IMG/VR virus record: IMGVR_UViG_3300020156_000448
Location: 1-64,000 of that record
Reading direction: 5' to 3' (one strand)
Length of the DNA: 64,000 nt
Source of the DNA: a virus
In this document: positions 1 to 64,000 of the stretch, in pieces
Layout: each line of letters opens with the position of its first letter
How positions within the stretch are numbered: the stretch's first letter is position 1
The notes under the pieces: generated by a model
The model's input: only the letters and a program-made list of their open reading frames with translations
Database searches by the model: none
What the model was told of the DNA's origin: nothing
Position numbers and translations under genes: made by a program

Positions 1-1566
1 TTATCCGTTGGCGGGAGCAAAAACTTGCTCAAGTGCAGCAATATCAAGCCCCAAGTTCCCCACGAGTGGAGGATTTTCAAAAAAGACCACTTCCCCTGCT
101 AGAGGAGGAACTGCGGGAGCTAGAGGCGCAGCGACTTGCTTTTTAGCCCGACGCCGACGCCTCTTTTTTTCAACAAGTTTCCCTTTTGGCTTGCAAAGCC
201 CACGCTCTACAAGGAAGGCAAACAAATAAGGATACTGGCTTGAAAAATTCTCTACAAACGAGCAGAATTTTGTTGAATCGCCCATATCGCATACTGACGC
301 TACGCCTGTTTCACAGAAATCTACTAGTGCAGAAACGAACTCAATATTCTTGAAAAACGCCTCTTTTTTCAGCGTTCCCTTAAACAGACGTATTTCAATA
401 GTCTGATTGCTATTCAGGTTTACAGCGGTATGATGCCCCTCTTCCCCAATCCATGCAGGGCGATTACGCTTTCCTGTCTTATTGCACTGGAAAGGAACAT
501 CGCATACACGCTTTGTTTTGGTAAAATTGTTGTATCTATTGCTAGCTCTTTGCGCAATTGTTCGTATAAACTTGCGATTGTTAGGGTTAGTAATAAAGTT
601 TACGATTTTGCCGATTTGTAGATTTGTCAAAGATGCTCGCGATACATGGATATGCATACCGCAATTATCCGTAAAGAAGCTGGAAAGCAATCCCTTTTCC
701 TCGAAAGCGTTAAAGAATAGCTCCCACTCTTTAATATGACGCTTATATGTAGCAGGTGCGCTAACAATCTCAAACCCACCACGCCCTTGATCTTTCAAGG
801 AACTATCATGTTTGCACAAGATGAATGGATTGGGAAAACAATCGTAAACACGCTTTGCAGCACGTTCACGAGTAAGGTTGTGATTATAATCAATCTCAAC
901 CTCAAGCTCAATGCCGAAAAATCTTTCGGAACCTTGCTTGCTAGCATTTAGCATTACTGGTGGACGATTGCCACGCGGAATGATTGCATGCCCTGGAATT
1001 CCCTTATTGTAAAACACCTTGCGCCCATCATCATCACGCATGAACGGATCATCCATCATCTGTTCAATTTTTGTGTGATAACTACGAACCATATTTTTCA
1101 TGCAACTACCACAACAACCATCCTGTAGGCGGTTGGCATGGAATGCCCCATGACAAATCGTACATTCTGTATACTTCGCTGCACAACCACCGCAATACCA
1201 ACGGTGACTAAACTTACGTGACTCAGCTTTGTAGTCTAAATTTCCGCAGTCATTACACACAATGAACTTTGTTTCGCGGCAGCCGCCGCAAGCATTAATC
1301 TTCTGCCTACCCTTTACGGTATAGGTGTCGATATAGATTTTTGCCATGCGTGAATCACAGCAAGAACAAACACTAAAATCCTGATCCTGACAATTAGCGC
1401 AGCAGGCAGTCAGCTTAAAGCCAACTGTGGTAAACCGAAGCCCATCAAGAGCAAAGTCCTGAGAGCATACACCGCAATTGAATTTCGTATTTGTAGTTGT
1501 GTGAGGCATACTTGTATTTAATCTTTCTTTCTGGTGCTGCTTATGATTACCTAGAAATAACATCAT
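1..1566 (-). CDS. Phage amidoligase (COOH-NH2 ligase type 2) with N-terminal multi-CxxC zinc-finger region
   Basis: Motifs FFGIELEVE, KHDSSL, GFEIVSAP, CGMHIHVS, TIEIRLFKGTL; eight CxxC pairs in the N-terminal 160 aa. True start may be MPHTT (~1509). Confidence 0.85.
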   Translation of the reverse strand: MMLFLGNHKQHQKERLNTSMPHTTTNTKFNCGVCSQDFALDGLRFTTVGFKLTACCANCQDQDFSVCSCCDSRMAKIYIDTYTVKGRQKINACGGCRETKFIVCNDCGNLDYKAESRKFSHRWYCGGCAAKYTECTICHGAFHANRLQDGCCGSCMKNMVRSYHTKIEQMMDDPFMRDDDGRKVFYNKGIPGHAIIPRGNRPPVMLNASKQGSERFFGIELEVEIDYNHNLTRERAAKRVYDCFPNPFILCKHDSSLKDQGRGGFEIVSAPATYKRHIKEWELFFNAFEEKGLLSSFFTDNCGMHIHVSRASLTNLQIGKIVNFITNPNNRKFIRTIAQRASNRYNNFTKTKRVCDVPFQCNKTGKRNRPAWIGEEGHHTAVNLNSNQTIEIRLFKGTLKKEAFFKNIEFVSALVDFCETGVASVCDMGDSTKFCSFVENFSSQYPYLFAFLVERGLCKPKGKLVEKKRRRRRAKKQVAAPLAPAVPPLAGEVVFFENPPLVGNLGLDIAALEQVFAPANG

Positions 1567-1632
1567 TATTCTGCTATTAAATGAGATTTATTACGTTTGG
1601 ATTTTTATAGCACCAGTCATATATGGAAAGGA

Positions 1633-2238
1633 TTAAAATTGGAGGTCGTCTGCGTCTTGGTAGCGACTCTTCAGCATGTGGCGAGTAACATCGTTACCAA
1701 CCCCCATCCACCTATAGAAAGCTACCTCTGCTGCCCTTGCTCGTTGTTCCCTTGGTGATTCCATATACCCATGGTTGCCGTTATCAGGCTCTTCATCAAG
1801 AAGATGAGCAACCTCATGAACTATGCTTAACTGCACCCCATCAGCATCCTGTCTACCATTTACTACAATGATAGGGTCATCTGCATTCACCTGAAACGGA
1901 ATTTTATTCTCTTCCGTTTCAATCCAGAAATTATCAATCTGCTCTCCGCCATGAACCAACGTAGAGTATACAATGTGTTCCCCGTGATAAAGAGGATGTT
2001 TTGTAACATATATATCTACATCTTGTACGTTCTCAATCTCATGAGGAAAGGCGGCATTCAAGAACTGGTTGGCAGCATTAAAATCCTGCAATTTAGCAGG
2101 TTCAAATAGCTGTGAGTTCTGGCTCGTAAATATGAGCTTTAAGGACTTAGCCGCCTTGGGGTCTAGAGATATTTCTCGGATGTTCTTCATAGTCTCCATA
2201 TTCAATATTGGATAGTCGCTTTCCTTCGCGATATTCAA
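1633..2238 (-). CDS. Putative zinc metallopeptidase (HExxH)
   Basis: SIVHEVAH followed by YMESPREQRA (possible third Glu ligand). Confidence 0.6.
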   Translation of the reverse strand: MNIAKESDYPILNMETMKNIREISLDPKAAKSLKLIFTSQNSQLFEPAKLQDFNAANQFLNAAFPHEIENVQDVDIYVTKHPLYHGEHIVYSTLVHGGEQIDNFWIETEENKIPFQVNADDPIIVVNGRQDADGVQLSIVHEVAHLLDEEPDNGNHGYMESPREQRARAAEVAFYRWMGVGNDVTRHMLKSRYQDADDLQF

Positions 2239-2310
2239 TATCTGTCTTTCCTATATATGTGCATTACATATAGATGGGCGTAGACGCGCTAAATGCGCGT
2301 GCTTGGTACG

Positions 2311-2340
2311 TGCGTAACACGCGCATGCGTAACACGCGCA
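2311..2340. repeat. Two exact tandem copies of 15-bp TGCGTAACACGCGCA
   Basis: Read directly; lies in a CG-alternating stretch (2277-2355) of the divergent intergenic region. Confidence 0.9.
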
Positions 2341-2436
2341 TTGAACACATGTGTTGGTAGCACATCAGAATAATTATTCCATTATCGTGTAGATAAGTTA
2401 AAACTTTATAAAAGTATTACTCAATTTGAGGACATC

Positions 2437-3138
2437 ATGCAGTTTGCAGCCCTACCTACCGTTGAACTTCCAGAAGACGTTCTAAAAAATATACAATTAG
2501 GACCAAAACGCTCCTATATCCGTCGCGAACCAGCCGTTCCATTTGACGACTTCTATGATACTATTGTCTTGCCCACAATGCAACATGTTGCAGCTAAAAA
2601 CATTAAAAAGAATATGGCAATGACCATATCTGCTTTGTGTGGATGTATAGACTTTCTACCAATACATCCCGACTATACTGGGACTACGAATCCGTTTCAA
2701 ACATTCTCTTCCTCATTAACTAGAAAAATGCTTCAGCCAGCTTACAGCGGGAAGAATCCAACAAAAGCCCAATCAGTAAAGCCTGCCACAATTGCTTTAG
2801 ATCAAACCACGATTCCTGTTCACCCTCAGCTAACACTTGAGCGCGGAGTGCCTAAAGCCATTATTGATCGCTTTGTGCAGTTGTGTAATAAATACCATAT
2901 AGATCACAGAATATTCACCCAAACGGGTGGTAGTATCACCTTGACAAAGAACTTCCTTATGGTTGTATCTTATTGGGCATCGGATCAAGGGTTAGAAGCA
3001 GACAAAAAAATATGGGGTAGCCTAAAACCTATGCGCTATGTTCCCACTAGATGGCTGGATGATAAAGACTTACCCGAATATATAAAGAAGAAAGTGAATG
3101 GCAGAAAACCAGGCAGACCAGCGAGAATAAAAACTTAA
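2437..3138 (+). CDS. Hypothetical protein with C-terminal AT-hook-like GRKPGRP
   Basis: 233-aa ORF, GAGG RBS upstream. Confidence 0.6.
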   Translation: MQFAALPTVELPEDVLKNIQLGPKRSYIRREPAVPFDDFYDTIVLPTMQHVAAKNIKKNMAMTISALCGCIDFLPIHPDYTGTTNPFQTFSSSLTRKMLQPAYSGKNPTKAQSVKPATIALDQTTIPVHPQLTLERGVPKAIIDRFVQLCNKYHIDHRIFTQTGGSITLTKNFLMVVSYWASDQGLEADKKIWGSLKPMRYVPTRWLDDKDLPEYIKKKVNGRKPGRPARIKT

Positions 3139-3272
3139 GACCCCTGTATTTATACTCGTTGACATGATCCCAGTAAGGTTCGATGATATTTGTTGTTCCT
3201 TAAATGAATATAATCGAATGTCGATTGTTTTTATGTTACACCCTCATCATATCCTGTTGGAGACCATTACGT

Positions 3273-4028
3273 ATGGCTGAAGTATCCGATTTACAAACCA
3301 CCACCCTAGTAACGAGAGGTTTTAAGAACCAGATCGTTGAGCAGTTGGGAGAATCCTTTGAAGAGCAGGCAGGGCTTTCTACAGATGCTGCTACTGAAGA
3401 AGACCAGTCTCTTGCTGCAATCATCCCAGTAGACCCCAAAGAGACAGAGCTTCTGGCTCTCGCCCAGCACGGCGACGATGAAGCCCTTACAGTAGTTTGG
3501 AAACTATACGAAGAGAAAATCTTCAATGCAGCGCTACGAATTCTCCGCGATTATGATGAAGCTGAGAATGTAGCCCAAGATGTATTTATTAAGTTTAAGA
3601 ACAACATCCATACATTCCAACTGGGTAAGTCGCCACTACCTTGGCTGAACCGTATTTGCAAAAACCATTGTATAAATATACTTAACCGCGCTCGTCGTCA
3701 CCCAATTAACTTGGTGGGATCAATTAGCGGTGATGATGCAGTCAACCAGGATTCTGAAACCTCTCAGTATTATGAGGCAGAGGATACGAGCACGCCATCT
3801 CCATTTGAAATTCTTTCAAAGCGCGAAGATATCGCCAATCTACGTCAGGCAATCACCCGCCTCCACAAAGATTTCCGCGACATCATTTACCTGCACTATA
3901 CTGAGGAATTACCATACAAGGTAATTGCTGAAAGATTAAACATCCCAATCGGCACAGTAATGAGTCGGTTATTCAATGCAAAAGCTAAGCTACGTGAGGA
4001 ATTTAAGAAGGTTGAAGCAGGGGTGTAA
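3273..4028 (+). CDS. ECF-type sigma-70 factor
   Basis: Region 2 (AENVAQDVFIK, WLNRICKNHCIN) and region 4 HTH (YKVIAERLNIPIGTVMSRLFNAK); GGAG RBS before ATG 3273; acidic N-terminal extension. Confidence 0.92.
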   Translation: MAEVSDLQTTTLVTRGFKNQIVEQLGESFEEQAGLSTDAATEEDQSLAAIIPVDPKETELLALAQHGDDEALTVVWKLYEEKIFNAALRILRDYDEAENVAQDVFIKFKNNIHTFQLGKSPLPWLNRICKNHCINILNRARRHPINLVGSISGDDAVNQDSETSQYYEAEDTSTPSPFEILSKREDIANLRQAITRLHKDFRDIIYLHYTEELPYKVIAERLNIPIGTVMSRLFNAKAKLREEFKKVEAGV

Positions 4029-4076
4029 CCGCGCCCAAAAAATAAGCACTTTTCTTTAGGGAAATGCTGAATTTAT

Positions 4077-4117
4077 AGTCCCTTAGCTAGTATGTAAGAT
4101 AGCTAAGGGACTTTTTT
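4077..4117 (+). terminator. Intrinsic terminator
   Basis: 13-bp stem AGTCCCTTAGCTA/TAGCTAAGGGACT followed by a T run. Confidence 0.8.
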
Positions 4118-4245
4118 GTTTTGTGCTTGTCCTAAAGCCAGAATATTTTTTTCACATTTAGTGCATTTGGTCCTTGACTTGGATCAGGAAATCCAAAATC
4201 CTAGCCAGCGAATCAACATGTCACCTTTGGGGGAGTACCCGCACT

Positions 4246-4614
4246 ATGGAGCAAACGAAACGCCGCAGCATTGTAGCGAAAGCTGTTCGAGAAGCAATTT
4301 TGAACGAAGACCCTGATGCTGTGGTTAAGCTCAAAACGAAGGAACCCGATTCCACCATTACTATGTTCGGGAAGCCTTTCACCATCCCCGAAGCTGAGCA
4401 GGTGGTCTCTAAGATTTACCACTCAATTGGGCTGGCGATCAATCTCTACGATATGATTAATGAGGTTGATACTATCAACGCTATTGATGAGCTTGTAGAG
4501 AATGGCACTATTTGCCTTCCTGAAGAAGAAGAGCAAGAAGAAGTTCCCCAGTACACACGTAGCTTGGATCGCGGATACTTCCCCACTCGTTCCTTAGATA
4601 GATTTAATAATTAG
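4246..4614 (+). CDS. Hypothetical protein
   Basis: ORF with GGGGGAG RBS before ATG 4246. Confidence 0.6.
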   Translation: MEQTKRRSIVAKAVREAILNEDPDAVVKLKTKEPDSTITMFGKPFTIPEAEQVVSKIYHSIGLAINLYDMINEVDTINAIDELVENGTICLPEEEEQEEVPQYTRSLDRGYFPTRSLDRFNN

Positions 4615-4649
4615 TGGAATAATCCCATGCCTCGTCTGTATTTATTAAT

Positions 4650-4856
4650 ATGAGTGACAGCAATTGCGATCACGTTGGACTGGATGTGGAATTTGATCAA
4701 GGAGAGTACACCTTTAAGTGTACAGCCTGTGATCAAGTGGTTCTTCGTGATCCCATTTTGCCTCGCGCATTATATCAAATAGACAGGATGACACTCATTG
4801 CATTACAAGTTGCTACCAGAAGACGACAAGTGGAGAGTATTGACACCGCAGGGTAG
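4650..4856 (+). CDS. Small putative zinc-binding protein
   Basis: CDH...CTAC; overlaps the next ORF. Confidence 0.4.
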   Translation: MSDSNCDHVGLDVEFDQGEYTFKCTACDQVVLRDPILPRALYQIDRMTLIALQVATRRRQVESIDTAG

Positions 4857-5337
4857 ACCCGTATCTGTTGAAGGCTTGACTGTCTTCACTAGGGCTGAAT
4901 CCATACAGCTTGCGGCATACCTTTCGAAACAAACTCCAGGTGTTTTCGCAGTTATGTATCTTGGTCCATGGCGCGGATGTATGAAGCATGTAATGTTCAA
5001 ATACCTTGTTGAAGCTGGCAGCATTGTTGATACATGGAATTTGGAAAACCCTGAGTATGATCCAACCTATCCAGTGAATGTATACTGGGTTCGTCGTCGT
5101 CGCGGGGGTGATCCAGGTGTCATCACTGGCAATGGTATTTCTACTCCTAAAAAGCCACGGGCGCTTACTCACCAGGAAAAGCGCAATGTTAAAAGACAGA
5201 AACAGCGTAAGAAAGAAGCCGCTAGATTTAAGAAGTCTCCCGAAGTACTGCGGGAAAGAGCAGATATCAGAAGACAGATTGCACGCTTCAGATTGAAGTA
5301 TAGCAAGCGGCAAGGACCAGTAGCAGAAGCAGTTTAA
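4798..5337 (+). CDS. Hypothetical protein with basic C-terminus
   Basis: 179-aa ORF ending at a terminator. Confidence 0.55.
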   Translation: MHYKLLPEDDKWRVLTPQGRPVSVEGLTVFTRAESIQLAAYLSKQTPGVFAVMYLGPWRGCMKHVMFKYLVEAGSIVDTWNLENPEYDPTYPVNVYWVRRRRGGDPGVITGNGISTPKKPRALTHQEKRNVKRQKQRKKEAARFKKSPEVLRERADIRRQIARFRLKYSKRQGPVAEAV

Positions 5338-5368
5338 GAGAGAGGGTTAATTCCCTCTCTCTTTTTTT
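5336..5368. terminator. Terminator between convergent genes
   Basis: Stem AAGAGAGAGGG/CCCTCTCTCTT plus T tract. Confidence 0.8.
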
Positions 5369-5375
5369 ATTGCTG

Positions 5376-6200
5376 CTATACGAATAAACCAGCATTCTGG
5401 CAAGTAGATGCTTCAACACATTTAATGTTAAGTTCTTTAAGAAGGTCTTTATAAAGCATGGTTTTTCTGTCACATACCTTTACAAGCTCCCGAAGTTCTT
5501 CATACGACAAATGAGCATATTCGCTGGGTTTCTTATTCAAAATTGTAACAGCTACATCAAACCGCTCATTAGAAATAGCGTGTTCTAGTAAAATGTTCCA
5601 AACCTTTACTTCCTTACCGTCGATCTTCTCGACGTTTCGAATTAGGGTTCCTCTCGACTGCTGAGTATATCGCTTCTCTAGAAGCTCGAACATCTTAGCA
5701 TCTGCATTAGCACAGGCTATCCCATACATATCAAAATTAACCGAACAACTGCGCTTGCCTGCTTTTATTAGACATAGCTCTGCTAATGCGTAGTGATTTT
5801 GGGCAATTGCAATGTATGCAGCTAGGTTAAATTGCATGGTTGGTTCTGCCCCAAACTTCATAACCAAAGCTTCAGCTACTGAATAATGCTTATGTTTTAC
5901 TGCTTCAATTAAAGGTTGTCCGTCTGCTATGTTTACATTGGCACCCCTTTTGCAAAGCACATATACAGTATCAAGGAAACCATCTTTGCACGCTTCGATT
6001 AAAGGATCACCGTTTGGATCAATTTTACACTGGGTTACTAAAAGCTCAACCACCCTAGGCTTGCGAAGCCTGATAGCTTCCATAAGTAAGGAGCGGTTGG
6101 CAAACGACATATCAAAGCCTGTTTTATAGGCGCTCTTAAGCTTTCCTAAATACTCGTTATAAACAGCATCAAGAACTTCTTTTTTCGTAAATCGTCTCAT
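5376..6200 (-). CDS. Ankyrin-repeat protein
   Basis: Repeats PLIEACKDGFLDTVYVLCKRGANVN and PLIEAVKHKHYSVAEALV. Confidence 0.85.
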   Translation of the reverse strand: MRRFTKKEVLDAVYNEYLGKLKSAYKTGFDMSFANRSLLMEAIRLRKPRVVELLVTQCKIDPNGDPLIEACKDGFLDTVYVLCKRGANVNIADGQPLIEAVKHKHYSVAEALVMKFGAEPTMQFNLAAYIAIAQNHYALAELCLIKAGKRSCSVNFDMYGIACANADAKMFELLEKRYTQQSRGTLIRNVEKIDGKEVKVWNILLEHAISNERFDVAVTILNKKPSEYAHLSYEELRELVKVCDRKTMLYKDLLKELNIKCVEASTCQNAGLFV

Positions 6201-6424
6201 TGGTTTCCTCTATATAGTACTATAGTATAACGCTAGCATTATTCACTAAGACATTGAATAACAAGGCGCTACGACAGTAGATATGACTTGATACGAAAGC
6301 TGTAAACAAAGCAGCTACGAAAAAATGTAAAATGAATGAATACGATTCAATAGACACGGTATTATAAAGCAAGAAAACAAAAAACACTCTCCGCAAAGAG
6401 TAAATCCAATGGAGGATACGCAAC

Positions 6425-7000
6425 ATGGCACCACTAACTAAGGTTCAGATCGCAAAGAATGAGATTCTTGATCGATTCGATGCGCTGCCTATCGATGAAC
6501 AGAAGGGCTTGGTAACTGGTCTTCGTGACCGTTTCCTAGCAAATGCAGTACGATCAAGCGCGGCAAGTCTGTTTGCCCCTGTAGACGTTAATAGCGTCTT
6601 GGAAGCAGTAACGGGCGATGCTCCGCAGATGGCAACCGCGCCATCACTTCCTTATACGGGTAAAAAGCGCGGTCCAAAACCAGGTTGGAAGCAGAATCGC
6701 CAGATTGCTTCCAATGCTGAAGCAGACGAACCTGAGGACAAAACTCAGCACCTTATCGAGCAGATTTGCAATGCTCATCCTGAAGGCATCAACGTTCTCG
6801 GTATTCGCGATGAACTTACGTCAATGCCTGAATTCCATACGAATTCAGAGGGTGACAATCTAACCGCTCTGATTCGCAACTGCCTCACTCGTGCGAAAAA
6901 GAACAAGCAGATTCGCCACTTCGCTCGCGGTCTGTATGGTCCAAAGCAGCGCGGGGTAGGGCGTCCTCGCCTTACTGAAGTTGGGGTCGGCGTAAACTAA
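6425..7000 (+). CDS. Putative DNA-binding protein (AT-hook-like motifs, possible winged helix)
   Basis: KKRGPKPG and GVGRPR flanking a helical segment ending RHFARGLYG; GGAGG RBS; higher GC than flanking DNA. Confidence 0.55.
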   Translation: MAPLTKVQIAKNEILDRFDALPIDEQKGLVTGLRDRFLANAVRSSAASLFAPVDVNSVLEAVTGDAPQMATAPSLPYTGKKRGPKPGWKQNRQIASNAEADEPEDKTQHLIEQICNAHPEGINVLGIRDELTSMPEFHTNSEGDNLTALIRNCLTRAKKNKQIRHFARGLYGPKQRGVGRPRLTEVGVGVN

Positions 7001-7007
7001 AACTGAA

Positions 7008-7039
7008 AGCGGCACTGTAAAAGGTGCCGCTATTTTTTT
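7008..7039 (+). terminator. Intrinsic terminator
   Basis: AGCGGCAC/GTGCCGCT stem followed by T7. Confidence 0.85.
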
Positions 7040-7099
7040 GTATACAAATAGAACATTTGATCTAGCCGAATAATAGCATTAATTATTTGTTATTAAGTT

Positions 7100-7555
7100 A
7101 TGGCTAGTAAAAGAGCAATAAGACGAAAGAAAGAGCGCAAGCAAAAGCAATTGCGCGAGTCTGCCATTGCCTCTTGCGAGAGAAAGAAAGCCTATGCCAC
7201 AGAAGGCGCTGCCTTTAATGCCCTTAGGAAGACCGCAGGGCTAGGAAGAAAAGACGACCTAAGATACACAGCCCTTCATATTTATAAATGCCCTAAATGC
7301 TCTCTATTGCACATTGGGCATCGGTCCAGGCTAGAGAGAAAATGGCAGTACTTACATAATCACAAAGAGCGTTTGGATTTTATCCCTACCAATCATATAC
7401 CTAAAGCCCCTATCCCTGAAGTAGTTATCCAGGCGGAGCCGATGGAAAATGTCAACCTTGTGTCAACCTCATTTTGCACGAGAGCAGTGACCTTTATCAA
7501 AAAATCAGTGAATAATTTCTTAAATAGAATAAGGTCAAAGTTCATTAGTACGTAA
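7100..7555 (+). CDS. Small basic zinc-finger protein
   Basis: CERKKAY...YKCPKCSLLHIGH. Confidence 0.6.
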   Translation: MASKRAIRRKKERKQKQLRESAIASCERKKAYATEGAAFNALRKTAGLGRKDDLRYTALHIYKCPKCSLLHIGHRSRLERKWQYLHNHKERLDFIPTNHIPKAPIPEVVIQAEPMENVNLVSTSFCTRAVTFIKKSVNNFLNRIRSKFIST

Positions 7556-7572
7556 AGTGAGAGGTAAAACAA

Positions 7573-8178
7573 ATGCAATGGCTATCAGCCGACATGTTCT
7601 TGCAAGATGACAATAGAAATCTGATTGCAGTCGTTAGGGTCAAAGAGTTTCCTGATGGCAACATTCACCCAGAACTCAAAGTGACTGGGCGGACATGGGT
7701 CAAACTCCAGGTGGATGACTATGAAGACACCAAGGAGATTCGGCGTGCTGCGATGGCATATCTAGAGGAGATGGGACTTATTCCCACCCCTGATGAATGC
7801 AAAATCAAGGCGGATACACCTCCCGTGGTTCCTCGCGCCATCGCTAAGGAGCTAAGGCAATTGCGTGACATAGAGAAGAGCCATCGTAAACGGGGCGGAA
7901 TTGATCCTGTGCTCCAGGGCACGATTAATGCACGCAGGAAAGAACTTGAGGCTCTGATAGAGAAGGAAAACAAGTCCCAGCAGCCTGCTGGGACTGAATC
8001 CATTGATCCTGATCTATTTCTCCAACTTTCTAAGAAGGCAGATTTACTTATGAAGCATGGTGTGCATAGTCGTACCAAGCAACAAATAATGGCAGACCTA
8101 CTAAAATCGCATGAGCTTAGAAAGATGCCTGATGATTTCGCACGCCAGATGTTGAAGCGTGCAGGATACCACTCTTAA
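7573..8178 (+). CDS. Hypothetical protein
   Basis: 201-aa ORF with GAGG RBS. Confidence 0.6.
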   Translation: MQWLSADMFLQDDNRNLIAVVRVKEFPDGNIHPELKVTGRTWVKLQVDDYEDTKEIRRAAMAYLEEMGLIPTPDECKIKADTPPVVPRAIAKELRQLRDIEKSHRKRGGIDPVLQGTINARRKELEALIEKENKSQQPAGTESIDPDLFLQLSKKADLLMKHGVHSRTKQQIMADLLKSHELRKMPDDFARQMLKRAGYHS

Positions 8179-8986
8179 TTACCTTTAGTAGCAAGTTATA
8201 TTCGTAGCAATGTATACGCAAAAAAGTTTCGCATAGCGTTTGGATTTCCGAGCCATCAATCATATATGTAAAAGCCAACCTAGCCGCGAAACATCTAGTT
8301 ATCTAGTAGATATCTATTATCTACCTTTTTAGTATACATCTATCTCAGGGGTCGAGCTTGGTCTCTCCCTAGAACAAAAGATCAACTCCCCCTTTCTCTC
8401 CCTTCTTGGTTTAGACCTGAATAAATAATTCCTATGTTGGTAAGTAAGATAGGGTGGCTAACCTTTGAAGAACTTTGCCTCTCATAAGGGCTTATACTTC
8501 TTTGAAGGACATGGGTGGGACTCTTTCTCCCCTCATGGCTATTTTACTCAAGCGAGGTGCCTCAGGTTTAAAAAGCAGTGTGGTCTGTGGATATCATATA
8601 GGGTGCGCAACCTAATGAATGAAGCTTACAAACACTTTTTGGATCGTTGCGAAACTTGTTAAAATTTTCAGAAGCCGTTGCACTGGTCGTAACGGCTTCA
8701 ACCACCCACAACGTAATGCGTCACCGATACGCACTCACAATTCGGTTTACCAGCCAGCGGGAAGCTGGCAACTATTTAAAGTGTTGGTACATAAGGTGCC
8801 TTCATAGCCCTCCAAGGTTAAAGCCCTGGTCAGTGATTTATTGGATTCCAATACTCTTTGCGGAGATTACTGATCAGGGTTTTTGCGTTTGTATATAACT
8901 ACAAAACGCTATCATTTTTTATGCATATGAATTTGGCATTTTTTCGAGGATGTATTTTCACACCCTTAAAAAGAAAAACCCCCAAA

Positions 8987-9083
8987 AGCGCGAGACGCAC
9001 ACGTGTAAGTCACGCATGCGTAAGTCACGCATCGGGGGTGTGAAGAAGACACATGCGTTAGTTACGCATGCGTCTTTGACGCA
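8987..9083. repeat. Array of six 15-bp quasi-palindromes (consensus TGCGT-N5-ACGCA), in two blocks of three
   Basis: Units at 8987, 9002, 9017, 9039, 9054, 9069; each block is followed by a G5 run. Confidence 0.85.
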
Positions 9084-9892
9084 TATGGGGGTCCATCCAG
9101 TGATACTGACTCATCCAACATGTATCCACCAGTACACAATAAACCCTTAGGCTTTGTTGTATCCTTCTTTTCCGCTACGTGAGTTTCCCCACTTGTTGGC
9201 GGAGGGGGCGGAGGAGGTGGTGCCGAGGCTACCTTCTTCGCTTCTATCTCAGCCCTCTTCTTCGCTTGCAAAGCATTCCACTGATCAATTACTTCTTGCT
9301 TGGATAAAGGTTCCATTTCCTGAACTTCTAACTCAGCAGGAATCACAGGAAGCGCAGGCAGTTTTCCGCCGTAGTATGTCTTTATTTCCCTTTTGCTTGA
9401 GATTCTGCATCCTGGCAGCGGATACGCAGCAGCTTTATATCTTTTATAACGCTTTGTCTTATCACCCTTAATAGCATAGTTTTTAAATTTGCGCTTAGGT
9501 GGTGGTTTGACTTCACGCTCTTCTCTTGAGTATTCACCAGTTTCAGGATTATATACAAGCAATGTCTCATATTCTACTTTTACTGGAGTAGGAGGATTAT
9601 TCACGTGAGTCTTTGTTGCGGTCTTTTTCTGGTTTGGACTAGGAGGCTCTCTAAGAGCACAGCCAACCAAAAACCCATCAGGATCATAACGAGCGATCTG
9701 CGTACAGATAGCAATCAGACCTACAAAACACATGAATCCCAAAGTGGCTTGTGTTCCCATAGTGGTACTCATGATCAACAATAGAACTGCACCGAAGAAC
9801 GCACCGAAGCCCATAAAGCATCCCCACGCCCATCTGTCGCTCTCGTAATAATCATCATTACCATAAATATTGCCACTTGGATATTTAGACAT
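9062..9892 (-). CDS. Membrane protein with Pro/Lys-rich tail
   Basis: Two N-terminal hydrophobic segments; poly-Pro run near the C-terminus. Confidence 0.7.
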   Translation of the reverse strand: MSKYPSGNIYGNDDYYESDRWAWGCFMGFGAFFGAVLLLIMSTTMGTQATLGFMCFVGLIAICTQIARYDPDGFLVGCALREPPSPNQKKTATKTHVNNPPTPVKVEYETLLVYNPETGEYSREEREVKPPPKRKFKNYAIKGDKTKRYKRYKAAAYPLPGCRISSKREIKTYYGGKLPALPVIPAELEVQEMEPLSKQEVIDQWNALQAKKRAEIEAKKVASAPPPPPPPPTSGETHVAEKKDTTKPKGLLCTGGYMLDESVSLDGPPYASKTHA

Positions 9893-9930
9893 TTTTCCTC
9901 ATATTTTCTAGAAATTTTTACACAGAAAAA

Positions 9931-9987
9931 ACGGGGCGTTCAGAAGTCGGCTTTTCAAGCTGTTAAGTCGCCTTTTCAAACACCCGT
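9931..9987. promoter_or_regulatory. Operator-like direct repeat AAGTCG(G/C)CTTTTCAA x2, 21-bp period, inside an imperfect inverted repeat
   Basis: Copies at 9944-9958 and 9965-9979; ACGGG...CCCGT ends. Confidence 0.5.
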
Positions 9988-10032
9988 ACATCAGTTTCTT
10001 CTATATTAGATACCACAAACACTTGGAAACAT

Positions 10033-10362
10033 TCACTCGCAATCGTTCAAATACTGCCGCCCGAATATCTCTTTAATGCCGCGAATCATTATTAAGCAAA
10101 GCTGATACAGTCCATAAACAATTCCCCCTACAACAGAGGCAACCAATAATGGCAAATAGCAAATAGCGCAAATAAAGGCAAACTTATTTATTGCAAAATC
10201 AAACTCTTCTCTCACGGCATGTCTTTTGCCTATTCCTGCCATGAAGATCACATACAGTAACGTAATAAAATATATCGCACTATACAAGCCTTGCGTAATA
10301 AAGTAAAGCCATTTCAAATACGGAAATACCCATACAAGAAAATCCCACATTAGTTCACGCAC
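10033..10362 (-). CDS. Small membrane protein (paralog group A)
   Basis: Two TM segments, CAICYLP motif. Confidence 0.7.
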   Translation of the reverse strand: MRELMWDFLVWVFPYLKWLYFITQGLYSAIYFITLLYVIFMAGIGKRHAVREEFDFAINKFAFICAICYLPLLVASVVGGIVYGLYQLCLIMIRGIKEIFGRQYLNDCE

Positions 10363-10673
10363 TCTTTCGTGGTCAGTTTTTTATAAAAAGCCTTAACTCC
10401 CTTAGCAAACACAATCAGATACGGGACAATCCAGCATACCGCATAAATCCAGTTTGTCTTAATATATTCAATCTCTCGATTGATATACTGTTCGTTTGTC
10501 ATATGCATGAGGTAGCCATTGCCATCTACTGCTTGATTTTGCAGATCGCCCTTGCCAAGCATATACAAAATCGTTACGAACTTAGCAAGAAACACTACAA
10601 GCACACAAGCTTGAATCACGCAAGCAAATAAGAATGCCAGTATTAACACAATCACTATAGCGTCTAAAATCAT
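10350..10673 (-). CDS. Small membrane protein (paralog group A)
   Basis: Two TM segments, YAVCWIVP motif. Confidence 0.7.
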   Translation of the reverse strand: MILDAIVIVLILAFLFACVIQACVLVVFLAKFVTILYMLGKGDLQNQAVDGNGYLMHMTNEQYINREIEYIKTNWIYAVCWIVPYLIVFAKGVKAFYKKLTTKECVN

Positions 10674-10969
10674 TTTACCATATCCTTAACTACCTTTACT
10701 GTTCCTACTAAACTCGATGCCACAAACTGCGCTACTGAGCCAGCAATTTGCCCTGCATTCTTCAGCCCATAATAAAGCCACGCAGCGGGAAAGCATATAG
10801 CGTACTTTAGGTAATGCTTAAGGTCTCTGATATGCTGACTATGATCCCTATGCGGATGAAGTCCCACACTGATGCATGTTATGGTAAAGAATATTAAGTA
10901 GATTACAAAAGCCGAAACTTGAATGATACAATACATAATAAGTAAGTCTTGCGCCCAATTTTGATTCAT
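10670..10969 (-). CDS. Small membrane protein (paralog group A)
   Basis: TM segments, YAICFPA motif; GAGG RBS. Confidence 0.7.
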   Translation of the reverse strand: MNQNWAQDLLIMYCIIQVSAFVIYLIFFTITCISVGLHPHRDHSQHIRDLKHYLKYAICFPAAWLYYGLKNAGQIAGSVAQFVASSLVGTVKVVKDMVK

Positions 10970-11208
10970 CTGTAATTTCCTCTTTTTATCCGTGTAAAGC
11001 CGAAAAAGACCCTAGTATAGAATCTTCTAACTTTCACTAATTATTCAATCGTTTTGATGTTTTCATACAACATTGATTCTAATAGACTTACATAAAACTT
11101 ACGCAAAATATGCAAAATATGCGTTTTTCAAATTCTTTACCCAGGTTTTCTCTAAGTGTTTATTAGTCAATAAGCTAGGCAAAACTCGTCATTTTATATT
11201 CAAATCTT

Positions 11209-11415
11209 TTAACGCTTCCGAAGAAGCGCCCTCGTGTTTCTCACTATACAAAAACAAAGTGCTAGAACAAACATTATCGGAATCATAAACAGCCAAGTTA
11301 TAAGATATCCAAACCACGAATACTCTGCCAAGATAATTTTTGTACCATCACGCATCTCATTCCATTTAAGTGAATGCCATAACTCTTGCTCTAGCTCTTC
11401 CAGATTTTCCGCCAT
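11209..11415 (-). CDS. Small membrane protein
   Basis: C-terminal TM segment; ATG in a TAATG overlap with the upstream stop. Confidence 0.6.
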   Translation of the reverse strand: MAENLEELEQELWHSLKWNEMRDGTKIILAEYSWFGYLITWLFMIPIMFVLALCFCIVRNTRALLRKR

Positions 11416-11591
11416 TAGTTCCAATACTTTCTATCTTTGTTCCACTTCGCCGCGCTCTTACACAACTGTTTTGGATTCTTCGCCATGCGGATAAATCGAA
11501 CTGTTGGAACAGGAGCAAAGATAAGACAAAAGATAGTTGTCCATGTAACGCCTAGAAAAGTGATAAACGCTATTGTCGCTATTACATTCAA
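11415..11591 (-). CDS. 58-aa membrane protein missing from the ORF track
   Basis: Hand-translated MNVIATIAFITFLGVTWTTIFCLIFAPVP...; TTG start in a TTGA overlap and stop in a TAATG overlap, filling the gap exactly. Confidence 0.6.
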   Translation of the reverse strand: MNVIATIAFITFLGVTWTTIFCLIFAPVPTVRFIRMAKNPKQLCKSAAKWNKDRKYWN

Positions 11592-12019
11592 TTGACAAAC
11601 CTTTTCACTTGCTCTTCTGCATTTCCGTCAAAGCGAAAACCAAACGTGATCTTCGCATACACTCTATCCAAAAAAGCGCAGTACGCATTTATCCGTCCTC
11701 TTACTACGCGGTGAACCTGACTTATTGAACCTAAAGAGACAAACACACTTCCCACACATTTTACCAGTCCTACTATAACCTTTGCGATTACGCAGTACAC
11801 AACGAAAAGCAGTGTCAAGACTGCCCACAGTACAACCACTGCCAAGCGTTGTCTTTCCTGCGTTTTTTCTAGCTCTACTTGACTCAGGCATAACAACGGT
11901 ATTACAACGATCATTACTAGTACGAAGATTACATAATAGAATGGATGTGCATTTACTTCTGTATATCCATTAGATAGTACTTGTGCTATATAGTGTGATA
12001 TGTCTTTAGGTATGTACAT
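11588..12019 (-). CDS. Membrane protein
   Basis: Two long hydrophobic segments. Confidence 0.65.
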   Translation of the reverse strand: MYIPKDISHYIAQVLSNGYTEVNAHPFYYVIFVLVMIVVIPLLCLSQVELEKTQERQRLAVVVLWAVLTLLFVVYCVIAKVIVGLVKCVGSVFVSLGSISQVHRVVRGRINAYCAFLDRVYAKITFGFRFDGNAEEQVKRFVN

Positions 12020-12054
12020 AGATTCTTTCTCTTTTGTTATACAATGCACTATAT

Positions 12055-12166
12055 GGAGTATTCACATGAATGTAGTGAATGGTATTCACATGAGTTATGC
12101 GAATGTATTCACCTGAACGTAATGAATGGTATTCACTTTCACCTGAGTTCTACGAATGGTATTCAG
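12055..12166. repeat. Tandem ~24-bp repeats with palindromic core (T)GAATGGTATTCA(C)
   Basis: GTATTCA at 12058, 12082, 12105, 12129, 12159; GTGAAT-GGT-ATTCAC is a perfect palindrome at 12075-12089. Confidence 0.85.
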
Positions 12167-12265
12167 TTGTTTTAAAAGATGTAGCGTGTAGGGATAAAAT
12201 ACATCTTTTCCTTGATATTGCTAGGGGTTAGTTTCCCAGCGTTCCCCCGTTTCCCGTTTTTCCGA

Positions 12266-12385
12266 TTAAAGTGGGTCTTCCTTCGCGATCACATCCTTTA
12301 AGATCAATAAAACAATCACAACCGCAGCGAGCATCACGCCTGTCCACTCCACTGCACCAAGAATCCTTTTGTATATACATCTCAC
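12266..12385 (-). CDS. 39-aa membrane peptide missing from the ORF track
   Basis: MRCIYKRILGAVEWTGVMLAAVVIVLLILKDVIAKEDPL; GTGA overlap with the upstream stop. Confidence 0.5.
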   Translation of the reverse strand: MRCIYKRILGAVEWTGVMLAAVVIVLLILKDVIAKEDPL

Positions 12386-12567
12386 CATCTGAAGTATTCC
12401 TTAACAGATTGCCATATTGTTATTGAACTAAGCATAATCATTGCGAGAAGAAACGCCTCGATATAAATGACCGCAAACTTTATCATGAACCAGTCAAGGA
12501 TTTGCAAAGGGGTCTTTCCCTTCCAGTGCTTTGCGTGGAAGGCGTTGTATACACCTTGGATGTTCAT
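12382..12567 (-). CDS. Small membrane protein
   Basis: One TM segment; ATGA overlap. Confidence 0.6.
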   Translation of the reverse strand: MNIQGVYNAFHAKHWKGKTPLQILDWFMIKFAVIYIEAFLLAMIMLSSITIWQSVKEYFRW

Positions 12568-12890
12568 TGCATGACCTGTGTGCTGGTGGTAACAACGCGC
12601 ACATTGGTTGTCACATTCTCATTCGGGACTCTAATGGGGAGATTGTGCGCGATAAAGATGTCTGTATAAGTGTCTGTCTCCACAAGCTTCACATCTCTGT
12701 GGGTGTATGTTGCTGTTTCCTGAAAAAATGCTCCGTATACAATAACCCCTACGCCGCCAACAACAATACACACAACAAGACCCATCAAGCCATTAAGAAT
12801 AACGTCTTCCCAGTCAATCTCATCGGCAAGCTTATCTATAAACCAATAGACAATGTTTTCCATAAACCATTTGTATGTTTGATTAATCAT
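12564..12890 (-). CDS. Small membrane protein (starts MINQ)
   Basis: One TM segment; shares its first 13 nt with the neighbouring gene. Confidence 0.65.
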   Translation of the reverse strand: MINQTYKWFMENIVYWFIDKLADEIDWEDVILNGLMGLVVCIVVGGVGVIVYGAFFQETATYTHRDVKLVETDTYTDIFIAHNLPIRVPNENVTTNVRVVTTSTQVMQ

Positions 12891-13129
12891 TGTACAATAA
12901 AGGTTTGATCACCGACCTCGATTTCTGTTCTGTCACTGTGCTCAATCACTGTGATATCTCTCAGCTTGTGAACCTTTGCGTCCTTCAATGCTTCCTTGAC
13001 ATTTTGATGATCAATATATGCTACCAGTCCCATCAAGCCAACAAAGATCGTGATGAAGGCTCCCATGAGTATTAAGGGGAAATGTCTATAAAAGAATCTT
13101 CTGATTGCGTTCCACATTTGATTAATCAT
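12887..13129 (-). CDS. Small membrane protein (starts MINQ)
   Basis: One TM segment; ATGA overlap. Confidence 0.65.
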   Translation of the reverse strand: MINQMWNAIRRFFYRHFPLILMGAFITIFVGLMGLVAYIDHQNVKEALKDAKVHKLRDITVIEHSDRTEIEVGDQTFIVQ

Positions 13130-13425
13130 AGGTACATTGGTGTCCCATTGATGATATATAGCATTGGCTCATAATCCCCGCCGCTTGTTGCCATGGGTAC
13201 ATAGTTCTCCCCCGACGCTTCGGACGCTGAGCTATTTTCTTGCGGCGACTGGCTGACTGACGTAAGAAGCACTATGAGTATTATGATTACAGGCAAAGGT
13301 ATGCAGAGAATAAATAGCAGTATTCCCCACCAGTCATGCGGCTCTTTACGCGCCAGATCACTGATCCTTGTGTTTTCATTCACCTGATAAAACCGTCTTC
13401 TCTCCATGCTTGCATACTTTCTCAT
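13126..13425 (-). CDS. Small membrane protein
   Basis: One TM segment (WWGILLFILCIPLPVIIILIVLL). Confidence 0.65.
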   Translation of the reverse strand: MRKYASMERRRFYQVNENTRISDLARKEPHDWWGILLFILCIPLPVIIILIVLLTSVSQSPQENSSASEASGENYVPMATSGGDYEPMLYIINGTPMYL

Positions 13426-13667
13426 TGAGTTAGTAAGTCCAGCTTTTGATCAATTGCTGCTCTTTGTTCTTGAAGGCGCTCAATTTGCTGCTGCTTACTT
13501 TTCCGTTTACAGCCGCATCCTTCAGGAGCAGTCATGACAATAATAGCAAACAAGCCAATGATTCCGAAGAAAAACACAAAGGGCGCTACTGCATGCCAAT
13601 CAATTCTGTTTTTAAGGTTTCTGAAATATGTAAGGGTCTGATGAACTGCATCTAGTTTCTTAGCCAT
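13422..13667 (-). CDS. Small membrane protein
   Basis: One TM segment then coiled-coil. Confidence 0.6.
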   Translation of the reverse strand: MAKKLDAVHQTLTYFRNLKNRIDWHAVAPFVFFFGIIGLFAIIVMTAPEGCGCKRKSKQQQIERLQEQRAAIDQKLDLLTQ

Positions 13668-14979
13668 TGTTTCCCACTGTTCCAATCCGTTTTCTTTGTA
13701 CGATCTGGCGCAACTCTGCTTCTGTTAACTCTCTCGTCCATGCTCTGCCTACATTGGGAGCAACCTGTGCAAAAGCATCATTTAAAGCCTGATTCAATTG
13801 CTGTTGAGATACTGCTTGTGGAAATGCGACTCCCTGCGGTCCTTGAGCCTGAACAGGTTCAGGCATTGCTGCTTCAACTGCATTTGGCGCAGGGAAGGCT
13901 GCTGGAGGCGGGGCATAAGCTGGAGCCACGTTGCGCGTATTATCGCTGTAATAAAAAGTCTCAGCAGGTTCTACGTTGCCAGCATAGGCTCTTCTAACGA
14001 TTTTCTCTGGTTTATCTTCGTTCTTTGGAGGATCAGGAGCTTTATATACCCACGGTGTACCATCACGGTTTAGCGGATTACCTTGCTCGTCGCTCCACAT
14101 TTCACAGTCTTGGACACTGCCATTACCAGGAGCTACACCCCAATAAATAGAAGGGTCTGTAATTTTTAGGCGGACTAATCCACTGCTGCACACTACGTTA
14201 TCTGGCGTCTCGCATGGCTTCTCAGCAAGCTCTTCACGGTACATTGTCTGAAAAGGAAAACTAAAACCTTTGCCGCTTTTGCTCGTCTTTTCAATCGATA
14301 CTTCACCAGTGTTTGGGAAAAACTCGACAACGCGACCCAACTGCCCATAATATAGAATACGGCGATTCTTCATTGCCTCTACATCATCTGCACTCGCAAT
14401 GCGTATTGGGAATGCCTCTAAAGCGCTCATAGTTGGCTCTAGAGCCATTTTAGCCTGACTTCTGTTACTATATGCGTTTGAGTACATTAAAAAGCCATCA
14501 TGGTACGCTTTGATGACGTATTGTTTCATAATGCATGTATCGCTTGGGCGGGGAGGCACATTATAGCGCTCTTTGCTGGGCTTTTGTCTTGTAAGGTGAG
14601 CCTCTTCAACAATCTCCACCTTAAGAGCATGAAGTTTGAATGGCTTGAAGTTATATTTATCTAAGTCGATAATCTCCATGTCGCTACAACCTTCTCTTGC
14701 AGGGAGCAGAGCATAAAGAGTATCTGTGCGGTAGCCAGCATTACGGGCAGTGTTGGTCTTTGGGGTATAAACACCCACTTCAATTCTGTTGCGGATACCG
14801 TTAGGAGATGCATTCTCACTAATAATGACAGTGCCCTTGTACTCGAAATTCTTCTCGATAAAATCTTTAGGGTCCAATTTAGCTTTCTTCTTTGTAGCTG
14901 AAATACTCACGTCTAAACTAACTTCCTCTGGAACTTCAATCTGAAATTCTGGTATATTTAAAATGTCTTCAATTGGCAT
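13660..14979 (-). CDS. Hypothetical protein with Pro/Ala-rich tail
   Basis: 439-aa ORF; no family recognised. Confidence 0.7.
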   Translation of the reverse strand: MPIEDILNIPEFQIEVPEEVSLDVSISATKKKAKLDPKDFIEKNFEYKGTVIISENASPNGIRNRIEVGVYTPKTNTARNAGYRTDTLYALLPAREGCSDMEIIDLDKYNFKPFKLHALKVEIVEEAHLTRQKPSKERYNVPPRPSDTCIMKQYVIKAYHDGFLMYSNAYSNRSQAKMALEPTMSALEAFPIRIASADDVEAMKNRRILYYGQLGRVVEFFPNTGEVSIEKTSKSGKGFSFPFQTMYREELAEKPCETPDNVVCSSGLVRLKITDPSIYWGVAPGNGSVQDCEMWSDEQGNPLNRDGTPWVYKAPDPPKNEDKPEKIVRRAYAGNVEPAETFYYSDNTRNVAPAYAPPPAAFPAPNAVEAAMPEPVQAQGPQGVAFPQAVSQQQLNQALNDAFAQVAPNVGRAWTRELTEAELRQIVQRKRIGTVGNNG

Positions 14980-15064
14980 TGATGATTTTCTCTTTAGAAT
15001 TACTTCTCTTGGCTATACACGCTGTCTCAGGTTTTATTCTAAGACAAATTTTATCCTATAAATA

Positions 15065-15095
15065 GAAAAAGAACTCCCCACTAGGGAGAGTTCTG
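15065..15095 (-). terminator. Intrinsic terminator downstream of the leader-tag array
   Basis: AGAACTC-CCC/GGA-GAGTTCT stem; A tract on plus = U tract on minus. Confidence 0.7.
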
Positions 15096-15179
15096 ATTTT
15101 TTCAAAAATCGAATCACCTATCGAACATTTATAATATTGTAATAACGGACGTTTTATACGATTACTTGATTTTATTATA

Positions 15180-15270
15180 GATACAGGCAACTAGTTAAAC
15201 GTAAAAATATTTTAAACGGGCAATCTTTATTAACGGGAAAATGATATTCTAAATGTCAAACGGGCAAACG
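15180..15270. repeat. Degenerate 17-bp-period repeats (AAACGGGCAA core)
   Basis: Core C at 15200, 15217, 15234, plus a further copy at 15261; AT-rich flank. Confidence 0.55.
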
Positions 15271-15369
15271 TACTGCTCCTGAACTGCGCGCTAGTCAGGG
15301 ATCGGCTATTCTAGACTAACCTCTCACGCTCTATATACATCATTATAATTTAATTTTCCTTTAAAGAAA

Positions 15370-15624
15370 TTATCTATAAATGGGGAAACCTGCATAATTA
15401 CCCATAGAGAAAGAATCACTACTTGTATTGTTTGTCGTAATAGTATAACCTGTCGATGTTGCGGTAATAGTATAGCCTGTAGATGCTGGTACATCTTCAG
15501 TATAACTCCAAGTATTGCGAATGCCGTATTTTTTGTCCATATCTCTAATATAGTCAACGGCGCTCTTTTTCGTAAAGACGACTCTGGCTGTTTGATTCGT
15601 ATTAATTAAGTCTTTAAGATTCAT
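15370..15624 (-). CDS. Leader-tag family protein
   Basis: Starts MNLKDLINTNQTARVVFTKK (GAGG RBS); internal 27-nt duplication STGYTITAT/STGYTITTN. Confidence 0.7.
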   Translation of the reverse strand: MNLKDLINTNQTARVVFTKKSAVDYIRDMDKKYGIRNTWSYTEDVPASTGYTITATSTGYTITTNNTSSDSFSMGNYAGFPIYR

Positions 15625-15907
15625 ATTTTTTGCCTCGTCTATAGTATTTAGAAAACGCTGGCTCAAGCCCACTAGTAGTTGTAGACATTGATTGCATAAG
15701 TACTTGTCTAGATGATGGCGCTGTTGCAGTTAAAGTCTTTCCTGCTCCTCGTCCAATCCTTAGTTCTGCCTGTTTATAAGTAACATCTTTAGCAAACAAA
15801 TCTCCATACATAGCTTTATAGTAATCTCTGAATGAATCTTCGTCACTGCGTTGCTTAACAAAGATAAACTTTACCGAATGATTTTCCACCAAATCTTTAA
15901 TTAGCAT
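15614..15907 (-). CDS. Leader-tag family protein with terminase-like and RNR-like fragments
   Basis: Leader MLIKDLVENHSVKFIFVKQ; then LRIGRGAGKT and TAPSS...TTSGLEPAFSKYYRR. Confidence 0.7.
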   Translation of the reverse strand: MLIKDLVENHSVKFIFVKQRSDEDSFRDYYKAMYGDLFAKDVTYKQAELRIGRGAGKTLTATAPSSRQVLMQSMSTTTSGLEPAFSKYYRRGKKYES

Positions 15908-15969
15908 CTCTGCTTCCTCTGATAGAGCCAACTACTTTATTGGTTCGCTTGCAGACAATATCTCCATTG

Positions 15970-16332
15970 TCATTTAAAAGATGGTTTCCCCAATTTGTCG
16001 TTAAATTCTCTTTGGTATCTCTCGTGCCAAGAAATCGGGGTCGCGGTGTTGCGGCGTCTGGCATTCCTCTCTTGCCTTCTCTTTCTTTTAAGTCTTTCTT
16101 TTCGGCGGTCCTCGACACCCTTAGACAGATTTTGCGGATGCAGAGGCACATGTATATATTGAGATTTTGCTGAATGTTTTTCGATCAAAGTAAATAAATA
16201 ATTCAAAGTCTTTGTGCTTAAATTTGCATAATCGGTATCTATGTCAGGAGGGTAATCAAGCGAATGCCAAATATCTTGTTTCTCAAAAATAATCTTTAAG
16301 TGATTATTGGTTATAGCGCTCTTAAGATTCAT
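15970..16332 (-). CDS. Leader-tag family protein with Arg-rich tail
   Basis: Leader MNLKSAITNNHLKIIFEKQ. Confidence 0.65.
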   Translation of the reverse strand: MNLKSAITNNHLKIIFEKQDIWHSLDYPPDIDTDYANLSTKTLNYLFTLIEKHSAKSQYIHVPLHPQNLSKGVEDRRKERLKRKRRQERNARRRNTATPISWHERYQREFNDKLGKPSFK

Positions 16333-16598
16333 ACGTAATCCATACCACTTGATAATTCGTGTACCTTAATCACTGCCATTATCATAAACCGCCATTTGAT
16401 ATCTTGGTCTTTAGCTGACTCTGCATACATTCTGGCGTGTACCGAATCGCCCTTCATTAAACATTGTATGCATTTATAAGCAGTCTCTACACTCTCTTGA
16501 TCGATATCATCGTCTTCTTCTACTAGAAGATTATAGCCTTGAATTGCTTGTTCGATGACCTTTTGGATCGATCTTTTAATTTCAACGTTCATGAACAC
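16329..16598 (-). CDS. Hypothetical helical protein (no leader motif)
   Basis: 89-aa ORF; ATGA overlap. Confidence 0.55.
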   Translation of the reverse strand: MFMNVEIKRSIQKVIEQAIQGYNLLVEEDDDIDQESVETAYKCIQCLMKGDSVHARMYAESAKDQDIKWRFMIMAVIKVHELSSGMDYV

Positions 16599-16661
16599 CT
16601 GCTACTGTTTTAATCCCGCAGAACCCCTAAAACTAGGTAAAACTTGGGTATACTTTAACTA

Positions 16662-16913
16662 CTATTTAATCAAGGCATTATTCGAAACGCTCTTATTTAT
16701 TATTTCTCTACAACTAGGGCATAGATAATCTGTGCCAATTAGACGAAACTCGTAACCGTCTTTAAGCCGACATCCGAAGCAAGGAATCTTGCTAAACTTA
16801 ATCTGTATACAATGACCTTTCATCACTGTTTCAAGCGGCTGCTTATTTAGGCTCATATGTGAAATGGCAGGTTTTTGAAACTTTTTAGCGATACGTGTTA
16901 ATAGTGATTTCAT
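16662..16913 (-). CDS. Leader-tag family protein with C4 zinc finger
   Basis: Internal PLETVMKGHCIQIKFSK followed by CFGC...CPSC. Confidence 0.6.
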   Translation of the reverse strand: MKSLLTRIAKKFQKPAISHMSLNKQPLETVMKGHCIQIKFSKIPCFGCRLKDGYEFRLIGTDYLCPSCREIINKSVSNNALIK

Positions 16914-16914
16914 C

Positions 16915-17202
16915 TTAATAATCATTCAATGCGTCAGGATAATTTTCTTTAAACCATTCTTGCAACTCTTTGGCATCGGCGTGGTTATCATCTAGCAGAA
17001 ACCTATACATATACCTACATAAGGAAACGCTAAAGCGCACATCTTCTGGCTTAGAAAGAACAGGGACTTTTCGATCAAAGTTCTTTAAAAATTTACCAAC
17101 AGTTTCATAGGTCTTCCAGAAGTGAGCCTCTAAATGCCAGCCCTCTTTAGTAAAGATAACTCTTACTGACCTATGAGCATAATTTTTAATACTATTTGCC
17201 AT
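16915..17202 (-). CDS. Leader-tag family protein
   Basis: Leader MANSIKNYAHRSVRVIFTKE. Confidence 0.65.
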   Translation of the reverse strand: MANSIKNYAHRSVRVIFTKEGWHLEAHFWKTYETVGKFLKNFDRKVPVLSKPEDVRFSVSLCRYMYRFLLDDNHADAKELQEWFKENYPDALNDY

Positions 17203-17440
17203 TAAAGTATATGTTCCTCAGTATTTCTTCATCCTCAGTTTGTTGGATTGAACGCTTAGCATTTATTTGCGCTCTATCTACTATATAAAACCGCCTTGCC
17301 TTAATTTCACTTAGGCTAATTTGAGGATTTGCACCGATTTGAAAAGTCGGAACAAGGAAAGTGCCTTCAGGCTGTTCTTTAGTAAAGACAAAATGTATGG
17401 AATGGCTTTGCAATATCTGCAAAAAGTTGTTGCTTAACAT
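17192..17440 (-). CDS. Leader-tag family protein carrying a major-capsid-protein-like fragment
   Basis: Leader FLQILQSHSIHFVFTKE, then VPTFQIGANPQISLSEIKARRFYIVDRAQINAKRSIQQTEDEEI, which I recall as resembling HK97-fold capsid proteins of large phages. Confidence 0.7.
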   Translation of the reverse strand: MLSNNFLQILQSHSIHFVFTKEQPEGTFLVPTFQIGANPQISLSEIKARRFYIVDRAQINAKRSIQQTEDEEILRNIYFNGK

Positions 17441-17453
17441 GTGTTACATTTTC

Positions 17454-17506
17454 CTAAATAAAAAAGCTTATATACATGTATATCTTGTATATAAGCTTTT
17501 ATTTAG
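17454..17506. terminator. Long AT-rich inverted repeat (terminator/regulatory hairpin)
   Basis: AAAAGCTTATATACA-N9-TGTATATAAGCTTTT, extendable by CTAAAT/ATTTAG. Confidence 0.65.
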
Positions 17507-17513
17507 AAAAATT

Positions 17514-18233
17514 TTAATCTAGTGGAGAAATAGTAACAACTTCTTTTAGTAGGTCGAAATACTCATCTGATCCTAAGGCTGGAAAATCTGCTTCTCTCCC
17601 CTGCGATTGCCATAATTTTAATAACTCATCATCTAATGCAAGCCTTAAAATATCTACCGCCAACGCGGTATAGTGCTGGATTATCTTCGCGTCTTTTTTA
17701 TCAAACTCCATCTCATCTAGCTTGAATGAAAGAACTTCATAAGCGCATCTTACAACCTCTTCGTCTAAATGGAGATTATCAGGATGGCTGCGCGGCGGAC
17801 CTGTGAGCCGAATAAAATGATTCATTTGGTCATGAGCATAATTCAGCCTCTCAATGCTCTCTTTTTCTGAGAGAGGAATAGAGGGACCATCCACCACTAA
17901 ATCCTTCTCAAAGACAGCATATCCATCTTCAAAATTTCTAAAGATAATGGCTTTCGTCTTAGTCAGGCGGTAATCCCGATTTAGGTACATAAATATGCCT
18001 TTCGTAAATAGTGTATTACGAAGACATTCTTTAACCTTTGCGTCTCGTTCTTGTTTTAGTTTTTGAATCTTCGCTAGCGCAAGCTCAGCAGGCTGCTTGG
18101 GCTTTGGAAGTCCAGGTGGCTCTATAAACGTCACACTTACTTTGTGTGACGCGCAAAGGTTGCGAAGTTTGCCAGTTTGCCTGAATCTGCCGAAGAATCT
18201 CGCTTTGGTAGTCATTATGCCTTTCTCTTTCAT
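17514..18233 (-). CDS. Leader-tag family protein (long form)
   Basis: KLRNLCASHKVSVTFIE near the N-terminus. Confidence 0.65.
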   Translation of the reverse strand: MKEKGIMTTKARFFGRFRQTGKLRNLCASHKVSVTFIEPPGLPKPKQPAELALAKIQKLKQERDAKVKECLRNTLFTKGIFMYLNRDYRLTKTKAIIFRNFEDGYAVFEKDLVVDGPSIPLSEKESIERLNYAHDQMNHFIRLTGPPRSHPDNLHLDEEVVRCAYEVLSFKLDEMEFDKKDAKIIQHYTALAVDILRLALDDELLKLWQSQGREADFPALGSDEYFDLLKEVVTISPLD

Positions 18234-18256
18234 TTAGATACAAGGCAGCTTTTATT

Positions 18257-18637
18257 TTATTCTTCTTTTAATGCGGTATAAGCGCTAATCGCATTCGTTA
18301 ACAGCGCAGTAGCCTCTGCTGAAAAATCATAATCTTTCTGACTCGCTATAAAATGATAAGCCAAGTTGTAAAAGTGCGTTTTAAGAACTTTGCTGTGCTC
18401 TGAATATAAAGAAGAAGCATGAATAATACTCTTTAAATTTTCATCGACAGGAAGTTCAATGGCAGCAAAAAACATGAGTGTCCTATGAATTTCACCATAC
18501 ATAGGAAGAATCATATCGTGATGCCCTGAAATACAGATTATATCCATGCATTGAACATAATTTTCATAAAAATCAGGAGTATACTCTTTAGAAAATATAA
18601 ATTTTACATCACCATTATTGCATAAATCTTTAAGCAC
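18257..18637 (-). CDS. Leader-tag family protein
   Basis: Leader MLKDLCNNGDVKFIFSKE. Confidence 0.65.
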   Translation of the reverse strand: MLKDLCNNGDVKFIFSKEYTPDFYENYVQCMDIICISGHHDMILPMYGEIHRTLMFFAAIELPVDENLKSIIHASSLYSEHSKVLKTHFYNLAYHFIASQKDYDFSAEATALLTNAISAYTALKEE

Positions 18638-18972
18638 TATATATCCATACCAAATGAATCGTTAATAGCATCGTCCAACTCGTCATCTTCCGCAAAGATA
18701 ATACTAAGCTCTTCTTCCGTAAGATCGGAATTTCTAAGCTCATAGATAGTTGATGCAGGAATAAGGGAATCTGGCATGTCTTTCTCACTGCGCTTCATAT
18801 CCCACAGTTCCTTTGCTACTTCTGCTGCTTTCCTATCTTCTTCTGCTGGCATCATGTCGTGGGTATCTGGACTCCACACTGTATCTGTCGTACCATCAGG
18901 AAATGTAATCAAATATTCGTGACCTGTCAAGCCACTTGTTCTACCAGTTCTATTAACTCTTAGCGCCATCAC
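18637..18972 (-). CDS. Acidic hypothetical protein
   Basis: Asp/Glu-rich 111-aa ORF. Confidence 0.6.
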   Translation of the reverse strand: MMALRVNRTGRTSGLTGHEYLITFPDGTTDTVWSPDTHDMMPAEEDRKAAEVAKELWDMKRSEKDMPDSLIPASTIYELRNSDLTEEELSIIFAEDDELDDAINDSFGMDI

Positions 18973-19225
18973 TTGCTGCTTTCAATATTTCCTTAATGCG
19001 AGTAGCCATTTTATCAGAACCAGCTTCCTCAGCGGGTATTGGCTCTACTACGATTTCATCACCACTAACATAGCACTTAAACGAATCGCCCTCTTCAAGC
19101 TGATAATTTCTAAAGGAGTTTTCTTCTACTTCTGAAGTGAATGAATGCCCTGCGCTATCAATAAGCGTGATAATAGCAACATCTTCCTTATATTGCTGCA
19201 AGCAGCCACGAAAACAAAAACTCAT
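18953..19225 (-). CDS. Hypothetical protein (small beta-barrel-like)
   Basis: Likely start MSFCFRG at 19225, which avoids overlap with the upstream gene. Confidence 0.55.
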   Translation of the reverse strand: MSFCFRGCLQQYKEDVAIITLIDSAGHSFTSEVEENSFRNYQLEEGDSFKCYVSGDEIVVEPIPAEEAGSDKMATRIKEILKAASDGAKS

Positions 19226-19259
19226 TTCTTCCCCCGTGCTCCAATTATAACAGTCATAG

Positions 19260-19526
19260 TCATTTGGTTTCTGGTAAATCCAGCCTTTCAATACTCCACT
19301 CTTGTTCGTACTGCTTACGCACAGCAATCGCCTTCTCCAGCTTATCGCGTTCAAACACCATTCGCTCTGCCATATCAAACACTTGCTTATAGAAATCATC
19401 GTCTGGTTCAGATACGTTTCCTTGAGCAAGCCTTAAACTTGTAACTGTATTCATAGCAGCGACTACATAAACGTCAAAAGTTTTTGGGTCGTCCATACTT
19501 AATCCCTCTAAACCTTTTGCCATCAT
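19260..19526 (-). CDS. Hypothetical protein
   Basis: ORF in a tightly packed operon. Confidence 0.5.
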   Translation of the reverse strand: MMAKGLEGLSMDDPKTFDVYVVAAMNTVTSLRLAQGNVSEPDDDFYKQVFDMAERMVFERDKLEKAIAVRKQYEQEWSIERLDLPETK

Positions 19527-19821
19527 ATCTACACATGTGCAAGAGACAGCGGTTATATGCTGCTATTTCTCTACTGGTAAGTCTGTTTATATATGCGCTA
19601 ACGTCGCTAATATATAGAAAATCGTTTAAATCTCTAAAATCTTCGTCACGGAAGGGAGCCTCTTTTAGTTTATTGCAATGGTTGCACTTACTTTCGTAAA
19701 ACCAGTGCTTCTTCAAAGCGCCGCTTTTGCTACTAGTTAAGTACAAATAAGATGTTCCGTGACTGTAGTTATGGAAGTTAAATAAACACATTAATTTCTT
19801 CGCCCATGGCATTGACCCCAC
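19474..19821 (-). CDS. Small Cys/His zinc-binding-like protein
   Basis: LMCLFNFHNY...CNHC. Confidence 0.5.
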   Translation of the reverse strand: MGSMPWAKKLMCLFNFHNYSHGTSYLYLTSSKSGALKKHWFYESKCNHCNKLKEAPFRDEDFRDLNDFLYISDVSAYINRLTSREIAAYNRCLLHMCRYDGKRFRGIKYGRPKNF

Positions 19822-19886
19822 TCCCCGCTAAACGTGGTCTTGTTTAGCTTACAGTTTAGATGTGCATTTATTTATATTCATCTTAT

Positions 19887-20009
19887 TTACCATATTATCT
19901 TTTTTAGTTTTAAGAAAAACTCACATACAACTGCTACTGCGTAAACCATAGCAACCAGTGCTAGCAGAATACCATACACAACTGCTCCCACCACTTTGTT
20001 CAGCATCAT
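19887..20009 (-). CDS. 40-aa membrane peptide missing from the ORF track
   Basis: Hand-translated MMLNKVVGAVVYGILLALVAMVYAVAVVCEFFLKLKKIIW. Confidence 0.5.
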   Translation of the reverse strand: MMLNKVVGAVVYGILLALVAMVYAVAVVCEFFLKLKKIIW

Positions 20010-20026
20010 GCAAACCCTTTTAAATT

Positions 20027-20072
20027 AAAAAAACCGCTTGTAGATAAAATCTCTTACCTTATCTACAAGCGG
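20027..20072 (-). terminator. Intrinsic terminator
   Basis: 14-bp stem CCGCTTGTAGATAA/TTATCTACAAGCGG plus U7 on minus. Confidence 0.8.
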
Positions 20073-20086
20073 CTACTATCCTAATT

Positions 20087-20386
20087 CTATTTCTTTAGCT
20101 TTTCCCACGAATATTTTTCGGAAACATCGCTTAAGAACTCTCGCATATAACTCTTAAGCTCTTGCTTTTCAGCGTCTGTTACTTTTTTGTCGCTGTATTT
20201 TCCAGCCTTTTGATCTTCAAAAGCAGATGCTTTCTCTACACAGTCATCAATATCATTCTTGATTTCTCCATAAGTGAATGAGAATGGACTGCCGACCACA
20301 AGAAAAATCTCTTTAGACTTTTTATTAGCATTGGAAGTTTGCCACATTGTATACCAACGACTAATTCCCCATCTACTATAAGCCAT
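20087..20386 (-). CDS. MAYSRW-family protein, copy 2
   Basis: MAYSRWGISRWY...EKQELKSYMREFLSDV. Confidence 0.7.
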   Translation of the reverse strand: MAYSRWGISRWYTMWQTSNANKKSKEIFLVVGSPFSFTYGEIKNDIDDCVEKASAFEDQKAGKYSDKKVTDAEKQELKSYMREFLSDVSEKYSWEKLKK

Positions 20387-20687
20387 GACGCTTTCCCTTC
20401 TTTGGGAACTCCCGAATGATATCGTCAATAAATTGCTGCATATACGTTCGCAATTCTTCTCTTTCCTCAAAAGAAACAGGGTCAACTACTCCGCATTTTT
20501 TACAAGCTTCATCAAGACAAGCTTCTATATCTTTCACTAGTGCAGGATATTTAAAAGAAACATAATCGTAGTCGCCATTGCTGGCAATTTGGAATGTTTG
20601 CTCATTTTTATGATGAGGCGCAAGTGTATTTCTAGCAGTTGTCTGGTATGTATGCCATCTGCTTTTATCCCATCTGCTATAAGCCAT
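20376..20687 (-). CDS. MAYSRW-family protein, copy 1
   Basis: MAYSRWDKSRWH...EREELRTYMQQFIDDI. Confidence 0.7.
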   Translation of the reverse strand: MAYSRWDKSRWHTYQTTARNTLAPHHKNEQTFQIASNGDYDYVSFKYPALVKDIEACLDEACKKCGVVDPVSFEEREELRTYMQQFIDDIIREFPKKGKRHGL

Positions 20688-20688
20688 A

Positions 20689-21183
20689 TTATTTTCTCAG
20701 TCTCTCTCTGACTTTCATCAGAATTTTACCAAGATGGTTTTCTCCAGAACCATCACCACTACAATAATCCACTTTGTTTCCACCGCAGTAGCAGCATCCG
20801 TAAAAACGGTCATGCCAATAATTGCCCTCTTCAATATATGTGTCTCCAGTACCAACCAAAATATCAGCTAATTCTGGAAAAGTTTCAAATTTTGTCTGAA
20901 CCAGGACTTCCATGTACTGAAGATTTACGTCTTGCCAGTCTGGACGTACCAACCCCGCATCTCGTAATCGAGACCCCTCTTTTTTAGAATCTCCAGCAGA
21001 CATTGCTGCAATTCGCTTGCGTTCTAAATGGTCTGTACTTTTTAGGGCTTGGTACAAAGATTCGGTATTATTGGCTTGAAGAGCTTCAAACCCATCCTCT
21101 GTTATGATCAAAATGCCATTGCATGAATAAAAATTAGAGAAGCATGAATATGCCCCTCTAAAATTTTTAATCTTATCGTCCAT
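20689..21183 (-). CDS. NADAR (YbiA-like) family protein
   Basis: FSNFY, ESLYQALK, RPDW, LVGTGD..IEEGNYWHDRFYG, GENHLGKILMKVRE. Confidence 0.92.
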   Translation of the reverse strand: MDDKIKNFRGAYSCFSNFYSCNGILIITEDGFEALQANNTESLYQALKSTDHLERKRIAAMSAGDSKKEGSRLRDAGLVRPDWQDVNLQYMEVLVQTKFETFPELADILVGTGDTYIEEGNYWHDRFYGCCYCGGNKVDYCSGDGSGENHLGKILMKVRERLRK

Positions 21184-21184
21184 G

Positions 21185-21574
21185 CTATTTCCCCTTATTT
21201 CGCTTGATTAAGGTATTTGCCTCTGGACTAAAACTAGCACCGTTTTGCGCCATTACTTCTTCAGTAAATTCTTTAACGGCTTTCCGAAGATTGTATTTGC
21301 GTATTAAGCTAGGAATTCGCTTCTCATAAGCTCTACCGTTTGCAGTCATAACCATGACGGTTTGTTTGCGCTTACTAAATACGAGCACAATACCATCCTT
21401 AGTATAACAAGTAGCAGAGTATCCAGACAGACCATCTTCGTCTGAAACAAAGTCAATTTCTAATGATCTGATTTTATAATCTTTATAACGCACTTTCATA
21501 CGTCGCTTATTCATAAGTTCCAAGCGCCTTAATTCACATTTGTCACAATAACACTTTGCAGGTGAACCCTTCAT
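21185..21574 (-). CDS. Hypothetical protein
   Basis: 129-aa ORF with GGAG RBS. Confidence 0.55.
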   Translation of the reverse strand: MKGSPAKCYCDKCELRRLELMNKRRMKVRYKDYKIRSLEIDFVSDEDGLSGYSATCYTKDGIVLVFSKRKQTVMVMTANGRAYEKRIPSLIRKYNLRKAVKEFTEEVMAQNGASFSPEANTLIKRNKGK

Positions 21575-21618
21575 GTCATGTCTCCGTCACTATAAATACC
21601 ATATAGCTATAGTTATAT

Positions 21619-22080
21619 TCAATGAGGCGGGTATATTTCTACGGGGATATCCATATGAGATAGATAATCAATCATGATTGGCTCAACTACAGCCCAAGAC
21701 AATCCACCTTTTCCACAACCCAAGGCGGGAATGGCTAAGGAGTCAATTCCCCATGCTTTGTAGGTGGCTAATAAATGTTCCAAGCCTGTACGAATATACG
21801 ATAGACGCGAAGGCTTTCTAAAATCATCTTTAGTAGGAAAATTAAGAATCCAATGAGGATGTGTTGCAGCCACATCAGGCGGCGGTTTATACAGCAGGAC
21901 TTGCCCTGTTCGTATTTCCCCCGCCCGACAGTGACGCTTATAGTCTATGTTATAATGAGGGTAGGCTCTTTGGAATATTAAGGCTATTCCAGCGCCAGAA
22001 GCGCCGAGACAATTCACCGTGTTTGTTATTGTTTGACACTGAGACTTAAACATGTCTCCGTGCATAATTTGTATTGGCAT
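21619..22080 (-). CDS. Macrodomain ADP-ribose hydrolase (DarG/TARG1-like)
   Basis: GDMF, NTVNCLGASGAGIA, NFPTK, SLAIPALGCGKGGLSW. Confidence 0.9.
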   Translation of the reverse strand: MPIQIMHGDMFKSQCQTITNTVNCLGASGAGIALIFQRAYPHYNIDYKRHCRAGEIRTGQVLLYKPPPDVAATHPHWILNFPTKDDFRKPSRLSYIRTGLEHLLATYKAWGIDSLAIPALGCGKGGLSWAVVEPIMIDYLSHMDIPVEIYPPH

Positions 22081-22109
22081 AATACTTTTATTATTATGCA
22101 CAACACATT

Positions 22110-22658
22110 TTATTCAAAAACAATTTGCCCAGCCCTTTGTAAAAAGCCGTTAAGCTCTGTTGCTGGCACATGCCAAAATGGTTCGTTTAATCTTGAAAAT
22201 CTCATGGCTTCTTTGCCACTAATCCAGCCGATGAGCTTTACAGGGATAATATCTCCAGGTTCATTGATATCACAATATGTATAAATGAAAATATCATTAG
22301 CTCTTTTGCCGTTGGATTTTTTCATACGCATTCCATTGCGAAGAATATTCTTCACATTATTGCTACACTTTACTGTAATATTGTAGTCGTCAATATTAAA
22401 ATCAGCTTCCTTTTGATAATTATCAATCTTGCCTGTCCATTTAACATCTGCCCATTTTGCTACAGCAAACTCAGCAAGAGCGCCCCTGATATGAGAATCA
22501 TATTCAGAACCGTCAACGAAATTGTCTTTCTTGCCAACCATATAAGCTCGTTTGCAGCGCTTAACGCCAACCATTGCTGCTTTATAGAACTCTTCCTCTG
22601 TAATAGGTATATCAATACCCTTTACAGCAATCTTATTATTAAGTGTTACAGCACCCAT
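22110..22658 (-). CDS. PD-(D/E)xK nuclease-like protein
   Basis: GALAEFAVAK...ADF...ITVK...LIGWI pattern. Confidence 0.5.
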   Translation of the reverse strand: MGAVTLNNKIAVKGIDIPITEEEFYKAAMVGVKRCKRAYMVGKKDNFVDGSEYDSHIRGALAEFAVAKWADVKWTGKIDNYQKEADFNIDDYNITVKCSNNVKNILRNGMRMKKSNGKRANDIFIYTYCDINEPGDIIPVKLIGWISGKEAMRFSRLNEPFWHVPATELNGFLQRAGQIVFE

Positions 22659-22670
22659 TATTATATCTTC

Positions 22671-23072
22671 TTAGTGTAAATTGTGACGCCTTAAGGGTCT
22701 ATGATGATATGGAGATAACGAAACTTCACTATGATGAGGATAATCAAATTCCTCATGATTATATACATTTGCACCGTTTTTAGGCTGACTGCATGGAAAA
22801 GTTTCTCCATTTCTCGCCTCAATTTTTCCCATACATACATTAGCTATGTGTGGATTGATTCTATTGCAAAGAGAACATCTCCAAGAGTTACCTAACGCAT
22901 TTAACTTTTTGTATGTATTTCCGTCTTTAAAATAACCTGGAATAACTTCGTCATCATCGTCATCTTCCGATGGAGCAGCATTTTCCTTTTTTACTTCTTT
23001 AGGAACTTGTTTTTGTTTTCTTATTCCAAATGGAATAAAGTCATAATACTTACTGTCTAAAAATTCTTGCAT
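22671..23072 (-). CDS. Protein with RanBP2-like zinc ribbon
   Basis: WRCSLCNRIN...C...C; start in a TAATG overlap. Confidence 0.5.
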   Translation of the reverse strand: MQEFLDSKYYDFIPFGIRKQKQVPKEVKKENAAPSEDDDDDEVIPGYFKDGNTYKKLNALGNSWRCSLCNRINPHIANVCMGKIEARNGETFPCSQPKNGANVYNHEEFDYPHHSEVSLSPYHHRPLRRHNLH

Positions 23073-23422
23073 TAAGATTTCCATTGATCCCAAGTTGATG
23101 TAGGATTCCAAGGCTGAGGATATATAGGGTTCCAAGGATGAGGCTGTTTCTGATTCACACTGCAAGGGCAATACTGAACAGTAGGAGCACAGCTATTTTG
23201 ACACTTTGGACAAATCCACCCCATTGGCAGGTCTTTCTTTTCTTCTGGATGTGCTTTTGCCCAACAGGAATCACAATGAATATCTCCATTAATAGCTCTT
23301 AGCTGACCATACGTTTTGAAATCCTTATTGCAGACATCGCAGTGTGATCTTTGAGATACGCCCCTAATGTCCCAGTGTCCCATCCCTGAAGTATGAATCG
23401 GACTATAAAAATGTTTTCTCAT
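23072..23422 (-). CDS. Small double zinc-finger protein
   Basis: CDVC...CDSC and GWICPKC...CPC; GGAGG RBS. Confidence 0.65.
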   Translation of the reverse strand: MRKHFYSPIHTSGMGHWDIRGVSQRSHCDVCNKDFKTYGQLRAINGDIHCDSCWAKAHPEEKKDLPMGWICPKCQNSCAPTVQYCPCSVNQKQPHPWNPIYPQPWNPTSTWDQWKS

Positions 23423-23459
23423 TTGTTGCCTCCCGTATATATTTATTATTATATACGCT

Positions 23460-23485
23460 AAAAAAATAGCCCTCCGAAGAGGGCT
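23460..23485 (-). terminator. Intrinsic terminator with UUCG loop
   Basis: Minus strand AGCCCTC-TTCG-GAGGGCT-ATTTTTTT. Confidence 0.9.
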
Positions 23486-23490
23486 TCTAA

Positions 23491-23850
23491 TTACTTAGCT
23501 GCAACAGCCTTCTTCGTTCCCTTTGTAGCTACACGCTTTAGAGGAGATGCCACAAACTTAGATTCTGTGACCTTCCAAAGAGATACTGAATCACCAGCAC
23601 GAAGACCGTGATGCTTGAAGAAGCTATTCCAGAAACGTCTGCGGAAAATCTTCTTATCACCTGCGATATCGGTGCTAATTGTGGTGTTTAGTCCTGTTAG
23701 ATAAACAGTAACATTACGACCTGCTGTTTCGGCATTTGAGCCGCCGAGAACTGCCTTTGAGAACATGTCGATTGCACTTCCAAGATGAAGTGATCCGTTC
23801 TTAAGGTTTGCTTCGGTAATTGTGATACTTCTAATTGAGTTGTTAGCCAT
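23491..23850 (-). CDS. Possible B3/EcoRII-N-like DNA-binding protein
   Basis: ITITEANL...WNSFFKHHGLRAGDSV pattern; basic tail. Confidence 0.45.
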   Translation of the reverse strand: MANNSIRSITITEANLKNGSLHLGSAIDMFSKAVLGGSNAETAGRNVTVYLTGLNTTISTDIAGDKKIFRRRFWNSFFKHHGLRAGDSVSLWKVTESKFVASPLKRVATKGTKKAVAAK

Positions 23851-23926
23851 TTTGCTAATTCTCCAGTTGATTTTGTTGCTATCTTATCAACAAAGTCCGG
23901 GAGATATTATTCATAGCAATTTGCTA

Positions 23927-24613
23927 TTAACTCACAATTCCATTAAAATATATATGAGCAGATGTAATCAAATTGTATACATCTTTAGGCGAAACAATCT
24001 TATCAATACCCGTTCCCTTAAGGACAGGAGCTACCGTAAAGTCCACTGCTAACAGCGGCAATGTTTGGATAAAATCAATGGCAAAGATAGGTTCGCTTAT
24101 CGCTGGGTGATATTTATTTTCTCGCATTTCTTCAAGTATACGAACAGCAACATTGTATCCTGAGTTCGAGCGCCATTCGCTTGGATTATCAGTCATGTTT
24201 ACATATCTCAGCCACCAGCGCCTGTTTCCTATTTGAAGATATCTAATAGAGGAAGGATAGCTCTCACGTACTGGCTGTATATATTCGCAGCAAAAATGAT
24301 TTGGATATAGCCTCATCGCTTCGTGTGCTGGCACTTTAATAGAGTTATTTCCCCCAGCCTGATATTGCTGAAAGTATACGATTAGATAAAAGTCAGTAAT
24401 TGTACTGTCAGAATAGAAAGATTCCTTTTCTAGCTGATCAACCACTTTGGAAACCTTGCCGTAGCGCGGGGTTCTTAAACCTATGCCTTCCAAGAGTTCA
24501 AAGATACCGCTCTTTTTTGGACCCATATCAGCACGTCTTATGAATGATATTCCTTTATCATAAAACATATTGTCATAGTAATCTTCATAATCACTTTGAA
24601 TTGTAAATTCCAT
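23927..24613 (-). CDS. Hypothetical protein, possibly ATP-grasp-like
   Basis: C-terminal FAIDF...LAVDFTVAP resembles an ATP-grasp C-terminus (weak). Confidence 0.4.
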   Translation of the reverse strand: MEFTIQSDYEDYYDNMFYDKGISFIRRADMGPKKSGIFELLEGIGLRTPRYGKVSKVVDQLEKESFYSDSTITDFYLIVYFQQYQAGGNNSIKVPAHEAMRLYPNHFCCEYIQPVRESYPSSIRYLQIGNRRWWLRYVNMTDNPSEWRSNSGYNVAVRILEEMRENKYHPAISEPIFAIDFIQTLPLLAVDFTVAPVLKGTGIDKIVSPKDVYNLITSAHIYFNGIVS

Positions 24614-24616
24614 ATC

Positions 24617-25078
24617 TTACTTTTTCAGGTAGGCTTTCAGTTTCTTGGCTATAAACTTTTCGTGTTTTTCTTGCTGCTCAATATCTGTTACAAATCTTGA
24701 TACAAACTTAGTATGCTCTTCGTGAGCTAATCCAGCTTCAATTAGAATGTTTTCTACTTCCCAGTAAAGAAGGTTTGGTTGCAGTTTAAAGAACTCTTGA
24801 AGTTTCTCTGCGTCGTCTCCCTTGGCTACTGTGCGACACTTCATTCCATCAGAAGTTACGATAGTGATCATGGCAAGCTTTTCTCCGCTTAATTCATAGT
24901 TAGCATAAAAGTTATCAAACTTCCCGCATCCACGACACTTGCTTCCACCAGCTTCTATAGGAGTCTTGTAAAAAATCACCTGTCCCGTATTCCTACAGTG
25001 GTTACATGTTGATCTTATAACCTTTGTGCCCGAAGCCGATTGCACTACTTCCTTGTCGTTCTTTTTAACTTTTGCCAT
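24617..25078 (-). CDS. Zinc-finger protein
   Basis: CNHC...CRGC. Confidence 0.55.
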   Translation of the reverse strand: MAKVKKNDKEVVQSASGTKVIRSTCNHCRNTGQVIFYKTPIEAGGSKCRGCGKFDNFYANYELSGEKLAMITIVTSDGMKCRTVAKGDDAEKLQEFFKLQPNLLYWEVENILIEAGLAHEEHTKFVSRFVTDIEQQEKHEKFIAKKLKAYLKK

Positions 25079-25135
25079 TTCACACCTATTGTTTAACTAA
25101 TTTGCATACAAGCGTTTAACTTGTATTATTCAAAT

Positions 25136-25167
25136 AAAGAAGGGGATTCCATCCATGGAATCCCCTT
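25136..25167 (-). terminator. Hairpin terminator
   Basis: AAGGGGATTCCA/TGGAATCCCCTT stem. Confidence 0.75.
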
Positions 25168-25186
25168 GATTTATTAACTTAAAAAT

Positions 25187-25723
25187 TTATTTAGAGACAT
25201 TAACATGAGAGAAAACCAGCTTTCGCAAATGCTGAAATCTCTTCCAAAATCCCAAGTCGTGATCAATCTCTATCTTTAATCCCTTTATATCATAATGATG
25301 AATAAACTCATGAAGTAGTACGTTTACGATATGAATCCAAGATAAGGTTCTTTCTGCCTGGATAACTTCTCCATCTAAAACAACTTCACACACTGAAATG
25401 TTCCATATCTTTATTAGAGATTGTTTCCTAGGTTCGTATTCGTATAGCCCACGATACCAATACTTCATATCTCTTGAAGCATTTTTGGGCTTTCTCCCCT
25501 TGACCGTTGGACGCCGTTCGTCATAAAGCTTTAATCGGCACTTGGGTAAACCAAATTCGGATGAAAGCAAATTTAGGATTTTTACGGCTGCTTTCTGTCG
25601 ATCTTCAGCATCGTCAGCATTTTTGAGTTCTGTAAGGAAATCCCCCAACACCAGAGGGAGAGATTCTTTGTTAAGTGATTTGTTTTCAAGGCTTTTGCGT
25701 CTATGCTCAGCTTTCACCCTCAT
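25187..25723 (-). CDS. SprT/WLM-like zinc metalloprotease
   Basis: LLHEFIHH...HDLGFW. Confidence 0.75.
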   Translation of the reverse strand: MRVKAEHRRKSLENKSLNKESLPLVLGDFLTELKNADDAEDRQKAAVKILNLLSSEFGLPKCRLKLYDERRPTVKGRKPKNASRDMKYWYRGLYEYEPRKQSLIKIWNISVCEVVLDGEVIQAERTLSWIHIVNVLLHEFIHHYDIKGLKIEIDHDLGFWKRFQHLRKLVFSHVNVSK

Positions 25724-25802
25724 AAGTAATCCCTCCTGCGGAATATATTTTCCGCTTCAGGATTTTGAGGGTGTTTTCCTTTTATTTAGGACACAAACTA
25801 TC

Positions 25803-26687
25803 TCAGTAAGCAGCAAACGCCCTGCTATAGTTGCCTATTTCAAAAAGATTATAGTTAGGGGCACGGTAGTTGCTATCAATAGTGTAGTGATAATAACCAT
25901 CTTCACCAACTCTATATCTTCTTGCTTTATGTACATGACCACTCACAACAAGCTTGACTTTTGGATATTTAGCTAATTCTTCTCCCAGCGTTGGATGGTA
26001 AAAGTATACATCTAATATTGGGTCTTCAAAGCGGCTTTGCGGACCCTTGATTTCTTTGTAAAGAACTGGATGATGTGTGCCCACGATTATTTCCTGAACA
26101 TCATCATCCTCTTGAATAGCTTCAATTTGTCCAATTAGCCTGTCTCTGCACTCTTTTGCGAACTCAATGTCCGTTCTATCCCATTTGATATTAATATCGA
26201 TCATACCACGCTCTGCCTTAGTTTTAGGCGATTGCCAATACTCAGGTGGCAGTGTCATGTGAATATGGTCCATTTGAGCCTTACAGTCATACCAGCCGAT
26301 ATTTCCAATCAAAAAAGTGTGCGTGAATCCAATTCTAATTGGCTCTGCTTTATCAAGATATATGATATCATTATCAGTAAATGCTGCTGGAAACTTTTCA
26401 TCGTACTTTGTGTCTCCATTCATACCATCACCACTGGCAATCAAGTCATGATTGCCAATGGTGCCAGCGATAGGCATGATCGATCCCGCTACCCTACGAA
26501 CAAGTTCTAAGCACTTGGTTGTAGCGTATATATGTTCGCCTAAATCGCCCAATAAAACTATCTGGATAACTTCTCCATCTAACCTCTGCGCATGTTTAAG
26601 GGCACGTTTAACTATTCTTTCAGCCTGAAATACAGGAGTAATTCCGATATGCAGGTCGGTTAAAAATAGTATGAATTCCTTGTTCAT
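25803..26687 (-). CDS. Calcineurin-like metallophosphoesterase
   Basis: DLH, GDL, GNHD, THH, SGHVH motifs. Confidence 0.9.
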   Translation of the reverse strand: MNKEFILFLTDLHIGITPVFQAERIVKRALKHAQRLDGEVIQIVLLGDLGEHIYATTKCLELVRRVAGSIMPIAGTIGNHDLIASGDGMNGDTKYDEKFPAAFTDNDIIYLDKAEPIRIGFTHTFLIGNIGWYDCKAQMDHIHMTLPPEYWQSPKTKAERGMIDINIKWDRTDIEFAKECRDRLIGQIEAIQEDDDVQEIIVGTHHPVLYKEIKGPQSRFEDPILDVYFYHPTLGEELAKYPKVKLVVSGHVHKARRYRVGEDGYYHYTIDSNYRAPNYNLFEIGNYSRAFAAY

Positions 26688-27886
26688 TAGTTAGATAGCT
26701 TTCTAGCGTTCTCTTCTATAACAGCATGCGGCTTGCCTTTTTCAAATGAAGCTTCCGTATTGCGTCTTAATTCTCCATTTTTCCAAAGTTCCGATATATT
26801 TTTGGAACCACTATAAGTAAAACTACTACGAAGGGCTGCTAAATATTCAGGAAAAAATTCATAAATACTTGCGCCCACTGGAAGCTCAATGGCTATGCCT
26901 TCAGATGCAACGTGTTTTTTGGTATCGCCATATATTTTGTTTTTCAAAACATTGGATGCCATTCCGTAGTACAGCTTATAATCATATCCATCGCGCTCAA
27001 TTATTTGCGCTGCGCTTTCAGGACAACGTGCAAAAATCTTACCCGCCATAGCACTACTTGCACCTGCAACGAGAGCCTTCATTACATCCCCAGGCTCATT
27101 AATACCGCCATCGCATATAATCGGTATTCCGTATTTTTTGGCTTCTTCGGCACATTCAATGACAGCAGTGATTTGCCCAAAGCCTGCTCCTGTCTTTACT
27201 TGCGTTTGGCATACACCACCATTGCTGACTCCAACTTTAATAGCATCTGCATAAGGCGCTAAATCTCTGACTGCTTGCGCAGTGCATACATTACCAAGTA
27301 TTAACTCCGTCCTCTTGCCGAAAGTATTAAAGAGCGTTTTAAATCTCTTTGCTTGATCAATCATCATAGCTGAATGTCCATGAGCTATGTCAATAACAAT
27401 CGCGTCAATTCGAAAATCAATCACATATCGCTTTAGATTCTCAAAATCTTGCTCTCTGCTGCCACACGAAAGAAGAACTGGAAATCCATTGGACTCAGCT
27501 AGACAAAGTAGTTCTCTGTATTCTTTGTCAAATAAAGCCTCAGAAACAAAAAACCTATGGAGAACACCTGCAATATTGTTCTTCCATAGGTCTTTAATAA
27601 ATGAAGCATTTGTAACACATTCCATATTGGCTGCTACCAAAGGGGAAGGAATCTTTATGTTTCTCGTTAGCTGAGTTTCAAGATTAACTTCTTTTCTTGA
27701 GTAAACATTATTAAACTTAGGAACAATAGAAACATCACTATAGTCTAATGCTGGCTTTTGTATTAAAAGCGCCCCAGCTTTAGTTAATTCTACTTTGCCA
27801 CCTTCTTCGGTGATAATACCTAACTTTATTAACTCATCAAGAAGGTCACTCTTGGACTTGTGCCACGGATACAAAGACATAAACAT
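26687..27886 (-). CDS. IMP dehydrogenase / GMP reductase family enzyme (no CBS domains)
   Basis: IDIAHGHS, GNV, KVGVSNGGVC (catalytic Cys), DGGI...GDVMKAL.AGA, YYGMAS, SEG; GuaB versus GuaC not resolved. Confidence 0.9.
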   Translation of the reverse strand: MFMSLYPWHKSKSDLLDELIKLGIITEEGGKVELTKAGALLIQKPALDYSDVSIVPKFNNVYSRKEVNLETQLTRNIKIPSPLVAANMECVTNASFIKDLWKNNIAGVLHRFFVSEALFDKEYRELLCLAESNGFPVLLSCGSREQDFENLKRYVIDFRIDAIVIDIAHGHSAMMIDQAKRFKTLFNTFGKRTELILGNVCTAQAVRDLAPYADAIKVGVSNGGVCQTQVKTGAGFGQITAVIECAEEAKKYGIPIICDGGINEPGDVMKALVAGASSAMAGKIFARCPESAAQIIERDGYDYKLYYGMASNVLKNKIYGDTKKHVASEGIAIELPVGASIYEFFPEYLAALRSSFTYSGSKNISELWKNGELRRNTEASFEKGKPHAVIEENARKLSN

Positions 27887-27946
27887 TCCTTAATCTAATA
27901 GGGTTTCCTATTTTATATACTCTTAATTAGTGTATATATTTAATAA

Positions 27947-28774
27947 TTAAGCATTTTCAATTAACTTTGCTTCTTCGTCTCTGCGTCTCAACAATCCCTC
28001 AACTTCAGTCCCAACCCACAATCTCTTCATCTTGCGAATTTCAGAAGCTATTGCTTTTAAGTTTCCTTGCGCAACAAAGCCTCTGATCGCCTTCATTTCA
28101 CGGCGGCGTGGAGAGTTATCAATTAGTCCACCACGGTTGAATACCAGGCTTACCAAAGCTCCTTGAGCATCTTTAGGAAGCTTCTCAAGCCCAGGAAAGG
28201 TCTTTAGGGTTGTCTTGTACCACTTAGGCACTGTAACATTAATAAATACATTGTATGCAATATCCCAAGGAATAACAATGTCTTTAACACTTGGAATTAA
28301 CTTCTTCGCTGAAGAAGCCTTTGCTCCAATGCATTTAGCCAAGCGGTTCTTAATATCGTCATCTAGTATTGCCCAGTCGTCATAAAAGGCATTAGTGCTA
28401 TAATAACCTAAATCATAACCCACACCAATTGTAACACCTGATTGATAGCCAGGATAGCTGGGGCGTGCAAGATACTTGGAATAGTAATTCTTGCCGCCTC
28501 CAACTTCGAACTCAATAATAAGTTTTTCGCCTGCTGGAGAAAGTATATCAGAGATGGTTGAAGGTTCAGGCTGCAATTCAGGGTAAAGAGCAGCGAAAGT
28601 CTTTTCGCCAATAATACCATCTGCCTTTAATCCCTTATCTTTTTGAAACGCCTTAACAGCATTTTCCATATCTGAATCAAACTTGGCATCTTCGTATGTC
28701 TCTAGATGACCTAAATCCAAAAGCCTTTGTTTGATTCTCTGAACTTTTAAACTCTCATCTCCCTTCTTATACAT
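27947..28774 (-). CDS. Endolysin: peptidoglycan-binding domain plus lysozyme-like catalytic domain
   Basis: AVKAFQKDKGLKADGIIG (PG-binding 1); EFE...SGVTIGVGYDLG...GLLRRRDEEA; GGGAG RBS. Confidence 0.88.
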   Translation of the reverse strand: MYKKGDESLKVQRIKQRLLDLGHLETYEDAKFDSDMENAVKAFQKDKGLKADGIIGEKTFAALYPELQPEPSTISDILSPAGEKLIIEFEVGGGKNYYSKYLARPSYPGYQSGVTIGVGYDLGYYSTNAFYDDWAILDDDIKNRLAKCIGAKASSAKKLIPSVKDIVIPWDIAYNVFINVTVPKWYKTTLKTFPGLEKLPKDAQGALVSLVFNRGGLIDNSPRRREMKAIRGFVAQGNLKAIASEIRKMKRLWVGTEVEGLLRRRDEEAKLIENA

Positions 28775-28790
28775 TAACTCCCTCCCAGTG

Positions 28791-29483
28791 TTACTTTCCA
28801 AATTTTATATACATATACTCAATCCGTCTTTTCTGCTTTTTGCACCAGAATGAAACTTTTCGTTTTGTGCGCTCTTTCAAAACAAAGAGTGCGTCCTTAG
28901 AGTCTTCATAAACAAAATTCCAATTAAATGGAACTTTGTATTTATTGAGCATTTCTTTATAATTCTTATTAAGATTGATCCTGTCCTGCTTAATTTTCCT
29001 TCTCATTTCCCGAATGATTTTTCTTTCGGCTTTCCCATGCTTTGCTAATTGTTTAGAAAAAGTTCCTATCCAGACTGAATCAGTTGCACGATATATTCTA
29101 CTAGAATCAAAGGTAGGATGCGGAGATGCATGAGTTTCACTTGCATGTCCTGTTATCGGAATAGCATCAAACGATTCTACTTCGTCTACGATCTGATCGT
29201 GTCGCTTAAGCACTCTAGGAATATGATTTACTAGACGTGAATTATCCAAATCCGAAGGAAGCTGGCTGGTCAGCCCTTCAACAAACTCAAAATTTTTGAG
29301 CTTATATATTTCAGAGCGCAATTTAGGTGCACAATATTTAGGATTGTGGTGAAGGTCTTTATACTTGCCCTCATTCTTTAGCGTCTGAATCGTTTCAGAT
29401 TCTGCACTTACAATAGCCTCAATCTGCTTCTCTAACTCGGCAATTCTGGCATTTTTCTTCTTTTCAAACTCTTTTTTGTTCAT
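28791..29483 (-). CDS. Basic hypothetical protein
   Basis: 230-aa ORF with GGAG RBS. Confidence 0.55.
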   Translation of the reverse strand: MNKKEFEKKKNARIAELEKQIEAIVSAESETIQTLKNEGKYKDLHHNPKYCAPKLRSEIYKLKNFEFVEGLTSQLPSDLDNSRLVNHIPRVLKRHDQIVDEVESFDAIPITGHASETHASPHPTFDSSRIYRATDSVWIGTFSKQLAKHGKAERKIIREMRRKIKQDRINLNKNYKEMLNKYKVPFNWNFVYEDSKDALFVLKERTKRKVSFWCKKQKRRIEYMYIKFGK

Positions 29484-29505
29484 TTTTCATTTTCTCCTTT
29501 ACTAC

Positions 29506-29805
29506 TCATTTTTCATTTGTTATTTCTACCTTAGCATTAAGGTAAACCTTATCTCGATTGGGAGATCGCTTCATCTCTTCAATCTTAAAATTTCCGTTCC
29601 CGTGGACGCTTGTTTCAAAAGAAATCCATTCACTATTAATGTTGCGCATAAATAAAAATGTATATAAATCAGCGCTGTTTACACATTGCAAATTCATAAC
29701 TATTTCTTCTTTTTCTGTTACTCGAATATTTATATCCTCAAAGTCCGCGACTAATATTTTTCCATTAAACTGAAGCTTTATTTTTTTATCCCATTTTAAA
29801 GCCAT
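29506..29805 (-). CDS. Hypothetical protein
   Basis: 99-aa ORF. Confidence 0.55.
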   Translation of the reverse strand: MALKWDKKIKLQFNGKILVADFEDINIRVTEKEEIVMNLQCVNSADLYTFLFMRNINSEWISFETSVHGNGNFKIEEMKRSPNRDKVYLNAKVEITNEK

Positions 29806-29816
29806 AAAATATTCCC

Positions 29817-31139
29817 TTATCTTTGGGTTGGTCTTGAATCATCCTTGTACTTGGTCTTCTCGTACTTGCCGTTTAATATACGCTCTATAGTTCTAGCTGC
29901 TTCTTCGGCTGAATGACTAGGATCAAGTTCAATGAGTCTATCTAGTTTTCTTAATTCTTTCAGCATCCCTACAAATTGCTTCTTCCATGAATAGTAGCGA
30001 TCTTTTACTACGTTGGGCAAATCCTCTGGTCGTATTGTTAAAATGCTGTCGCAGCGATCACAACGAGTATTATCTTTCGTTGGCGGATGGAGTTCTAAAT
30101 GATAAGAATACATACATGTAGGGCACCATCTTTTATCTTTTTGGGTCTTAACTTTACCCTGCATGTCGTCATCCAAGTAGACAATACTATCAACATTCAT
30201 AGTAGAAACATGATCTTTACTAACGGGATACCCTTCAAGAACAAATCCATCCAGACTGTCGCTAATCATATGGAATAGAACTTCTAGAAATTTAGGCTTA
30301 AGTTTATCTATATTTTGTTTTAGATACTCGGCTTCTTCATCTTTATAGAAGCCTAATTCAATAGCCTGATTCAACATGCCGCTAATATCTAGATGAGGCA
30401 CATCATAGAAGCTAGCAAGCCGTTTGGCGATGCTGCTACGATGTTCTCCAGGCAACCCTATCAAGCATACTTTTCTTGTCTTTACTGAAGAAGCGGTTAC
30501 AAGATCATTGACTTTTGGTTTGCCTAATTTTGCGCTGGCGGAGGTCGTGTCGTACTGAGTTATATCAAGTCCAGCGTCTGATAGCTCACGAATAATATTT
30601 ACAACCTCTTCGCCTTCAGGATTAAACTTAATTTCAAATCCTTTGGACTCAGCACATGCCACAACTCTATCAACAATCGTAGTATCAAAACCAAAGTTTA
30701 TCAACTCCTCTCTTTTTCTAGTAATTTGATCATTGATAGAGTGTGGTGTGCTTACTTGCAACTGGGAAGAAGCTTCTTTTATTTCTCTTTTCCCCATTAA
30801 AGCCTTTATGAAATCAACTTCACTAAAAGCTTCGTGATAAAAATTTGGATCGGCTTTGAGGACTGCTTCTCTCATTTGCAATTGCATCTCGTAAGGCAAG
30901 TTATGACAACCAGCCTTATCCCAAGCTATGGAATGCTTATCCCCTGCTTTACGAAACTGCCAATAGTAGCGATATGCTCTTCCGAAATCATTAACACTAT
31001 CATCTCCAATATCATTGACATTAAAGTTTGTAGGGTTGATTTCATGCTCTGGTCCACGAATTATATATTGATCAATCGCTTGACCCTTATTGTCGCTCGG
31101 ACTAGCTAGCTTTATTATTTTTTGAAAGAAGTTTGACAT
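29817..31139 (-). CDS. Unknown N-terminal domain fused to an adenylate-kinase-like domain with degenerate P-loop
   Basis: LIGLPGEHRSSIAKRLA, GFVLEGYP, zinc LID CPTC...YH...CDRC, RPED. Confidence 0.8.
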   Translation of the reverse strand: MSNFFQKIIKLASPSDNKGQAIDQYIIRGPEHEINPTNFNVNDIGDDSVNDFGRAYRYYWQFRKAGDKHSIAWDKAGCHNLPYEMQLQMREAVLKADPNFYHEAFSEVDFIKALMGKREIKEASSQLQVSTPHSINDQITRKREELINFGFDTTIVDRVVACAESKGFEIKFNPEGEEVVNIIRELSDAGLDITQYDTTSASAKLGKPKVNDLVTASSVKTRKVCLIGLPGEHRSSIAKRLASFYDVPHLDISGMLNQAIELGFYKDEEAEYLKQNIDKLKPKFLEVLFHMISDSLDGFVLEGYPVSKDHVSTMNVDSIVYLDDDMQGKVKTQKDKRWCPTCMYSYHLELHPPTKDNTRCDRCDSILTIRPEDLPNVVKDRYYSWKKQFVGMLKELRKLDRLIELDPSHSAEEAARTIERILNGKYEKTKYKDDSRPTQR

Positions 31140-31201
31140 ATAGTAACCCCATTATGTATTATTATAATATACGGTTACAGTGTGTCATTATCCTCTTATT
31201 C

Positions 31202-31768
31202 TTAGGTGTCTGATCCCACACCAAAGACATCAAAGAAGTCTGAATTTCCAAATCCGTAACCATAATGGTATCCGTATTGGCTGTCTTCATATCCGTATTC
31301 GTAACCGTACCCATAGGTCGGTTCAGGGTCGGGGTCGGGGTCGGGAAATATCTTCCAATCTGGCTTCTCGTAATCCCAATCTCTTACCTCGCAAAGCTCC
31401 ATAACTTTTTCATTAATGATCTCAATGGCTGTATAATAAATCTGAAATAGAATTGCTTCTCTTTGAGAAACGCTTAATGCTACTTCATCTTCATCAATAC
31501 CAAACTTTTCAAAAGAGCCGTATAACACATACATTAAGATGCTATTTAAGCTTGTATCAAAGTTATCCTTTGGATAGTTGCTTGCAACTAATTTAACTGC
31601 AAGTCTTTGCGCTACGGATAAATCGGTAACATTCTTTAAAATATTACCTAGTGCTCTAGCGTTAAAATCCACCATTGAAATAAACTGCATAGAAGTCTTA
31701 AAGGCATAGAAAATCTTACCTTCAGGACTATCGGGGTCGGCGGTTATAAAGCTGGAAATAAAAGGCAT
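31202..31768 (-). CDS. Hypothetical (possibly virion) protein with PD/GY low-complexity tail
   Basis: PDPDPDPEP then YGYGYEYGY. Confidence 0.6.
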   Translation of the reverse strand: MPFISSFITADPDSPEGKIFYAFKTSMQFISMVDFNARALGNILKNVTDLSVAQRLAVKLVASNYPKDNFDTSLNSILMYVLYGSFEKFGIDEDEVALSVSQREAILFQIYYTAIEIINEKVMELCEVRDWDYEKPDWKIFPDPDPDPEPTYGYGYEYGYEDSQYGYHYGYGFGNSDFFDVFGVGSDT

Positions 31769-32097
31769 TATTCACCCTTTCTTTCCACTTTATCGAGAAT
31801 GATCTTTCCACCCTGTAAGTCAAGCTGCTTAAATCTGATATTTTCAAGACCAGATAGAGAAATTTTATCATTTACTAGTTCAGTTAGTTTAGAATCACGC
31901 TGACCAAAAAATTGAGCAGTGCGAAGAACTTCAAGAACGTGCTTTCCAATAAGCATCTGATAATGATTCATCTCATTATAAAGCTGACCATAAGCTCTGG
32001 ACTCTTCTTCTGTTAAATTAATAAAAGTCTGTTCAACTTCTGGAGCCTGTACAGCTTCCTCGACAATGTTTTCAATTTTGGTAGTTTTTTTCTTCAT
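31768..32097 (-). CDS. Hypothetical coiled-coil protein
   Basis: 109-aa ORF with GGAG RBS. Confidence 0.55.
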   Translation of the reverse strand: MKKKTTKIENIVEEAVQAPEVEQTFINLTEEESRAYGQLYNEMNHYQMLIGKHVLEVLRTAQFFGQRDSKLTELVNDKISLSGLENIRFKQLDLQGGKIILDKVERKGE

Positions 32098-32154
32098 TTT
32101 ACTTAATTCTCCATAGACTAAAGGTTATGTATATAATATACGCAACAAGATTTA

Positions 32155-32892
32155 TTAGGCAAGTTTTTTTAATTTTAAAACGTATTCTTTTTTTATTTCG
32201 GAGTCCATCTTTTGTAATCTTTTTTGAGTACGGATACCTATGTTGAAATCTACTAGTGCCATTTCTGGATTATCACATAAATTATTATACGCTATATGCA
32301 CTGCATCTAAGTCTTGAATATTATCCCAGTTCCATTCATCTAGGTACATATTTAAAATAAGAGTTAATTCTTCCTCATTAAACTCAGGAGTCTCGCCAAT
32401 TTTATTGGCTGTAGAAGACCACCTTTGCTCATGCCTCGCTATAAAATAAGATACTGCTGCTTCATACGGGTCTCTTTCTAGCAATATGAATATTGATTTT
32501 GGAAATAGATCAGACAATTTATCTTTTGTCTCTTGGCTAGACAGACTTCCATAAACCTTATTAAATTGCGACTTATGAACTATCGCTACTGATCCAGGCT
32601 TCCAGACTCTTGCGAGCTTACTTTCTAGCATTTTTATATGCTTTGAGGGATAACCCATATTTTCTGATAATTTTAATGCAGAATAATACTTAAACTTATC
32701 ATGTTTAAAATAGCTCATGATATGATTTTCGAAATAATCTCTTTCATCTTGTGGAATAATAGAGCTATATGTTCGTAAAATCTCATCATGCTTGACATAG
32801 CCGTTTGCTACAAAGATTTCATGAAGCAAATGAGTGCCACATCTAAAATTTGATAAGATCACAACTGATTGCAGCATCTTAAGCCTTGCCAC
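32155..32892 (-). CDS. Sulfotransferase-family (Stf0-like) protein, copy 2
   Basis: ILSNFRCGTH (5'-PSB loop) and LLERDPYEAAVS (3'-PB). Confidence 0.75.
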   Translation of the reverse strand: MARLKMLQSVVILSNFRCGTHLLHEIFVANGYVKHDEILRTYSSIIPQDERDYFENHIMSYFKHDKFKYYSALKLSENMGYPSKHIKMLESKLARVWKPGSVAIVHKSQFNKVYGSLSSQETKDKLSDLFPKSIFILLERDPYEAAVSYFIARHEQRWSSTANKIGETPEFNEEELTLILNMYLDEWNWDNIQDLDAVHIAYNNLCDNPEMALVDFNIGIRTQKRLQKMDSEIKKEYVLKLKKLA

Positions 32893-33601
32893 CTTTGTTT
32901 TTCTTTTCAGTCTTAAATCTTTGTATATATTCGTCTTTTAAAGGGTCGATCTGCTTTTCTACTTGATTTTGCTCAAATAAAGAAAGTCCTAGTCGTGCCA
33001 TAACGTCTTCAGGATTAATTAATAATTCCGAATAGTCAACTACATGGTCCGCTAATTCTTGAGACCAAAGCCAATCACCTTCATATTTAGATACCCATTT
33101 TTGAATTTCCTTCTCATTATATATAGGGGGTTCTTGACGACGCTTTGCCTGATGAGAAAAAAAGCTACGTTCATGACGAGCAAAAAACCATGAGACAGCA
33201 GCTTCGACAGGATCGCGGGTGAGAAGAATAAAAGTAGTATTAGGGAATAGCTCCTTAAGCTTAGCGAGTTCAGCTTCTGGACTAAGTTTTCCGTATAGCA
33301 ACCGACTTTGTATACGATGAAGAATTCCAACCGATCTAGGCTTCCAGACTTCCTGAACCTTTGCTTGCCTATGTTGACGGACGCCTAACTCAACCAGTTT
33401 TTCTTGAATTTGTTCAAAATTCAATCCAGCTTTACGTCCATTTCTGGCGGCTGCTCTTACCTCTTTTCTAACTTCAGGAGACAACAATCGCTGTATTTTG
33501 CCCGTAAACTCATCTTGCATCGTATAACCATTTGCGGCAATAAGTGCATGAAGATAATGAGTGCCACATCTAAAATTTGATAAAATTAAAAAGTTTTCCA
33601 T
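32879..33601 (-). CDS. Sulfotransferase-family (Stf0-like) protein, copy 1
   Basis: ILSNFRCGTH and LLTRDPVEAAVS. Confidence 0.75.
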   Translation of the reverse strand: MENFLILSNFRCGTHYLHALIAANGYTMQDEFTGKIQRLLSPEVRKEVRAAARNGRKAGLNFEQIQEKLVELGVRQHRQAKVQEVWKPRSVGILHRIQSRLLYGKLSPEAELAKLKELFPNTTFILLTRDPVEAAVSWFFARHERSFFSHQAKRRQEPPIYNEKEIQKWVSKYEGDWLWSQELADHVVDYSELLINPEDVMARLGLSLFEQNQVEKQIDPLKDEYIQRFKTEKKNKGGKA

Positions 33602-36408
33602 TATGGATACACCTCGATTAGTCCTAATGCTTCTAAAGCTGCAAGTAAATCTTCCAGAACATCCATAACCTGTAAAGCTGACACACTTGAATATGTTCCG
33701 TAATGATTAACAACCTGTTGCTTGGTAACGGGAGTAGCGCCATAAAATCCTACGCTACTGCCAGATGTTCCAATTCTAGCAGAGCCGTTTACATCTAGTG
33801 TATATGATGGTGAATCAGTACCAATGCCTGTATTACCGTTTTTCATAACCAATGATGTGGGAGCAAAGTTAGTTGTTACAGATGGTGAAGAATAAGCCGT
33901 ATTGGTTGGAGTGATCGTAGTATTTTTAGTGTCTCCTCCAACCATAACTGTGATATGTGCAGTTCCCGCTGTTACTCCTGAAATACGACGAATACGAAAG
34001 TAAGCAGTTGCTAAATTGATTCTAACATCTATTTCAGCATCGTTTCCCGCGTAAGCACCTGTTGTTGATATTGGTAAGCACTTATGCCAAACGCCACTGG
34101 TCCCATTGTATTGAACAGGAACAATATATCTCTTAGATTGAGCAAAAGATGCTGAGTGAGTAGTGTACCAAATTTCAACATTGCTTGAGAAATCCGTATT
34201 TGTTACAGAGCAAAATTCTATAGCGTTAGTTCCTGATGGAACAGTTACTGAGAATGCTTTAGTGAGGAAGTTAGATGCTTTAATTTCTCCATCTGCCCAA
34301 ATAGAATAATGCCCAGTGCCAGGATCATCTACCTTGATTCCATAGCAAACATCTGCTAGGGTAGGAGAGATAACATTAAGAGCAGTTGCCTTAGCTACTG
34401 CTTCATTAGTAGGATAACCTGAGTTATAAGCATAAAAATCATCATCATTTAACTCAACCTGCATACCAATCAGATCAATATCACTGAGATAGTAGTAGTA
34501 TTGAGCCTGAGTATCAATCTTGAATTCTGCTCCTATTTGGATATGATCTCCATAAATAGAATTATAATTACCTTGATCTAAGTTTATAAGGGGATTGTAT
34601 TTAAGACCTGAGCTTAAATTTCCCGTTTCACTTGTCTTTATTAGAAATTCACCGTTTGCAGCACTTAATCCGCCGTTACCCATGTAAATCATGCCATTTG
34701 AGTTAGTATTTAAATGCAATGTAGACGCATCAATTTTCAATGGATTTCCGTATCCCCAAGTAACCAAGTTAGCTACAGCACTAGAAGCTGTAGCATGATA
34801 ATCCCATCTAAACTGTAATTGTCTTTGATTGGATTGTCCTACACCCAAACAGGAACTTGCTGATGTATGTCCGATGATTACAGTAGATGATCCTGTTCCT
34901 GTAGTCATACCAATATTTCCTAAATCATAACCAAATGCAGCAACATATGTAGGAGCAGGGTAAGTAGAGCCTACACCTAATGATGGCATTCTTTGAGGAC
35001 CGTTCGTAAAGGTATTGGCGGAATTTAATATTGCAACACCAGTTAAGCCTGTACCGCTTCCAACAAATGATGGAGCATGCACATCATTGGCAAACATCCA
35101 AGCATCATTATATACATCATCAAAATAAAAAGAACCGGCTAAGCCGCCATAAAAAAATCCGTTAGAAGATGTTATATCAATTCCAGTAATGCTTCCGCTT
35201 GAGATAATGCTAGTTGTTGTTAAAGTCCCTGTGCGTACCGCGCCGCCGAACCATCCTGAATAGTTGTTTGTTCCTATAGTCGGAGCAGCAACATATATAC
35301 CATACACATTTGTTATTGTCCCTGAGCCAGATTTTGCTGGAGCATTGATTAATATACCATAGGCATTTGTCATCGTTCCAAAAGATAGCGAAGCGTCTAT
35401 ATTTACCTCTAAGCCAGTTAGTAATGAAGGATATAATTGAGTTCCCCAGATTTTAATGTCATGATCTACTTCAAAAGGTGCGCCAGCAAGCCAAAACCCG
35501 CTACTGCTATACACTAAACGCTGGTTATCTGTAAAATCCAAGCTAACACTTAGAGCAAATCCGTCATCGCTATTTAATCTAAAGGAGTTGGATGTAGTTC
35601 CTGCATGATCATGAGCTGGAAGATCAGAAGCTTGTATTCCAGAAAATCCAGCCGCTGTAACTATCCCTGAAGTATTAAAATTACCAGTGGTATGATTTAA
35701 ATAAGCTTTTAACGTGTTTCCAGAATCTTGACCTGACCACCATTGAGTATGTAGATCAAATCCAGCACCTAAATAAGTATTTTTTCCAAAGTCAAACGTA
35801 CATTCGGCATCGTATGGAGCGCCAAAGTTTCTATTTAAATCAAATTCTAAAGTGGTTGCATTTGCGTTTATATCAGTGGTGTGCAGCAAACCTGTAATTT
35901 CTACATCAGAATCAATTTGAGTCAAACCCACACCAGTAGGCGATATAGTAATTCTATTACCGAATGAAGTTTCGTTAATAACAAATGATGTCCCTGAGCC
36001 TATTAGTCTCCATTGTTTATTACTGGAAGCGGTGTTTGTCAAATTTATTGTTGGAGTTGCTGCCTGAACCGTTAGTGCCCCACTTAATGTTGTGGCAGCA
36101 GCAGATAGAGAACCAGGAATAGATACGGACTGAGAAGATGTAGCGATTGTAACTGTGCTAGCTGAAAACGCGACTACAGGCACGTTTCCACTACCCATAT
36201 AGATCGTGCCTGAGCCGAGAGTATTTGCATTAATTTTAAATGAGCTATTGGTCGTTCCAGTAATATTTGTCAACCCAGCATTAATTTCCAAATCACCGCC
36301 AGTAATAGAAATATTTCTTGAAGGAGAGTCACCTCCTGCAATAGTATAGCCATCTGCGTTATTTGTATATACTAGATTTTGCCCAACGGCATTTTGTTTA
36401 GAAGCCAT
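33601..36408 (-). CDS. Tail fibre / fibre-like virion protein C
   Basis: G/S/T-rich beta repeats; GNTGIGTDSPSYTLDVNG; C-terminal GFYGATPV...LLAALEALGLI. Confidence 0.8.
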   Translation of the reverse strand: MASKQNAVGQNLVYTNNADGYTIAGGDSPSRNISITGGDLEINAGLTNITGTTNSSFKINANTLGSGTIYMGSGNVPVVAFSASTVTIATSSQSVSIPGSLSAAATTLSGALTVQAATPTINLTNTASSNKQWRLIGSGTSFVINETSFGNRITISPTGVGLTQIDSDVEITGLLHTTDINANATTLEFDLNRNFGAPYDAECTFDFGKNTYLGAGFDLHTQWWSGQDSGNTLKAYLNHTTGNFNTSGIVTAAGFSGIQASDLPAHDHAGTTSNSFRLNSDDGFALSVSLDFTDNQRLVYSSSGFWLAGAPFEVDHDIKIWGTQLYPSLLTGLEVNIDASLSFGTMTNAYGILINAPAKSGSGTITNVYGIYVAAPTIGTNNYSGWFGGAVRTGTLTTTSIISSGSITGIDITSSNGFFYGGLAGSFYFDDVYNDAWMFANDVHAPSFVGSGTGLTGVAILNSANTFTNGPQRMPSLGVGSTYPAPTYVAAFGYDLGNIGMTTGTGSSTVIIGHTSASSCLGVGQSNQRQLQFRWDYHATASSAVANLVTWGYGNPLKIDASTLHLNTNSNGMIYMGNGGLSAANGEFLIKTSETGNLSSGLKYNPLINLDQGNYNSIYGDHIQIGAEFKIDTQAQYYYYLSDIDLIGMQVELNDDDFYAYNSGYPTNEAVAKATALNVISPTLADVCYGIKVDDPGTGHYSIWADGEIKASNFLTKAFSVTVPSGTNAIEFCSVTNTDFSSNVEIWYTTHSASFAQSKRYIVPVQYNGTSGVWHKCLPISTTGAYAGNDAEIDVRINLATAYFRIRRISGVTAGTAHITVMVGGDTKNTTITPTNTAYSSPSVTTNFAPTSLVMKNGNTGIGTDSPSYTLDVNGSARIGTSGSSVGFYGATPVTKQQVVNHYGTYSSVSALQVMDVLEDLLAALEALGLIEVYP

Positions 36409-36417
36409 ATTTCACTC

Positions 36418-39297
36418 TTATACGAAAGTTATGTTACCAACTGAGCTAACTACTTGCCAAATGGTGTTAGCTCCAATGCATGTTACTTCAACACAGTCTC
36501 TTTGATGAGTAGAAGCAATATAGCCTGTAGCTCCTGTTGTAGTGTTAGACTCGCCAAAATATATTACCTGTCCTGCGTTCTGAGCAAGCCTCCATCCACC
36601 CGTGCCTTTACCTACAATTTTAATTACGCTCCCAAAAGCTGCGGTGCTTGGCAATGTCACTGTTACTTGTGCAACGTTATTAGTCACATAGGCAGTGTTG
36701 ATAGATGCTGCTTGAGTAGTCCCTGTGACTTCGGTCCATGTATTGACCCAAGTCATGGTTTTATACTCTAAAGCGTTGCCTGCGCTGTTTACTCCAAGTA
36801 CTTGATTGGCAGAACCAATTGAAGTTAGTCCAGTGCCGCCCTTTGCAGTTGTTATTGTATCGCCTGACCAAGTTCCGAAGTAGGCGCTAGCTGTTACTTC
36901 TCCATCATTTACAGAAGCTGAGTTAATATTCACTGTCGTAGCATTAATGTTAACAATATCATCAGAGCCTGGAGCAATAGTTACAGTTCCAGTAGAATTT
37001 ACAGAAACAGACCCATTCGCTACACCTAAACTTAACGTGGCAATATTAGAATCTGAAGAATCAGAATTGATTGTAAATGTATTACTTGGCGTTCCTGAAA
37101 TATTAGGAGCATCAGACCAAGTTGGAACGCCCGAAGAGACTGTCAGAACTTGCCCTGTTGTTCCAATCGCTCTTTTTGCTAATGTATTTGACCCAGATGC
37201 ATATAATAGATCACCTGTTGTCCATGTTGTCTGGTTTGTTCCACCATATGTAGGTCCAATAGCTGTACCATTCCAAGTTCCGTTTGTAACTACACCTGCA
37301 TTGATCTCAAAAGGATTAGAAGCATCATAAAAAAGAAATTTGCCATATGATGTTCCATTATGTTGATAAAAATTCATGGAGTTTGTAATTTGATCGCTTG
37401 TAATCTGAGCGCCATCAGTGCCGAATTCTAATTCAATTATAGAAGCAGCATTTCCAGAATCGATTGTAAATTTAGAGTTGGTTGTTCCTGTGATTCCAGT
37501 GGGGGTAGCAGGCGCAGCCCAAGTTGGAACGCCTCCAGAGACTGTCAGAACATCGCCAGAACTTCCTATTGCTCTCTTAGAGAGAGTATTAGAAGCAGAT
37601 GCATATAATAGATCACCTGTTGTCCATGTTGTCTGGTTTGTTCCACCATATGTAGGTCCAATAGCTGTACCATTCCAAGTACTGCCTGATCCTGCTGTTA
37701 ATGTAGCTGTGTGAGAAAGCTCGATTCTAGAAGTGGAAAAATTCCATCTGACATAATGAGTTGCGGCATTACCAAATAACAAAGTAGCAGTCTCCGAAGC
37801 AGGAGCGCCATCAGAGTTAATAGCGAAGCTCGCGCCTGTGGTTCCAGTATCTGCGCCTGGGCTATGGCTACTAATGCTTATGGAGTTTGCACCGTGAGTA
37901 ACAGTGGTTCCCCCTGAGCCGCTGACTGTTTTGTATTCTGGAGCAGTTGCTCCAGAATTCATTCCAATAACTTGATTGGCAGTTCCTTTCGCAAGCTTCG
38001 AGAGCGCTGTTCCTGAAGCATAATATAATATATCACCAGCCGTATAGGAAGTTACTCCCGTGCCGCCGTAGCCTGTCTTGACTGATGTTGCCTGCCAAGT
38101 ACCAGTTGCAACTGTCCCTAGCGTAGTTATATTGGTTGAACCAGCCCATGTAGATAAAGCTGTGTTTTCGACGTTTCCTAATCCTACATCTGATTTGGAA
38201 ACAGTAGACCAAGATGGAGCAGCAGAAACTGATCCAGTACCTGTCTGGCTTAAAAATTGTTTTGTCGTAGTTGTGTTACCTGCTAATTTAGCCAGAGTAT
38301 TAGAAGCTGACGAATATAAAAGATCACCAAGCGTGTAAGAGTTAATTCCAGTTCCGCCGTAGGTTGGTCCAACAGCACTGCCATTCCATGTTCCAGCCGT
38401 AATAGTTCCACCACTTAGAGTCAAGGAAGTAGTTCCATTCGTCAATGCCATGGAAGTAGTAGCGGTGATTGTCATTACATCGCCACTTGTATACGCAATG
38501 GAGCCGCCATGACCAAAGGCTAATGTTTCAGTAGCAGCATTTGCATCACTATCAATTGTAAACGTTGCTTGATCGGTCCCAGTATCAGTATTTTGAGCAT
38601 GACCGCCTGATAGAGTATGAGGAACCCATACACCTGATTGATACTTTAGTACCTGACCATCTAATACTCCAGAGACGCTAACATCACTTATCTCTTCCAA
38701 AGTTAAATCAACGTAAGCGCCATCAATTGTACCACCGTTCCACACACATCCAGAACCCATAGTTTTATTGCTTAAGCTTTGAGTTGAAGAGATATTCACA
38801 AGCTCTATTTCCGAACCGACAACGCCAGCTTTCCATACATCAGAAGCTTCGTCCCAAAGAAGAGATGCATTTATTATTGAACCGCGCTCTACCTCGATAC
38901 CGCCATTTTCTGAAGGTGTTCCCCCAGCATAGTTACTATTAAGAACGATTATATTATCTGCTAGGTTAATTGTTTCTGTATTAACTGTAGTTGTAGTTCC
39001 ATTTACAGTTAGATTACCTGCAATTATTACAGTATGAGAAGAAGTTCCAATTGTTAAATCAGTTCCAGATAAAGCCATACCAACTTCATCATCAAAATAA
39101 AGAATACCACCTGTTCCGCCACTATTAATAGAATAAGAATCTGCGGATGTTCCAGTAAGATTAGATACTAGTGATGAAAAACTTACACTACTACCTGTAA
39201 TGGTAATAGTTCTAGTTGAATTGCCACCTGAAATGGTATAACCATCTGTCTCATTAGTGTAGACAAGATTTTTACCTATAACGTTTTGTGTAGCCAT
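36418..39297 (-). CDS. Tail fibre protein B
   Basis: Repeated YGGT...GDLLYAS...GQVL units; modules shared with both neighbours. Confidence 0.85.
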   Translation of the reverse strand: MATQNVIGKNLVYTNETDGYTISGGNSTRTITITGSSVSFSSLVSNLTGTSADSYSINSGGTGGILYFDDEVGMALSGTDLTIGTSSHTVIIAGNLTVNGTTTTVNTETINLADNIIVLNSNYAGGTPSENGGIEVERGSIINASLLWDEASDVWKAGVVGSEIELVNISSTQSLSNKTMGSGCVWNGGTIDGAYVDLTLEEISDVSVSGVLDGQVLKYQSGVWVPHTLSGGHAQNTDTGTDQATFTIDSDANAATETLAFGHGGSIAYTSGDVMTITATTSMALTNGTTSLTLSGGTITAGTWNGSAVGPTYGGTGINSYTLGDLLYSSASNTLAKLAGNTTTTKQFLSQTGTGSVSAAPSWSTVSKSDVGLGNVENTALSTWAGSTNITTLGTVATGTWQATSVKTGYGGTGVTSYTAGDILYYASGTALSKLAKGTANQVIGMNSGATAPEYKTVSGSGGTTVTHGANSISISSHSPGADTGTTGASFAINSDGAPASETATLLFGNAATHYVRWNFSTSRIELSHTATLTAGSGSTWNGTAIGPTYGGTNQTTWTTGDLLYASASNTLSKRAIGSSGDVLTVSGGVPTWAAPATPTGITGTTNSKFTIDSGNAASIIELEFGTDGAQITSDQITNSMNFYQHNGTSYGKFLFYDASNPFEINAGVVTNGTWNGTAIGPTYGGTNQTTWTTGDLLYASGSNTLAKRAIGTTGQVLTVSSGVPTWSDAPNISGTPSNTFTINSDSSDSNIATLSLGVANGSVSVNSTGTVTIAPGSDDIVNINATTVNINSASVNDGEVTASAYFGTWSGDTITTAKGGTGLTSIGSANQVLGVNSAGNALEYKTMTWVNTWTEVTGTTQAASINTAYVTNNVAQVTVTLPSTAAFGSVIKIVGKGTGGWRLAQNAGQVIYFGESNTTTGATGYIASTHQRDCVEVTCIGANTIWQVVSSVGNITFV
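37194..37680. repeat. Exact 85-bp direct repeat inside fibre B (37194-37278 and 37596-37680)
   Basis: Identical copies, offset 402 bp (in frame). Confidence 0.9.
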
Positions 39298-39310
39298 TTA
39301 TCACCCCTTG

Positions 39311-41935
39311 TTAAACTGTTGCGACTGTTCCAACAGAGCCTATTACCTGCCATTGCGTGTTATTATTAATACATATAATTTCTACGCAATTCCTCTGGTG
39401 CGTAGATGATAAGTATCCTGTTGTGCCAGTGGATGTACTAGACTCACCGAAGTAGATTACTTGACCAGCGCCTTGCGCAATCTTCCATCCACCAGCACCT
39501 TTGCCAACTACTTTAATAATGTCTCCTGTATTGGCAGTTGCAGGCAGATTTATAGTTACCAGTGATGCATTATTAGCAATGTATCCATTATTCACTATTG
39601 CTGTCTCTGACGTAGTTGTTATTTCTGTAAAGCTAATAATACCCGTATTAATTGCAGCGATAGTATCATCTACATATTTTTTGGTTGTTGCATGATTATC
39701 AGTAGAAGGTAAGCCTGGAAGAGTTATGTTTCCAGAAGCGTCAACTGATGCTATTGGAGTTCCTGCATTGTTTTGCCACTCTTGAAGATTTGCAGATTGA
39801 CCAGCAGAACTTACTACTGTCAATACAGGAGCAGATGTAGTTGTTCCTATCACAGATAATGAAGCGTCTGCTGATGTTCCTGTTGCAAAACTTCGAGCCG
39901 AGCCGGACTGCCTATTACCAGATATTTCAATTCCGTAATAAGATTGCATAAGCATTCTATTGCCATAGAGCAATCCGATGGAATCCCACTCATTTCCAAA
40001 TTGAATGCTTGCGCCCTCTCCGCTAAGTAATCCAGAGAAGATTAATTTTCTCAGCGATGAAGAAGATGATCCAGTTGTAGATATTGTTTGATCCAAAGCA
40101 AATTGATTTGCGCTATCTAATCTGGCGACATTATTTGAAAGATAAGCATCATCTAATTCTCCACTAGTAATAGCCGATGCGTTAAGATTTGTTAAACTTG
40201 CGCCTGATCCAGAAAATGTTCCAGCAGTACAAGTGCCCGTTATAGATGCAGATGGAGCTTGTAGATACGCACCAGAAGAAGGCGGAGTTGTACTATTTAG
40301 TGATAGTCTAGAATTAATGGATACACCATTACTATTGTATCTAATTCTTTCCGTGGTATTGCTTTTAAAAACCATGTCGTATAGTGTGCCAGTACCAGCG
40401 CTAGTTGTACTCAACACAGCTACACCATCTATTATCCCAAACTGTAGATTACTATAGTTTACTGCATCTGTATCAAAATTAGTTCCAAATATGTCAATGT
40501 AATTTCTTGTTGTTCCTGTAGCAGGAATCAATCTAAATGCGTTATAAAGAGTCGTTCCAGGACGCAATCTAACAGAGCTTAAAGAACCAGAAATAACCTG
40601 AGATAACGTTGATGTTCCGATTGCAATTCCTTTGGTAGCGCCTGTTGTAAAAGTGTTTAGCTCTGCAAAGGTATTGGCAGAACCTTTTAATGCGACATTT
40701 CCAGATAATAAAGAATCAGATACGCTTCCAGTAGAAAGATTGCTTGCGTTAAGAGAAGTTAATGCCGCTCCTGAAATTGCAGGTAATGCCCCTTGCAGGT
40801 TTGCAGAAGGCACTAATACATCAGTATCTAACGTTCCTGCTGTTATATCTCCAGCAGCTACAGAGCCTGCCGAAACGCCTGTTAACTGACTTCCGTCGCC
40901 TATATAAACATTAGCTTGCATTGTGCCGCTAATTGTTACATCATTTGGTAATGAAAGAGTTATTCCGCCTGCACTATTAGCAATACTAATCTGATTTGCT
41001 GTTCCAGTGATATTTGATAGCGTGTATCCTGTTCCGTTTCCAATAAGTAATTGTCCGTTGGTTGGCGTTGTTGATATTCCAGTGCCCCCGTATCCAATTC
41101 CAATTGCGTTTCCTTGCCATGTGGAAGAAGTAAAAGTTTTATTTGAAATTGCTTGCGTGCTCGATGCATTCACTAAGACAATTTCAGAACCCAATAGCCC
41201 TGCTCTCCATGTTTGTGTTGTTTCATGCCAAAGCAATGAAGCATTTGGAGATGTTCCACGTTCAATTTCAATGCCTCCGTCTTCCGAAGGAGTTCCAGTA
41301 ACATTGCTATTTAGCACAATCACGTTATCTGATATTGTTAAGGTTTCTGTATCTATTACAGTTTGCGTTCCATCAACATTAAGGTTTCCCTTTAGTGTAA
41401 AGGTTCCAGACTCATATCTTAAGTATGCACCAGTAGTTTGATCGCCAAAGTACAGATTAAAAATTCCTGAGGCGTTAGAGGTTCCTGCGCCGATATAAAA
41501 ATTTGTAGAAGTGGTTCCATCATCATCTCCTGAATCGGCTTGAGAGGCAGAAAAGGCTGTATATATACTAGCACGAATTAAGCCACGTTCAATAGAATCA
41601 TAATCTTCTAACGCTATGCCTAAAATAGCTTGATCGCTAGCGGTTCTAGCTGTAGCGGTTCCATCCCCAGCAGAAGTAAGAAGATTTCCAGCAACGATAG
41701 TGCCAGTTACATAGATGTTGCCTTCCCCTAAAATAGTAACATAGGCTGGCTGACCTGACAAAGAAGTATTGTTAACAATGCCTGCAAAGATATCAGTCGC
41801 ATCGTGATTTGGAAAAATAACTTCGTCGGGATTATCGCGGTTATACACAACAACATCACCAGAATACATAACTTCATCACTTCCGTTTATGTATTTTCTT
41901 GTTATTTTATCTATGTTGATAGTGGAATTTGCCAT
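39311..41935 (-). CDS. Tail fibre protein A
   Basis: N-terminal capsid-cement-like segment; GGTG repeats; HATTKKYVD; C-terminal module shared with fibre B. Confidence 0.8.
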   Translation of the reverse strand: MANSTINIDKITRKYINGSDEVMYSGDVVVYNRDNPDEVIFPNHDATDIFAGIVNNTSLSGQPAYVTILGEGNIYVTGTIVAGNLLTSAGDGTATARTASDQAILGIALEDYDSIERGLIRASIYTAFSASQADSGDDDGTTSTNFYIGAGTSNASGIFNLYFGDQTTGAYLRYESGTFTLKGNLNVDGTQTVIDTETLTISDNVIVLNSNVTGTPSEDGGIEIERGTSPNASLLWHETTQTWRAGLLGSEIVLVNASSTQAISNKTFTSSTWQGNAIGIGYGGTGISTTPTNGQLLIGNGTGYTLSNITGTANQISIANSAGGITLSLPNDVTISGTMQANVYIGDGSQLTGVSAGSVAAGDITAGTLDTDVLVPSANLQGALPAISGAALTSLNASNLSTGSVSDSLLSGNVALKGSANTFAELNTFTTGATKGIAIGTSTLSQVISGSLSSVRLRPGTTLYNAFRLIPATGTTRNYIDIFGTNFDTDAVNYSNLQFGIIDGVAVLSTTSAGTGTLYDMVFKSNTTERIRYNSNGVSINSRLSLNSTTPPSSGAYLQAPSASITGTCTAGTFSGSGASLTNLNASAITSGELDDAYLSNNVARLDSANQFALDQTISTTGSSSSSLRKLIFSGLLSGEGASIQFGNEWDSIGLLYGNRMLMQSYYGIEISGNRQSGSARSFATGTSADASLSVIGTTTSAPVLTVVSSAGQSANLQEWQNNAGTPIASVDASGNITLPGLPSTDNHATTKKYVDDTIAAINTGIISFTEITTTSETAIVNNGYIANNASLVTINLPATANTGDIIKVVGKGAGGWKIAQGAGQVIYFGESSTSTGTTGYLSSTHQRNCVEIICINNNTQWQVIGSVGTVATV

Positions 41936-41937
41936 AG

Positions 41938-43503
41938 TTATCGTAAATTATCTATAATTTTTTCTGCACAAATTTGCATCTTTTGGTAAATTTCTTCTGT
42001 GCGTTGAGCAATGGTGTCAGAAGCCTCCACATAAGAAGGAAAATGCTTTTGAAAAGCATCAGAGTATACATCTTTATCTTGATCCTCATACATGTAAATT
42101 CCTTGCCCAATAAAATGATTAACAATTTGAACTTGGTCTCTAAGTCTCTCAATCATACTTTTAGTTTCTGGGTCATTCATATCTGCTCCATTTTCAAGTA
42201 AATGTCGCATAATGTATGTAGTTTCATCAATTTCTACGCTAGCCTCGAAGGTTGGGACTAAATCGATGTTGTTTTCTAGTTTGTAGGCTGCGTGCCCATC
42301 AAACGAACCATAAAATTCATAGTTCGCAATTTGATTAGCTAATGCGTGAGCCTCAATTTCATCTACAAAAGATTCATTTTTAATCGATTCAATACAACTA
42401 ACTACTCCCGCAATAAACTTAGAATTTACGCTCAGATGTGTCACTAGCTTTTCAATCTTGTCGTAATTAAAATTACCGTCCTCATATAGGTTGGTACTTA
42501 TATAACTTACTAGTATATTATCCTGATCAACTAGGTCATCTATAGAGAAGCCGCCCACATCGTTTTGCATAACAATATCTGCATCTGTTGTTTTAGCTAA
42601 AAGTTCTAGCCTTGATTTATAATGTTCTAGATTAACTTTATTTTGTTCCCATAATTGATTAATCACTTCTGCATCAAGAGGCATATTGGGATGCAAGCCT
42701 CTTGGGTTATTTTTTCTATAGTTAGCCCCCACCTCTTTGACCAAAGAGTTGTTTAAATCTACTCTAAATTCTAACTCCCCATCGTCTGATCTTTGAGTAT
42801 ATATATTGGAAGCTGCTAATTCGGCATCTTCTTCAATGGTTTCTTTCGTTGAAGAATAGTCTATAGCGCCCAATACGGTCTTTCCAAACCAACTTCCGAA
42901 TAAATTATGATCATGTTTAGCATCTATTGGCTCAGTGTTTGTGTTTAAAGAAATATCTATTAAGTTCTGATCATTATCATCTAAGAACGCTGTCTCTCCC
43001 TCTTCGAGTTCAGCAACATATTCACTCTTTTTGGCAACTCCGTCAATGATGACATCATCAAATAACTCATAAATTCCAAAGGCTCGCAACAACAATACTA
43101 CTGGCTGAGCGTCATCGGAAACACCCTGCTTATCGCTTGCAGAGACAATATATAGATTTTTACCCTTACTTTTTAAGGAAAGCAATTGCTCTTTAAAGCC
43201 TTTTTCTAATTTGACCTTGCTACCTTTTGAATCTTCAATTAAAGTGTTGCTAATGAGCTTATATGGCGCTTCTGTGGCAGCAGCATATGATAGACCACCT
43301 TCAGGATTAGTGACTTCCCAAATTGTGTCATCGGCGTCGAAGATGATTGTATCATATTCGTTCAAATCATAACCTGCTACCTCTGTAGGTTTCATGTTCA
43401 TCTGAGTTAGCAATTCACTAACATCATCATTTCTATTACTTGGCATTGTATTTCTCCGATCCGCTATAAGCCTTTTCTTTAAGCTCCAATATGGCTTCTC
43501 CAT
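41938..43503 (-). CDS. HAD phosphatase (MDP-1-like) fused to an unknown C-terminal region
   Basis: IIFDADDTIW (DxDxT), VSAS, K, FLDDN. Confidence 0.75.
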   Translation of the reverse strand: MEKPYWSLKKRLIADRRNTMPSNRNDDVSELLTQMNMKPTEVAGYDLNEYDTIIFDADDTIWEVTNPEGGLSYAAATEAPYKLISNTLIEDSKGSKVKLEKGFKEQLLSLKSKGKNLYIVSASDKQGVSDDAQPVVLLLRAFGIYELFDDVIIDGVAKKSEYVAELEEGETAFLDDNDQNLIDISLNTNTEPIDAKHDHNLFGSWFGKTVLGAIDYSSTKETIEEDAELAASNIYTQRSDDGELEFRVDLNNSLVKEVGANYRKNNPRGLHPNMPLDAEVINQLWEQNKVNLEHYKSRLELLAKTTDADIVMQNDVGGFSIDDLVDQDNILVSYISTNLYEDGNFNYDKIEKLVTHLSVNSKFIAGVVSCIESIKNESFVDEIEAHALANQIANYEFYGSFDGHAAYKLENNIDLVPTFEASVEIDETTYIMRHLLENGADMNDPETKSMIERLRDQVQIVNHFIGQGIYMYEDQDKDVYSDAFQKHFPSYVEASDTIAQRTEEIYQKMQICAEKIIDNLR

Positions 43504-43912
43504 GTTTCGTTACATCATGCTTTATTTCAAAAATTTTACCCTCTAAGCTCTCAATCGCCTTAGCATTATTATTAATCCTCACATCGTTGACGGTTGCTTT
43601 GGTCGATATTTCATGAATGTCTTTGCTAATTTCTTTATATTCTTCTTTGCCATTATAATTAAGGGTAATTAAAATACTCGCAATGCCAACAATAGCACAA
43701 ATGCCAGCAAATGCCAGATTTAGCCAACTATCGACACTAGGCTTCTGGGGCTTTTCATCAGCAGAGAGCATATTTTCTAATATTTTCTTAGCTAAATACT
43801 GATCGGTCATCTTACTAAAAAATTGTTTATTTCTAGTAATAGCCATGTCTAAGTCTTGGATATGCTCGTTAGCAGCCTCTAACTCTTCTATATTAATCTT
43901 CTTTTTATCCAC
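43436..43912 (-). CDS. Single-TM coiled-coil protein
   Basis: WLNLAFAGICAIVGIASILI followed by heptad pattern. Confidence 0.6.
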   Translation of the reverse strand: MDKKKINIEELEAANEHIQDLDMAITRNKQFFSKMTDQYLAKKILENMLSADEKPQKPSVDSWLNLAFAGICAIVGIASILITLNYNGKEEYKEISKDIHEISTKATVNDVRINNNAKAIESLEGKIFEIKHDVTKHGEAILELKEKAYSGSEKYNAK

Positions 43913-43915
43913 GAC

Positions 43916-45139
43916 TTACCTCTGTTTGTTTATGCGATCACTGCCCTTTACAATCTTCTTGTCAACTGAAGCGAAAGTCTTCTGAAAGTCTTTCCATGAT
44001 TTAATTTTGCTAATTCTGTCTCTTCTTTGCTCCCGACGCTTACGGTTTCTGTATTCTTTACGTCGCTGGATTCTCTCGTACATATGAGTATTATTATAAG
44101 CTGTTTTATACCACGATTTAGTATCTTCAAGATACAAATGATCCTTAACTGTGGAGACAGTTCCCAACTGAGAATCTAGCAAATCAATTGCTGTAGTAGA
44201 ATCTATTAGGTCTTGTATATAAAGGCTTGCTAAAGCCTGCTGAAGATTATTCTTAATGTCAGTATTAAGTAAATCTTGATAAGCAAGACATAATTGCAAC
44301 TTGTTCGCTGTTTTATCCAAGCTACATAAAACATTAGAAGCAGCCATATACTTGATTCCCATTTGCCTCTTTATTGAATGATCAAATATTTCATGAGGAA
44401 TCGGAATAGTATCGTATAGCTTGTATTTTTTAAACATAGCATCCGCCTTCTCATTGTCTATATCAAAGATGTCTCTTACAAGATTTTCAACAAAGCGCTC
44501 ACTTCTATCTGCTGTAGCTTGTGGTAAAAGTCCTATGCCGTAAGGAATTTCCTTTTTAAGGTCTTCTGTTGGTTCTAGTTCAAACTCCAACTGAAAACGC
44601 ATCATTCTTAAAATAATAAATGGATTAAACTCAATGGCGCTTCTGGCTGGAATAGGAGTTCTAATAACCTTGTTCTTTATCAGGTCGTCATAGCCTTGAC
44701 CAGTAACATCCAAAAATTTCTCATTAATTACATCGTAGCACATGGTATCGATTGTAAAGTCTCTCTCATAAATATTCTTATAAAGAAAAGTAATCGGAAT
44801 TCCTAGGCGCTGCATTTCGCCTTCTATTGGAAAGTGCACATGAGGATTATCAATACTCTGAAATTCAAAGTTATAACCATTGCATACTATTTTTTTTGTA
44901 CCTGTGTACTCGTACACAATAGGCTCTCCAAGACCAAACCTCTTTGAAAAATCCTGCAAAATTGCTTCCATTTTTCCTTCACGCGAAATCACATCAAAAT
45001 CTTGAATATCTTCGACTGGAACACCAAGCAGCCAGTCGCGCACGAATCCACCAACAATCAATGGATAATCACCAACTGCCTTGCCTGACTGTGCCAGTTT
45101 TTGAAAAGCATCTACTAGATTTTGAGGTAAGTCGCGCAT
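43916..45139 (-). CDS. Class II nucleotidyltransferase (CCA/poly(A) polymerase family), non-canonical
   Basis: VGGFVRD...DFD; ERDFTID; motif D position reads FNPFIILR. Confidence 0.85.
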   Translation of the reverse strand: MRDLPQNLVDAFQKLAQSGKAVGDYPLIVGGFVRDWLLGVPVEDIQDFDVISREGKMEAILQDFSKRFGLGEPIVYEYTGTKKIVCNGYNFEFQSIDNPHVHFPIEGEMQRLGIPITFLYKNIYERDFTIDTMCYDVINEKFLDVTGQGYDDLIKNKVIRTPIPARSAIEFNPFIILRMMRFQLEFELEPTEDLKKEIPYGIGLLPQATADRSERFVENLVRDIFDIDNEKADAMFKKYKLYDTIPIPHEIFDHSIKRQMGIKYMAASNVLCSLDKTANKLQLCLAYQDLLNTDIKNNLQQALASLYIQDLIDSTTAIDLLDSQLGTVSTVKDHLYLEDTKSWYKTAYNNTHMYERIQRRKEYRNRKRREQRRDRISKIKSWKDFQKTFASVDKKIVKGSDRINKQR

Positions 45140-45140
45140 A

Positions 45141-45503
45141 TTATTTTCCTTTTAAGTGCGTAATATCAATCAAATCCCAAAATTTGGTTCCAATATGAAC
45201 ATTACGATCACTAAACCAATCTTTGCGTGTTTCAATAACATACTTAACATTATAGTCTTTTGAATTAACGGGCTGTTCCTGATTTGCTTCTAATTGAGCT
45301 ACGTGAACTAAAGAGCCACCCATGTCAAAGAAAGCCACATCAATAGGGAAAGAGACATTTTTATTCCAAAATGACTGCCTTGAAGGTCTATCAAAAACAA
45401 AAAGACCGCATTCATCATCGGGAAGAGGTTCACTAAACATTAACCCTTTTTCTCTATCTCTTTCATTAATTGCTAAAAGTGTTATTTTTAGTCTTCGTTC
45501 CAT
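45141..45503 (-). CDS. DUF192 family protein
   Basis: REKGLMF...GLFVF...FWNKNVSFPIDVAFFD...YVIE. Confidence 0.9.
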   Translation of the reverse strand: MERRLKITLLAINERDREKGLMFSEPLPDDECGLFVFDRPSRQSFWNKNVSFPIDVAFFDMGGSLVHVAQLEANQEQPVNSKDYNVKYVIETRKDWFSDRNVHIGTKFWDLIDITHLKGK

Positions 45504-46165
45504 TCCTTAATAATTCTCCATTTTCCATTGTTATCTCTAACTATTTTTTCACCTTGATTTGGAGAAGGAAACTCCAAAGCTGGTGTATTTTGAGTGCTAC
45601 AAGTCTGAATAATATTCTTTAGGCAACGTGAAGTCTTAGATAAAGAAGAAGAATTATCAAGCATTAACTTAACCAATATTTCATGCCCTTTATCTGTCAA
45701 ACTTACGTCATGCCCAGCGCCCTTCAATAACCCCTGTGCCTTTAAGCGATTAAGCTCGTTATCTGAAAGGTTTGAAATCCTAAACACCTTCTCTGGGGCG
45801 TTACTTGAATCTTGGATAATGCTTGCACTATCCCACGCTTTAAAAAGTAAACTCTTATCCTCTTCGGCTGTTACTTGATGAAATCCATTTGATTTCATAA
45901 TTTGTTCAAGAAGAGGGGAAACATTAAAATACATGACCCCATCACCACTGGCTGTTGGCGCTGAGGAGTTATTAAGAACATAATCAACCAAGCTTCTTTG
46001 ACCCATATTAGACCACTGGAGCTTATCTGTTATATGTTGAGATGGACCCTGCATGGTATTTTGGTCAAAACCATGAGCAGGAAAGAAGTTTTGTGCAACC
46101 TTTACCATTCCGTTCTTTTGCGCAACACGTTGCTGATGTGCATTGGGAGTTCTAAAAAAACGCAT
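45488..46165 (-). CDS. Hypothetical protein with winged-helix-like segment
   Basis: LNRLKAQGLL...VSLTDKGHEIL. Confidence 0.55.
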   Translation of the reverse strand: MRFFRTPNAHQQRVAQKNGMVKVAQNFFPAHGFDQNTMQGPSQHITDKLQWSNMGQRSLVDYVLNNSSAPTASGDGVMYFNVSPLLEQIMKSNGFHQVTAEEDKSLLFKAWDSASIIQDSSNAPEKVFRISNLSDNELNRLKAQGLLKGAGHDVSLTDKGHEILVKLMLDNSSSLSKTSRCLKNIIQTCSTQNTPALEFPSPNQGEKIVRDNNGKWRIIKEWNED

Positions 46166-46197
46166 AATTCACCGCCATTAAAATTGATCTTGTTCTT

Positions 46198-46226
46198 ATT
46201 ATACTATTTAATGTATACAAATACAA
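46198..46226 (-). promoter_or_regulatory. Sigma70-like promoter
   Basis: Minus strand TTGTAT-N17-TATAAT upstream of the 46165 start. Confidence 0.6.
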
Positions 46227-46247
46227 AATCCTGCGGGAACATTGGCG

Positions 46248-46985
46248 CTATATGATAAATTGCTCAAAACCATACTCTTGCAGCAATCTCTTTCCATTGT
46301 CTGGATTGGGCTTTAGTATTTTCTCAATAGTTTTTGAAGCCTTATCAATATCTATTTCAGTTAGAATATGTTCTCTATGTTTTCTAATGGCTGCATCAAG
46401 CTCATTATCTATAGTGAAATCATATCTGTTAGCAAAAACTAATGCTCGAAGAGCAATTATGGAGTTTGTCTTAACTGATAAATCTGCATTGACAGGACAT
46501 CTAATAATCCCATCATCCAAATCTTTTTTTGCCGTACCTAATACGTCATAAATTTTACCGCTTCTCAAGCTCATGATTAATGTATTTATAGTAAAATCAC
46601 GAGAAATAATATCAAAACTTAAATTGTTTTGGGGAAGATTGGTTTTTCTTAACTCAGGAAGAAGATCAAAGTTTTTTAAATTAGCCTTACAATCAATGTC
46701 CAAGCCATTGACACTAAGTTTTCCTGTACCTGTTTTATGGCTATATTCAACAGGAACACCAAATCTCTCTGCTACCGCGCCTGCTAGATAAAGACCGTGA
46801 TAATTTTCCGCCATAAGGTCAATATCGCTTTCACGTGTATGTTCTTTGCCCCAGTATTCATCTCTGCAAAATCCACCTACTGCAAATGCAATGAATCCTA
46901 AAGAATGCGTAATTTCGTCTATTCCGTTTAGCACAGAATAAACAACTGCTTCCTCTTGGCTTTTTGGCTTTTTATTTATTGGCAT
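46248..46985 (-). CDS. Class II nucleotidyltransferase (CCA/poly(A) polymerase family), minimal and non-canonical
   Basis: VGGFCRD...DID; SRDFTIN; motif D position reads TNSIIALR. Confidence 0.85.
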   Translation of the reverse strand: MPINKKPKSQEEAVVYSVLNGIDEITHSLGFIAFAVGGFCRDEYWGKEHTRESDIDLMAENYHGLYLAGAVAERFGVPVEYSHKTGTGKLSVNGLDIDCKANLKNFDLLPELRKTNLPQNNLSFDIISRDFTINTLIMSLRSGKIYDVLGTAKKDLDDGIIRCPVNADLSVKTNSIIALRALVFANRYDFTIDNELDAAIRKHREHILTEIDIDKASKTIEKILKPNPDNGKRLLQEYGFEQFII

Positions 46986-46994
46986 TCATATCAC

Positions 46995-47417
46995 CTATTT
47001 AGAGCCTCTAACAATACCTTTTTTATCCAAAGCTTCGTTTGCCCAATCTCTAATAGTGCCATTGTTTAAATGATTTACAAGCTCCATTGCATTAAATCGT
47101 TTCATTACAAGTGGAACGTTACACATTAAAGCTTCTCTAAATATGTCGTCCTTCGGCTCGCATCCTGATATAAATACAGCCTTGTGACTCAAACCCATTT
47201 TATGTAATTCGTTATATACATCTATGCCACTTATTCCATTGAGATAGAGATCAATTATATAATAATCTACCAAAGGTTCGAATCTACCATCTTGAACTGT
47301 CTTCAATGCTTCTTGAGCACTGCTTACAAATTCAGTCTCATGACCCAGCGCTTTAAACATTTCGGACAATGTAAAAGCTGTCAGTTCGTGATCATCTATG
47401 ATGCATACTTTTAGCAC
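46995..47417 (-). CDS. Single-domain response regulator (CheY-like)
   Basis: IIDD, IIDLYLNGISG (phospho-acceptor Asp), FISG, MKRF. Confidence 0.9.
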   Translation of the reverse strand: MLKVCIIDDHELTAFTLSEMFKALGHETEFVSSAQEALKTVQDGRFEPLVDYYIIDLYLNGISGIDVYNELHKMGLSHKAVFISGCEPKDDIFREALMCNVPLVMKRFNAMELVNHLNNGTIRDWANEALDKKGIVRGSK

Positions 47418-47430
47418 AATTCACTCTCCA

Positions 47431-48957
47431 TTAATCCTTGTTAATCCTTATACTAAAGACTGTGTTTCCAGGCTCACTACTCTCTAGATTTAGTTCCATA
47501 TTGGCATTAGAAGCAAATACCTTGCTCAAATATAATCCTAAGCCTGTACCTGGAACTTCTCTAAAAGGTCTAAAAAAAGGATTAAACAAACGGTATTGAA
47601 GATTTGATGGGATGCCTCTACCATTATCCCTAACTTGAATTAAGTAATAATCTTCATTCTCTACAACATCAACTACTATCTTGCCTTCCTTTCTACTATA
47701 CGCCTTATCTTTATAGCTTGCAATAGCCTTTCTTGCATTGCTCAGCAAATTGATAACAACCTGTCTTAATATGTTATTTGCAGCAATTGCTCTAATTGAA
47801 GCAGGACCATTATATAATATCTTGATTTGGTTTTCTTTATAATCGGAACTTAGACAATATGTTTTAATAGTTTCCTGTAGTAAAACCGCTAAGTCTACTT
47901 CTTTTGTGTCACCTATTATAGCTTGTATTATATCTTCTTCAGTATTGTAACCCCGAATACTTCCAAAGCTCATAATGTTGCCTACAATTGTTTCAATAGA
48001 ATTTGCCGATTGTTTGATTGCTTGCAGGTATTCTAATTTCTTATCCGCTTCTAGGTCAATCAGTCCTTTGACATTACCTATTAAAAGATCAGCAGCGTTA
48101 TCTATTGCCTGAACTGGTGATCTTGTTTCATGAGTAATGCCAGAGATGAATGAATTAATAGCAGTAATTGTAAACTTTTGCATCTCTAAACCAAGAGTAT
48201 CCTTGAACTCGTTTAATTCTTGAACTGGATTTCTTATGGCTAATCCAGCAATATATATATCTCCTCTATAGCAATTAAAAGGGAATTTGAATACGAGCCA
48301 ACTAACCATGTCTCCTGTAGCATCTGGAACTTCTTCAAACAACTCTACGGGAACGTTTCCCTTAAGCATCATTTTGTCATGTTCTACTAATTCGGCTGCT
48401 ACACTTTTAGGGAATAAATCAAAATCGGTTTTACCAATTACTTCCTCTACTGAACTTCGTGCAAGTTCAGCAAATCTCTTATTGACATAAATGTACTCAC
48501 CTTTGCTATTTTTCATAAAAGCTATTGCTGGACTGTTTTCCATAAAGCTTTCAAACAAAGATTGACTTCTTCTTAATTCAAGATCGGCTTTAACTCGTTG
48601 TGTAATATCTTGGATAAAACGATAATGACCTTGAAAGACCATATCCTCATTATAGCATGCTACAATAACTAGGCGTTTATAATATACTTCACCGTCCTTT
48701 TTGACGCCCTTTAGTTCTAATTCGGTTTTACCATCTTGCAGCATCTTTTCAATAGCGCTATTGGCTTCATTATGACAATCTGGATGAATCGTGGTCGTCC
48801 ATGGCTTACCAATTAACTCATTCATATCATAACCACATATATTCGCGTAGGACATATTCAAGGAAATGTATTCTCCCTCAGCATTAATCAATGCTATTCC
48901 ATCCAATGCGTGCATCATAATATTATTGAATTGATAAAGACCCTCATTCTTATCCAT
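47431..48957 (-). CDS. Cytoplasmic PAS-PAS histidine kinase
   Basis: Two PAS/PAC domains; H box THETRSP; N box NLLSNARKA; DNGRG; FNPFF; GTGLGL. Confidence 0.93.
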   Translation of the reverse strand: MDKNEGLYQFNNIMMHALDGIALINAEGEYISLNMSYANICGYDMNELIGKPWTTTIHPDCHNEANSAIEKMLQDGKTELELKGVKKDGEVYYKRLVIVACYNEDMVFQGHYRFIQDITQRVKADLELRRSQSLFESFMENSPAIAFMKNSKGEYIYVNKRFAELARSSVEEVIGKTDFDLFPKSVAAELVEHDKMMLKGNVPVELFEEVPDATGDMVSWLVFKFPFNCYRGDIYIAGLAIRNPVQELNEFKDTLGLEMQKFTITAINSFISGITHETRSPVQAIDNAADLLIGNVKGLIDLEADKKLEYLQAIKQSANSIETIVGNIMSFGSIRGYNTEEDIIQAIIGDTKEVDLAVLLQETIKTYCLSSDYKENQIKILYNGPASIRAIAANNILRQVVINLLSNARKAIASYKDKAYSRKEGKIVVDVVENEDYYLIQVRDNGRGIPSNLQYRLFNPFFRPFREVPGTGLGLYLSKVFASNANMELNLESSEPGNTVFSIRINKD

Positions 48958-48964
48958 TTTACTC

Positions 48965-49444
48965 TTAGTGTGGTCCTCCTGTATATCCAGTTACGTTTTC
49001 TCCACCAATGATGTCGCTTTCAACGTCTCTGTTGTGAGACCAACTTCCAGGATTACCCTTAGAATAATCTGTTTTAGGATTAAATCTAGGCTGTCTACGT
49101 ATGCGTCCATCATACTTAGGATTACCCTTGCTATGGACTTCTTCTTTTTCTATCTTTCCTGTGCCATCGCAAACTTCGCATTGTGGGTTCATTCCATAGC
49201 AGCGTTTGCATGGCTTTTCTACCTTGATTTTACGGGAGCCATTAGGCTTTGTGCCTTTATCTGTTCCGTGCTCTTCTGTCATAGAGGGTTGAAGTTTTTG
49301 TTTATAGTTAATTACTCTCTCAGTGTCATATTCTGGATCGCTGCCAAAAGTATTATTCTCAGACCAAGGCGTAGCAATGCCTTGCCCATTATATTGAGCT
49401 TCAATTTGGTTTGCTATTATTTGAAATGCTTTTTTAAGACCCAT
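48965..49444 (-). CDS. Protein with DnaJ-type zinc finger
   Basis: CKRCYG...CEVCDGTG. Confidence 0.6.
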   Translation of the reverse strand: MGLKKAFQIIANQIEAQYNGQGIATPWSENNTFGSDPEYDTERVINYKQKLQPSMTEEHGTDKGTKPNGSRKIKVEKPCKRCYGMNPQCEVCDGTGKIEKEEVHSKGNPKYDGRIRRQPRFNPKTDYSKGNPGSWSHNRDVESDIIGGENVTGYTGGPH

Positions 49445-52400
49445 TTATTCCCCCATGAACATAGGCATACGGCTGGTGATATTGTTTTCATAACCAGTAA
49501 GGTTTACCCTATATTTTTCATTATGTCTCAAAAAGTCCATTACAGACATCAAGTTACCGAATTTAATTGGCTTATCTGGTCTATCATAAGCTCTCATCAT
49601 ATAATTTCCAGATTGTTCATCTTGATAAAAATACAACATTCTTCTATGACCTTTATCAATGTTTTCTGGACGCTCTCTGCCAGAGTCCATATCAATCTCA
49701 AATTTGAATTTATAATTCGGGTATTCCTTATCGTGTAATTGGTCCAAATTTTGATGATTATTATTTCCTGGGGTCAACCTACTTGGATCAGCATCAGGAA
49801 TTGGCTCAGGACTAATTGGATATAGAGAATTCATTAGCTGTGCTGATTTAACGCTTGCGTAATAATCTCTCATAGGTTCTGCTGGATTAATATTGCCATG
49901 CATAGAAGATGGATTAGGGGTAAGCACAATGGATTTACGTGGTCGGTCTTTTGGTTGATCTTTAACCTGACCTTTGCCGCCTCCAAGATTAACCTCATTA
50001 GCTTTATCATCAGAATTCCATCTATTTGATCTTGGCTGAGTTTTCATTACAGGATAAATATCTTTAGCAATCTTTCTAAACATAGAAGTCATAGACGCGA
50101 GAGTATTCTTAGATGCTTCTTGCTTAATAAAGCTGGCTGCTTCTTCTTTTGAATTAACTCTTTTTTGCATCTGCGCCCTCACAAGGTTACTAATAAGTGT
50201 GTTCATCCAAGCTCCAGGTTTAATGTCTGGATTTACTTCTTTAACGATATTAAGAATTTCGTTTCCATTTAATAATGGTGTAATTACTTGTTTTCCTTCA
50301 TCTTTAATATTGCGATAGTTAGAGTACAACACCTCTTCAACTGCGCCTTTATCTACAGCAATAGCAGGATTGACCAAGATAGGCAGAATAGACAGAAGCC
50401 AACTACCTGCTGGCTTGCCTGTAATTTCTGCTGCCAGCGCTAATTTCTTCACTATATCGAAAGCTTGATTTCTGCTTGTAATTTTCTGGTCAATTTGCAA
50501 ATCAACAAGCTGTTTGTTTAGTAACCCAATCCATCTCAAATCCTTCGAAATCATGCTTCCAAATAGGGTCATTATTTCATTGCCATTGATAAATGGAGTC
50601 AATCTGCCTTGAATTCTCTGGAGACCGCCATTCTCATCCTGCTGTAAATGCTGTAGTGCAGCAACAAGATAATCATCTGTATTTCCAGGCTCTTTATGAG
50701 CGCGTCTATCAGCCATAGCTAACATAAGAAGATCAAAGATTTCATCATTCATCTTTTTGCCATATGCGCCCTTCATTGTAATCAATAGTCTTCCAAGCTG
50801 CGACTCAAGTTGAGTAGGGTCATTGATGACTTTATCAAGTCCTAGAACCTCATCATGCATTTTTACCAATGTGCTAATATTGGTAATTTCTTCCGTTGAG
50901 AATTTTAAACGCTGCAAATTAGCAAGAGTCTGCTCTGTCGATATTTCAGGGTGCCCAAAGTATCTTCTTTTTGAGACATTGCCTTCGCCATCGAACTCTT
51001 CCTGATAGCCTTTATCACCTTTAAACAATTTGCCTACATCATGAAATAATGCAGCCATATTGAGAGTAAATAACTTTTGAGGGTCTTTCACTCCATGTTG
51101 TTGTACCACTTGCTGCAAATGACTCATAACAGTCATTGTATGATCCCAAATGGATTCGTAGTGGTGTGGGTTCAAATGATCCATATCCCAGTTCTGCTCT
51201 GCCTGAACGGGAAGCTTTAACACAAATTGAAGGAGTCCACATTCCTTCATGAGCTTCAGGCTTTGTGCTGCGTTCGGAAGACTCATAATTTTTCTGAATT
51301 CTTCAGCTACTCTTTCGGCAGAAAGCTTTGGAGTATAATCATATTTCCAAAATTCAGAGTCTAATTCGTCGCCTTTTACGCCAATTAGATGTGGATTTTG
51401 TTTTATATAATCTACAATTGGGCTATCGATTTTAAAATCATGCTGGGCTGCTTGCCTAATTGCACGTAAAATACGAAGCGGGTCATCTTGAAAAATAGTA
51501 TCAATGGCGCTTGGGTCAGTGATTCTGATTGTTTTTTCCTGCACGTCTTGTAGCCCATGTCCTGTTGGATCATGAAGCGCACCCTCTATATCGCCTTGAA
51601 TATATTTATCGAGATCAAGGAACATAGCATTCATGCCAAAATCTCTGCGATTGGCATCCTCTTGAAAATTACCCATCTCTGTTCTTGGTTTGCGGCTTCC
51701 AGGTTCATATCTTTCTGTGCGAGGATATGCAATTTCCACCTCTCCAATTGGAGTAGGGACAGCATAAATACCGAAGGCTTCGCCTCTAGGAATTTGCCTT
51801 CCAAATTGCTTTGCTAATAATAAGCTGGGATTTATCGATGTTTCGAATGGGGCATTAGATATTAGCTGTGGTTTCTTTTTAGAATTATCCATATAATCAA
51901 TATCGGCGGTAATTCTAAAAAACTCTGATCTATAGTCAGATTGTTCTAAATTAAAGCTATTAACACGAACGAGCTTCTTTGCGCCCTCAAGATTATTTTG
52001 TATAAAACTCATTGGATCGCGCTGTGCTTCATCAATGAATGGCTGAATCTGTCTCATGTAAGTCTCAGTATCAGCTACATCCACCATAATATCTAAATCT
52101 TTTGGAGATTTTTTGCCAACCAATAAATCACGAACAAATCCGCCAGTAGCATATGGAACTAGTCCAACGGCACGAGACTTCTCAACAATATCTGATATCA
52201 CCTCCATATACTCTTGAGGAATGCTTATTTGTCTATTGTAAGCCTGTGCAAAATTAAACAGGTATCTTGCAAATGATCCTGTTTTTTTCATGTTTTTTGC
52301 ACCAGCCATCCATACCCAATCAGGTCCATATTCTTGATCCATATCCGCTACAAACCCACCAAGCTCCTCTGCTTCTTCAGGAGTAACTGTGGGTTTTTTA

Positions 52401-55400
52401 TTTGGTAAGCCAACACTCAACGAAAGCTCTTTTTTAGCATAATCAATAATAAAATCATACATAGATTGTGGTATGACATCACTGAAAATTTCATTCTTAC
52501 TATATTCGCTCGCATTTGATAAGGAAGCTGGAGGATCAAACATATACATTAATAAATCTGGCAATGTAAAAATCTGCCTAGGAACATTGGAATTCTTATG
52601 CAAGTATATTGAGATAGAGTCTCGCATACCGCCTTGAACAAATTGATCCACTTTGACTTTAATCCCATTGACCATTTGCTGGAAATCAGGTCTTTTCTGA
52701 ACATTAGATATAAATTCATCCCTAGTATTAGGGAGAGTTAACATCGTATTTTCTTCTGGTGGGATAACCTTGTTTGGAAACGTTACGAGTTTTTTGCCTT
52801 GATCAAACTCTAGCCTTTCCTGAGTTTTAGACTTAAGATACTGCTGCATAAAATATTTAGCAAACATATGCGTTAGATTCTGAATTTGCTGTTCTCTAGG
52901 AACTTTTTTTCCTGATTCAAATACGCTCTGCTCATATTCTACAAGCATCTCTCCCACAGTTTCCATCGCTGCTTCTCTATTCATTCCTTGAAACTCGATA
53001 GGGAAATTTTCGATAAGTTCAGATTTTATTTGCTCATTCATTCCTGCCGTAATTCGTGCATCAAAAGGGAATTGAGAATTGAAGAAAGCATATAACCTTT
53101 GTTTCATATGCTGAAGATTACCGTATTGAAACGCTAAAAGCTCAGTTGGCTCCGTTATCCATCCTCCAGCGGTTTGATAGTTACTGCTATCATCAATACC
53201 CACTCCAGTTAAATGGTGACTAACCTCATGCCATAAAGTATTTTCTTCTGAAAACGAAATGGTTTTGTCTTCTGGCTTAATACCTAAAAATTTCTCAAGA
53301 TTTTCAGCAGCATTTACCATGTCGTTTTCAGTTACGTCGCCTTTGGTAAAAACGAAAATTGTTGGATTGTCAGCGATCCCATATGATGGAGAATAAAACC
53401 CATTCATTTGGTATGGGCTATATCCCGCGTTTGCTAAATCTTCTGCTCCGAAGTGGCTAATAAATTTTTGACTGTCAACTAGATAAATATCCAATTCTTC
53501 AAGCTTGTTCATAGCAATTTCATAAGCTTTCTTATAATTACGTTTCCCATCATCATCGCGCCCAGTAAATACTTCTTCAGTATTATCTGTATATCTTTGT
53601 AGAAATGTTTTACAATACTCCATCAATTCAGGGAAGTCACTTACTTTCTTTTTGACCACGCCATTTTCCGCTGCTAAATATGATTTCATTCCTTCTCGCA
53701 CATCGTTTTTTGCTTTGGCGGTTTGGTGTCTTATTTCAGCACGAAGAGTATTTAAAAACTCTTGATCATTCTCATCTCTAGTTGTAATTGCAGAAATGAC
53801 CTTTAGTGCATCTGTCATATATCTTTTGGTGGTCTCGTAGACTACTTCGGGTGAAAATAACCCTGAACACAAAACAAACCACACCTGAGAGGCTTTTGCC
53901 ATTGAGTCAATAATTTTAGGCGGAAATGCTGCCATGATTTCCATGGTTGCATTAAAATCACTATCTAGTGGTCTGCTCCAATGTGGTGGATTATCAGGAT
54001 CATAATCTTCTTCCTTGGTTGGATTATTGCCACTTATAATCATGGAAGCCAAGAAGCTGCCTGCACTCTGAGTATATTTCCGAATTATAGCATGCTTAGA
54101 CATGTCTATATAAAAATTTTCCACTGCCAAATACTCGCCAGCGGCTTCTCTTGCCTTCGCAGTATCCAACTCTTTATAAAACCACTCTTTAAATGCTTGA
54201 GCTTTTTGCGGACCTGGAGCAAGACTACTATCTATCATTCTAGAGGCGGCAGATGCTTCAATAGCACTAAAAAAATATCTATCGTTTTCGAGTTTGGAAT
54301 CATAAAAGTTAACATAATCTTCGTACATGTTTCCAAAAGGATGAATTTGCCTGTTGTCTTCATCAATTAAAACAAGATTACCCTTGTATTGTTGCGCCTC
54401 TTCAGTGCTCTTGGAGTATCTTTCAATCTCACTTTCAGAGCTAGTAATTGATAGGCTTGCATCCTCTGGATATACTGATACTGTTTCTTTTAATTTTGCA
54501 AGAGTTTCTTCCTTAAAATTTACGCCACAAACAATGAACATTTCCGCTTGGATTGTATTATTGACATCTTTGTAATAATGAGACTTTGTTTCAGGATCGT
54601 GGAATTCTACTAATCCCTGTTGCTTGGCATTAAATAACCCATCTATAATTGAAATTATTTCTTGTGGCGTTTTTGAATAGAAAGGATAGCCTGCGCCTAA
54701 TTTCTCTTCTCCAACTCTTTGAAGTACCTTATGTTCAAAAGAACCATAGTTATATATGGCAGGAAGAATACTAGAATGGAAATCTCGTATTTTTTTATTC
54801 TCTCCCTTGTCACGCTCGCCTATCGGATATCCATCACTGTGCTTATACCCGATTCTCAGAGATTCTGTAAGCTCCATCAGCGCTTCAGGAGTAGGGAAGC
54901 TGAAGACGCGCTGCATTAAATCATATTTGGAATTAGCATCAGTAGAAAATATGGAATTCCATATTTCAGGATGGCGTTGACTCAATTCATCAACCATCCA
55001 TTTTGGATATCTATTAATACTCGAAAATACTCCGATGGCTGACTTGGGAGAAATCTCTAGCGTCATTATGTCTTTATATATATCATCTGTAAGACTATTA
55101 GGTATATCGGTTTTCCATTTTCCATTCCTATACATCTTGGAGGCATCTTCGTCGTGCACTTTAAACAACGACCATAAAGTAAACGCTTCTTGTTCTGGCG
55201 TACCCTTAGTTCTTCCTAGATATTTTTGAGCCAAATCCCAGTAATACCAGCCACCAAGAACATCTCTTTCCATAGCCAAACTTAACTTGTACTGACTAAA
55301 ATAATAATGATTGGGATATTTTTGAAAAAGAATACAGTCTATAACAGTATTTGTATGGGAATCTAAACCGAACTTTGTCACTGTAGATAAAATCTCTGGT

Positions 55401-55522
55401 GGAGCAGTATTTTCATCATACTTCATATACTCTTCTGCATCAAACGACTGAACACCGCGAAAGAAATCATCCGCGCCTGCGAGCATGATCATTTTATTGA
55501 AAATATTATTAGATTTTCCCAT
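49445..55522 (-). CDS. 2025-aa multidomain protein: unknown region + HExxH zincin + CCA-adding enzyme with HD domain + tail
   Basis: HEVSH (~53216-53230); GGFVRD...DLD (~52145); RTERYEPGSRKP loop; RRDF; DDPLR; SAER; HH...DHT; FHDVGK; two PxxNGNEI tail repeats. Confidence 0.88.
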   Translation of the reverse strand: MGKSNNIFNKMIMLAGADDFFRGVQSFDAEEYMKYDENTAPPEILSTVTKFGLDSHTNTVIDCILFQKYPNHYYFSQYKLSLAMERDVLGGWYYWDLAQKYLGRTKGTPEQEAFTLWSLFKVHDEDASKMYRNGKWKTDIPNSLTDDIYKDIMTLEISPKSAIGVFSSINRYPKWMVDELSQRHPEIWNSIFSTDANSKYDLMQRVFSFPTPEALMELTESLRIGYKHSDGYPIGERDKGENKKIRDFHSSILPAIYNYGSFEHKVLQRVGEEKLGAGYPFYSKTPQEIISIIDGLFNAKQQGLVEFHDPETKSHYYKDVNNTIQAEMFIVCGVNFKEETLAKLKETVSVYPEDASLSITSSESEIERYSKSTEEAQQYKGNLVLIDEDNRQIHPFGNMYEDYVNFYDSKLENDRYFFSAIEASAASRMIDSSLAPGPQKAQAFKEWFYKELDTAKAREAAGEYLAVENFYIDMSKHAIIRKYTQSAGSFLASMIISGNNPTKEEDYDPDNPPHWSRPLDSDFNATMEIMAAFPPKIIDSMAKASQVWFVLCSGLFSPEVVYETTKRYMTDALKVISAITTRDENDQEFLNTLRAEIRHQTAKAKNDVREGMKSYLAAENGVVKKKVSDFPELMEYCKTFLQRYTDNTEEVFTGRDDDGKRNYKKAYEIAMNKLEELDIYLVDSQKFISHFGAEDLANAGYSPYQMNGFYSPSYGIADNPTIFVFTKGDVTENDMVNAAENLEKFLGIKPEDKTISFSEENTLWHEVSHHLTGVGIDDSSNYQTAGGWITEPTELLAFQYGNLQHMKQRLYAFFNSQFPFDARITAGMNEQIKSELIENFPIEFQGMNREAAMETVGEMLVEYEQSVFESGKKVPREQQIQNLTHMFAKYFMQQYLKSKTQERLEFDQGKKLVTFPNKVIPPEENTMLTLPNTRDEFISNVQKRPDFQQMVNGIKVKVDQFVQGGMRDSISIYLHKNSNVPRQIFTLPDLLMYMFDPPASLSNASEYSKNEIFSDVIPQSMYDFIIDYAKKELSLSVGLPNKKPTVTPEEAEELGGFVADMDQEYGPDWVWMAGAKNMKKTGSFARYLFNFAQAYNRQISIPQEYMEVISDIVEKSRAVGLVPYATGGFVRDLLVGKKSPKDLDIMVDVADTETYMRQIQPFIDEAQRDPMSFIQNNLEGAKKLVRVNSFNLEQSDYRSEFFRITADIDYMDNSKKKPQLISNAPFETSINPSLLLAKQFGRQIPRGEAFGIYAVPTPIGEVEIAYPRTERYEPGSRKPRTEMGNFQEDANRRDFGMNAMFLDLDKYIQGDIEGALHDPTGHGLQDVQEKTIRITDPSAIDTIFQDDPLRILRAIRQAAQHDFKIDSPIVDYIKQNPHLIGVKGDELDSEFWKYDYTPKLSAERVAEEFRKIMSLPNAAQSLKLMKECGLLQFVLKLPVQAEQNWDMDHLNPHHYESIWDHTMTVMSHLQQVVQQHGVKDPQKLFTLNMAALFHDVGKLFKGDKGYQEEFDGEGNVSKRRYFGHPEISTEQTLANLQRLKFSTEEITNISTLVKMHDEVLGLDKVINDPTQLESQLGRLLITMKGAYGKKMNDEIFDLLMLAMADRRAHKEPGNTDDYLVAALQHLQQDENGGLQRIQGRLTPFINGNEIMTLFGSMISKDLRWIGLLNKQLVDLQIDQKITSRNQAFDIVKKLALAAEITGKPAGSWLLSILPILVNPAIAVDKGAVEEVLYSNYRNIKDEGKQVITPLLNGNEILNIVKEVNPDIKPGAWMNTLISNLVRAQMQKRVNSKEEAASFIKQEASKNTLASMTSMFRKIAKDIYPVMKTQPRSNRWNSDDKANEVNLGGGKGQVKDQPKDRPRKSIVLTPNPSSMHGNINPAEPMRDYYASVKSAQLMNSLYPISPEPIPDADPSRLTPGNNNHQNLDQLHDKEYPNYKFKFEIDMDSGRERPENIDKGHRRMLYFYQDEQSGNYMMRAYDRPDKPIKFGNLMSVMDFLRHNEKYRVNLTGYENNITSRMPMFMGE

Positions 55523-55542
55523 GATGAATAAGTGTACCTCAA

Positions 55543-56205
55543 TTAATTTCCTTGTTCATTGTATACGAATCTTATCTTATTTTTCTTTAAAAGATTCTTG
55601 ATTGGATCAATTGCGATACCAACACTTATTCCTTGTGAGTCGGTGTTTTTAGAGTTAAGCACAGCTACAGCTATGCCTATAACAGCTTGCTTTTCTAGAG
55701 AATATATCAAACCACCAGAATTTCCAGGATTAGTTCTTAAATCCAGCAAGAAATAATTATCACTTTGACCATCTTGTGCCATGTTGGTGTTAGAAACAAT
55801 TCCATAAGAAACTGTATTCTTATAACCCAAAGGGCTTCCTACAGAAACTACTGCTTCTCCCTCTTGGATTGTTCCGCTATTACCAAGATTTAGAAAGTAA
55901 GTATTAACTTGAGAAGGAGCATTAACATATACAATTGCAACATCCATATTAAGATCATAGTCTACAACTTGGGCATAAAATCTCCCGCCATCAGTTGTGT
56001 TTACGACTATGGATTTAATATCAGGATTTGGTTGCTGTGGGGTTATTCCCAAAACATGAGCACATGTAATAACAATTCTAGGGGCGACAAAAAAGCCTGC
56101 CCCTATATCTCCTGCATTTGAAGCCATATGGACTTCAATCATTACACTGGAGCTTTTGATTTGACTTACATAGTCACTCATTTTTTGAGCGGTCTTTAAA
56201 GCCAT
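55543..56205 (-). CDS. Trypsin-like serine protease (HtrA-like, no PDZ)
   Basis: TCAHV, DVA, GSPLG, NPGNSGG catalytic triad motifs. Confidence 0.92.
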   Translation of the reverse strand: MALKTAQKMSDYVSQIKSSSVMIEVHMASNAGDIGAGFFVAPRIVITCAHVLGITPQQPNPDIKSIVVNTTDGGRFYAQVVDYDLNMDVAIVYVNAPSQVNTYFLNLGNSGTIQEGEAVVSVGSPLGYKNTVSYGIVSNTNMAQDGQSDNYFLLDLRTNPGNSGGLIYSLEKQAVIGIAVAVLNSKNTDSQGISVGIAIDPIKNLLKKNKIRFVYNEQGN

Positions 56206-56783
56206 TATCTCTTTCCTTTGGACTTCCTAACTTTCATGGTATCCCATTCGTTTGGAGATTTTTCCTTACGCTTAGAGTCGTTAGTGACTTTGTAAGTAGT
56301 AGGAATTGGGGAGCCGCTATTGTTTTCTAATGAAGAGTTATTAATTTGCTGCATAATTGGACTGTTTTGATCAACAGGTAATGGCTGGGTTTTCCCGTGC
56401 ATTTGCTGTTCAATCGTAGGTGGATCGCCGCCCAAACTTTTACCCTCATCTCCAGGAGCAGGCTCAATAGCCTCATTTGTATCTTTGAATGTAGGCTGAA
56501 AGGTTGTTCTTTCAGTTGTTTCATTAAGAGGCTCGACATTGGGAGCAATAGGAGCAGGATTCTGAGGTTGATTTCTCTGCTTTGGTGGCAAAATGCTCTT
56601 AATATCGTGTTGCGCACTAAGATTTTCTTCAGTGCCTCTCAAGCCATCTGGCTGATTAATATAACCTGGGGTCTTGTCTGGAGTATAAGCAATAGTAATA
56701 TTCTTATCTTTAAGAGTCTTAAAGAATGCCTCTTTAGTCATTCCGATATAATCATCGTCGCCTGATGCGCCTTTAATAAACAT
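56205..56783 (-). CDS. Low-complexity hypothetical (probable virion) protein
   Basis: Pro/Gln/Asn-rich; operonic with protease and TerL. Confidence 0.55.
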   Translation of the reverse strand: MFIKGASGDDDYIGMTKEAFFKTLKDKNITIAYTPDKTPGYINQPDGLRGTEENLSAQHDIKSILPPKQRNQPQNPAPIAPNVEPLNETTERTTFQPTFKDTNEAIEPAPGDEGKSLGGDPPTIEQQMHGKTQPLPVDQNSPIMQQINNSSLENNSGSPIPTTYKVTNDSKRKEKSPNEWDTMKVRKSKGKR

Positions 56784-57586
56784 TAGTTTCCTCTTTTTGA
56801 TCTAAGATTATTTTTCCAAGAAGCACTCACAGTACCCTTTCCGCCTTCAGTTCTCTCTGGATTATCTTTATAAAATGCTAGATTAGCTCTTGCATTTTCT
56901 TTTTGGCGGTTGTTAATCTCACGATAAATCTTAATATCATCACCCTGCCACGTTCCTTCTTTGCGAGAACCTACGGAAGGGGCGGTGGCATCATCAAGCT
57001 GACCTTCAGTTAGAATCATTACTTCTTCATCAACCTGAGCTTCCGCTAGCTGGCGTTCCGTAATTTCTTCCACATCGCCTTCGCGATTGTTCTTACTCTT
57101 GTCCAATTGATTTTCTGTAAGCTCATTGCATTCATGATCCTTATGACCGACATCAACCACATCATGCTTTTTAACATCACTTAACTGCTTTTCAGTTAAA
57201 TCCAAAGCGCTATCATCAACCTTCTTATCGGCAATCGCTAGATTATACCAAGTCTTCTTATTCTTTTTTGTGGCATCAATGGCTGAGGCTGTAATAAGCA
57301 TAGCTTTTCCAGCGACTTTGCTAGGAAACAGTTTTTGCTTTCTTGTTAAGACTTCTTCACCTTTAATCTGCTTAATGTTGCGCACCAATTGTGCATAAGC
57401 AGCTTCAACATCCTTAAACATTTTGTAAGGCATGTTACCAGCAGCTAATGCTGCCTGTGCTCTCGATAGTAGATTTTTACCTGATTCAAGAAACTGATTC
57501 AAGTCATCTCCTTGCATCCAATTCTTATAAAGAGTATCTTCTTTATTGATTCTCTCTAGTTCGAAAAGTAATTGATTCGCATCCAT
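56783..57586 (-). CDS. Probable head-associated protein with TExQL repeats
   Basis: LTEKQL, LTENQL, ITERQL, LTEGQL. Confidence 0.55.
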   Translation of the reverse strand: MDANQLLFELERINKEDTLYKNWMQGDDLNQFLESGKNLLSRAQAALAAGNMPYKMFKDVEAAYAQLVRNIKQIKGEEVLTRKQKLFPSKVAGKAMLITASAIDATKKNKKTWYNLAIADKKVDDSALDLTEKQLSDVKKHDVVDVGHKDHECNELTENQLDKSKNNREGDVEEITERQLAEAQVDEEVMILTEGQLDDATAPSVGSRKEGTWQGDDIKIYREINNRQKENARANLAFYKDNPERTEGGKGTVSASWKNNLRSKRGN

Positions 57587-57597
57587 TTTGCCTCCTG

Positions 57598-59565
57598 TTA
57601 AGCGCCACCATTATATGAATTAAAGTTATTCATTCTCTGAAATATAGATTGCCCAGCTCCGCCGCGATTTCCTGCACCATTTCCAGAAATGCTTGGGAAT
57701 TGATTTCCACCCAAAGGAAGATTCATAACTCTAGATGTTAAAGCCTTTCTTGAGGTTCTTTCAGTACTTAAAAAACATGCTCCTGCAAAGCAGTCAGCGA
57801 CATCCTTAGTTTTAACTACTCCTGCATGATTCGCAACAATATTTGGTCCTCTAGCTGTTCGCTTAACTCTTAAGTTCTGCAATTCAACCTTTAATTGTAA
57901 ATCATTTTGACAAGCAATTACTCGCCCATCCAACATAATTGTTCTTAGGTTGTCATATATCTCACGAGCTTTATTACCATTGAATGATAGCAATCTTACA
58001 GGCAGTCCTCTTCTTCTAAAAAAGCTTATAGATTCAGTACTTTGCATACCATCATAAGAGAATGAAACTACTCTGAACTTCCTTGCTACATCAGCAATGT
58101 AATGAAGTATCTCATTAATTGTATACTCCTTACCTGTCTCATTATCCACAAAATGTTCTGGATTTCTTTTGGATGGAGTCCAGAAAAAACTATCATCCTC
58201 GATATAGAAATTTTCATATTGATTAGTTTTAGGATTAAATCTATACTCGTAATGGATAATACAATAAGCGTAATTACAAGTTTTAAAAGCGCAGTCGATA
58301 TGCATATAATATTTAATCATTGCATTTTCAGGACCAGGTTTCTTAGCGATATTTTCTGGATTAGCAAATGCGTATTCCACAGCAGTTTCTGGAAGATAAA
58401 CATCTGCACCTTCGTCTACAAACTGAGCACCAAATAGCTTATCGAATGATAAACCTTCAGCATCCTCTTCGTAGATCATATCGCTTTCTAAGAATTCCTT
58501 GGTCATGTCATTTCTCCACTCCCAAGTAGGCATCTGAATTACTAAAAAGTTATCAGCCTGAGGAAGTCTACCTTGATCAAAGTTCGTCCAAAACTTCCCT
58601 TCTTTTTTATTAGGCATTGATGTCATCATAACTCTACCAGCCTCTGGATGAAGAGCACGGTAGGTTGTCGTCTGCGCCAAGATAGCTTCCAAGAGCTTTG
58701 TATCGTTATCTTTTCCGTCTGTATTAAAAAGCGCAAACTCATCGAAATAAGCGAGAATGGTAGCAGTTCCGTGGAGGGCTGCTGAATTAGAGTGAATAGC
58801 TGCAACTTCAATAGAACCCTTCAGTTGAACGTTATGCATCCCCATTGCTTTTTGTCTTTTGTATCTCTGCTCATCAAATTCAGTCCTATAGAATACGGTT
58901 TCTTCTTCTGGAGTATATCTAGCTTCTAGCAAAGGACTTTCCATTGCACGTTCCTTGTGCATTTTAAGACCAGTGTTTTTAGCCTGCGTTAAACTCGTTG
59001 CTGCTATAAATATACGAAGTGGCTCTGCTCCGCGCACGCCCAAATATCCTTGAGGATGATTTAAGCATTTAGAACCACAATCAGGACAAAGCTCTCCGCT
59101 TTGCACCGGCTTCATGTCCTTACATTTAGGACATACTATCATAGTAATAAGTTTATATACCTCATAAGCTGTTATAGCGCTACTAAGGAAGGTCTTTCCT
59201 GAACGACGCCCTAGTGCCATAACTAAATACTGAAATGGTTTTGTGATCTCTCCGCTTTGTACCTTTTTAGCCTTAGCCAAAAGCCAAGGATTGCCTTGAC
59301 CATAATTATCAATCTTCTCAATAAGCTCAAGGTCTTCGTCAGTAATTTTTATACTTTCGTTGCCAGGAGTATTGATATAAAATAATTTAAGAATTAGTTT
59401 AGCGTATGGGAAAACACCAAAATCTAAACCTAAGTCTTCCACAAACTGCAATATACTCATCAAGCCTGATGACGATGAACTCTTTTTCTCGTATAGCTTT
59501 TTCTTTACCATGTCCGCAAGCATTTGATCTAAATCAATTACTTCGGACTTATTTTTAGCTGCCAT
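57598..59565 (-). CDS. terL: Terminase large subunit
   Basis: Walker A GRRSGKT; Walker B AYFDEFA; coupling motif MTS; RNase H-like YMHIDCA and KDVADC; zinc-finger insert CPKC...CPDC. Confidence 0.92.
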   Translation of the reverse strand: MAAKNKSEVIDLDQMLADMVKKKLYEKKSSSSSGLMSILQFVEDLGLDFGVFPYAKLILKLFYINTPGNESIKITDEDLELIEKIDNYGQGNPWLLAKAKKVQSGEITKPFQYLVMALGRRSGKTFLSSAITAYEVYKLITMIVCPKCKDMKPVQSGELCPDCGSKCLNHPQGYLGVRGAEPLRIFIAATSLTQAKNTGLKMHKERAMESPLLEARYTPEEETVFYRTEFDEQRYKRQKAMGMHNVQLKGSIEVAAIHSNSAALHGTATILAYFDEFALFNTDGKDNDTKLLEAILAQTTTYRALHPEAGRVMMTSMPNKKEGKFWTNFDQGRLPQADNFLVIQMPTWEWRNDMTKEFLESDMIYEEDAEGLSFDKLFGAQFVDEGADVYLPETAVEYAFANPENIAKKPGPENAMIKYYMHIDCAFKTCNYAYCIIHYEYRFNPKTNQYENFYIEDDSFFWTPSKRNPEHFVDNETGKEYTINEILHYIADVARKFRVVSFSYDGMQSTESISFFRRRGLPVRLLSFNGNKAREIYDNLRTIMLDGRVIACQNDLQLKVELQNLRVKRTARGPNIVANHAGVVKTKDVADCFAGACFLSTERTSRKALTSRVMNLPLGGNQFPSISGNGAGNRGGAGQSIFQRMNNFNSYNGGA

Positions 59566-59584
59566 TTATATCACCCTTTTAAAT

Positions 59585-60433
59585 TTAACTATCCACTTCG
59601 TCGTCAGGATTGTTATTTACTGAATTAAACGCTTCTAGGAATTTGATCTGGTCTTCTGGAGATAACTTACTCAGCACCATTTCCAATTTCTTCTGGAATA
59701 TTTTGTTAAGTGTCTGTTTTGATTCTTCTGAAGACTGATCCATTCCAAGCATCTTTAATTTGAAATCTTGTATTTTAACAACGGCATCACTTAGGTTTTT
59801 TAAAACCTTAGATATTGCCAAATTCTGATCGATATTTTTAGGATTACTGTATACAACAAGCTCTTCTGCCTTTTGCATTAGAATTTCTTCCAACTCCATC
59901 AGTCTGTTAGGGAGTGTAGACTTCTCGCGCTCTCTGATGGCTTCCCGTAACTCTGTAAGTTTTTCTTTTCTCTTATAATCAACTTCTCTATAAATGGGCA
60001 TAAAGTGTTGATCCATATGGTTCTTAACCTGATCCCACCTAATTTCTTTTCCGTATTTCTCAAATATATACTTCTTGACTTCAGTAGGACTATATCTAGT
60101 CATTAAATAAATCTTATGGATTTGAGGATCATCAATTGCCAATTGACACACACGACAGTTAGACCTGAATGAAAAACCATGTTCTCCCTCTTCAGCCTTT
60201 TTTGTTCTAATGGTATCAATTTCTCGCTCTAAAGATTCAATCTCTCTAGTAGAGACCTTTTGTGGATTAAGATCAACATAGTCTTCATAATTCTTAACTA
60301 TATCTTCTCCCATACTTTCTCTAAGAACGTCTAAATCGTCATTATTAACCACTTTGTGGGGAGTGATTTCTCTTGGTTCAAATTCTTCTTTATTATCTTC
60401 AAATTCATTAAATTCGTCATCTAAATTTGGCAT
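59585..60433 (-). CDS. Putative terminase small subunit / zinc-binding DNA-packaging protein
   Basis: Immediately upstream of terL; CRVC...HMDQH motif followed by coiled coils. Confidence 0.55.
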   Translation of the reverse strand: MPNLDDEFNEFEDNKEEFEPREITPHKVVNNDDLDVLRESMGEDIVKNYEDYVDLNPQKVSTREIESLEREIDTIRTKKAEEGEHGFSFRSNCRVCQLAIDDPQIHKIYLMTRYSPTEVKKYIFEKYGKEIRWDQVKNHMDQHFMPIYREVDYKRKEKLTELREAIREREKSTLPNRLMELEEILMQKAEELVVYSNPKNIDQNLAISKVLKNLSDAVVKIQDFKLKMLGMDQSSEESKQTLNKIFQKKLEMVLSKLSPEDQIKFLEAFNSVNNNPDDEVDS

Positions 60434-60610
60434 CGCAAAACTTTCTCCTGTTCAGGTCATTTCCATATATTGATATAACTTTGATTATTTACCTTTTTTG
60501 GAGCCTGACAACATAGCAAGAAAAGCAATATAGCCTAATGCATCTAGATATGCCAAATTAAAACCATGGTAAAAAGTAGCTACTATCTAAATTAAAAAGA
60601 AATTGGGTAT

Positions 60611-60645
60611 AAAAAATGGGGATCGTTTTCAAAGCGATCCCCATT
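60611..60645 (-). terminator. Intrinsic terminator
   Basis: AATGGGGATCG/CGATCCCCATT stem; U tract on minus. Confidence 0.8.
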
Positions 60646-60655
60646 GGTAACTAAT

Positions 60656-61414
60656 TTATTTTTTAAATTTGCAAAACTTATGCGATTCGCCTGAAGCAGT
60701 TCTTATCTCATTATAAAATGGACATTTGGAAGCCCTGCAAACACTATGCACATTGATTTCTGTATCATATTTAGGACAATACGTGTATTCACTTCCATCT
60801 TCATATACTTCAGCTATAATCTCATTACCTTCAGTTGCTGCTTTTTTAGTAAAGGCTTTCTGAGTTTCAGGAAGCCAAATACCAAACCACTCATACCATT
60901 GATCCCAAGTTTGGCGTTCAAGCTCTGAAGAGGCGTAGGTAAATAAACTCTCTTCCTGTGCCGCTAATGAAAGATTTATAACCATATTCTCAACAAAAGG
61001 GGATAATGATTTATGAATCTCTTCGAGTACAGCTTCACTTCTTTGAGATTGTATATAAGCGATGCAAGCTTCTAATCCCAACTTATCAGCAGTAGATACT
61101 GGCATAATCTGACCAAGGCTTGTAGTGCATGTTAATGCTTTAACTACCTTCCTTGGGGGTTCACTGTACAGTGTTGCTTGTATAATGTGTCTAATATCAT
61201 CGTAGCTTTCTGGAGGTCGCTCGTCAGCTAAATTGCTATCAAAAGCCACCTTAATGGCAGCTTCAACAACATCATAATTGTGCCCCTCGGTTAGCAATCT
61301 ATGGGTAATTTGCTCAGCATTATAATCAACTTGTAGCTCTTTTACCTTAGCCACAACAGAGCGAACCATATCTTGCTTCCTTTTCGAGAGTACTTTCATT
61401 AATTGTTCGTACAT
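60656..61414 (-). CDS. Hypothetical protein with C-terminal Cys cluster
   Basis: CPK...C...CPF...FC. Confidence 0.6.
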   Translation of the reverse strand: MYEQLMKVLSKRKQDMVRSVVAKVKELQVDYNAEQITHRLLTEGHNYDVVEAAIKVAFDSNLADERPPESYDDIRHIIQATLYSEPPRKVVKALTCTTSLGQIMPVSTADKLGLEACIAYIQSQRSEAVLEEIHKSLSPFVENMVINLSLAAQEESLFTYASSELERQTWDQWYEWFGIWLPETQKAFTKKAATEGNEIIAEVYEDGSEYTYCPKYDTEINVHSVCRASKCPFYNEIRTASGESHKFCKFKK

Positions 61415-61440
61415 AGCAGTTTACGTCTTTAAGCTTCAGT

Positions 61441-62397
61441 TTAGTAAGCTTGGGCACCAAGTCCTATAATCTGATCTTGATTCAACTGCGCCTCATATAC
61501 AAACCCGCCTTTAGCTCTTCCAAGGCGATCTTGAGTAATACCCACAAGCAATCCGTTTCTGTTCGCTTTAACAACTGTGCCTCTTACAGGCATTCCATCT
61601 GCTTCGTACCATTCGAGGTTGCTACCAATAGTGATATCCAAGCCTCTAGCATCTTTATACGACAATTTAGATATATCTATGTAATCATCTTCTGTTTGCC
61701 ATTCAATTGAGCAATTTTCATTACGAGCAAACTTAATTAAGGGATCATTTGGATTAACTGTTGCCACTGTGCCAATTCCGCCTTCAGGTGTCCACTCATA
61801 CATGATGACATCATTTCTAGTAAAATTACCTGAAGCTGCAACTACAGCGTTCCAGGCGCTTCCATCCTCTAGATTGCCTTTAAGGGACGCATATACAGTT
61901 CCCTTATTATGCCAAATTCCGCCCTCTTCGCTAAGGTTCATACCTTTGTTTTTAATATATTCATATGTATTGGCAATGACATGCTGAAGCAATTCCTGAG
62001 AAACAAATCTGGAAGAACCACACTCGCAAGTAAATCCCTTTTGGAGATTTGCACGCTTGTAGTTATCTCCGCAACCTGCGCATTCAAACAATTTATCATT
62101 CTTATCTTCGTGAGCGCGTTTAATTTCATCTGTTGCAGTTACGGCAGTGCCACAATGATCGCATAGACCTTGACACTGATTAATTAAATAATCTTTAGTA
62201 AACATTTTACTGCAAGCTTCGCAAACGAAATCTGCATACTTAGACATCTCCGCTCTACTTTGCATCAAATTGGCTTCTCTGCGCTTATTAGCAAGCTTCT
62301 CGGTTAAGTCATTCAACCATGACCTGTCACCATCACGCTTATTTACAAGGCTATAATCATGGTGTTCCATAGATTTTTCCTCCAGGTTTTTATGCAA
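61441..62397 (-). CDS. Double zinc-ribbon protein
   Basis: CEAC/CDHC and CAGC/CECG. Confidence 0.65.
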   Translation of the reverse strand: MHKNLEEKSMEHHDYSLVNKRDGDRSWLNDLTEKLANKRREANLMQSRAEMSKYADFVCEACSKMFTKDYLINQCQGLCDHCGTAVTATDEIKRAHEDKNDKLFECAGCGDNYKRANLQKGFTCECGSSRFVSQELLQHVIANTYEYIKNKGMNLSEEGGIWHNKGTVYASLKGNLEDGSAWNAVVAASGNFTRNDVIMYEWTPEGGIGTVATVNPNDPLIKFARNENCSIEWQTEDDYIDISKLSYKDARGLDITIGSNLEWYEADGMPVRGTVVKANRNGLLVGITQDRLGRAKGGFVYEAQLNQDQIIGLGAQAY

Positions 62398-62438
62398 TAA
62401 ATCTTCAAATGATTTTTACTAAAGTCCTTTTATTAGTA

Positions 62439-62759
62439 TTAAAATTCATTATCATACAATGCATTAGCTAAGTACTTATTTATAATCAACTTGGGCATTT
62501 CTGTTTCAATATGCCTTTTTATATTCTGTGAGAAGGTATAATTTCTAAGATCAGAGTTATATACACCGTCACAAAACAAAATATAGGAGTCATTTACCAA
62601 ATCTTCAAAATAAGATTCGACTTCGAACTTTACCACATTAATCATAATTATCTTTTTAATGATTGGAAAATAATGATCCCACAGCTTATTAATCGCATTA
62701 GTATCATTATCTTCTTGAGCTAAATATACAAGATAATTAAGATTCTTCTGGGAAAGCAT
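62439..62759 (-). CDS. Small sigma-70 region-2-like protein
   Basis: LVYLAQ...AINKLWDHYFPII...EDLVNDSYILF...FSQNIK; lacks region 4. Confidence 0.6.
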   Translation of the reverse strand: MLSQKNLNYLVYLAQEDNDTNAINKLWDHYFPIIKKIIMINVVKFEVESYFEDLVNDSYILFCDGVYNSDLRNYTFSQNIKRHIETEMPKLIINKYLANALYDNEF

Positions 62760-63279
62760 CCTTTACCACATCCTTAAGAGCTTGCAGGTCTATGGAGCCA
62801 TATCTCTTTATTCCCCAAAATAATAAGCCTAGTGCATCGGCTTCATCTTCGCTCTCAATTTTCTTATTAAAATTAGTCTTTGCAGCCGCAATCATATCTT
62901 GCTTAGAAGCGCCACCATCTCCTGTTGCAGACAATTTAATTGTTGTTGGAGATATTCCCTGATATAAAATATTATTAACTGTACAGAATCGTTTTACAAT
63001 CCCTTGAAGTTCACCTTGCACTATTAGTGCACGAGACTGGGTTTTACTTCCCTTACTTCGAGCGCATTCAAATAAAACCAGATCAATGCCTAGCTCCAGC
63101 ATTTCGTTAAGGTTAGCTTCCATTCTAAGAAGGCGCATGTCCTTACTTTCATCTAATTTTATCTTACCGCAATCCCACGCTCCGCTTTTGACTTTCTTAG
63201 GACTAGCTGAATCCCAATATGCCCAACCCGTGGTCGATGCAACATCTAAACATAGAAGCTTCAATATAATATCCCTCAC
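62737..63279 (-). CDS. RuvC-like Holliday junction resolvase
   Basis: LCLDVASTTGWA, VLFE, PTTIKLSATGDGGASK, DEADA. Confidence 0.88.
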   Translation of the reverse strand: MRDIILKLLCLDVASTTGWAYWDSASPKKVKSGAWDCGKIKLDESKDMRLLRMEANLNEMLELGIDLVLFECARSKGSKTQSRALIVQGELQGIVKRFCTVNNILYQGISPTTIKLSATGDGGASKQDMIAAAKTNFNKKIESEDEADALGLLFWGIKRYGSIDLQALKDVVKDAFPEES

Positions 63280-63332
63280 TAATAGTGTATATAGATATTA
63301 TACTATATTTTTACTGCATTAGACCTATTTGA

Positions 63333-63620
63333 TTAATCTTCTGGCTCTTTAACTCTGAGTGTCCATTTATAAATCGAGCCATAATCACAGGTATCGCATC
63401 CATGACTATGTTCTCTATCAGGCTCTTCAAAATCGGCAGTTTTAAATAACTGCGATAATGCAATAATTGTTTTTGTCTTAAGCGGACAATATTCATACAT
63501 TCTTTGTGCAGATATTGTTACATAACCATTATCTCTAATAATTTTTAATTCGGTGGATTCAATGTCGTAACTATGTAAACCGTCAAAAATGATATTTTTT
63601 ATTTGTTCGTCAGTAATCAT
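63333..63620 (-). CDS. Hypothetical protein
   Basis: GCDTCDYG motif. Confidence 0.55.
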   Translation of the reverse strand: MITDEQIKNIIFDGLHSYDIESTELKIIRDNGYVTISAQRMYEYCPLKTKTIIALSQLFKTADFEEPDREHSHGCDTCDYGSIYKWTLRVKEPED

Positions 63621-63631
63621 CTTATTTCTTT

Positions 63632-63934
63632 CTAATTTAATAATAGAGAATGCTGTTGTTGACCATAAAACATAAACAAAAACTCAAGCAATAACTGATA
63701 TCGGCGTTCATTGGAAAGATTTTCTTTTCTTCCTAAAAGCTGAGCGTCACCCAAAAACCTATACATTAAGACAAGTTGATCCATTTGCTTTGATCTAGCC
63801 ACGTTGCACGCAATTTTTAACACAAAAGGGTGGGGTGGGGTGATTCCTTCCTGCCCATATTCAATTGCATCTTGCTTTATTGCATCTCTAATTGAAGTTG
63901 CGTCATGATATCCAATATCCATATACTTCTTCAT
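63632..63934 (-). CDS. Hypothetical protein
   Basis: 100-aa ORF. Confidence 0.5.
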   Translation of the reverse strand: MKKYMDIGYHDATSIRDAIKQDAIEYGQEGITPPHPFVLKIACNVARSKQMDQLVLMYRFLGDAQLLGRKENLSNERRYQLLLEFLFMFYGQQQHSLLLN

Positions 63935-64000
63935 TAAAATCCATGTTCTAGCCTTGATTAATAAATTATGAAATATTAACTCTGGATGGACTTCACGCTC

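Follow-up and report, generated by a model that had tools for sequence, protein, structure and literature searches.

A large uncultured soil phage, represented by IMG/VR record IMGVR_UViG_3300020156_000448 (125,053 bases, only about 76% complete), carries a compact array of small genes in which one short N-terminal module precedes otherwise dissimilar proteins, and in one gene this module is joined to a segment of a major capsid protein. The window analysed is the stretch of 64,000 nucleotides at positions 1 to 64,000 of that record, and the array lies within it at 15370-18637. What is verified, at the level of sequence, is this pattern together with one chimera. As to its meaning, we lean, with a confidence only somewhat above even, towards small accessory genes of one family, private to the lineage and expanded in tandem, with a constant N-terminal module, replaced tails and a single capsid chimera.

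The array consists of nine tightly packed minus-strand ORFs (o1 to o9), all co-directional and intact, and the eight leader peptides quoted in the original prediction are all present in minus-strand ORFs there. The features of the locus are as follows.

18257-18637, minus strand: o1, 126 aa; N-terminal module from residue 2
17514-18233, minus strand: o2, 239 aa; motif-like stretch at residues 23-38, not N-terminal; doubtful member
17448-17512, no strand assigned: AT-rich intergenic hairpin in the o2/o3 gap, two nested inverted repeats
17192-17440, minus strand: o3, 82 aa; N-terminal module (about residues 6-22) followed by a major-capsid-protein segment
17219-17359, minus strand: capsid-derived segment of o3, about residues 28-74
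16915-17202, minus strand: o4, 95 aa; N-terminal module at residues 5-20; probable member
16662-16925, minus strand: o5, 87 aa; quoted motif internal (from residue 31), unsupported
16329-16598, minus strand: o6, 89 aa; without the motif
15970-16332, minus strand: o7, 120 aa; N-terminal module from residue 3; arginine/lysine-rich tail
15614-15931, minus strand: o8; probable start ATG 15907 (97 aa)
15370-15672, minus strand: o9; probable start ATG 15624 (84 aa)
15070-15094, minus strand: intrinsic-terminator-like hairpin downstream of o9, 10-bp stem and T run

The GTG start of o1 shares one base with the stop of the upstream ORF, the last 11 nt of o3 also belong to the start of o4 and the o6 stop overlaps the start of o7 (ATGA). 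From this layout of overlapping stops and starts, with plausible ribosome-binding sites across the nine ORFs, the array genes are predicted to be translationally coupled, and the hairpin behind o9 is probably the end of the operon. A GAGGAAG-type ribosome-binding site precedes the ATG of o8, and because the starts listed for o8 and o9 are the probable ones, the module would stand at the very start of both proteins. Of the inverted repeats in the o2/o3 gap, one has 15 nt with 100% complementarity and the other 16 nt with 94%. No repeated DNA of more than 27 nt was found in the array; in the tail of o9, a tandem repeat of 27 nt (15432-15485) codes for a Ser/Thr-rich repeat.

Membership was judged against the 3,373 stop-to-stop segments (158,439 residues) obtained by translating all of the 125,053-base record in six frames. 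An HMM made from all eight leaders gives the members 20-27 bits and the best non-member 11 bits, in a test that is circular. Each leader was also left out in turn and ranked against this background, using a tool-made 45-residue alignment (A2) and an 18-residue version. With 45 residues o8 (E 6.8e-6), o9 (E 6.5e-5), o1 (E 2.2e-4) and o3 (E 0.045) rank first, o7 second (E 0.33) and o4 third (E 0.79); with 18 residues o1 and o8 rank first, o3 and o4 second, o9 17th and o7 68th. The E-value of o4 spans 0.17-0.79 over both versions, and o7 matches o9 pairwise at E 1e-4 over 37 residues. The ranks of o2 are 82 (E 40) and 105 of about 3,365, and o5 gives no match in the longer version and rank 418 in the shorter. 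For seven members the real score was reached by none of 1000 shuffles, among them o2, which lies above all of its shuffles though at only 4.8 bits; the score of o5 was reached by 548 of 1000, and o5 is unsupported as a member.

Five ORFs (o1, o3, o7, o8 and o9) can thus be firmly assigned a shared module by these comparisons, o4 is a probable member on the strength of its rank rather than its E-value, and o2, which has no relative in Pfam, PHROG, PDB or IMG/VR, is a doubtful one. It had been claimed that eight of the nine ORFs share the motif, seven at or near the N-terminus and one as a weaker internal match. The leader HMM is significant for most members against both shuffles and the real genome, and in the five firm members and o4 the module lies at most six residues from the start; the claim goes too far for o2 and o5, where the quoted stretch is internal, and o6 lacks it. 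No further copies of the module were found elsewhere in the 125-kb record.

The core common to the members comprises about 18 residues, a short helix and then a hydrophobic strand ending K-E/Q/K; the leaders of o1, o3 and o4 end in S/T-K-E, and those of o7, o8 and o9 in E-K-Q, V-K-Q or T-K-K. Similarity among o1, o7, o8 and o9 continues beyond this core, for 29-37 residues (up to 41 without composition correction), and the pairwise extents are nested: 32 residues for o1-o8, 37-41 for o7-o9 and 29 for o8-o9. Because the extents differ among members, from about 18 to 37 residues, the pattern looks like the outcome of duplication and then tail replacement at varying points, with no fixed junction. 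Behind it the tails are dissimilar in sequence and composition. The view that everything downstream of the motif is unrelated therefore applies to the tails, yet overlooks the longer likeness of these four ORFs; similarly, the proposed anatomy of tag and cargo is borne out by a constant module on dissimilar proteins and by one true chimera, but its sharp junction is blurred by the varying extent.

Identity by codon position among the module copies is 0.45/0.70/0.48, and the same codon is used at 58 of 87 identical residue pairs. The module is conserved at the protein level, as had been proposed from its varying codons, and the second codon position is the most conserved. This pattern fits protein-level constraint and, like the intact, packed, co-directional ORFs with their overlapping stops and starts and plausible ribosome-binding sites, it argues against the array being evolutionary debris, i.e., functionless decaying duplicates and recombination scars in which the module is the least-decayed part. 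Debris would suit the orphan state of all members, the low-complexity 27-nt repeat in one tail, the gene fragment in the o3 tail and the low-confidence structure predictions (the AlphaFold2 models of o1 and o4 have a mean pLDDT of 50 and are unusable). However, 3 kb of junk is seldom retained in phage genomes, and the capsid segment of o3 keeps both an open frame and conserved family residues, so that decay appears an improbable explanation.

Profile and pairwise matches identify the o3 tail as a 47-50-residue segment of a phage G-type HK97-fold major capsid protein (MCP), foreign to the family, and the capsid-fragment cargo named in the original prediction is thereby confirmed in PHROGs, NCBIfam, PDB and GenBank phages. 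The matches are to phrog_2522 (E 6.1e-8, profile positions 123-171 of 318), to the HK97-fold MCP profile NF042927 (E 1.1e-6, positions 83-129 of 280), to PDB 6wkk (E 1.7e-8), to phage G by tblastn (51% identity, E 3e-7) and to its MCP pairwise (23/44 identities, E 2e-13), and to the Tunturi_5 MCP (E 2e-10). Residues 27-75 of o3 resemble phage G Gp27, the segment aligning gap-free to Gp27 residues 88-134 at 51-52% identity; the two full MCPs are identical in 25 columns, and o3 keeps 16 of these. Unlike a full MCP of this type, o3 holds an internal piece only: 47-49 of the 280-318 family positions are present, and the NF042927 score of 27.8 bits, against a curated cut-off of 80, marks a fragment and not a capsid protein. 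The o3 product is unable to form a capsid shell subunit. We take the segment to be the strand leaving the E-loop and the long spine helix of the HK97 fold. Since no other capsid remnant flanks o3, it is not a full-length gene in decay.

Module and capsid piece appear to be separate in origin, because both full capsid proteins tested score below zero with a leader HMM from which o3 was left out; moreover, the PHROG, NCBIfam and PDB matches all begin at o3 residue 27-28, behind the module. The thought of a capsid origin for the module itself arises because MAFFT and BLAST can align the strand of the o3 module with the first E-loop strand of the capsid proteins. The whole family would then stem from one capsid fragment, with o3 as the least-changed copy and the other tails diverged beyond recognition. 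MAFFT pairs the module strand with the capsid strand preceding the matched segment, on the right side and at roughly the right distance, and the BLAST alignment of o3 with the Tunturi_5 capsid protein reaches back to o3 residue 11, but this extension amounts to about five residues and needs two gaps. Given also the HMM scores and the starting points of the profile matches, such a descent seems very unlikely.

Judged from the matches found, a foreign origin is proven for one tail only of the eight. The o8 tail resembles the most conserved motif of ribonucleotide reductase (RNR), with 14/36 identities to the motif of the phage's own enzyme, at E 0.08 genome-wide, a value expected by chance about once per ten such queries. 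PF02867 matches only the true RNR of the phage in the record (79507-81066), and no RNR match for o8 was found in Pfam, PDB or 50,697 phage records, so the RNR cargo that had been suggested is a weak case. The suggestion that the middle of o8 is a Walker A piece of terminase was discarded, tblastn with the phage's own terminase giving E 9.7 and 33% identity over 21 residues, which is noise. Besides o3 and o8, the six other tails matched nothing in profile searches including Pfam, PHROG and NCBIfam; the o5 tail has a CxxC...CxxC pattern, for which Pfam zf-4CXXC_R1 gives E 0.01, below its curated cut-off.

These results bear on the proposal that the module presents captured fragments of essential proteins, which would blunt host sensors of capsid or terminase or interfere with assembly in competing phages. 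CapRel and other bacterial immune proteins are known to be triggered by capsid proteins (PMC13728456), the capsid segment of o3 is well preserved in its family-invariant columns, and a full capsid gene of the phage G type is missing from the 125-kb record, so that the piece could be aimed at another phage. However, the record is about 76% complete, and the terminase nearest to that of this phage (22%) comes from an uncultured phage of 485 kb whose record is also among the best capsid matches to o3; the phage's own capsid gene is therefore likely to be of this type too and to lie outside the record. With one established fragment among eight tails, an RNR match near chance, a terminase match that is noise and six tails without any match, and with no description of a capsid-fragment decoy found in a literature search, we give this proposal little credence. 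The same low weight falls on its fuller form, a protein-level library in which a docking module would display captured segments of essential virion or replication proteins (the capsid strand and spine helix in o3, and perhaps a loop of the RNR active site in o8). The array would renew itself by taking up further fragments behind the module, and its products may intercept host sensors or poison rival assembly.

The array sits in a variable, orphan-rich stretch of the phage genome. It is adjoined by NADAR (E 4.5e-21) and Macro (E 2.4e-13) genes, accessory enzymes of a type common in counter-defence regions, and a second tandem paralogue pair 2 kb upstream indicates that duplication is active in the region. 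T4-type phages have hyperplastic regions, in which shuffling moves orphan genes between promoter/stem-loop cassettes, or PeSLs (PMC2839356). The present locus is similar: small orphans form a block flanked by conserved modules, stem-loops and a terminator are present, and duplication is active locally. It differs in that the repeated element is coding and conserved at the protein level, whereas in PeSLs intergenic DNA is repeated.

A head-loading tag, by which a changing set of small proteins would be loaded into the prohead, delivered with the DNA and perhaps then clipped, offers another explanation. The phage is large, to judge from its terminase, a protease-like gene (phrog_9683, E 9e-16) adjoins the packaging genes and K-E ends three or four of the six supported leaders. 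The T4 head protease cleaves at hydrophobic-x-Glu. No leader here has the hydrophobic residue that the T4 site bears three positions before Glu, and the leaders without K-E end in K-Q or K-K, so a consistent cleavage motif is absent. The continuation of 29-37 residues in four members would be odd for a disposable tag; the array lies about 39 kb from the terminase gene, beside NADAR and Macro and not head genes, and terminase is the only head protein identified in the record. Head loading is thus an unlikely role. The small, otherwise unrelated internal proteins of T4 and the T-even phages have in common the capsid targeting sequence (CTS), a short leader that is constant at their N-termini, and their cargo is diverse and fast-changing (PMC3012670). 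As in that description, the array has a short constant leader at the extreme N-terminus of unrelated small proteins in a large phage. Unlike the CTS, its module is longer (18 to 37 residues), includes a strand and lacks a consistent Glu cleavage site, a comparison made by description, and unlike those of the T4 internal proteins the array genes lie among accessory genes.

In the reading that we prefer, a lineage-private accessory family, the genes would arise through tandem duplication, and whatever stood behind the module would then be exchanged, with breakpoints that vary, through illegitimate recombination or drift. Common selection would act on the module for the sake of a shared function, most probably the binding of one common partner or address, and the tails may give differing specificities. 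In o3, the tail would imitate the capsid protein in its strand and long helix and might bind the partners of that part: neighbouring capsid subunits, assembly factors or a host capsid sensor. If the module does serve as a common address or for docking, the design of one tag with many cargos, known from the T4 internal proteins, would have a second, unrelated instance here, in a phage lineage without a cultured relative. As a clean, intact natural fusion of the module and a conserved capsid segment, o3 is a ready test case for a newly opened question: are capsid pieces employed by phages or prophages as mimics against capsid-sensing immunity or other phages?

That the family is lineage-private is suggested by the searches for relatives. 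Among 5.8 billion and 1.84 billion proteins o1 found no homologue except itself, o3 found none, and no related phage was found. Full-length homologues spanning leader and cargo, which would have pointed to ordinary paralogues, did not turn up, because no homologue of any sort was found. The leader had also been likened to WYL_2/DUF2693. This likeness is limited to the succession of a helix and a hydrophobic strand that closes with basic and acidic residues: at E up to 10, PF10902 (74-position profile, cut-off 26.7 bits) has no match among the nine ORFs or anywhere else in the 125-kb record, while control genomes did match, and unlike the small beta-barrel of that family the array has tails that are probably too dissimilar to complete a common barrel. 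Residues 4-48 of o1 give a lone weak and unexplained match to TIGR00024 (E 9e-4, 19 bits).

The array at 15370-18637 consists of nine consecutive minus-strand ORFs (o1-o9), most of which share an N-terminal peptide segment, referred to here as the module or leader, followed by a tail. The elements of the region are as follows.

Elements of the array region
18257-18637, minus: o1, 126 aa
17514-18233, minus: o2, 239 aa
17448-17512: AT-rich hairpin between o2 and o3
17192-17440, minus: o3, 82 aa
16915-17202, minus: o4, 95 aa
16662-16925, minus: o5, 87 aa
16329-16598, minus: o6, 89 aa
15970-16332, minus: o7, 120 aa
15614-15931, minus: o8, 105 aa as listed; 97 aa from an internal ATG at 15907
15370-15672, minus: o9, 100 aa as listed; 84 aa from an internal ATG at 15624
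15094-15070, minus: terminator with a 10-bp stem, 3' of o9

Stops and starts overlap by 1 base between the upstream ORF and o1, by 11 nt between o3 and o4, and as ATGA between o6 and o7. The internal ATGs of o8 and o9 each lie behind a purine-rich ribosome-binding site, and from these starts the motif stands at the very beginning of the protein. That the array is evolutionary debris is quite unlikely, since its ORFs are intact and coupled, and the codon-position pattern also speaks against it: pairwise identity at codon positions 1, 2 and 3 is 0.45, 0.70 and 0.48. Conservation thus lies at the protein level, as had been proposed from the sequence, and no DNA repeat in the region exceeds 27 nt, the length of the one within the o9 tail. 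The ORF-poor gap of about 280 nt between o9 and the terminator holds a 15-nt direct repeat in two copies 44 nt apart (15209-15267). No Rfam family was matched in the whole window at gathering thresholds.

All eight leader strings quoted in the original prediction are present in the array ORFs. An HMM of these eight leaders scored the members at 20-27 bits and the best non-member at 11 bits, the background being the whole record translated in all six frames (3,373 segments, 158,439 residues); because this separation is circular, leave-one-out tests were run. With A2, a tool-made alignment of 45 residues, and about 3,365 non-member segments, rank 1 was reached by o1 (E 2.2e-4), o8 (E 6.8e-6), o9 (E 6.5e-5) and o3 (E 0.045), while o7 ranked 2, o4 ranked 3, o2 ranked 82 and o5 was not matched. 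The ranks of an 18-residue version agree with these (o1 1, o8 1, o9 17, o3 2, o7 68, o4 2, o2 105, o5 418). When each left-out sequence was shuffled 1000 times, none of the shuffles reached the real score for seven members, o2 scoring only 4.8 bits in this test; the exception was o5, whose score was reached by 548 of 1000. Taken alone, the o7-o9 pair reaches E 1e-4 along 37 residues, which is significant. Because of these leave-one-out, shuffle and pairwise results, o1, o3, o7, o8 and o9 are firm carriers of the module, o4 is a probable one, o2 is doubtful and the membership of o5 is unsupported; o6 has no motif. The claim of eight copies holds, then, for the five firm members and probably for o4. 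No further copy was detected elsewhere in the 125,053-base record, whose first 64 kb make up the window.

The similarity does not end at one fixed point. It stops directly after the strand in o3 and o4, as expected from the proposal that the downstream sequences are unrelated, but this proposal fails for o1/o8, o7/o9 and o8/o9, which align over 32, 37-41 and 29 residues, respectively. A fixed tag of 18 residues is ruled out by these lengths, and A3, another alignment of the array modules, shows another stretch of conservation, less marked, after the strand. Such nested extents fit duplication followed by tail replacement at different points. The best-supported account, to which we give somewhat better than even chances, is that the array is a tandemly expanded family private to its lineage, in which the N-terminal module would have been held constant while the tails were replaced, once by a capsid segment. 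Judging from the anatomy, the module may be what the members share for binding or addressing, and the tails may provide specificity.

Small phage proteins that vary behind a constant N-terminal module are a known kind of arrangement. The array could be compared with the internal proteins of T4, in which such a tag directs loading into the head; however, the array module is longer than the T4 tag and the leaders have no consistent Glu cleavage site, which makes a head-loading role unlikely.

The clearest of the tails is that of o3, where the original prediction of a capsid fragment was borne out. For residues 27-75, matches were obtained to phrog_2522 (E 6.1e-8; 'major head protein'), to NF042927 of NCBIfam (E 1.1e-6; 'HK97-fold major capsid protein') and to residues 88-134 of the phage G capsid protein Gp27 in its solved structure (PDB 6wkk, E 1.7e-8), and the genes annotated as capsid in phage G and in Tunturiibacter phage Tunturi_5 match the same segment. 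Over 51 aligned columns o3 is identical to the two capsid proteins at 23 and 21 positions, with 25 identities between the capsid proteins themselves, 16 of which are retained in o3. This 47-residue piece is the sole match to the phage-G-type capsid family in the record, and no other trace of such a gene was found beside o3 or elsewhere in it. A six-frame search of the record (about 76% complete) with phrog_2522 and the two full capsid proteins revealed no capsid gene, and among the 48 larger ORFs scanned against PHROGs the terminase was the only head protein and no major capsid gene appeared. With o3 left out, the leader HMM gave no score on the two capsid proteins. Since the capsid matches are located at residues 27-75, the leader HMM is silent on these two capsid proteins and there is no other capsid trace, o3 is, by its sequence, a chimera in which the family module is joined to a capsid segment, and it is the portion of the finding most deserving experiment. 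An origin of the whole family from a capsid protein, to which a five-residue extension of the alignment would point, is very improbable.

It was also proposed that the array is a library of captured phage-protein fragments acting as decoys or poisons. One fragment, that of o3, is the basis for this reading, and no description of capsid-fragment decoys or dominant-negative capsid fragments was found in the portions of the literature that the search returned; we regard it as rather improbable. The terminase piece claimed for o8 proved to be noise (E 9.7). The proposed ribonucleotide reductase (RNR) piece of the same ORF fared only partly better: o8 shares 14 of 36 residues with the conserved motif in the RNR that the phage itself encodes (78913-81378; PF02867, E 2.3e-86), but with a genome-wide E of 0.08, which is about the chance yield of ten queries, and no RNR match for o8 appeared in Pfam, PDB or the phage collection. 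Tails other than those of o3 and o8 matched nothing in the family libraries searched. The o5 tail has a CxxC pair, the o7 tail is Arg/Lys-rich and the o9 tail contains a Ser/Thr-rich tandem repeat, formed by two copies of a 27-nt unit (15432-15485, 85% identical) and giving a nine-residue repeat rich in Ser/Thr/Gly/Tyr. The earlier observation is partly confirmed and its interpretation partly supported, and tandem expansion of a private family remains the preferred account.

The suggested likeness of the module to WYL_2/DUF2693 was detected neither in the ORFs nor in the record, and among the array ORFs only o3 rose above noise in Pfam, PHROGs, PADLOC and NCBIfam, apart from a lone, weak match of o1. 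Residues 4-48 of o1 (18494-18628) align with positions 61-106 of 224 of the phosphoesterase model TIGR00024 at 17-19 bits (E 9e-4; 1.9e-4 in the genome search). This is the only match of the model in the record, absent from the other family members and from the phage's own phosphoesterase-type genes; hhalign found no match between the module profile and the phage's two metallophosphoesterase-type proteins, and a PDB search with o1 and profile A3 gave no phosphoesterase-type match. An ESM Atlas lead for o1 (EarP fragments) was dropped, recognition being below the tool's mark. AlphaFold2 models were of low confidence, the mean pLDDT being 50.1 for o1, modelled with alignment A1 of its paralogues, and 50.0 for o4 alone, and the predicted complex of the o1 and o8 N-modules scored 0.01.

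Searches for relatives came back empty. For o1, a word-indexed set of 5.8 billion proteins and 1.84 billion representatives searched in full with HMMER both returned only the query itself; o1 and o3 are recorded there on longer contigs, of 154,814 and 160,387 bases, respectively. In the same kind of word-indexed search o3 had no word-sharing relative among short or long proteins, the answer being itself or nothing, and tblastn with o8 found none in 50,697 phage records. The module profile A2 returned nothing from phage G, Tunturi_5 and LR745208, an empty answer that is uninformative for this search. IMG/VR held no close relatives of a 439-aa neighbour protein, o2 or the terminase, nor did metagenome contigs hold one of the terminase. 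The large terminase reaches only about 22% identity to anything in the 50,697 phage records (best match LR745208.1, a 485-kb uncultured phage), and the DNA of 15000-19000 matched none of these GenBank records, the record as a whole being without a DNA match there. The single sequencing run containing the stretch is a soil metagenome, possibly the source sample, and no RNA run is listed.

Genes for a NADAR-domain and a Macro-domain protein are found upstream of the array, at a distance of 2-3 kb.

Upstream neighbours
20689-21183, minus: NADAR-domain protein (PF08719, E 4.5e-21; phrog_1017)
21619-22101, minus: Macro-domain protein (PF01661, E 2.4e-13)

The substrates of both families are ADP-ribose adducts, and because both act on these the surroundings may be a counter-defence neighbourhood. 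Two adjacent minus-strand ORFs, 20087-20485 and 20376-20687, form a separate pair with the same six-residue start and about 100 aa each, the first of them, as listed, beginning upstream at TTG; they look like full-length tandem paralogues and have no match in Pfam or PHROGs.

Almost all genes are oriented on the minus strand. A phage RNA polymerase sigma factor is encoded on the plus strand at 3204-4028 (phrog_1740, E 1.3e-26) and may have a bearing on transcription of the long minus-strand gene run. The record is classed as a provirus, with an estimated completeness of 76%, and its right end (114930-121999) carries, on mixed strands, a nucleotide-sugar epimerase and several glycosyltransferases, which could either belong to host DNA flanking the 'provirus' or be phage genes that modify surface sugars.

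Follow-up and report, generated by a model that had tools for sequence, protein, structure and literature searches.

The closest described counterparts of the gene analysed here are a fragmented ribonucleotide reductase (RNR) gene and the internal proteins of the T-even phages. According to the available part of the first report (PMC3045599), a phage nrdA is split by a mobile element and the pieces still make an enzyme. As in that case, a piece of an RNR large subunit is found here as a separate small phage ORF. However, the pieces described there sum to the whole enzyme. The record analysed here encodes an intact RNR at another locus, and the piece found is diverged, of short length and attached to an unrelated leader. 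The accessible text of PMC3012670 describes, for the proteins inside the T-even capsid, a capsid targeting sequence as a constant leader on varied small proteins. A conserved short N-terminal leader, diverse small proteins and a large phage are shared with the present locus; in contrast, the leader studied here is unrelated in sequence and has no protease site, and no prohead protease was found in the incomplete record. Keyword searches of open-access text found no leader-tagged fragments of core proteins. Going by its sequence, the mini-gene belongs neither to the RNR family nor to that of the terminases; it resembles the mosaicism known from phages, and its likeness to fragmented phage RNR genes is one of outline only.

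The mini-gene comes from a large soil phage. The window, that is the whole stretch of DNA that was analysed, comprises the first 64 kb of a 125,053-bp IMG/VR provirus record with a CheckV completeness of 76%, and from about 10 kb onward almost every gene in the window is located on the minus strand. An earlier note on this DNA had described a chimeric mini-gene consisting of a leader, a terminase-like Walker A piece and an RNR motif, the latter two acquired by successive capture. The ORF at 15614-15907 with its 97 aa, both peptides quoted for it and the quoted peptide of the large terminase (TerL; residues 111-125 of a 655-aa ORF) were all recovered as that note had given them; the TAP...SGLEP...YYRR stretch corresponds to residues 62-91 of the mini-gene protein. 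The features needed in the following are:

15614 to 15907, minus strand: mini-gene (P0001), 97 codons plus TAA stop; ATG at 15907, stop at 15614-15616
15915 to 15919, minus strand: ribosome-binding site GAGGA, 7 nt upstream of the mini-gene ATG, from direct reading of the sequence
15614 to 15624, minus strand: overlap of 11 nt between the mini-gene stop and the start codon (ATG) of the family gene that follows (15370-15624)
15842 to 15907, minus strand: leader, residues 1-22, common to five neighbouring genes, from an HMM of the other five members and an alignment
15761 to 15841, minus strand: middle part, residues 23-49, matching nothing and having no recognisable relative
15623 to 15760, minus strand: RNR-like segment, residues 50-95, the collinear counterpart of resident class II RNR residues 476-517 (P0002 numbering)
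15734 to 15754, minus strand: heptad GRGAGKT ('Walker A-like'), residues 52-58, at the N-terminal edge of the RNR-like segment
15370-15624, 15614-15907 (mini-gene), 15970-16332, 16915-17202, 17192-17440 and 18257-18637: members of the leader family, from the leader alignment
15370 to 15624, minus strand: downstream paralog, 84 aa, with a weak collinear RNR-like stretch
17192 to 17440, minus strand: capsid-fragment paralog, whose cargo matches the major-head-protein family phrog_2522
15070 to 15094, minus strand: terminator-like hairpin (stem of 10 bp, then a T run), some 275 nt past the last gene of the array
57598 to 59565, minus strand: resident large terminase, 655 aa, phrog_2 at E 7.9e-14, with the Walker A heptad GRRSGKT at 59191-59211

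The in-frame codon score of the mini-gene was 0.286, compared with a mean of 0.31 (sd 0.064) in 55 long genes of the record, and all five other frames scored negative. Its RNR-like half scored 0.176, with one opposite-strand frame close behind (0.165); off-frame windows of 48 codons were free of stops in 101 of 5000 cases. Judged from these signals the mini-gene is a real small phage gene with the codon usage of the phage, and it is apparently translatable. The sequencing runs listed comprise one DNA run, which may be from the source sample, and no RNA run. AlphaFold2 on the six-row family alignment gave a mean pLDDT of 49.6, which is unusable; a search of the ESM Atlas with residues 48-97 reached a top score of 0.87, under the lead threshold of 0.9, and a complex prediction of P0001 with residues 90-640 of the resident RNR scored 0.01 against a mark of 0.32, a value that speaks neither for nor against binding.

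The mini-gene stands among six consecutive small genes with a common N-terminal leader of about 22-30 residues. Using a leader HMM built from the other five members, the mini-gene was found at E 5e-6 with 22.8 bits among 1852 six-frame ORFs. Because an HMM of its five neighbours recovers its N-terminus, the mini-gene can be regarded as a member of a six-gene tandem leader family, and the claim of a composite gene with a shared leader and foreign-looking cargo was borne out. When each of the six members was omitted in turn, it ranked right behind the five training members (1852 ORFs), and the best non-member in the search for the mini-gene had an E-value of 0.19. On no further ORF of the record did the leader HMM find a leader (next best E 0.7). 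Similarity at the DNA level among the family members is limited to the coding leader, with none extending upstream. Past the leader the six paralogs show no mutual similarity (shuffle p > 0.12 in 15 of 15 pairs), and relatedness among their cargo regions was rejected on this result.

A second member of the family carries a recognisable cargo. Residues 27-75 encoded at 17192-17440 match positions 123-171 of 318 of phrog_2522 (E 6.1e-8), a family matched nowhere else in the record. This paralog has the same design as the mini-gene, with about 50 residues of a conserved core protein placed behind a leader of the family; it differs in that the cargo belongs to another family and is seen by a curated library (E 6e-8), while a subfamily profile is required to see the RNR piece. 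Because this match stands beside the RNR piece of the mini-gene, at least two of the six cargos are, by their similarities, scraps of conserved core proteins. In the downstream paralog, residues 31-59 aligned with positions 66-93 of the RNR fragments (hhalign P 0.0089; hmmsearch E 2.8), and the pattern KKYG.RN...P.S....T.S.G occurs where it is collinear with the RNR segment. This stretch is a weak match, and we treat it as a lead only.

Within the array some further features were observed. In the downstream paralog 27 nt are duplicated in tandem (15432-15485). Between the gene for a 239-aa protein (17514-18233) and the capsid-fragment mini-gene there is a perfect inverted repeat of 15 nt with a loop of 9 nt (17462-17500), which may be a regulatory or terminator hairpin within the array. 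The 87-aa ORF at 16662-16925 (minus strand) has no N-terminal leader; it contains two CxxC pairs (weak zinc-finger match, E 0.01) and, internally near residue 40, a leader-like stretch.

For the analysis of the RNR-like segment a profile was built from 118 fragments cut around the SGIEP motif of the 120 best relatives of the resident RNR, two of which lack the anchor, and all stop-to-stop ORFs in the six frames of the record with a length of 30 aa or more (n=1852) were searched with all filters off. The profile matched residues 50-95 of the mini-gene at E 7.7e-5 with 19.2 bits (1852 ORFs), a value from a test aimed at a family picked after its motif had been spotted, for which an agnostic correction would cost orders of magnitude in E-value. 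The resident RNR was recovered at E 1e-94, and the next ORF after the mini-gene had an E-value of 0.22 (1852 ORFs). Of 20,000 shuffles of the mini-gene protein with its composition kept, none attained 19.2 bits (maximum 11.7), and the best of 1852 reversed ORFs reached 5.5 bits. Comparison of the mini-gene with the RNR fragments by hhalign gave a probability of 91.4 and P 9.1e-7; the same comparison for four other members of the leader family, performed as a control, gave P 0.28-0.65. With an HMM of full-length RNRs (79 sequences) the mini-gene ranked first behind the true RNR at E 0.0033 among 4650 ORFs of at least 15 aa. In nine distantly related phage loci with 2739 ORFs the RNR fragment profile found nothing better than E 0.73. 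Because the score stands far above background in each of these comparisons, from the profile search and the shuffles through the decoys and paralog controls to the nine phage loci, the resemblance of residues 50-95 to RNR appears real and well beyond chance, and in this respect the earlier description of a stretch like the RNR large subunit was confirmed.

Pairwise comparisons showed a similar pattern. A BLAST HSP to the mini-gene protein was obtained from 119 of the 120 RNR relatives, compared with 1-10 HSPs per 120 for ten controls (the reversed mini-gene protein and nine proteins encoded nearby), the best of which were scattered. The location of the HSP was identical in the eight RNRs inspected, and in at least 92 of the 119 it ended at query residue 93-94. 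The matches comprise 36-46 residues with 39-49% identity, and the mini-gene is locally and collinearly similar to the GRRN / TAP.GS / SGIEP / RRKK segment of RNR. Among the RNR columns with at least 90% conservation 11 of 18 were matched, versus 7 of 27 other columns (Fisher p 0.03); this is about the pattern expected for neutral decay of a captured fragment, so that selection on the RNR residues is not proven.

The resident class II RNR (821 aa; record positions 78916-81378) is intact, and a search of the record with PF02867 matched a single ORF of 831 aa. Its nearest solved relatives are the B12-dependent RNR structures of T. maritima, PDB 1XJK and 1XJE. In a single BLAST comparison residues 59-94 of the mini-gene aligned with residues 484-516 of the resident enzyme (P0002) with 14 of 36 identities at E 0.001, and phmmer of the mini-gene against the ORFs of the record listed the RNR at E 0.14. 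Kept in the mini-gene are G478, R479, A488, P489, T499, S501, G502, E504, P505, R513/R514 and K515/K516; R480, N481 and G491 are substituted. At the nucleotide level no similarity to the resident RNR gene was found, the best word-7 blastn match being 11 nt long with E 0.61, and by BLAST score against the mini-gene the resident RNR ranked only 81st of 119 RNRs. Because of these two results the RNR piece is not taken for a recent copy of the resident gene, and its capture would be old or from another lineage; the earlier suspicion of an old or foreign origin therefore holds for this piece.

The likeness to the class II RNR alpha chain consists of the collinearity of residues 50-95 with residues 476-517 of the resident enzyme, but the rest of the barrel is missing. 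Residues 1-58 alone gave no RNR signal (-1.6 bits with the RNR profile). The aligned part covers family positions 476-517 only, and the catalytic centre N296-P297-C298-x-E300 is absent. Because 45 of about 820 residues (<6% of the enzyme) are present and the catalytic motifs are missing, the product, to judge from its sequence, is not an enzyme and cannot reduce nucleotides. In the curated libraries the mini-gene had no RNR match (Pfam and NCBIfam at E<=10, PHROGs at E<=0.1, PDB phmmer at E<=10), and PF02867, which describes a barrel of roughly 500 residues, did not match it at E up to 10. An antibody chain (E 0.18) and weak hits to Thioredoxin_8 and PAZ were the sole matches in these libraries.

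We consider it probable that the mini-gene is a small gene of the leader family that once captured a single contiguous piece of a class II RNR alpha chain, now present in diverged form as its last 45 residues. The captured piece would span the GRRN turn, the TAP.GS loop, the SGIEP strand and the Y.RRKK stretch of a B12-dependent RNR. Illegitimate recombination would have placed about 135 nt of an RNR gene, in frame, after the leader module, either long ago or from a distant donor. The capsid-fragment paralog at 17192-17440 provides a precedent for such a capture within the family. As a tentative suggestion, the leader might be the common working 'handle' of the family, and the RNR-derived tail might be either a displayed conserved RNR peptide, acting as bait or mimic, or a neutral filler that stays open because the operon is translated.

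A reading with captures in succession, of a terminase Walker A fragment and then of the RNR fragment, starts from the heptad GRGAGKT. It is identical in 5 of 7 positions to the heptad of the resident TerL, which is carried by 10 of the 18 TerL-family proteins listed; the pattern G[RK]..GK[ST] is rare, with three sites in 122,290 aa of six-frame ORFs, and hhalign aligned residues 49-69 with TerL at P 0.0023 (probability 12.6). However, a TerL profile from nine insertion-free relatives of the resident protein reported the mini-gene at E 17 with 1.5 bits, as number 54 of 1532 ORFs reported (1852 searched), BLAST of the mini-gene against the resident TerL gave E 5.4 (589 window ORFs), and TerL was absent among the phmmer matches of the mini-gene to the ORFs of the record at E up to 5. 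Searches of Pfam, PHROGs, NCBIfam and PDB assigned no terminase family to the protein. The canonical Walker A pattern [AG]xxxxGK[ST] occurs at 12 sites elsewhere in the record but is not matched by the heptad. Unlike the Walker A region of the resident TerL (phrog_2, PF27249), the heptad is without flanking similarity, none being found outside about 10 residues, and neither a Walker B nor a further ATPase motif could be aligned in the mini-gene. The same residues are moreover taken in by the RNR alignment, which in HMMER begins at residue 50 and places the G-R of the heptad on the invariant G478-R479 of the GRRN turn; residue 50 is also the start of 17 of the 119 BLAST HSPs to RNRs. Over the heptad the register of this alignment is uncertain, since hhalign starts at residue 59, MAFFT and HMMER differ by one residue and the HMMER posteriors are about 0.5. 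Because no terminase piece is detectable and the RNR alignment covers the same residues, the evidence points to one capture and not two, and the simplest reading of GRGAGKT would be the degenerate start of the RNR piece plus a chance GKT. The proposed terminase-derived piece, and with it the idea of two unrelated core-gene motifs acquired in succession, was thus not upheld, and we regard two captures as very unlikely. A cargo consisting of one known domain had been named as an outcome that would speak against the chimera: the recognisable cargo is indeed one contiguous RNR segment, but residues 23-49 match nothing. Somewhat less improbable, though still unlikely in our view, is a chance resemblance in an ordinary orphan small protein that has no RNR ancestry. 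It would agree with the shortness of the match (36-46 residues, 39-49% identity), with the blindness of the curated libraries to the RNR piece and with the choice of the tested family after the motif had been spotted, but the background distributions described above, from the shuffles and reversed decoys to the 2739 ORFs of the nine loci, all remained far below the score.

The segment could also be the remnant of a decayed second RNR gene that lies within an ORF by happenstance. A second weak RNR-like stretch, at 11369-11551 on the minus strand, matches positions 375-402 of the RNR HMM (E 0.016); yet it is located downstream on this strand and matches an earlier part of RNR, which breaks the collinearity of the two. 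This stretch has a codon score of -0.02, no other RNR-like piece was found in 4650 ORFs, and the segment in the mini-gene stands in frame behind a leader conserved in the family, all of which makes a decayed gene highly improbable. Descent of the entire family, leader included, from a tandemly amplified RNR fragment would account for those BLAST alignments to RNRs that reach back to residue 15-25 and for KKYG.RN at the collinear place of the downstream paralog. It is opposed by the score of residues 1-58 alone given above, by hhalign of the N-terminal family profile against RNR (P 0.087), by the failure of the leader HMM to list the RNR ORF at E up to 100 and by the mutual dissimilarity of the cargo regions, and we give it hardly any weight. 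A further alternative takes the leader for an address tag of the T4 capsid-targeting-sequence type and the family for packaged, injected proteins. A T4 prohead-protease site needs Glu at the leader-end position; S/T-K-E ends three of the six leaders, but that of the mini-gene ends V-K-Q. The layout, in which small proteins that are otherwise unrelated carry one constant leader at their N-termini in a large phage, is as in the available part of PMC3012670, but no S77 or S78 prohead protease (PF03420, PF04586) was found in the record, which is 76% complete by CheckV, and such a tag is quite unlikely here. A broader proposal, which we put forward as unlikely but worth stating, is that large phages repeatedly build 'handle plus bait' mini-proteins, in which a lineage-specific tag is joined to re-coded conserved peptides of core proteins (RNR, capsid), for use in phage-host or phage-phage conflict. 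Such proteins could act by titrating a peptide-recognising factor or by disturbing the folding or assembly of a rival's core proteins, and the mini-gene would then be one independent instance. One point speaks against a decoy for known sensors: according to the available part of the preprint 10.64898/2026.01.04.697583, Avs sensors characterised to date envelop entire folds, and they do not target RNR, a term with 0 occurrences there.

Phage genomes are mosaics, and their small orphan genes are mostly without a traceable origin. If the single capture favoured above is correct, part of the origin of one such orphan can be traced to a fragment of a core metabolic enzyme, placed in frame behind the leader of six genes. 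The RNR piece and the capsid-fragment mini-gene would fit a design of a shared tag plus a conserved core-protein peptide. Should this design be selected, it would point to an undescribed class of small phage proteins that show conserved core-protein peptides on a common tag; should it be accidental, it would be a clean example of new small phage genes arising from scraps of old ones. The correction matters in itself, in that the evidence is for one capture and not for the proposed two-step capture.

Relatives of the mini-gene protein were searched at several levels. A word-indexed search (lengths 53-170 aa) returned one candidate, the protein itself, and phmmer over 1.84 billion representatives gave four matches at E<=0.001, namely the protein itself and three long repetitive proteins, which match in 7-10 stretches each and were judged to be repeat artefacts. 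Pattern scans with 8-mers confirmed no relatives in viral contigs (0 of 24 stretches), metagenome contigs (0 of 596) or genome contigs (0 of 422). No match to cultured phages was obtained by blastn with positions 15000-19000, and the proteins encoded at 13660-14979 and 17514-18233 had no relatives in viral contigs. The nine phage loci used above each contain a relative, 33-40% identical, of the 164-aa protein encoded at 20689-21183; none of their 2739 ORFs bore the leader (best E 0.045, from a match at the C-terminus of an ORF) or the RNR fragment (best E 0.73).

Insertions were noted in both enzyme families. Among the 120 RNR relatives 33 are longer and contain large insertions, located near residue 298 (27), at 187-189 (4), 265 (1) and 149 (1), with one sequence having a further insertion at 595. 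An origin of the segment from an intein or homing element was rejected, all of these insertions being outside 476-517. The 27 insertions near residue 298 of the resident enzyme adjoin the catalytic NPC.E site, and the resident gene itself is free of insertions. Among the relatives of the resident TerL listed, 8 of 17 lack a contiguous Walker A heptad and are 937-1017 aa long, and six of these eight have a LAGLIDADG match; in a ninth relative (P0135, 980 aa, also with a LAGLIDADG match) the insertion is situated directly behind the heptad. This suggests inteins at or adjoining the P-loop of these relatives, the resident TerL gene being uninterrupted.

The RNR-like stretch at 11366-11551 (minus strand) comprises 28 residues that resemble the W...C..GRR.G.GI..LG region of RNR; it lies in a short ORF overlapped by others and may be due to chance. 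Positions 1-6200 of the window encode an amidoligase-domain protein, a sigma-70-type factor and an ankyrin-repeat protein on mixed strands at a higher GC content (about 43%); this region could belong to the host flank or form a phage module of its own. The array and a 439-aa orphan are followed immediately downstream by eight consecutive small ORFs of 80-153 aa (10033-13685, minus strand), which are very hydrophobic and look like membrane proteins.

What the first reader, a model, noticed from the sequence alone, without database searches (positions are those of the whole stretch)
17192..17440. 82-aa mini-gene carrying an apparent major capsid protein fragment
Seen: after the leader comes EGTFLVPTFQIGANPQISLSEIKARRFYIVDRAQINAKRSIQQTEDEEI. 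From memory this matches the P.FEIA.NP...L..IK.RRF...DRAQ..AK..IQ..ED segment (P-domain strand plus spine helix) of HK97-fold capsid proteins in large phages. The ORF is intact and far from the structural module. Inference: a capsid-epitope decoy or an assembly poison.
Basis: partly seen in the sequence, partly recalled or inferred. Interest (0 to 1): 0.8.

Follow-up and report, generated by a model that had tools for sequence, protein, structure and literature searches.

The report
Leader-tagged capsid spine-helix mini-gene
A large soil phage carries an intact 82-codon gene that joins a short leader, shared with its neighbour genes, to a copy of the most conserved 51 residues of a phage-G-type capsid protein; it probably acts as a molecular mimic, but its function is untested.

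Summary
ORF 17192-17440 (minus strand, 82 aa) carries, at aa 27-77, the last P-domain strands and the spine helix of phage-G-type HK97 capsid proteins. Matches: PHROG 2522 E 6e-8; NCBIfam NF042927 E 1e-6; own profile of 68 capsid proteins E 5e-23. PDB 6WKK anchors the family.

No full capsid gene and no other significant capsid piece lies in the 125-kb record. Rfam finds no intron nearby. It is therefore not an exon and not a frameshifted gene.

The N-terminus carries a motif shared by six neighbouring small ORFs. Two neighbours weakly resemble the next capsid segment, and one resembles the phage's own ribonucleotide reductase.

Thirty other short proteins in public data (of 127 hits) carry the same module with similar boundaries and unrelated flanks. 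Some form sub-families with conserved flanks.

The donor is unresolved: the phage's own unseen capsid gene or an L007-type phage. Function is untested. I favour a mimic that interferes with capsid assembly (0.40) over recombination debris (0.35).

This scan's earlier AI notes describe tagged capsid-fragment mini-genes (mostly T4-type capsid) in other giant phages. I did not test those notes.

My literature searches found no description of such genes.

The parts
17192..17440 (-). 82-aa mini-gene (ATG start). Its stop overlaps the ATG of the next ORF (16915-17202) by 11 nt.
   Evidence: The identical protein is called in JGI, Logan and ENA assemblies.
17210..17362 (-). Capsid-derived module, aa 27-77. 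It corresponds to positions 91-141 of phage-G-type major capsid proteins: the last P-domain strands plus the spine helix.
17267..17314 (-). Core block LSEIKARRFYIVDRAQ (aa 43-58). It is identical to the capsid consensus at 16 of 16 positions, while 17 of 35 flanking module positions differ.
17363..17440 (-). N-terminal leader, aa 1-26. It contains the array motif (HSIHFVFTKE) shared with six neighbouring ORFs.
   Evidence: With a model built from the six neighbours, this is the best non-training hit in the six-frame translation of the 125-kb record, but only at E 0.13.
17452..17455 (-). SD-like AGGA, 11 nt before the ATG. It lies inside the lower stem of the upstream hairpin.
17448..17512 (.). 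Long A+T-rich hairpin between the 239-aa gene and the mini-gene (-25.9 kcal/mol, z -7.1). It could be a terminator or a 5' stem-loop.
15970..16332 (-). Neighbour ORF (120 aa) with the leader. Its aa 30-58 weakly resemble capsid positions 151-179.
   Evidence: E 1.6e-4 for one sequence; 0 of 500 shuffles reach the score. E 0.025 and 0.76 in the larger sets.
16329..16598 (-). Neighbour ORF (89 aa, no leader) with a faint resemblance to capsid positions 137-184.
   Evidence: E 3.4e-3 for one sequence; 16 of 500 shuffles reach the score.
15614..15931 (-). Neighbour ORF (105 aa) with the leader. Its aa 67-103 resemble aa 484-517 of the phage's own ribonucleotide reductase large subunit.
   Evidence: E 8.7e-4 for one sequence; 0 of 500 shuffles. 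The TerL Walker-A resemblance is not significant (E 0.15).
15370..18637 (-). Array of small ORFs. Seven carry the leader motif (L..L..N..VKFIFTKE-like).
   Evidence: The short DNA repeat TCTTTAGTAAAGA(T/C)AA occurs at 17144, 17376 and 18585.

Best explanation
The ORF is a real chimeric gene. An N-terminal leader of the local small-gene array is fused in frame to a 51-residue copy of the most conserved element of phage-G-type HK97 capsid proteins (P-domain strands plus spine helix).

I think it is translated into a small protein with a short N-terminal helix, an extended stretch and one long amphipathic helix. I think it works as a molecular mimic. It would offer the conserved, core-facing side of the spine-helix module to whatever normally packs against it: the rest of a folding capsid subunit, including its N-arm. 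That would disturb the folding or capsomer formation of capsid proteins of this family.

The likeliest target is a co-infecting phage with a G-type capsid. Control of the phage's own assembly timing is also possible.

Shown: the homology, the intact ORF, the stand-alone position, the leader motif, and the recurrence of the module in other small proteins. Inferred: translation, binding, target and effect.
For: - Homology of aa 27-77 to capsid positions 91-141. The family is anchored by PDB 6WKK.
- It stands alone. The six-frame search of the whole 125-kb record finds no other significant capsid piece. Rfam finds no intron in 12-22 kb.
- The gene layout looks normal: ATG start, SD-like AGGA at 11 nt (45 of the 62 SD-like motifs in this phage lie at 6-11 nt), and a stop overlapping the next start.
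- The AF2 model has pLDDT 82.8, with a confident 39-residue helix at 43-81.
- The core block is unchanged at 16 of 16 positions while 17 of 35 flanking positions differ from the capsid consensus. This is the most extreme such pattern among the 74 rows that have at least 10 flank changes.
- The module has a terminal branch of 0.77-0.97 against a median of 0.042, so it has left the capsid regime.
- Of 127 hits at E<=1e-3 among 1.84 billion representatives, 31 (the query included) are proteins of 200 aa or less with one module bounded at profile 84-95 to 137-154 and unrelated flanks.
- Sub-families share conserved flanks, for example P0016, P0018, P0027 and P0107.
- Some module-bearing short proteins lie on long contigs: 92 kb, 94 kb, 78 kb and 56 kb. 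One carries the source label 'complete'.
- Across these small proteins the same capsid-invariant positions are relaxed (R106, K124, A128, K131), while R113, R114, F115, D119, E133, D134, I137 and F138 are kept.
Against: - It is a singleton. No orthologue exists in either protein library, so no conservation or dN/dS can be measured for this gene.
- Codon-usage score is 0.074 in frame against 0.062 in another frame, and 0.28 +/- 0.06 for the long ORFs.
- The SD-like motif sits inside a very stable hairpin, which may limit translation.
- Real capsid lineages with a nearly intact core and diverged flanks exist (P0057: 2 of 16 and 18 of 35). The pattern could therefore be inherited from an unsampled donor rather than selected in the mini-gene.
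- The neighbours look like decayed pieces of core genes, which also fits a recombination junkyard.
- 0 of 5 large genomes with a G-type capsid (four of them at least 98% complete) hold such a mini-gene.
- Only 3 contigs among the 160 capsid loci examined hold extra capsid pieces.
- Some short database hits, with bounds at profile 56 and about 121, are probably exons of split capsid genes, so 31 is an upper bound.
Confidence: 0.4

Rival explanations
1. Functionless by-product. Illegitimate recombination in a hyperplastic array of small genes dropped a piece of a capsid gene (the phage's own or a co-infecting phage's) behind a leader-type start. The frame is still open because the event is recent or because the piece is short.
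For: - It is a singleton.
- Codon score is low and the SD lies in a hairpin.
- The terminal branch is long, as under relaxed selection.
- Neighbours carry weak, decayed-looking pieces of capsid and RNR genes.
- Similar stray capsid pieces sit in small ORFs near the capsid gene in L008, L024 and L054. The L008 piece is 88% identical over 50 nt to its own capsid gene.
- By TerL calibration, the phage's own capsid protein could be about as far from the sampled ones as the module is.
Against: - The 16-residue core is untouched while 17 of 35 flank positions changed.
- The fusion to the array leader is in frame, with ATG, an SD-like motif and a coupled stop-start.
- The same module boundaries recur in 30 other small proteins, and some sub-families keep conserved flanks.
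Confidence: 0.35
2. Immune decoy or antagonist. An early mini-protein presents the most conserved capsid epitope to a host sensor that is triggered by capsid protein, and occupies it without activating it.
For: - Capsid proteins are direct triggers of bacterial immunity. I saw only the title and start of the abstract of 10.1101/2022.05.30.493996 in the listing.
- The module is the most conserved stretch of this capsid family: 32 of 51 columns are invariant in 68 proteins.
- The gene sits among small, early-type ORFs, not among head genes.
Against: - A fragment that keeps the epitope would be expected to trigger such a sensor rather than silence it (inference).
- No defence or anti-defence family matches: PADLOC gave 0 families for 10 of 10 array proteins.
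- The host is unknown.
Confidence: 0.12
3. The function is at the DNA level. A diverged spare copy of a conserved capsid-gene segment would serve as a repair or conversion template after cleavage by a rival's homing endonuclease or by CRISPR.
For: - Capsid genes of this family are often interrupted, which shows that mobile elements target them. The split sites are at profile 32/33, 55/56, 219/220 and 268/269, in 8 of the first 80 loci.
- Neighbours hold pieces of other classical homing targets such as RNR.
Against: - Nucleotide identity to any sampled capsid gene is at most 77% over 99 nt, which is poor for homologous repair unless the phage's own gene is closer.
- None of the split sites seen lies inside 91-141.
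- It would not explain the in-frame leader.
Confidence: 0.05
4. It is one exon or one piece of a split capsid gene, with the parts joined by splicing or assembled from separate polypeptides.
For: - Split capsid genes exist in relatives.
- Some short database hits look like exons (bounds at 56 and about 121).
- This genome has other split genes: the DNA polymerase lies in two ORFs.
Against: - No other significant capsid piece is found in 125 kb in any frame.
- Rfam finds no group I or II intron in 12-22 kb.
- The ORF has its own start and leader.
- The weak pieces nearby cover only about 137-184 and are far too diverged for a working capsid.
Confidence: 0.03

Closest known systems
Bacillus phage G gp27 major capsid protein (PDB 6WKK; NCBIfam NF042927 capsid_Caudo_2; PHROG 2522)
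   Same: aa 30-73 are 52% identical to gp27 aa 90-133. The identity is 63-71% to 68 environmental relatives. The secondary-structure elements are the same.
   Different: Only 51 of about 280-290 positions are present. There is no N-arm, E-loop hairpin, A-domain or C-terminal P-domain strands. The score is 27.8 bits against a family cut-off of 80. It cannot form an HK97 fold on its own.
SaPIbov5 Ccm, a satellite-encoded homologue of the helper phage capsid protein that redirects capsid assembly (PMC8569155; I saw only the title and start of the abstract, in search listings)
   Same: A capsid-protein-derived gene carried outside the normal head module, which acts on capsid assembly.
   Different: Ccm is described as a capsid-protein homologue that takes part in capsids. 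Here there is only a strand-plus-helix fragment with a foreign leader, in a large phage rather than a satellite.
Tab, a prophage protein that blocks virion assembly of invading phages (PMC10884400; I saw only the title and start of the abstract, in a search listing)
   Same: The concept of a phage-encoded protein that interferes with a rival's virion assembly.
   Different: From what I saw, Tab is not described as a copy of the target's own structural protein. There is no sequence relation (not tested).
Designed interfacial peptides that mimic capsid structural elements and inhibit HIV-1 capsid assembly (PMC3169566; I saw only the title and start of the abstract, in a search listing)
   Same: The principle of a short copy of a capsid element acting as a competitive assembly inhibitor.
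   Different: Those peptides are man-made and target an unrelated capsid fold. Here the fragment is natural and gene-encoded.
Tagged capsid-fragment mini-genes noted by this scan in other giant phages (AI notes e1-5985039, e1-6010779, e1-5339861, e1-6090216, e1-5725544, e1-6007789, e1-5650024, e1-5377248)
   Same: The same design: a short shared tag joined to a conserved piece of a capsid or other core protein, encoded as a small gene outside the head module.
   Different: Most of those notes concern T4-type (gp23-like) capsid proteins, and several describe a tag at the C-terminus. Here the capsid is phage-G type and the tag is an N-terminal leader. I did not test those notes.

Membership tests
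HK97-fold major capsid protein, phage-G type (NCBIfam NF042927 / PHROG 2522 / PDB 6WKK) | Whole-protein score at or above the curated cut-off (80 bits for NF042927) | tested here: not met
   The mini-gene scores 27.8 bits. The L007 capsid protein scores 192.1 bits.
HK97-fold major capsid protein, phage-G type (NCBIfam NF042927 / PHROG 2522 / PDB 6WKK) | Full architecture: N-arm helices, E-loop, P-domain sheet plus spine helix, and A-domain (about 280-290 aa) | tested here: not met
   Only profile positions 91-141 of 290 are present. The AF2 model shows one long helix and no sheet, compared with the L007 model.
HK97-fold major capsid protein, phage-G type (NCBIfam NF042927 / PHROG 2522 / PDB 6WKK) | Significant sequence homology of the segment that is present | tested here: met
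   E 6e-8, 3e-7, 4.8e-23 and 1.1e-6.
Local leader-bearing small-gene array (window 15370-18637) | N-terminal motif L..L..N..V(K/R)(F/V)(I/V)F(T/S)K(E/Q) | tested here: inconclusive
   With a model built from the six other leaders, the mini-gene is the best non-training hit among 5781 six-frame pieces, at the N-terminus, but only at E 0.13 and 10.3 bits. Pairwise phmmer to ORF 15614-15931 gives E 0.06-0.07.
Exon of an intron-split capsid gene | Other capsid exons nearby and an intron RNA between them | tested here: not met
   No other significant capsid piece in 125 kb. No intron family at E<=1 in 12-22 kb.
Informal class: small proteins carrying one capsid spine-helix module | 200 aa or less; a single capsid-like stretch bounded at profile 84-95 and 137-154; unrelated flanks | tested here: met
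   The query spans 91-141. Thirty other representatives fit the pattern. Their genomic context is known only for P0006 = L054.
Known anti-phage defence or candidate defence proteins (PADLOC-DB) | A match to any PADLOC model | tested here: not met
   0 families for the mini-gene and for the 9 neighbours at E<=0.1.

The most novel reading that the evidence does not exclude
The mini-gene is one cartridge of a leader-tagged 'interfering peptide' array. On this reading the phage keeps a panel of small genes, each joining a constant N-terminal leader to a copy of the most conserved core of an essential phage protein. The pieces seen here are the capsid spine helix, a capsid A-domain helix and the ribonucleotide-reductase active-site loop. 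The leader would deliver or stabilise the pieces, and the pieces would act as dominant-negative mimics against rival phages or against host sensors. With the tagged capsid-fragment genes that this scan noted in T4-type giant phages, it would be a general and undescribed weapon class of large phages, evolved independently in different capsid lineages.
Probability: 0.12. Interest if true: 0.9.

Novelty: new variant of a known kind. Interest (0 to 1): 0.6.

Why it matters
If the module is a selected mimic, large phages make short, gene-encoded copies of the invariant core of capsid proteins. That would be a natural counterpart of designed capsid-assembly inhibitor peptides.

It would point to a conserved surface (R113, R114, F115, D119, E133, D134, I137, F138) whose partner could be found by pull-down. 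It would also add capsid folding or assembly to the fronts of phage-phage or phage-host conflict.

The recurrence of the same module in about 30 unrelated small proteins, and of similar tagged fragments in other giant phages, makes the question directly testable with phage G or a relative.

If it is debris, it still documents how core-gene fragments are captured into leader-bearing ORFs in hyperplastic regions.

Tried and rejected
- Exon or frameshifted capsid gene: rejected for this locus.
- Assembly artefact: unlikely. The identical protein is on record from JGI, Logan and ENA assemblies, and Logan contigs of one soil DNA run hold 0.98 of the sampled words of 15300-18700. All probably derive from one sample.
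- Leader derived from the capsid E-loop strand: BLAST to the Tunturi_5 capsid extends into the leader, but a profile-profile comparison of the six other leaders with the capsid alignment found nothing.
- Co-folding of the L007 capsid protein with the mini-protein: no verdict.
- No RNA holder listed for the stretch.
- ESM Atlas: no hit of 0.9 or more.
- Pfam: 0 families for the mini-gene at E<=10, and only sub-threshold hits for 9 neighbours.
- PADLOC: nothing.
- Search for the phage's own capsid gene. It is not in the record. A 3.9-kb metagenome contig that extends the left end holds no capsid gene. The right-end pattern was not found in viral or genome collections. No close TerL relatives were found in IMG/VR.
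- Context of other mini-proteins: not retrievable (searches found nothing; one search returned only full capsid genes and L054 again).
- Bacterial genomes: only 4 small MAG contigs hold the core pattern.
- Helical periodicity of the substitutions: p 0.05-0.11, not significant.
- Synonymous sites are saturated even among close capsid genes, so no dating or dN/dS is possible.
- Tree placement. The query is nested with L007, L008, L009, L010 and L024 (support 97/96). The AU test does not reject a placement outside the first-set capsids (p 0.35). A second AU test did not finish.
- I had recalled that the 80alpha scaffold contacts the spine helix. [quoted passage not shown]
- Supplements of papers were not consulted.

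Full report
**What is there.** Its stop overlaps the ATG of the next ORF (16915-17202) by 11 nt. An SD-like AGGA lies 11 nt upstream; in this phage, 45 of 62 SD-like motifs lie 6-11 nt from the start. Directly upstream is a long A+T-rich hairpin (17448-17512; -25.9 kcal/mol; z -7.1; 0 of 200 shuffles fold as well). Its lower stem includes the AGGA.

**The capsid match is real.** PHROG 2522 'major head protein' matches aa 27-75 at E 6.1e-8. NCBIfam NF042927 'HK97-fold major capsid protein' matches aa 27-73 at E 1.1e-6, with 27.8 bits against a cut-off of 80. tblastn against 50,697 phage records finds 4 records: Bacillus phage G gp27 twice (51%, E 3e-7), an uncultured 485-kb phage, and Tunturi_5.

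A pattern scan of IMG/VR gave 95 relatives. Of the 80 kept, 68 are full-length ORFs of 280-305 aa with the match starting near residue 91. A profile built from those 68 scores the mini-gene at E 4.8e-23 over positions 91-141. The family is anchored by the solved phage G capsid protein: L007 against 6WKK gives E 5.7e-97.

An AlphaFold2 model of the L007 protein (pLDDT 82, pTM 0.77) has strands at 91-93, 97-101 and 104-106 and a helix at 114-144. The fragment is therefore the end of the P-domain sheet plus the spine helix. The mini-protein alone is modelled (pLDDT 82.8) as helix 4-14, an extended stretch 15-42, and a confident helix 43-81.

**It stands alone.** The record is 125,053 nt, labelled provirus, and estimated 76% complete. 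Neither phage G gp27, the Tunturi_5 capsid, PHROG 2522 nor my profile finds any full capsid gene in it.

In a six-frame search of all 5781 stop-to-stop pieces, the mini-gene is the only significant hit. The next best hit is 15973-16365 at E 0.76. Rfam finds no intron in 12-22 kb, only sub-threshold hairpin matches. The ORF is therefore not an exon and not a frameshifted capsid gene.

The same protein is on record from three assembly sources.

The phage belongs to the broad group with G-type capsids. Its TerL matches the TerL of 5 of 5 such phages at 27-31% identity, E 1e-30 to 1e-38. Glycosyltransferases at the right end of the record resemble genes found 2-3 kb downstream of the capsid gene in 23 and 17 of the first 80 loci.

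**Leader and array.** Seven ORFs between 15370 and 18637 share an N-terminal motif. A model built from the six others finds all six at E 1e-7 to 4e-17. The mini-gene is the best non-member hit, but only at E 0.13. Three copies share a 16-nt DNA repeat. Profile comparison gives no relation between the leader and the capsid protein.

Two neighbours resemble the next capsid segment:
- 15970-16332: profile 151-179, E 1.6e-4 for one sequence, 0 of 500 shuffles.
- 16329-16598: profile 137-184, E 3.4e-3, 16 of 500 shuffles.

ORF 15614-15931 resembles aa 484-517 of the phage's own ribonucleotide reductase (E 8.7e-4, 0 of 500 shuffles). Its Walker-A-like stretch is not significant (E 0.15). Pfam and PHROGs give nothing above threshold for these neighbours.

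**How the module has evolved.** Against the 68 capsid proteins the module is 63-71% identical in protein and at most 64% in DNA, or 75-77% over the central 99 nt. Synonymous sites are saturated (pS 0.86-1.1), as they are among the capsid genes themselves (pS 0.63-0.97). No dating is therefore possible.

The module differs at 7 of 32 columns that are invariant in the 68 proteins. Yet the 16-residue core LSEIKARRFYIVDRAQ is unchanged, while 17 of 35 flank positions differ. No other row with 15 or more flank changes keeps the core intact; the nearest are P0020 (1 of 16) and the capsid protein P0057 (2 of 16).

In trees of the 51 columns the module sits with L007, L008, L009, L010 and L024 (SH-aLRT 84; 97/96 in a capsid-only tree). 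Its terminal branch is 0.77-0.97 against a median of 0.042. An AU test does not reject a position outside the first-set capsids (p 0.35).

TerL calibration is as follows. TerL of a 548-kb phage is 30-42% identical to that of the 83-kb L008 phage, while their capsid proteins are about two-thirds identical. The phage's own unseen capsid protein could therefore be about as distant as the module is. The donor is thus unresolved: the phage's own gene or an L007-type phage.

**The module recurs.** phmmer against 1.84 billion representatives gave 127 hits at E<=1e-3, and most are short. Scored with the full capsid profile, 31 of the 127 (the query included) are proteins of 200 aa or less with a single capsid-like stretch bounded at 84-95 and 137-154 and with unrelated flanks. 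Others are partial capsid proteins, permuted or deleted forms (for example 89-150 joined to 236-286), or probable exons bounded at 56 and about 121.

Flanks define sub-families. One has a Tat-like RR N-terminus. Another has a shared C-terminal IIGFKPSKEN...IYG.K motif in P0016, P0018, P0027 and P0107, which are 34-42% identical overall.

A profile search of the 5.8-billion-cluster set found 160 proteins of 41-259 aa at E<=1e-5, among them module-bearing small proteins. Some of the short ones lie on long contigs: P0024 on 92 kb, P0121 on 94 kb, P0182 on 78 kb and P0006 on 56 kb. One carries the source label 'complete'.

Most are singletons on short contigs. Their context is known for only one, L054. 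There, two ORFs with a shared RR leader carry capsid positions 73-146 and 10-58. They sit next to a C39-like peptidase and a divergent capsid-like ORF that has the same leader.

Such genes are not universal. 0 of 5 large G-type genomes have one. Among the 160 capsid loci, only L008, L024 and L054 (seen twice) hold extra pieces. In the module tree the small proteins are scattered (at least 10 changes) and have long branches. That fits repeated capture followed by evolution under a different regime.

Across them R113, R114, F115, D119, E133, D134, I137 and F138 stay conserved (86% or more). R106, K124, A128 and K131, which are invariant or nearly so in the capsids, are kept in only 22-32%.

**Reading.** I favour a translated mimic of the capsid's most conserved element that competes for the contacts of the spine-helix module and disturbs capsid folding or assembly (0.40). 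Next comes functionless recombination debris (0.35), then an immune decoy (0.12), a DNA-level template (0.05) and a split-gene piece (0.03).

Nothing I ran tests function. The co-folding job gave no verdict, no RNA run is listed, and PADLOC is blank.

**Literature.** Four full-text searches returned no paper describing stand-alone capsid spine-helix mini-genes. The nearest concepts are:
- Ccm of SaPIbov5 (PMC8569155);
- Tab (PMC10884400);
- capsid-triggered CapRel immunity (10.1101/2022.05.30.493996);
- designed interfacial peptides (PMC3169566).

For all four I saw only the title and start of the abstract in the listings. Of PMC5644958 I read passages.

This scan's own earlier AI notes describe tagged capsid-fragment mini-genes in at least eight other giant-phage genomes, mostly with T4-type capsids. 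I did not test them and they do not count as evidence. They do show that the design was seen before on other DNA.

Noticed in passing
L015/L016 (3562-5597), L050, L055, L058, L070, L065 (4653-6150): Phage-G-type capsid genes in IMG/VR contigs are interrupted by 0.05-1.4 kb inserts at profile positions 32/33, 55/56, 219/220 and 268/269. These are probably introns or homing elements. Short database proteins bounded at 56 and about 121 hint at a further site.
   Followed up: partly
L054 4860-6890 (= L097 7836-9881): Three ORFs share a Tat-like MNRRSF(L/I)K leader. Two carry permuted pieces of a standard capsid protein (73-146, then 10-58) and the third is a divergent 295-aa capsid-like protein. 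A weakly C39-like peptidase (E 3-5e-4) lies between them.
   Followed up: partly
L008 8911-9105 and G007:C1:34447-34629: An 83-kb phage with an intact capsid gene also has a 64-aa ORF carrying capsid positions 237-273, which is 88% identical over 50 nt to its own capsid gene. It has a second piece (aa 41-101) inside a 216-aa frame.
   Followed up: partly
window 15614-15931: A leader-bearing 105-aa ORF whose aa 67-103 resemble the TAP...SSGIEP.F...Y.RR.K region of the phage's own ribonucleotide reductase (E 8.7e-4; 0 of 500 shuffles). The TerL-like Walker A claim is not significant.
   Followed up: partly
window 17448-17512: A very stable A+T-rich hairpin (z -7.1) between two genes. It sequesters the SD-like motif of the mini-gene. 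A promoter-like site at 17539-17511 lies just upstream.
   Followed up: partly
G000 112238-123026 (beyond the window; L004 8238-19026): A cluster of four glycosyltransferase-like genes. Two of them resemble genes that lie 2-3 kb downstream of the capsid gene in 23 and 17 of 80 related loci, which hints at glycosylation linked to the capsid module.
   Followed up: no
G007:C1:63211-66510: The TerL of the L008 phage lies in a 1112-aa open frame, with the matching parts in separated pieces. This suggests an in-frame insert such as an intein.
   Followed up: no
L087 713-2452: The 3.9-kb metagenome contig that overlaps the left end of the window encodes a 579-aa protein. By eye it looks Ro60/TROVE-like (recalled resemblance, no search run). 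If so, the 'provirus' boundary is probably not a host junction.
   Followed up: no
window 1-1566 and 41938-43503: Two minus-strand ORFs of exactly 521 aa each. I did not compare them.
   Followed up: no
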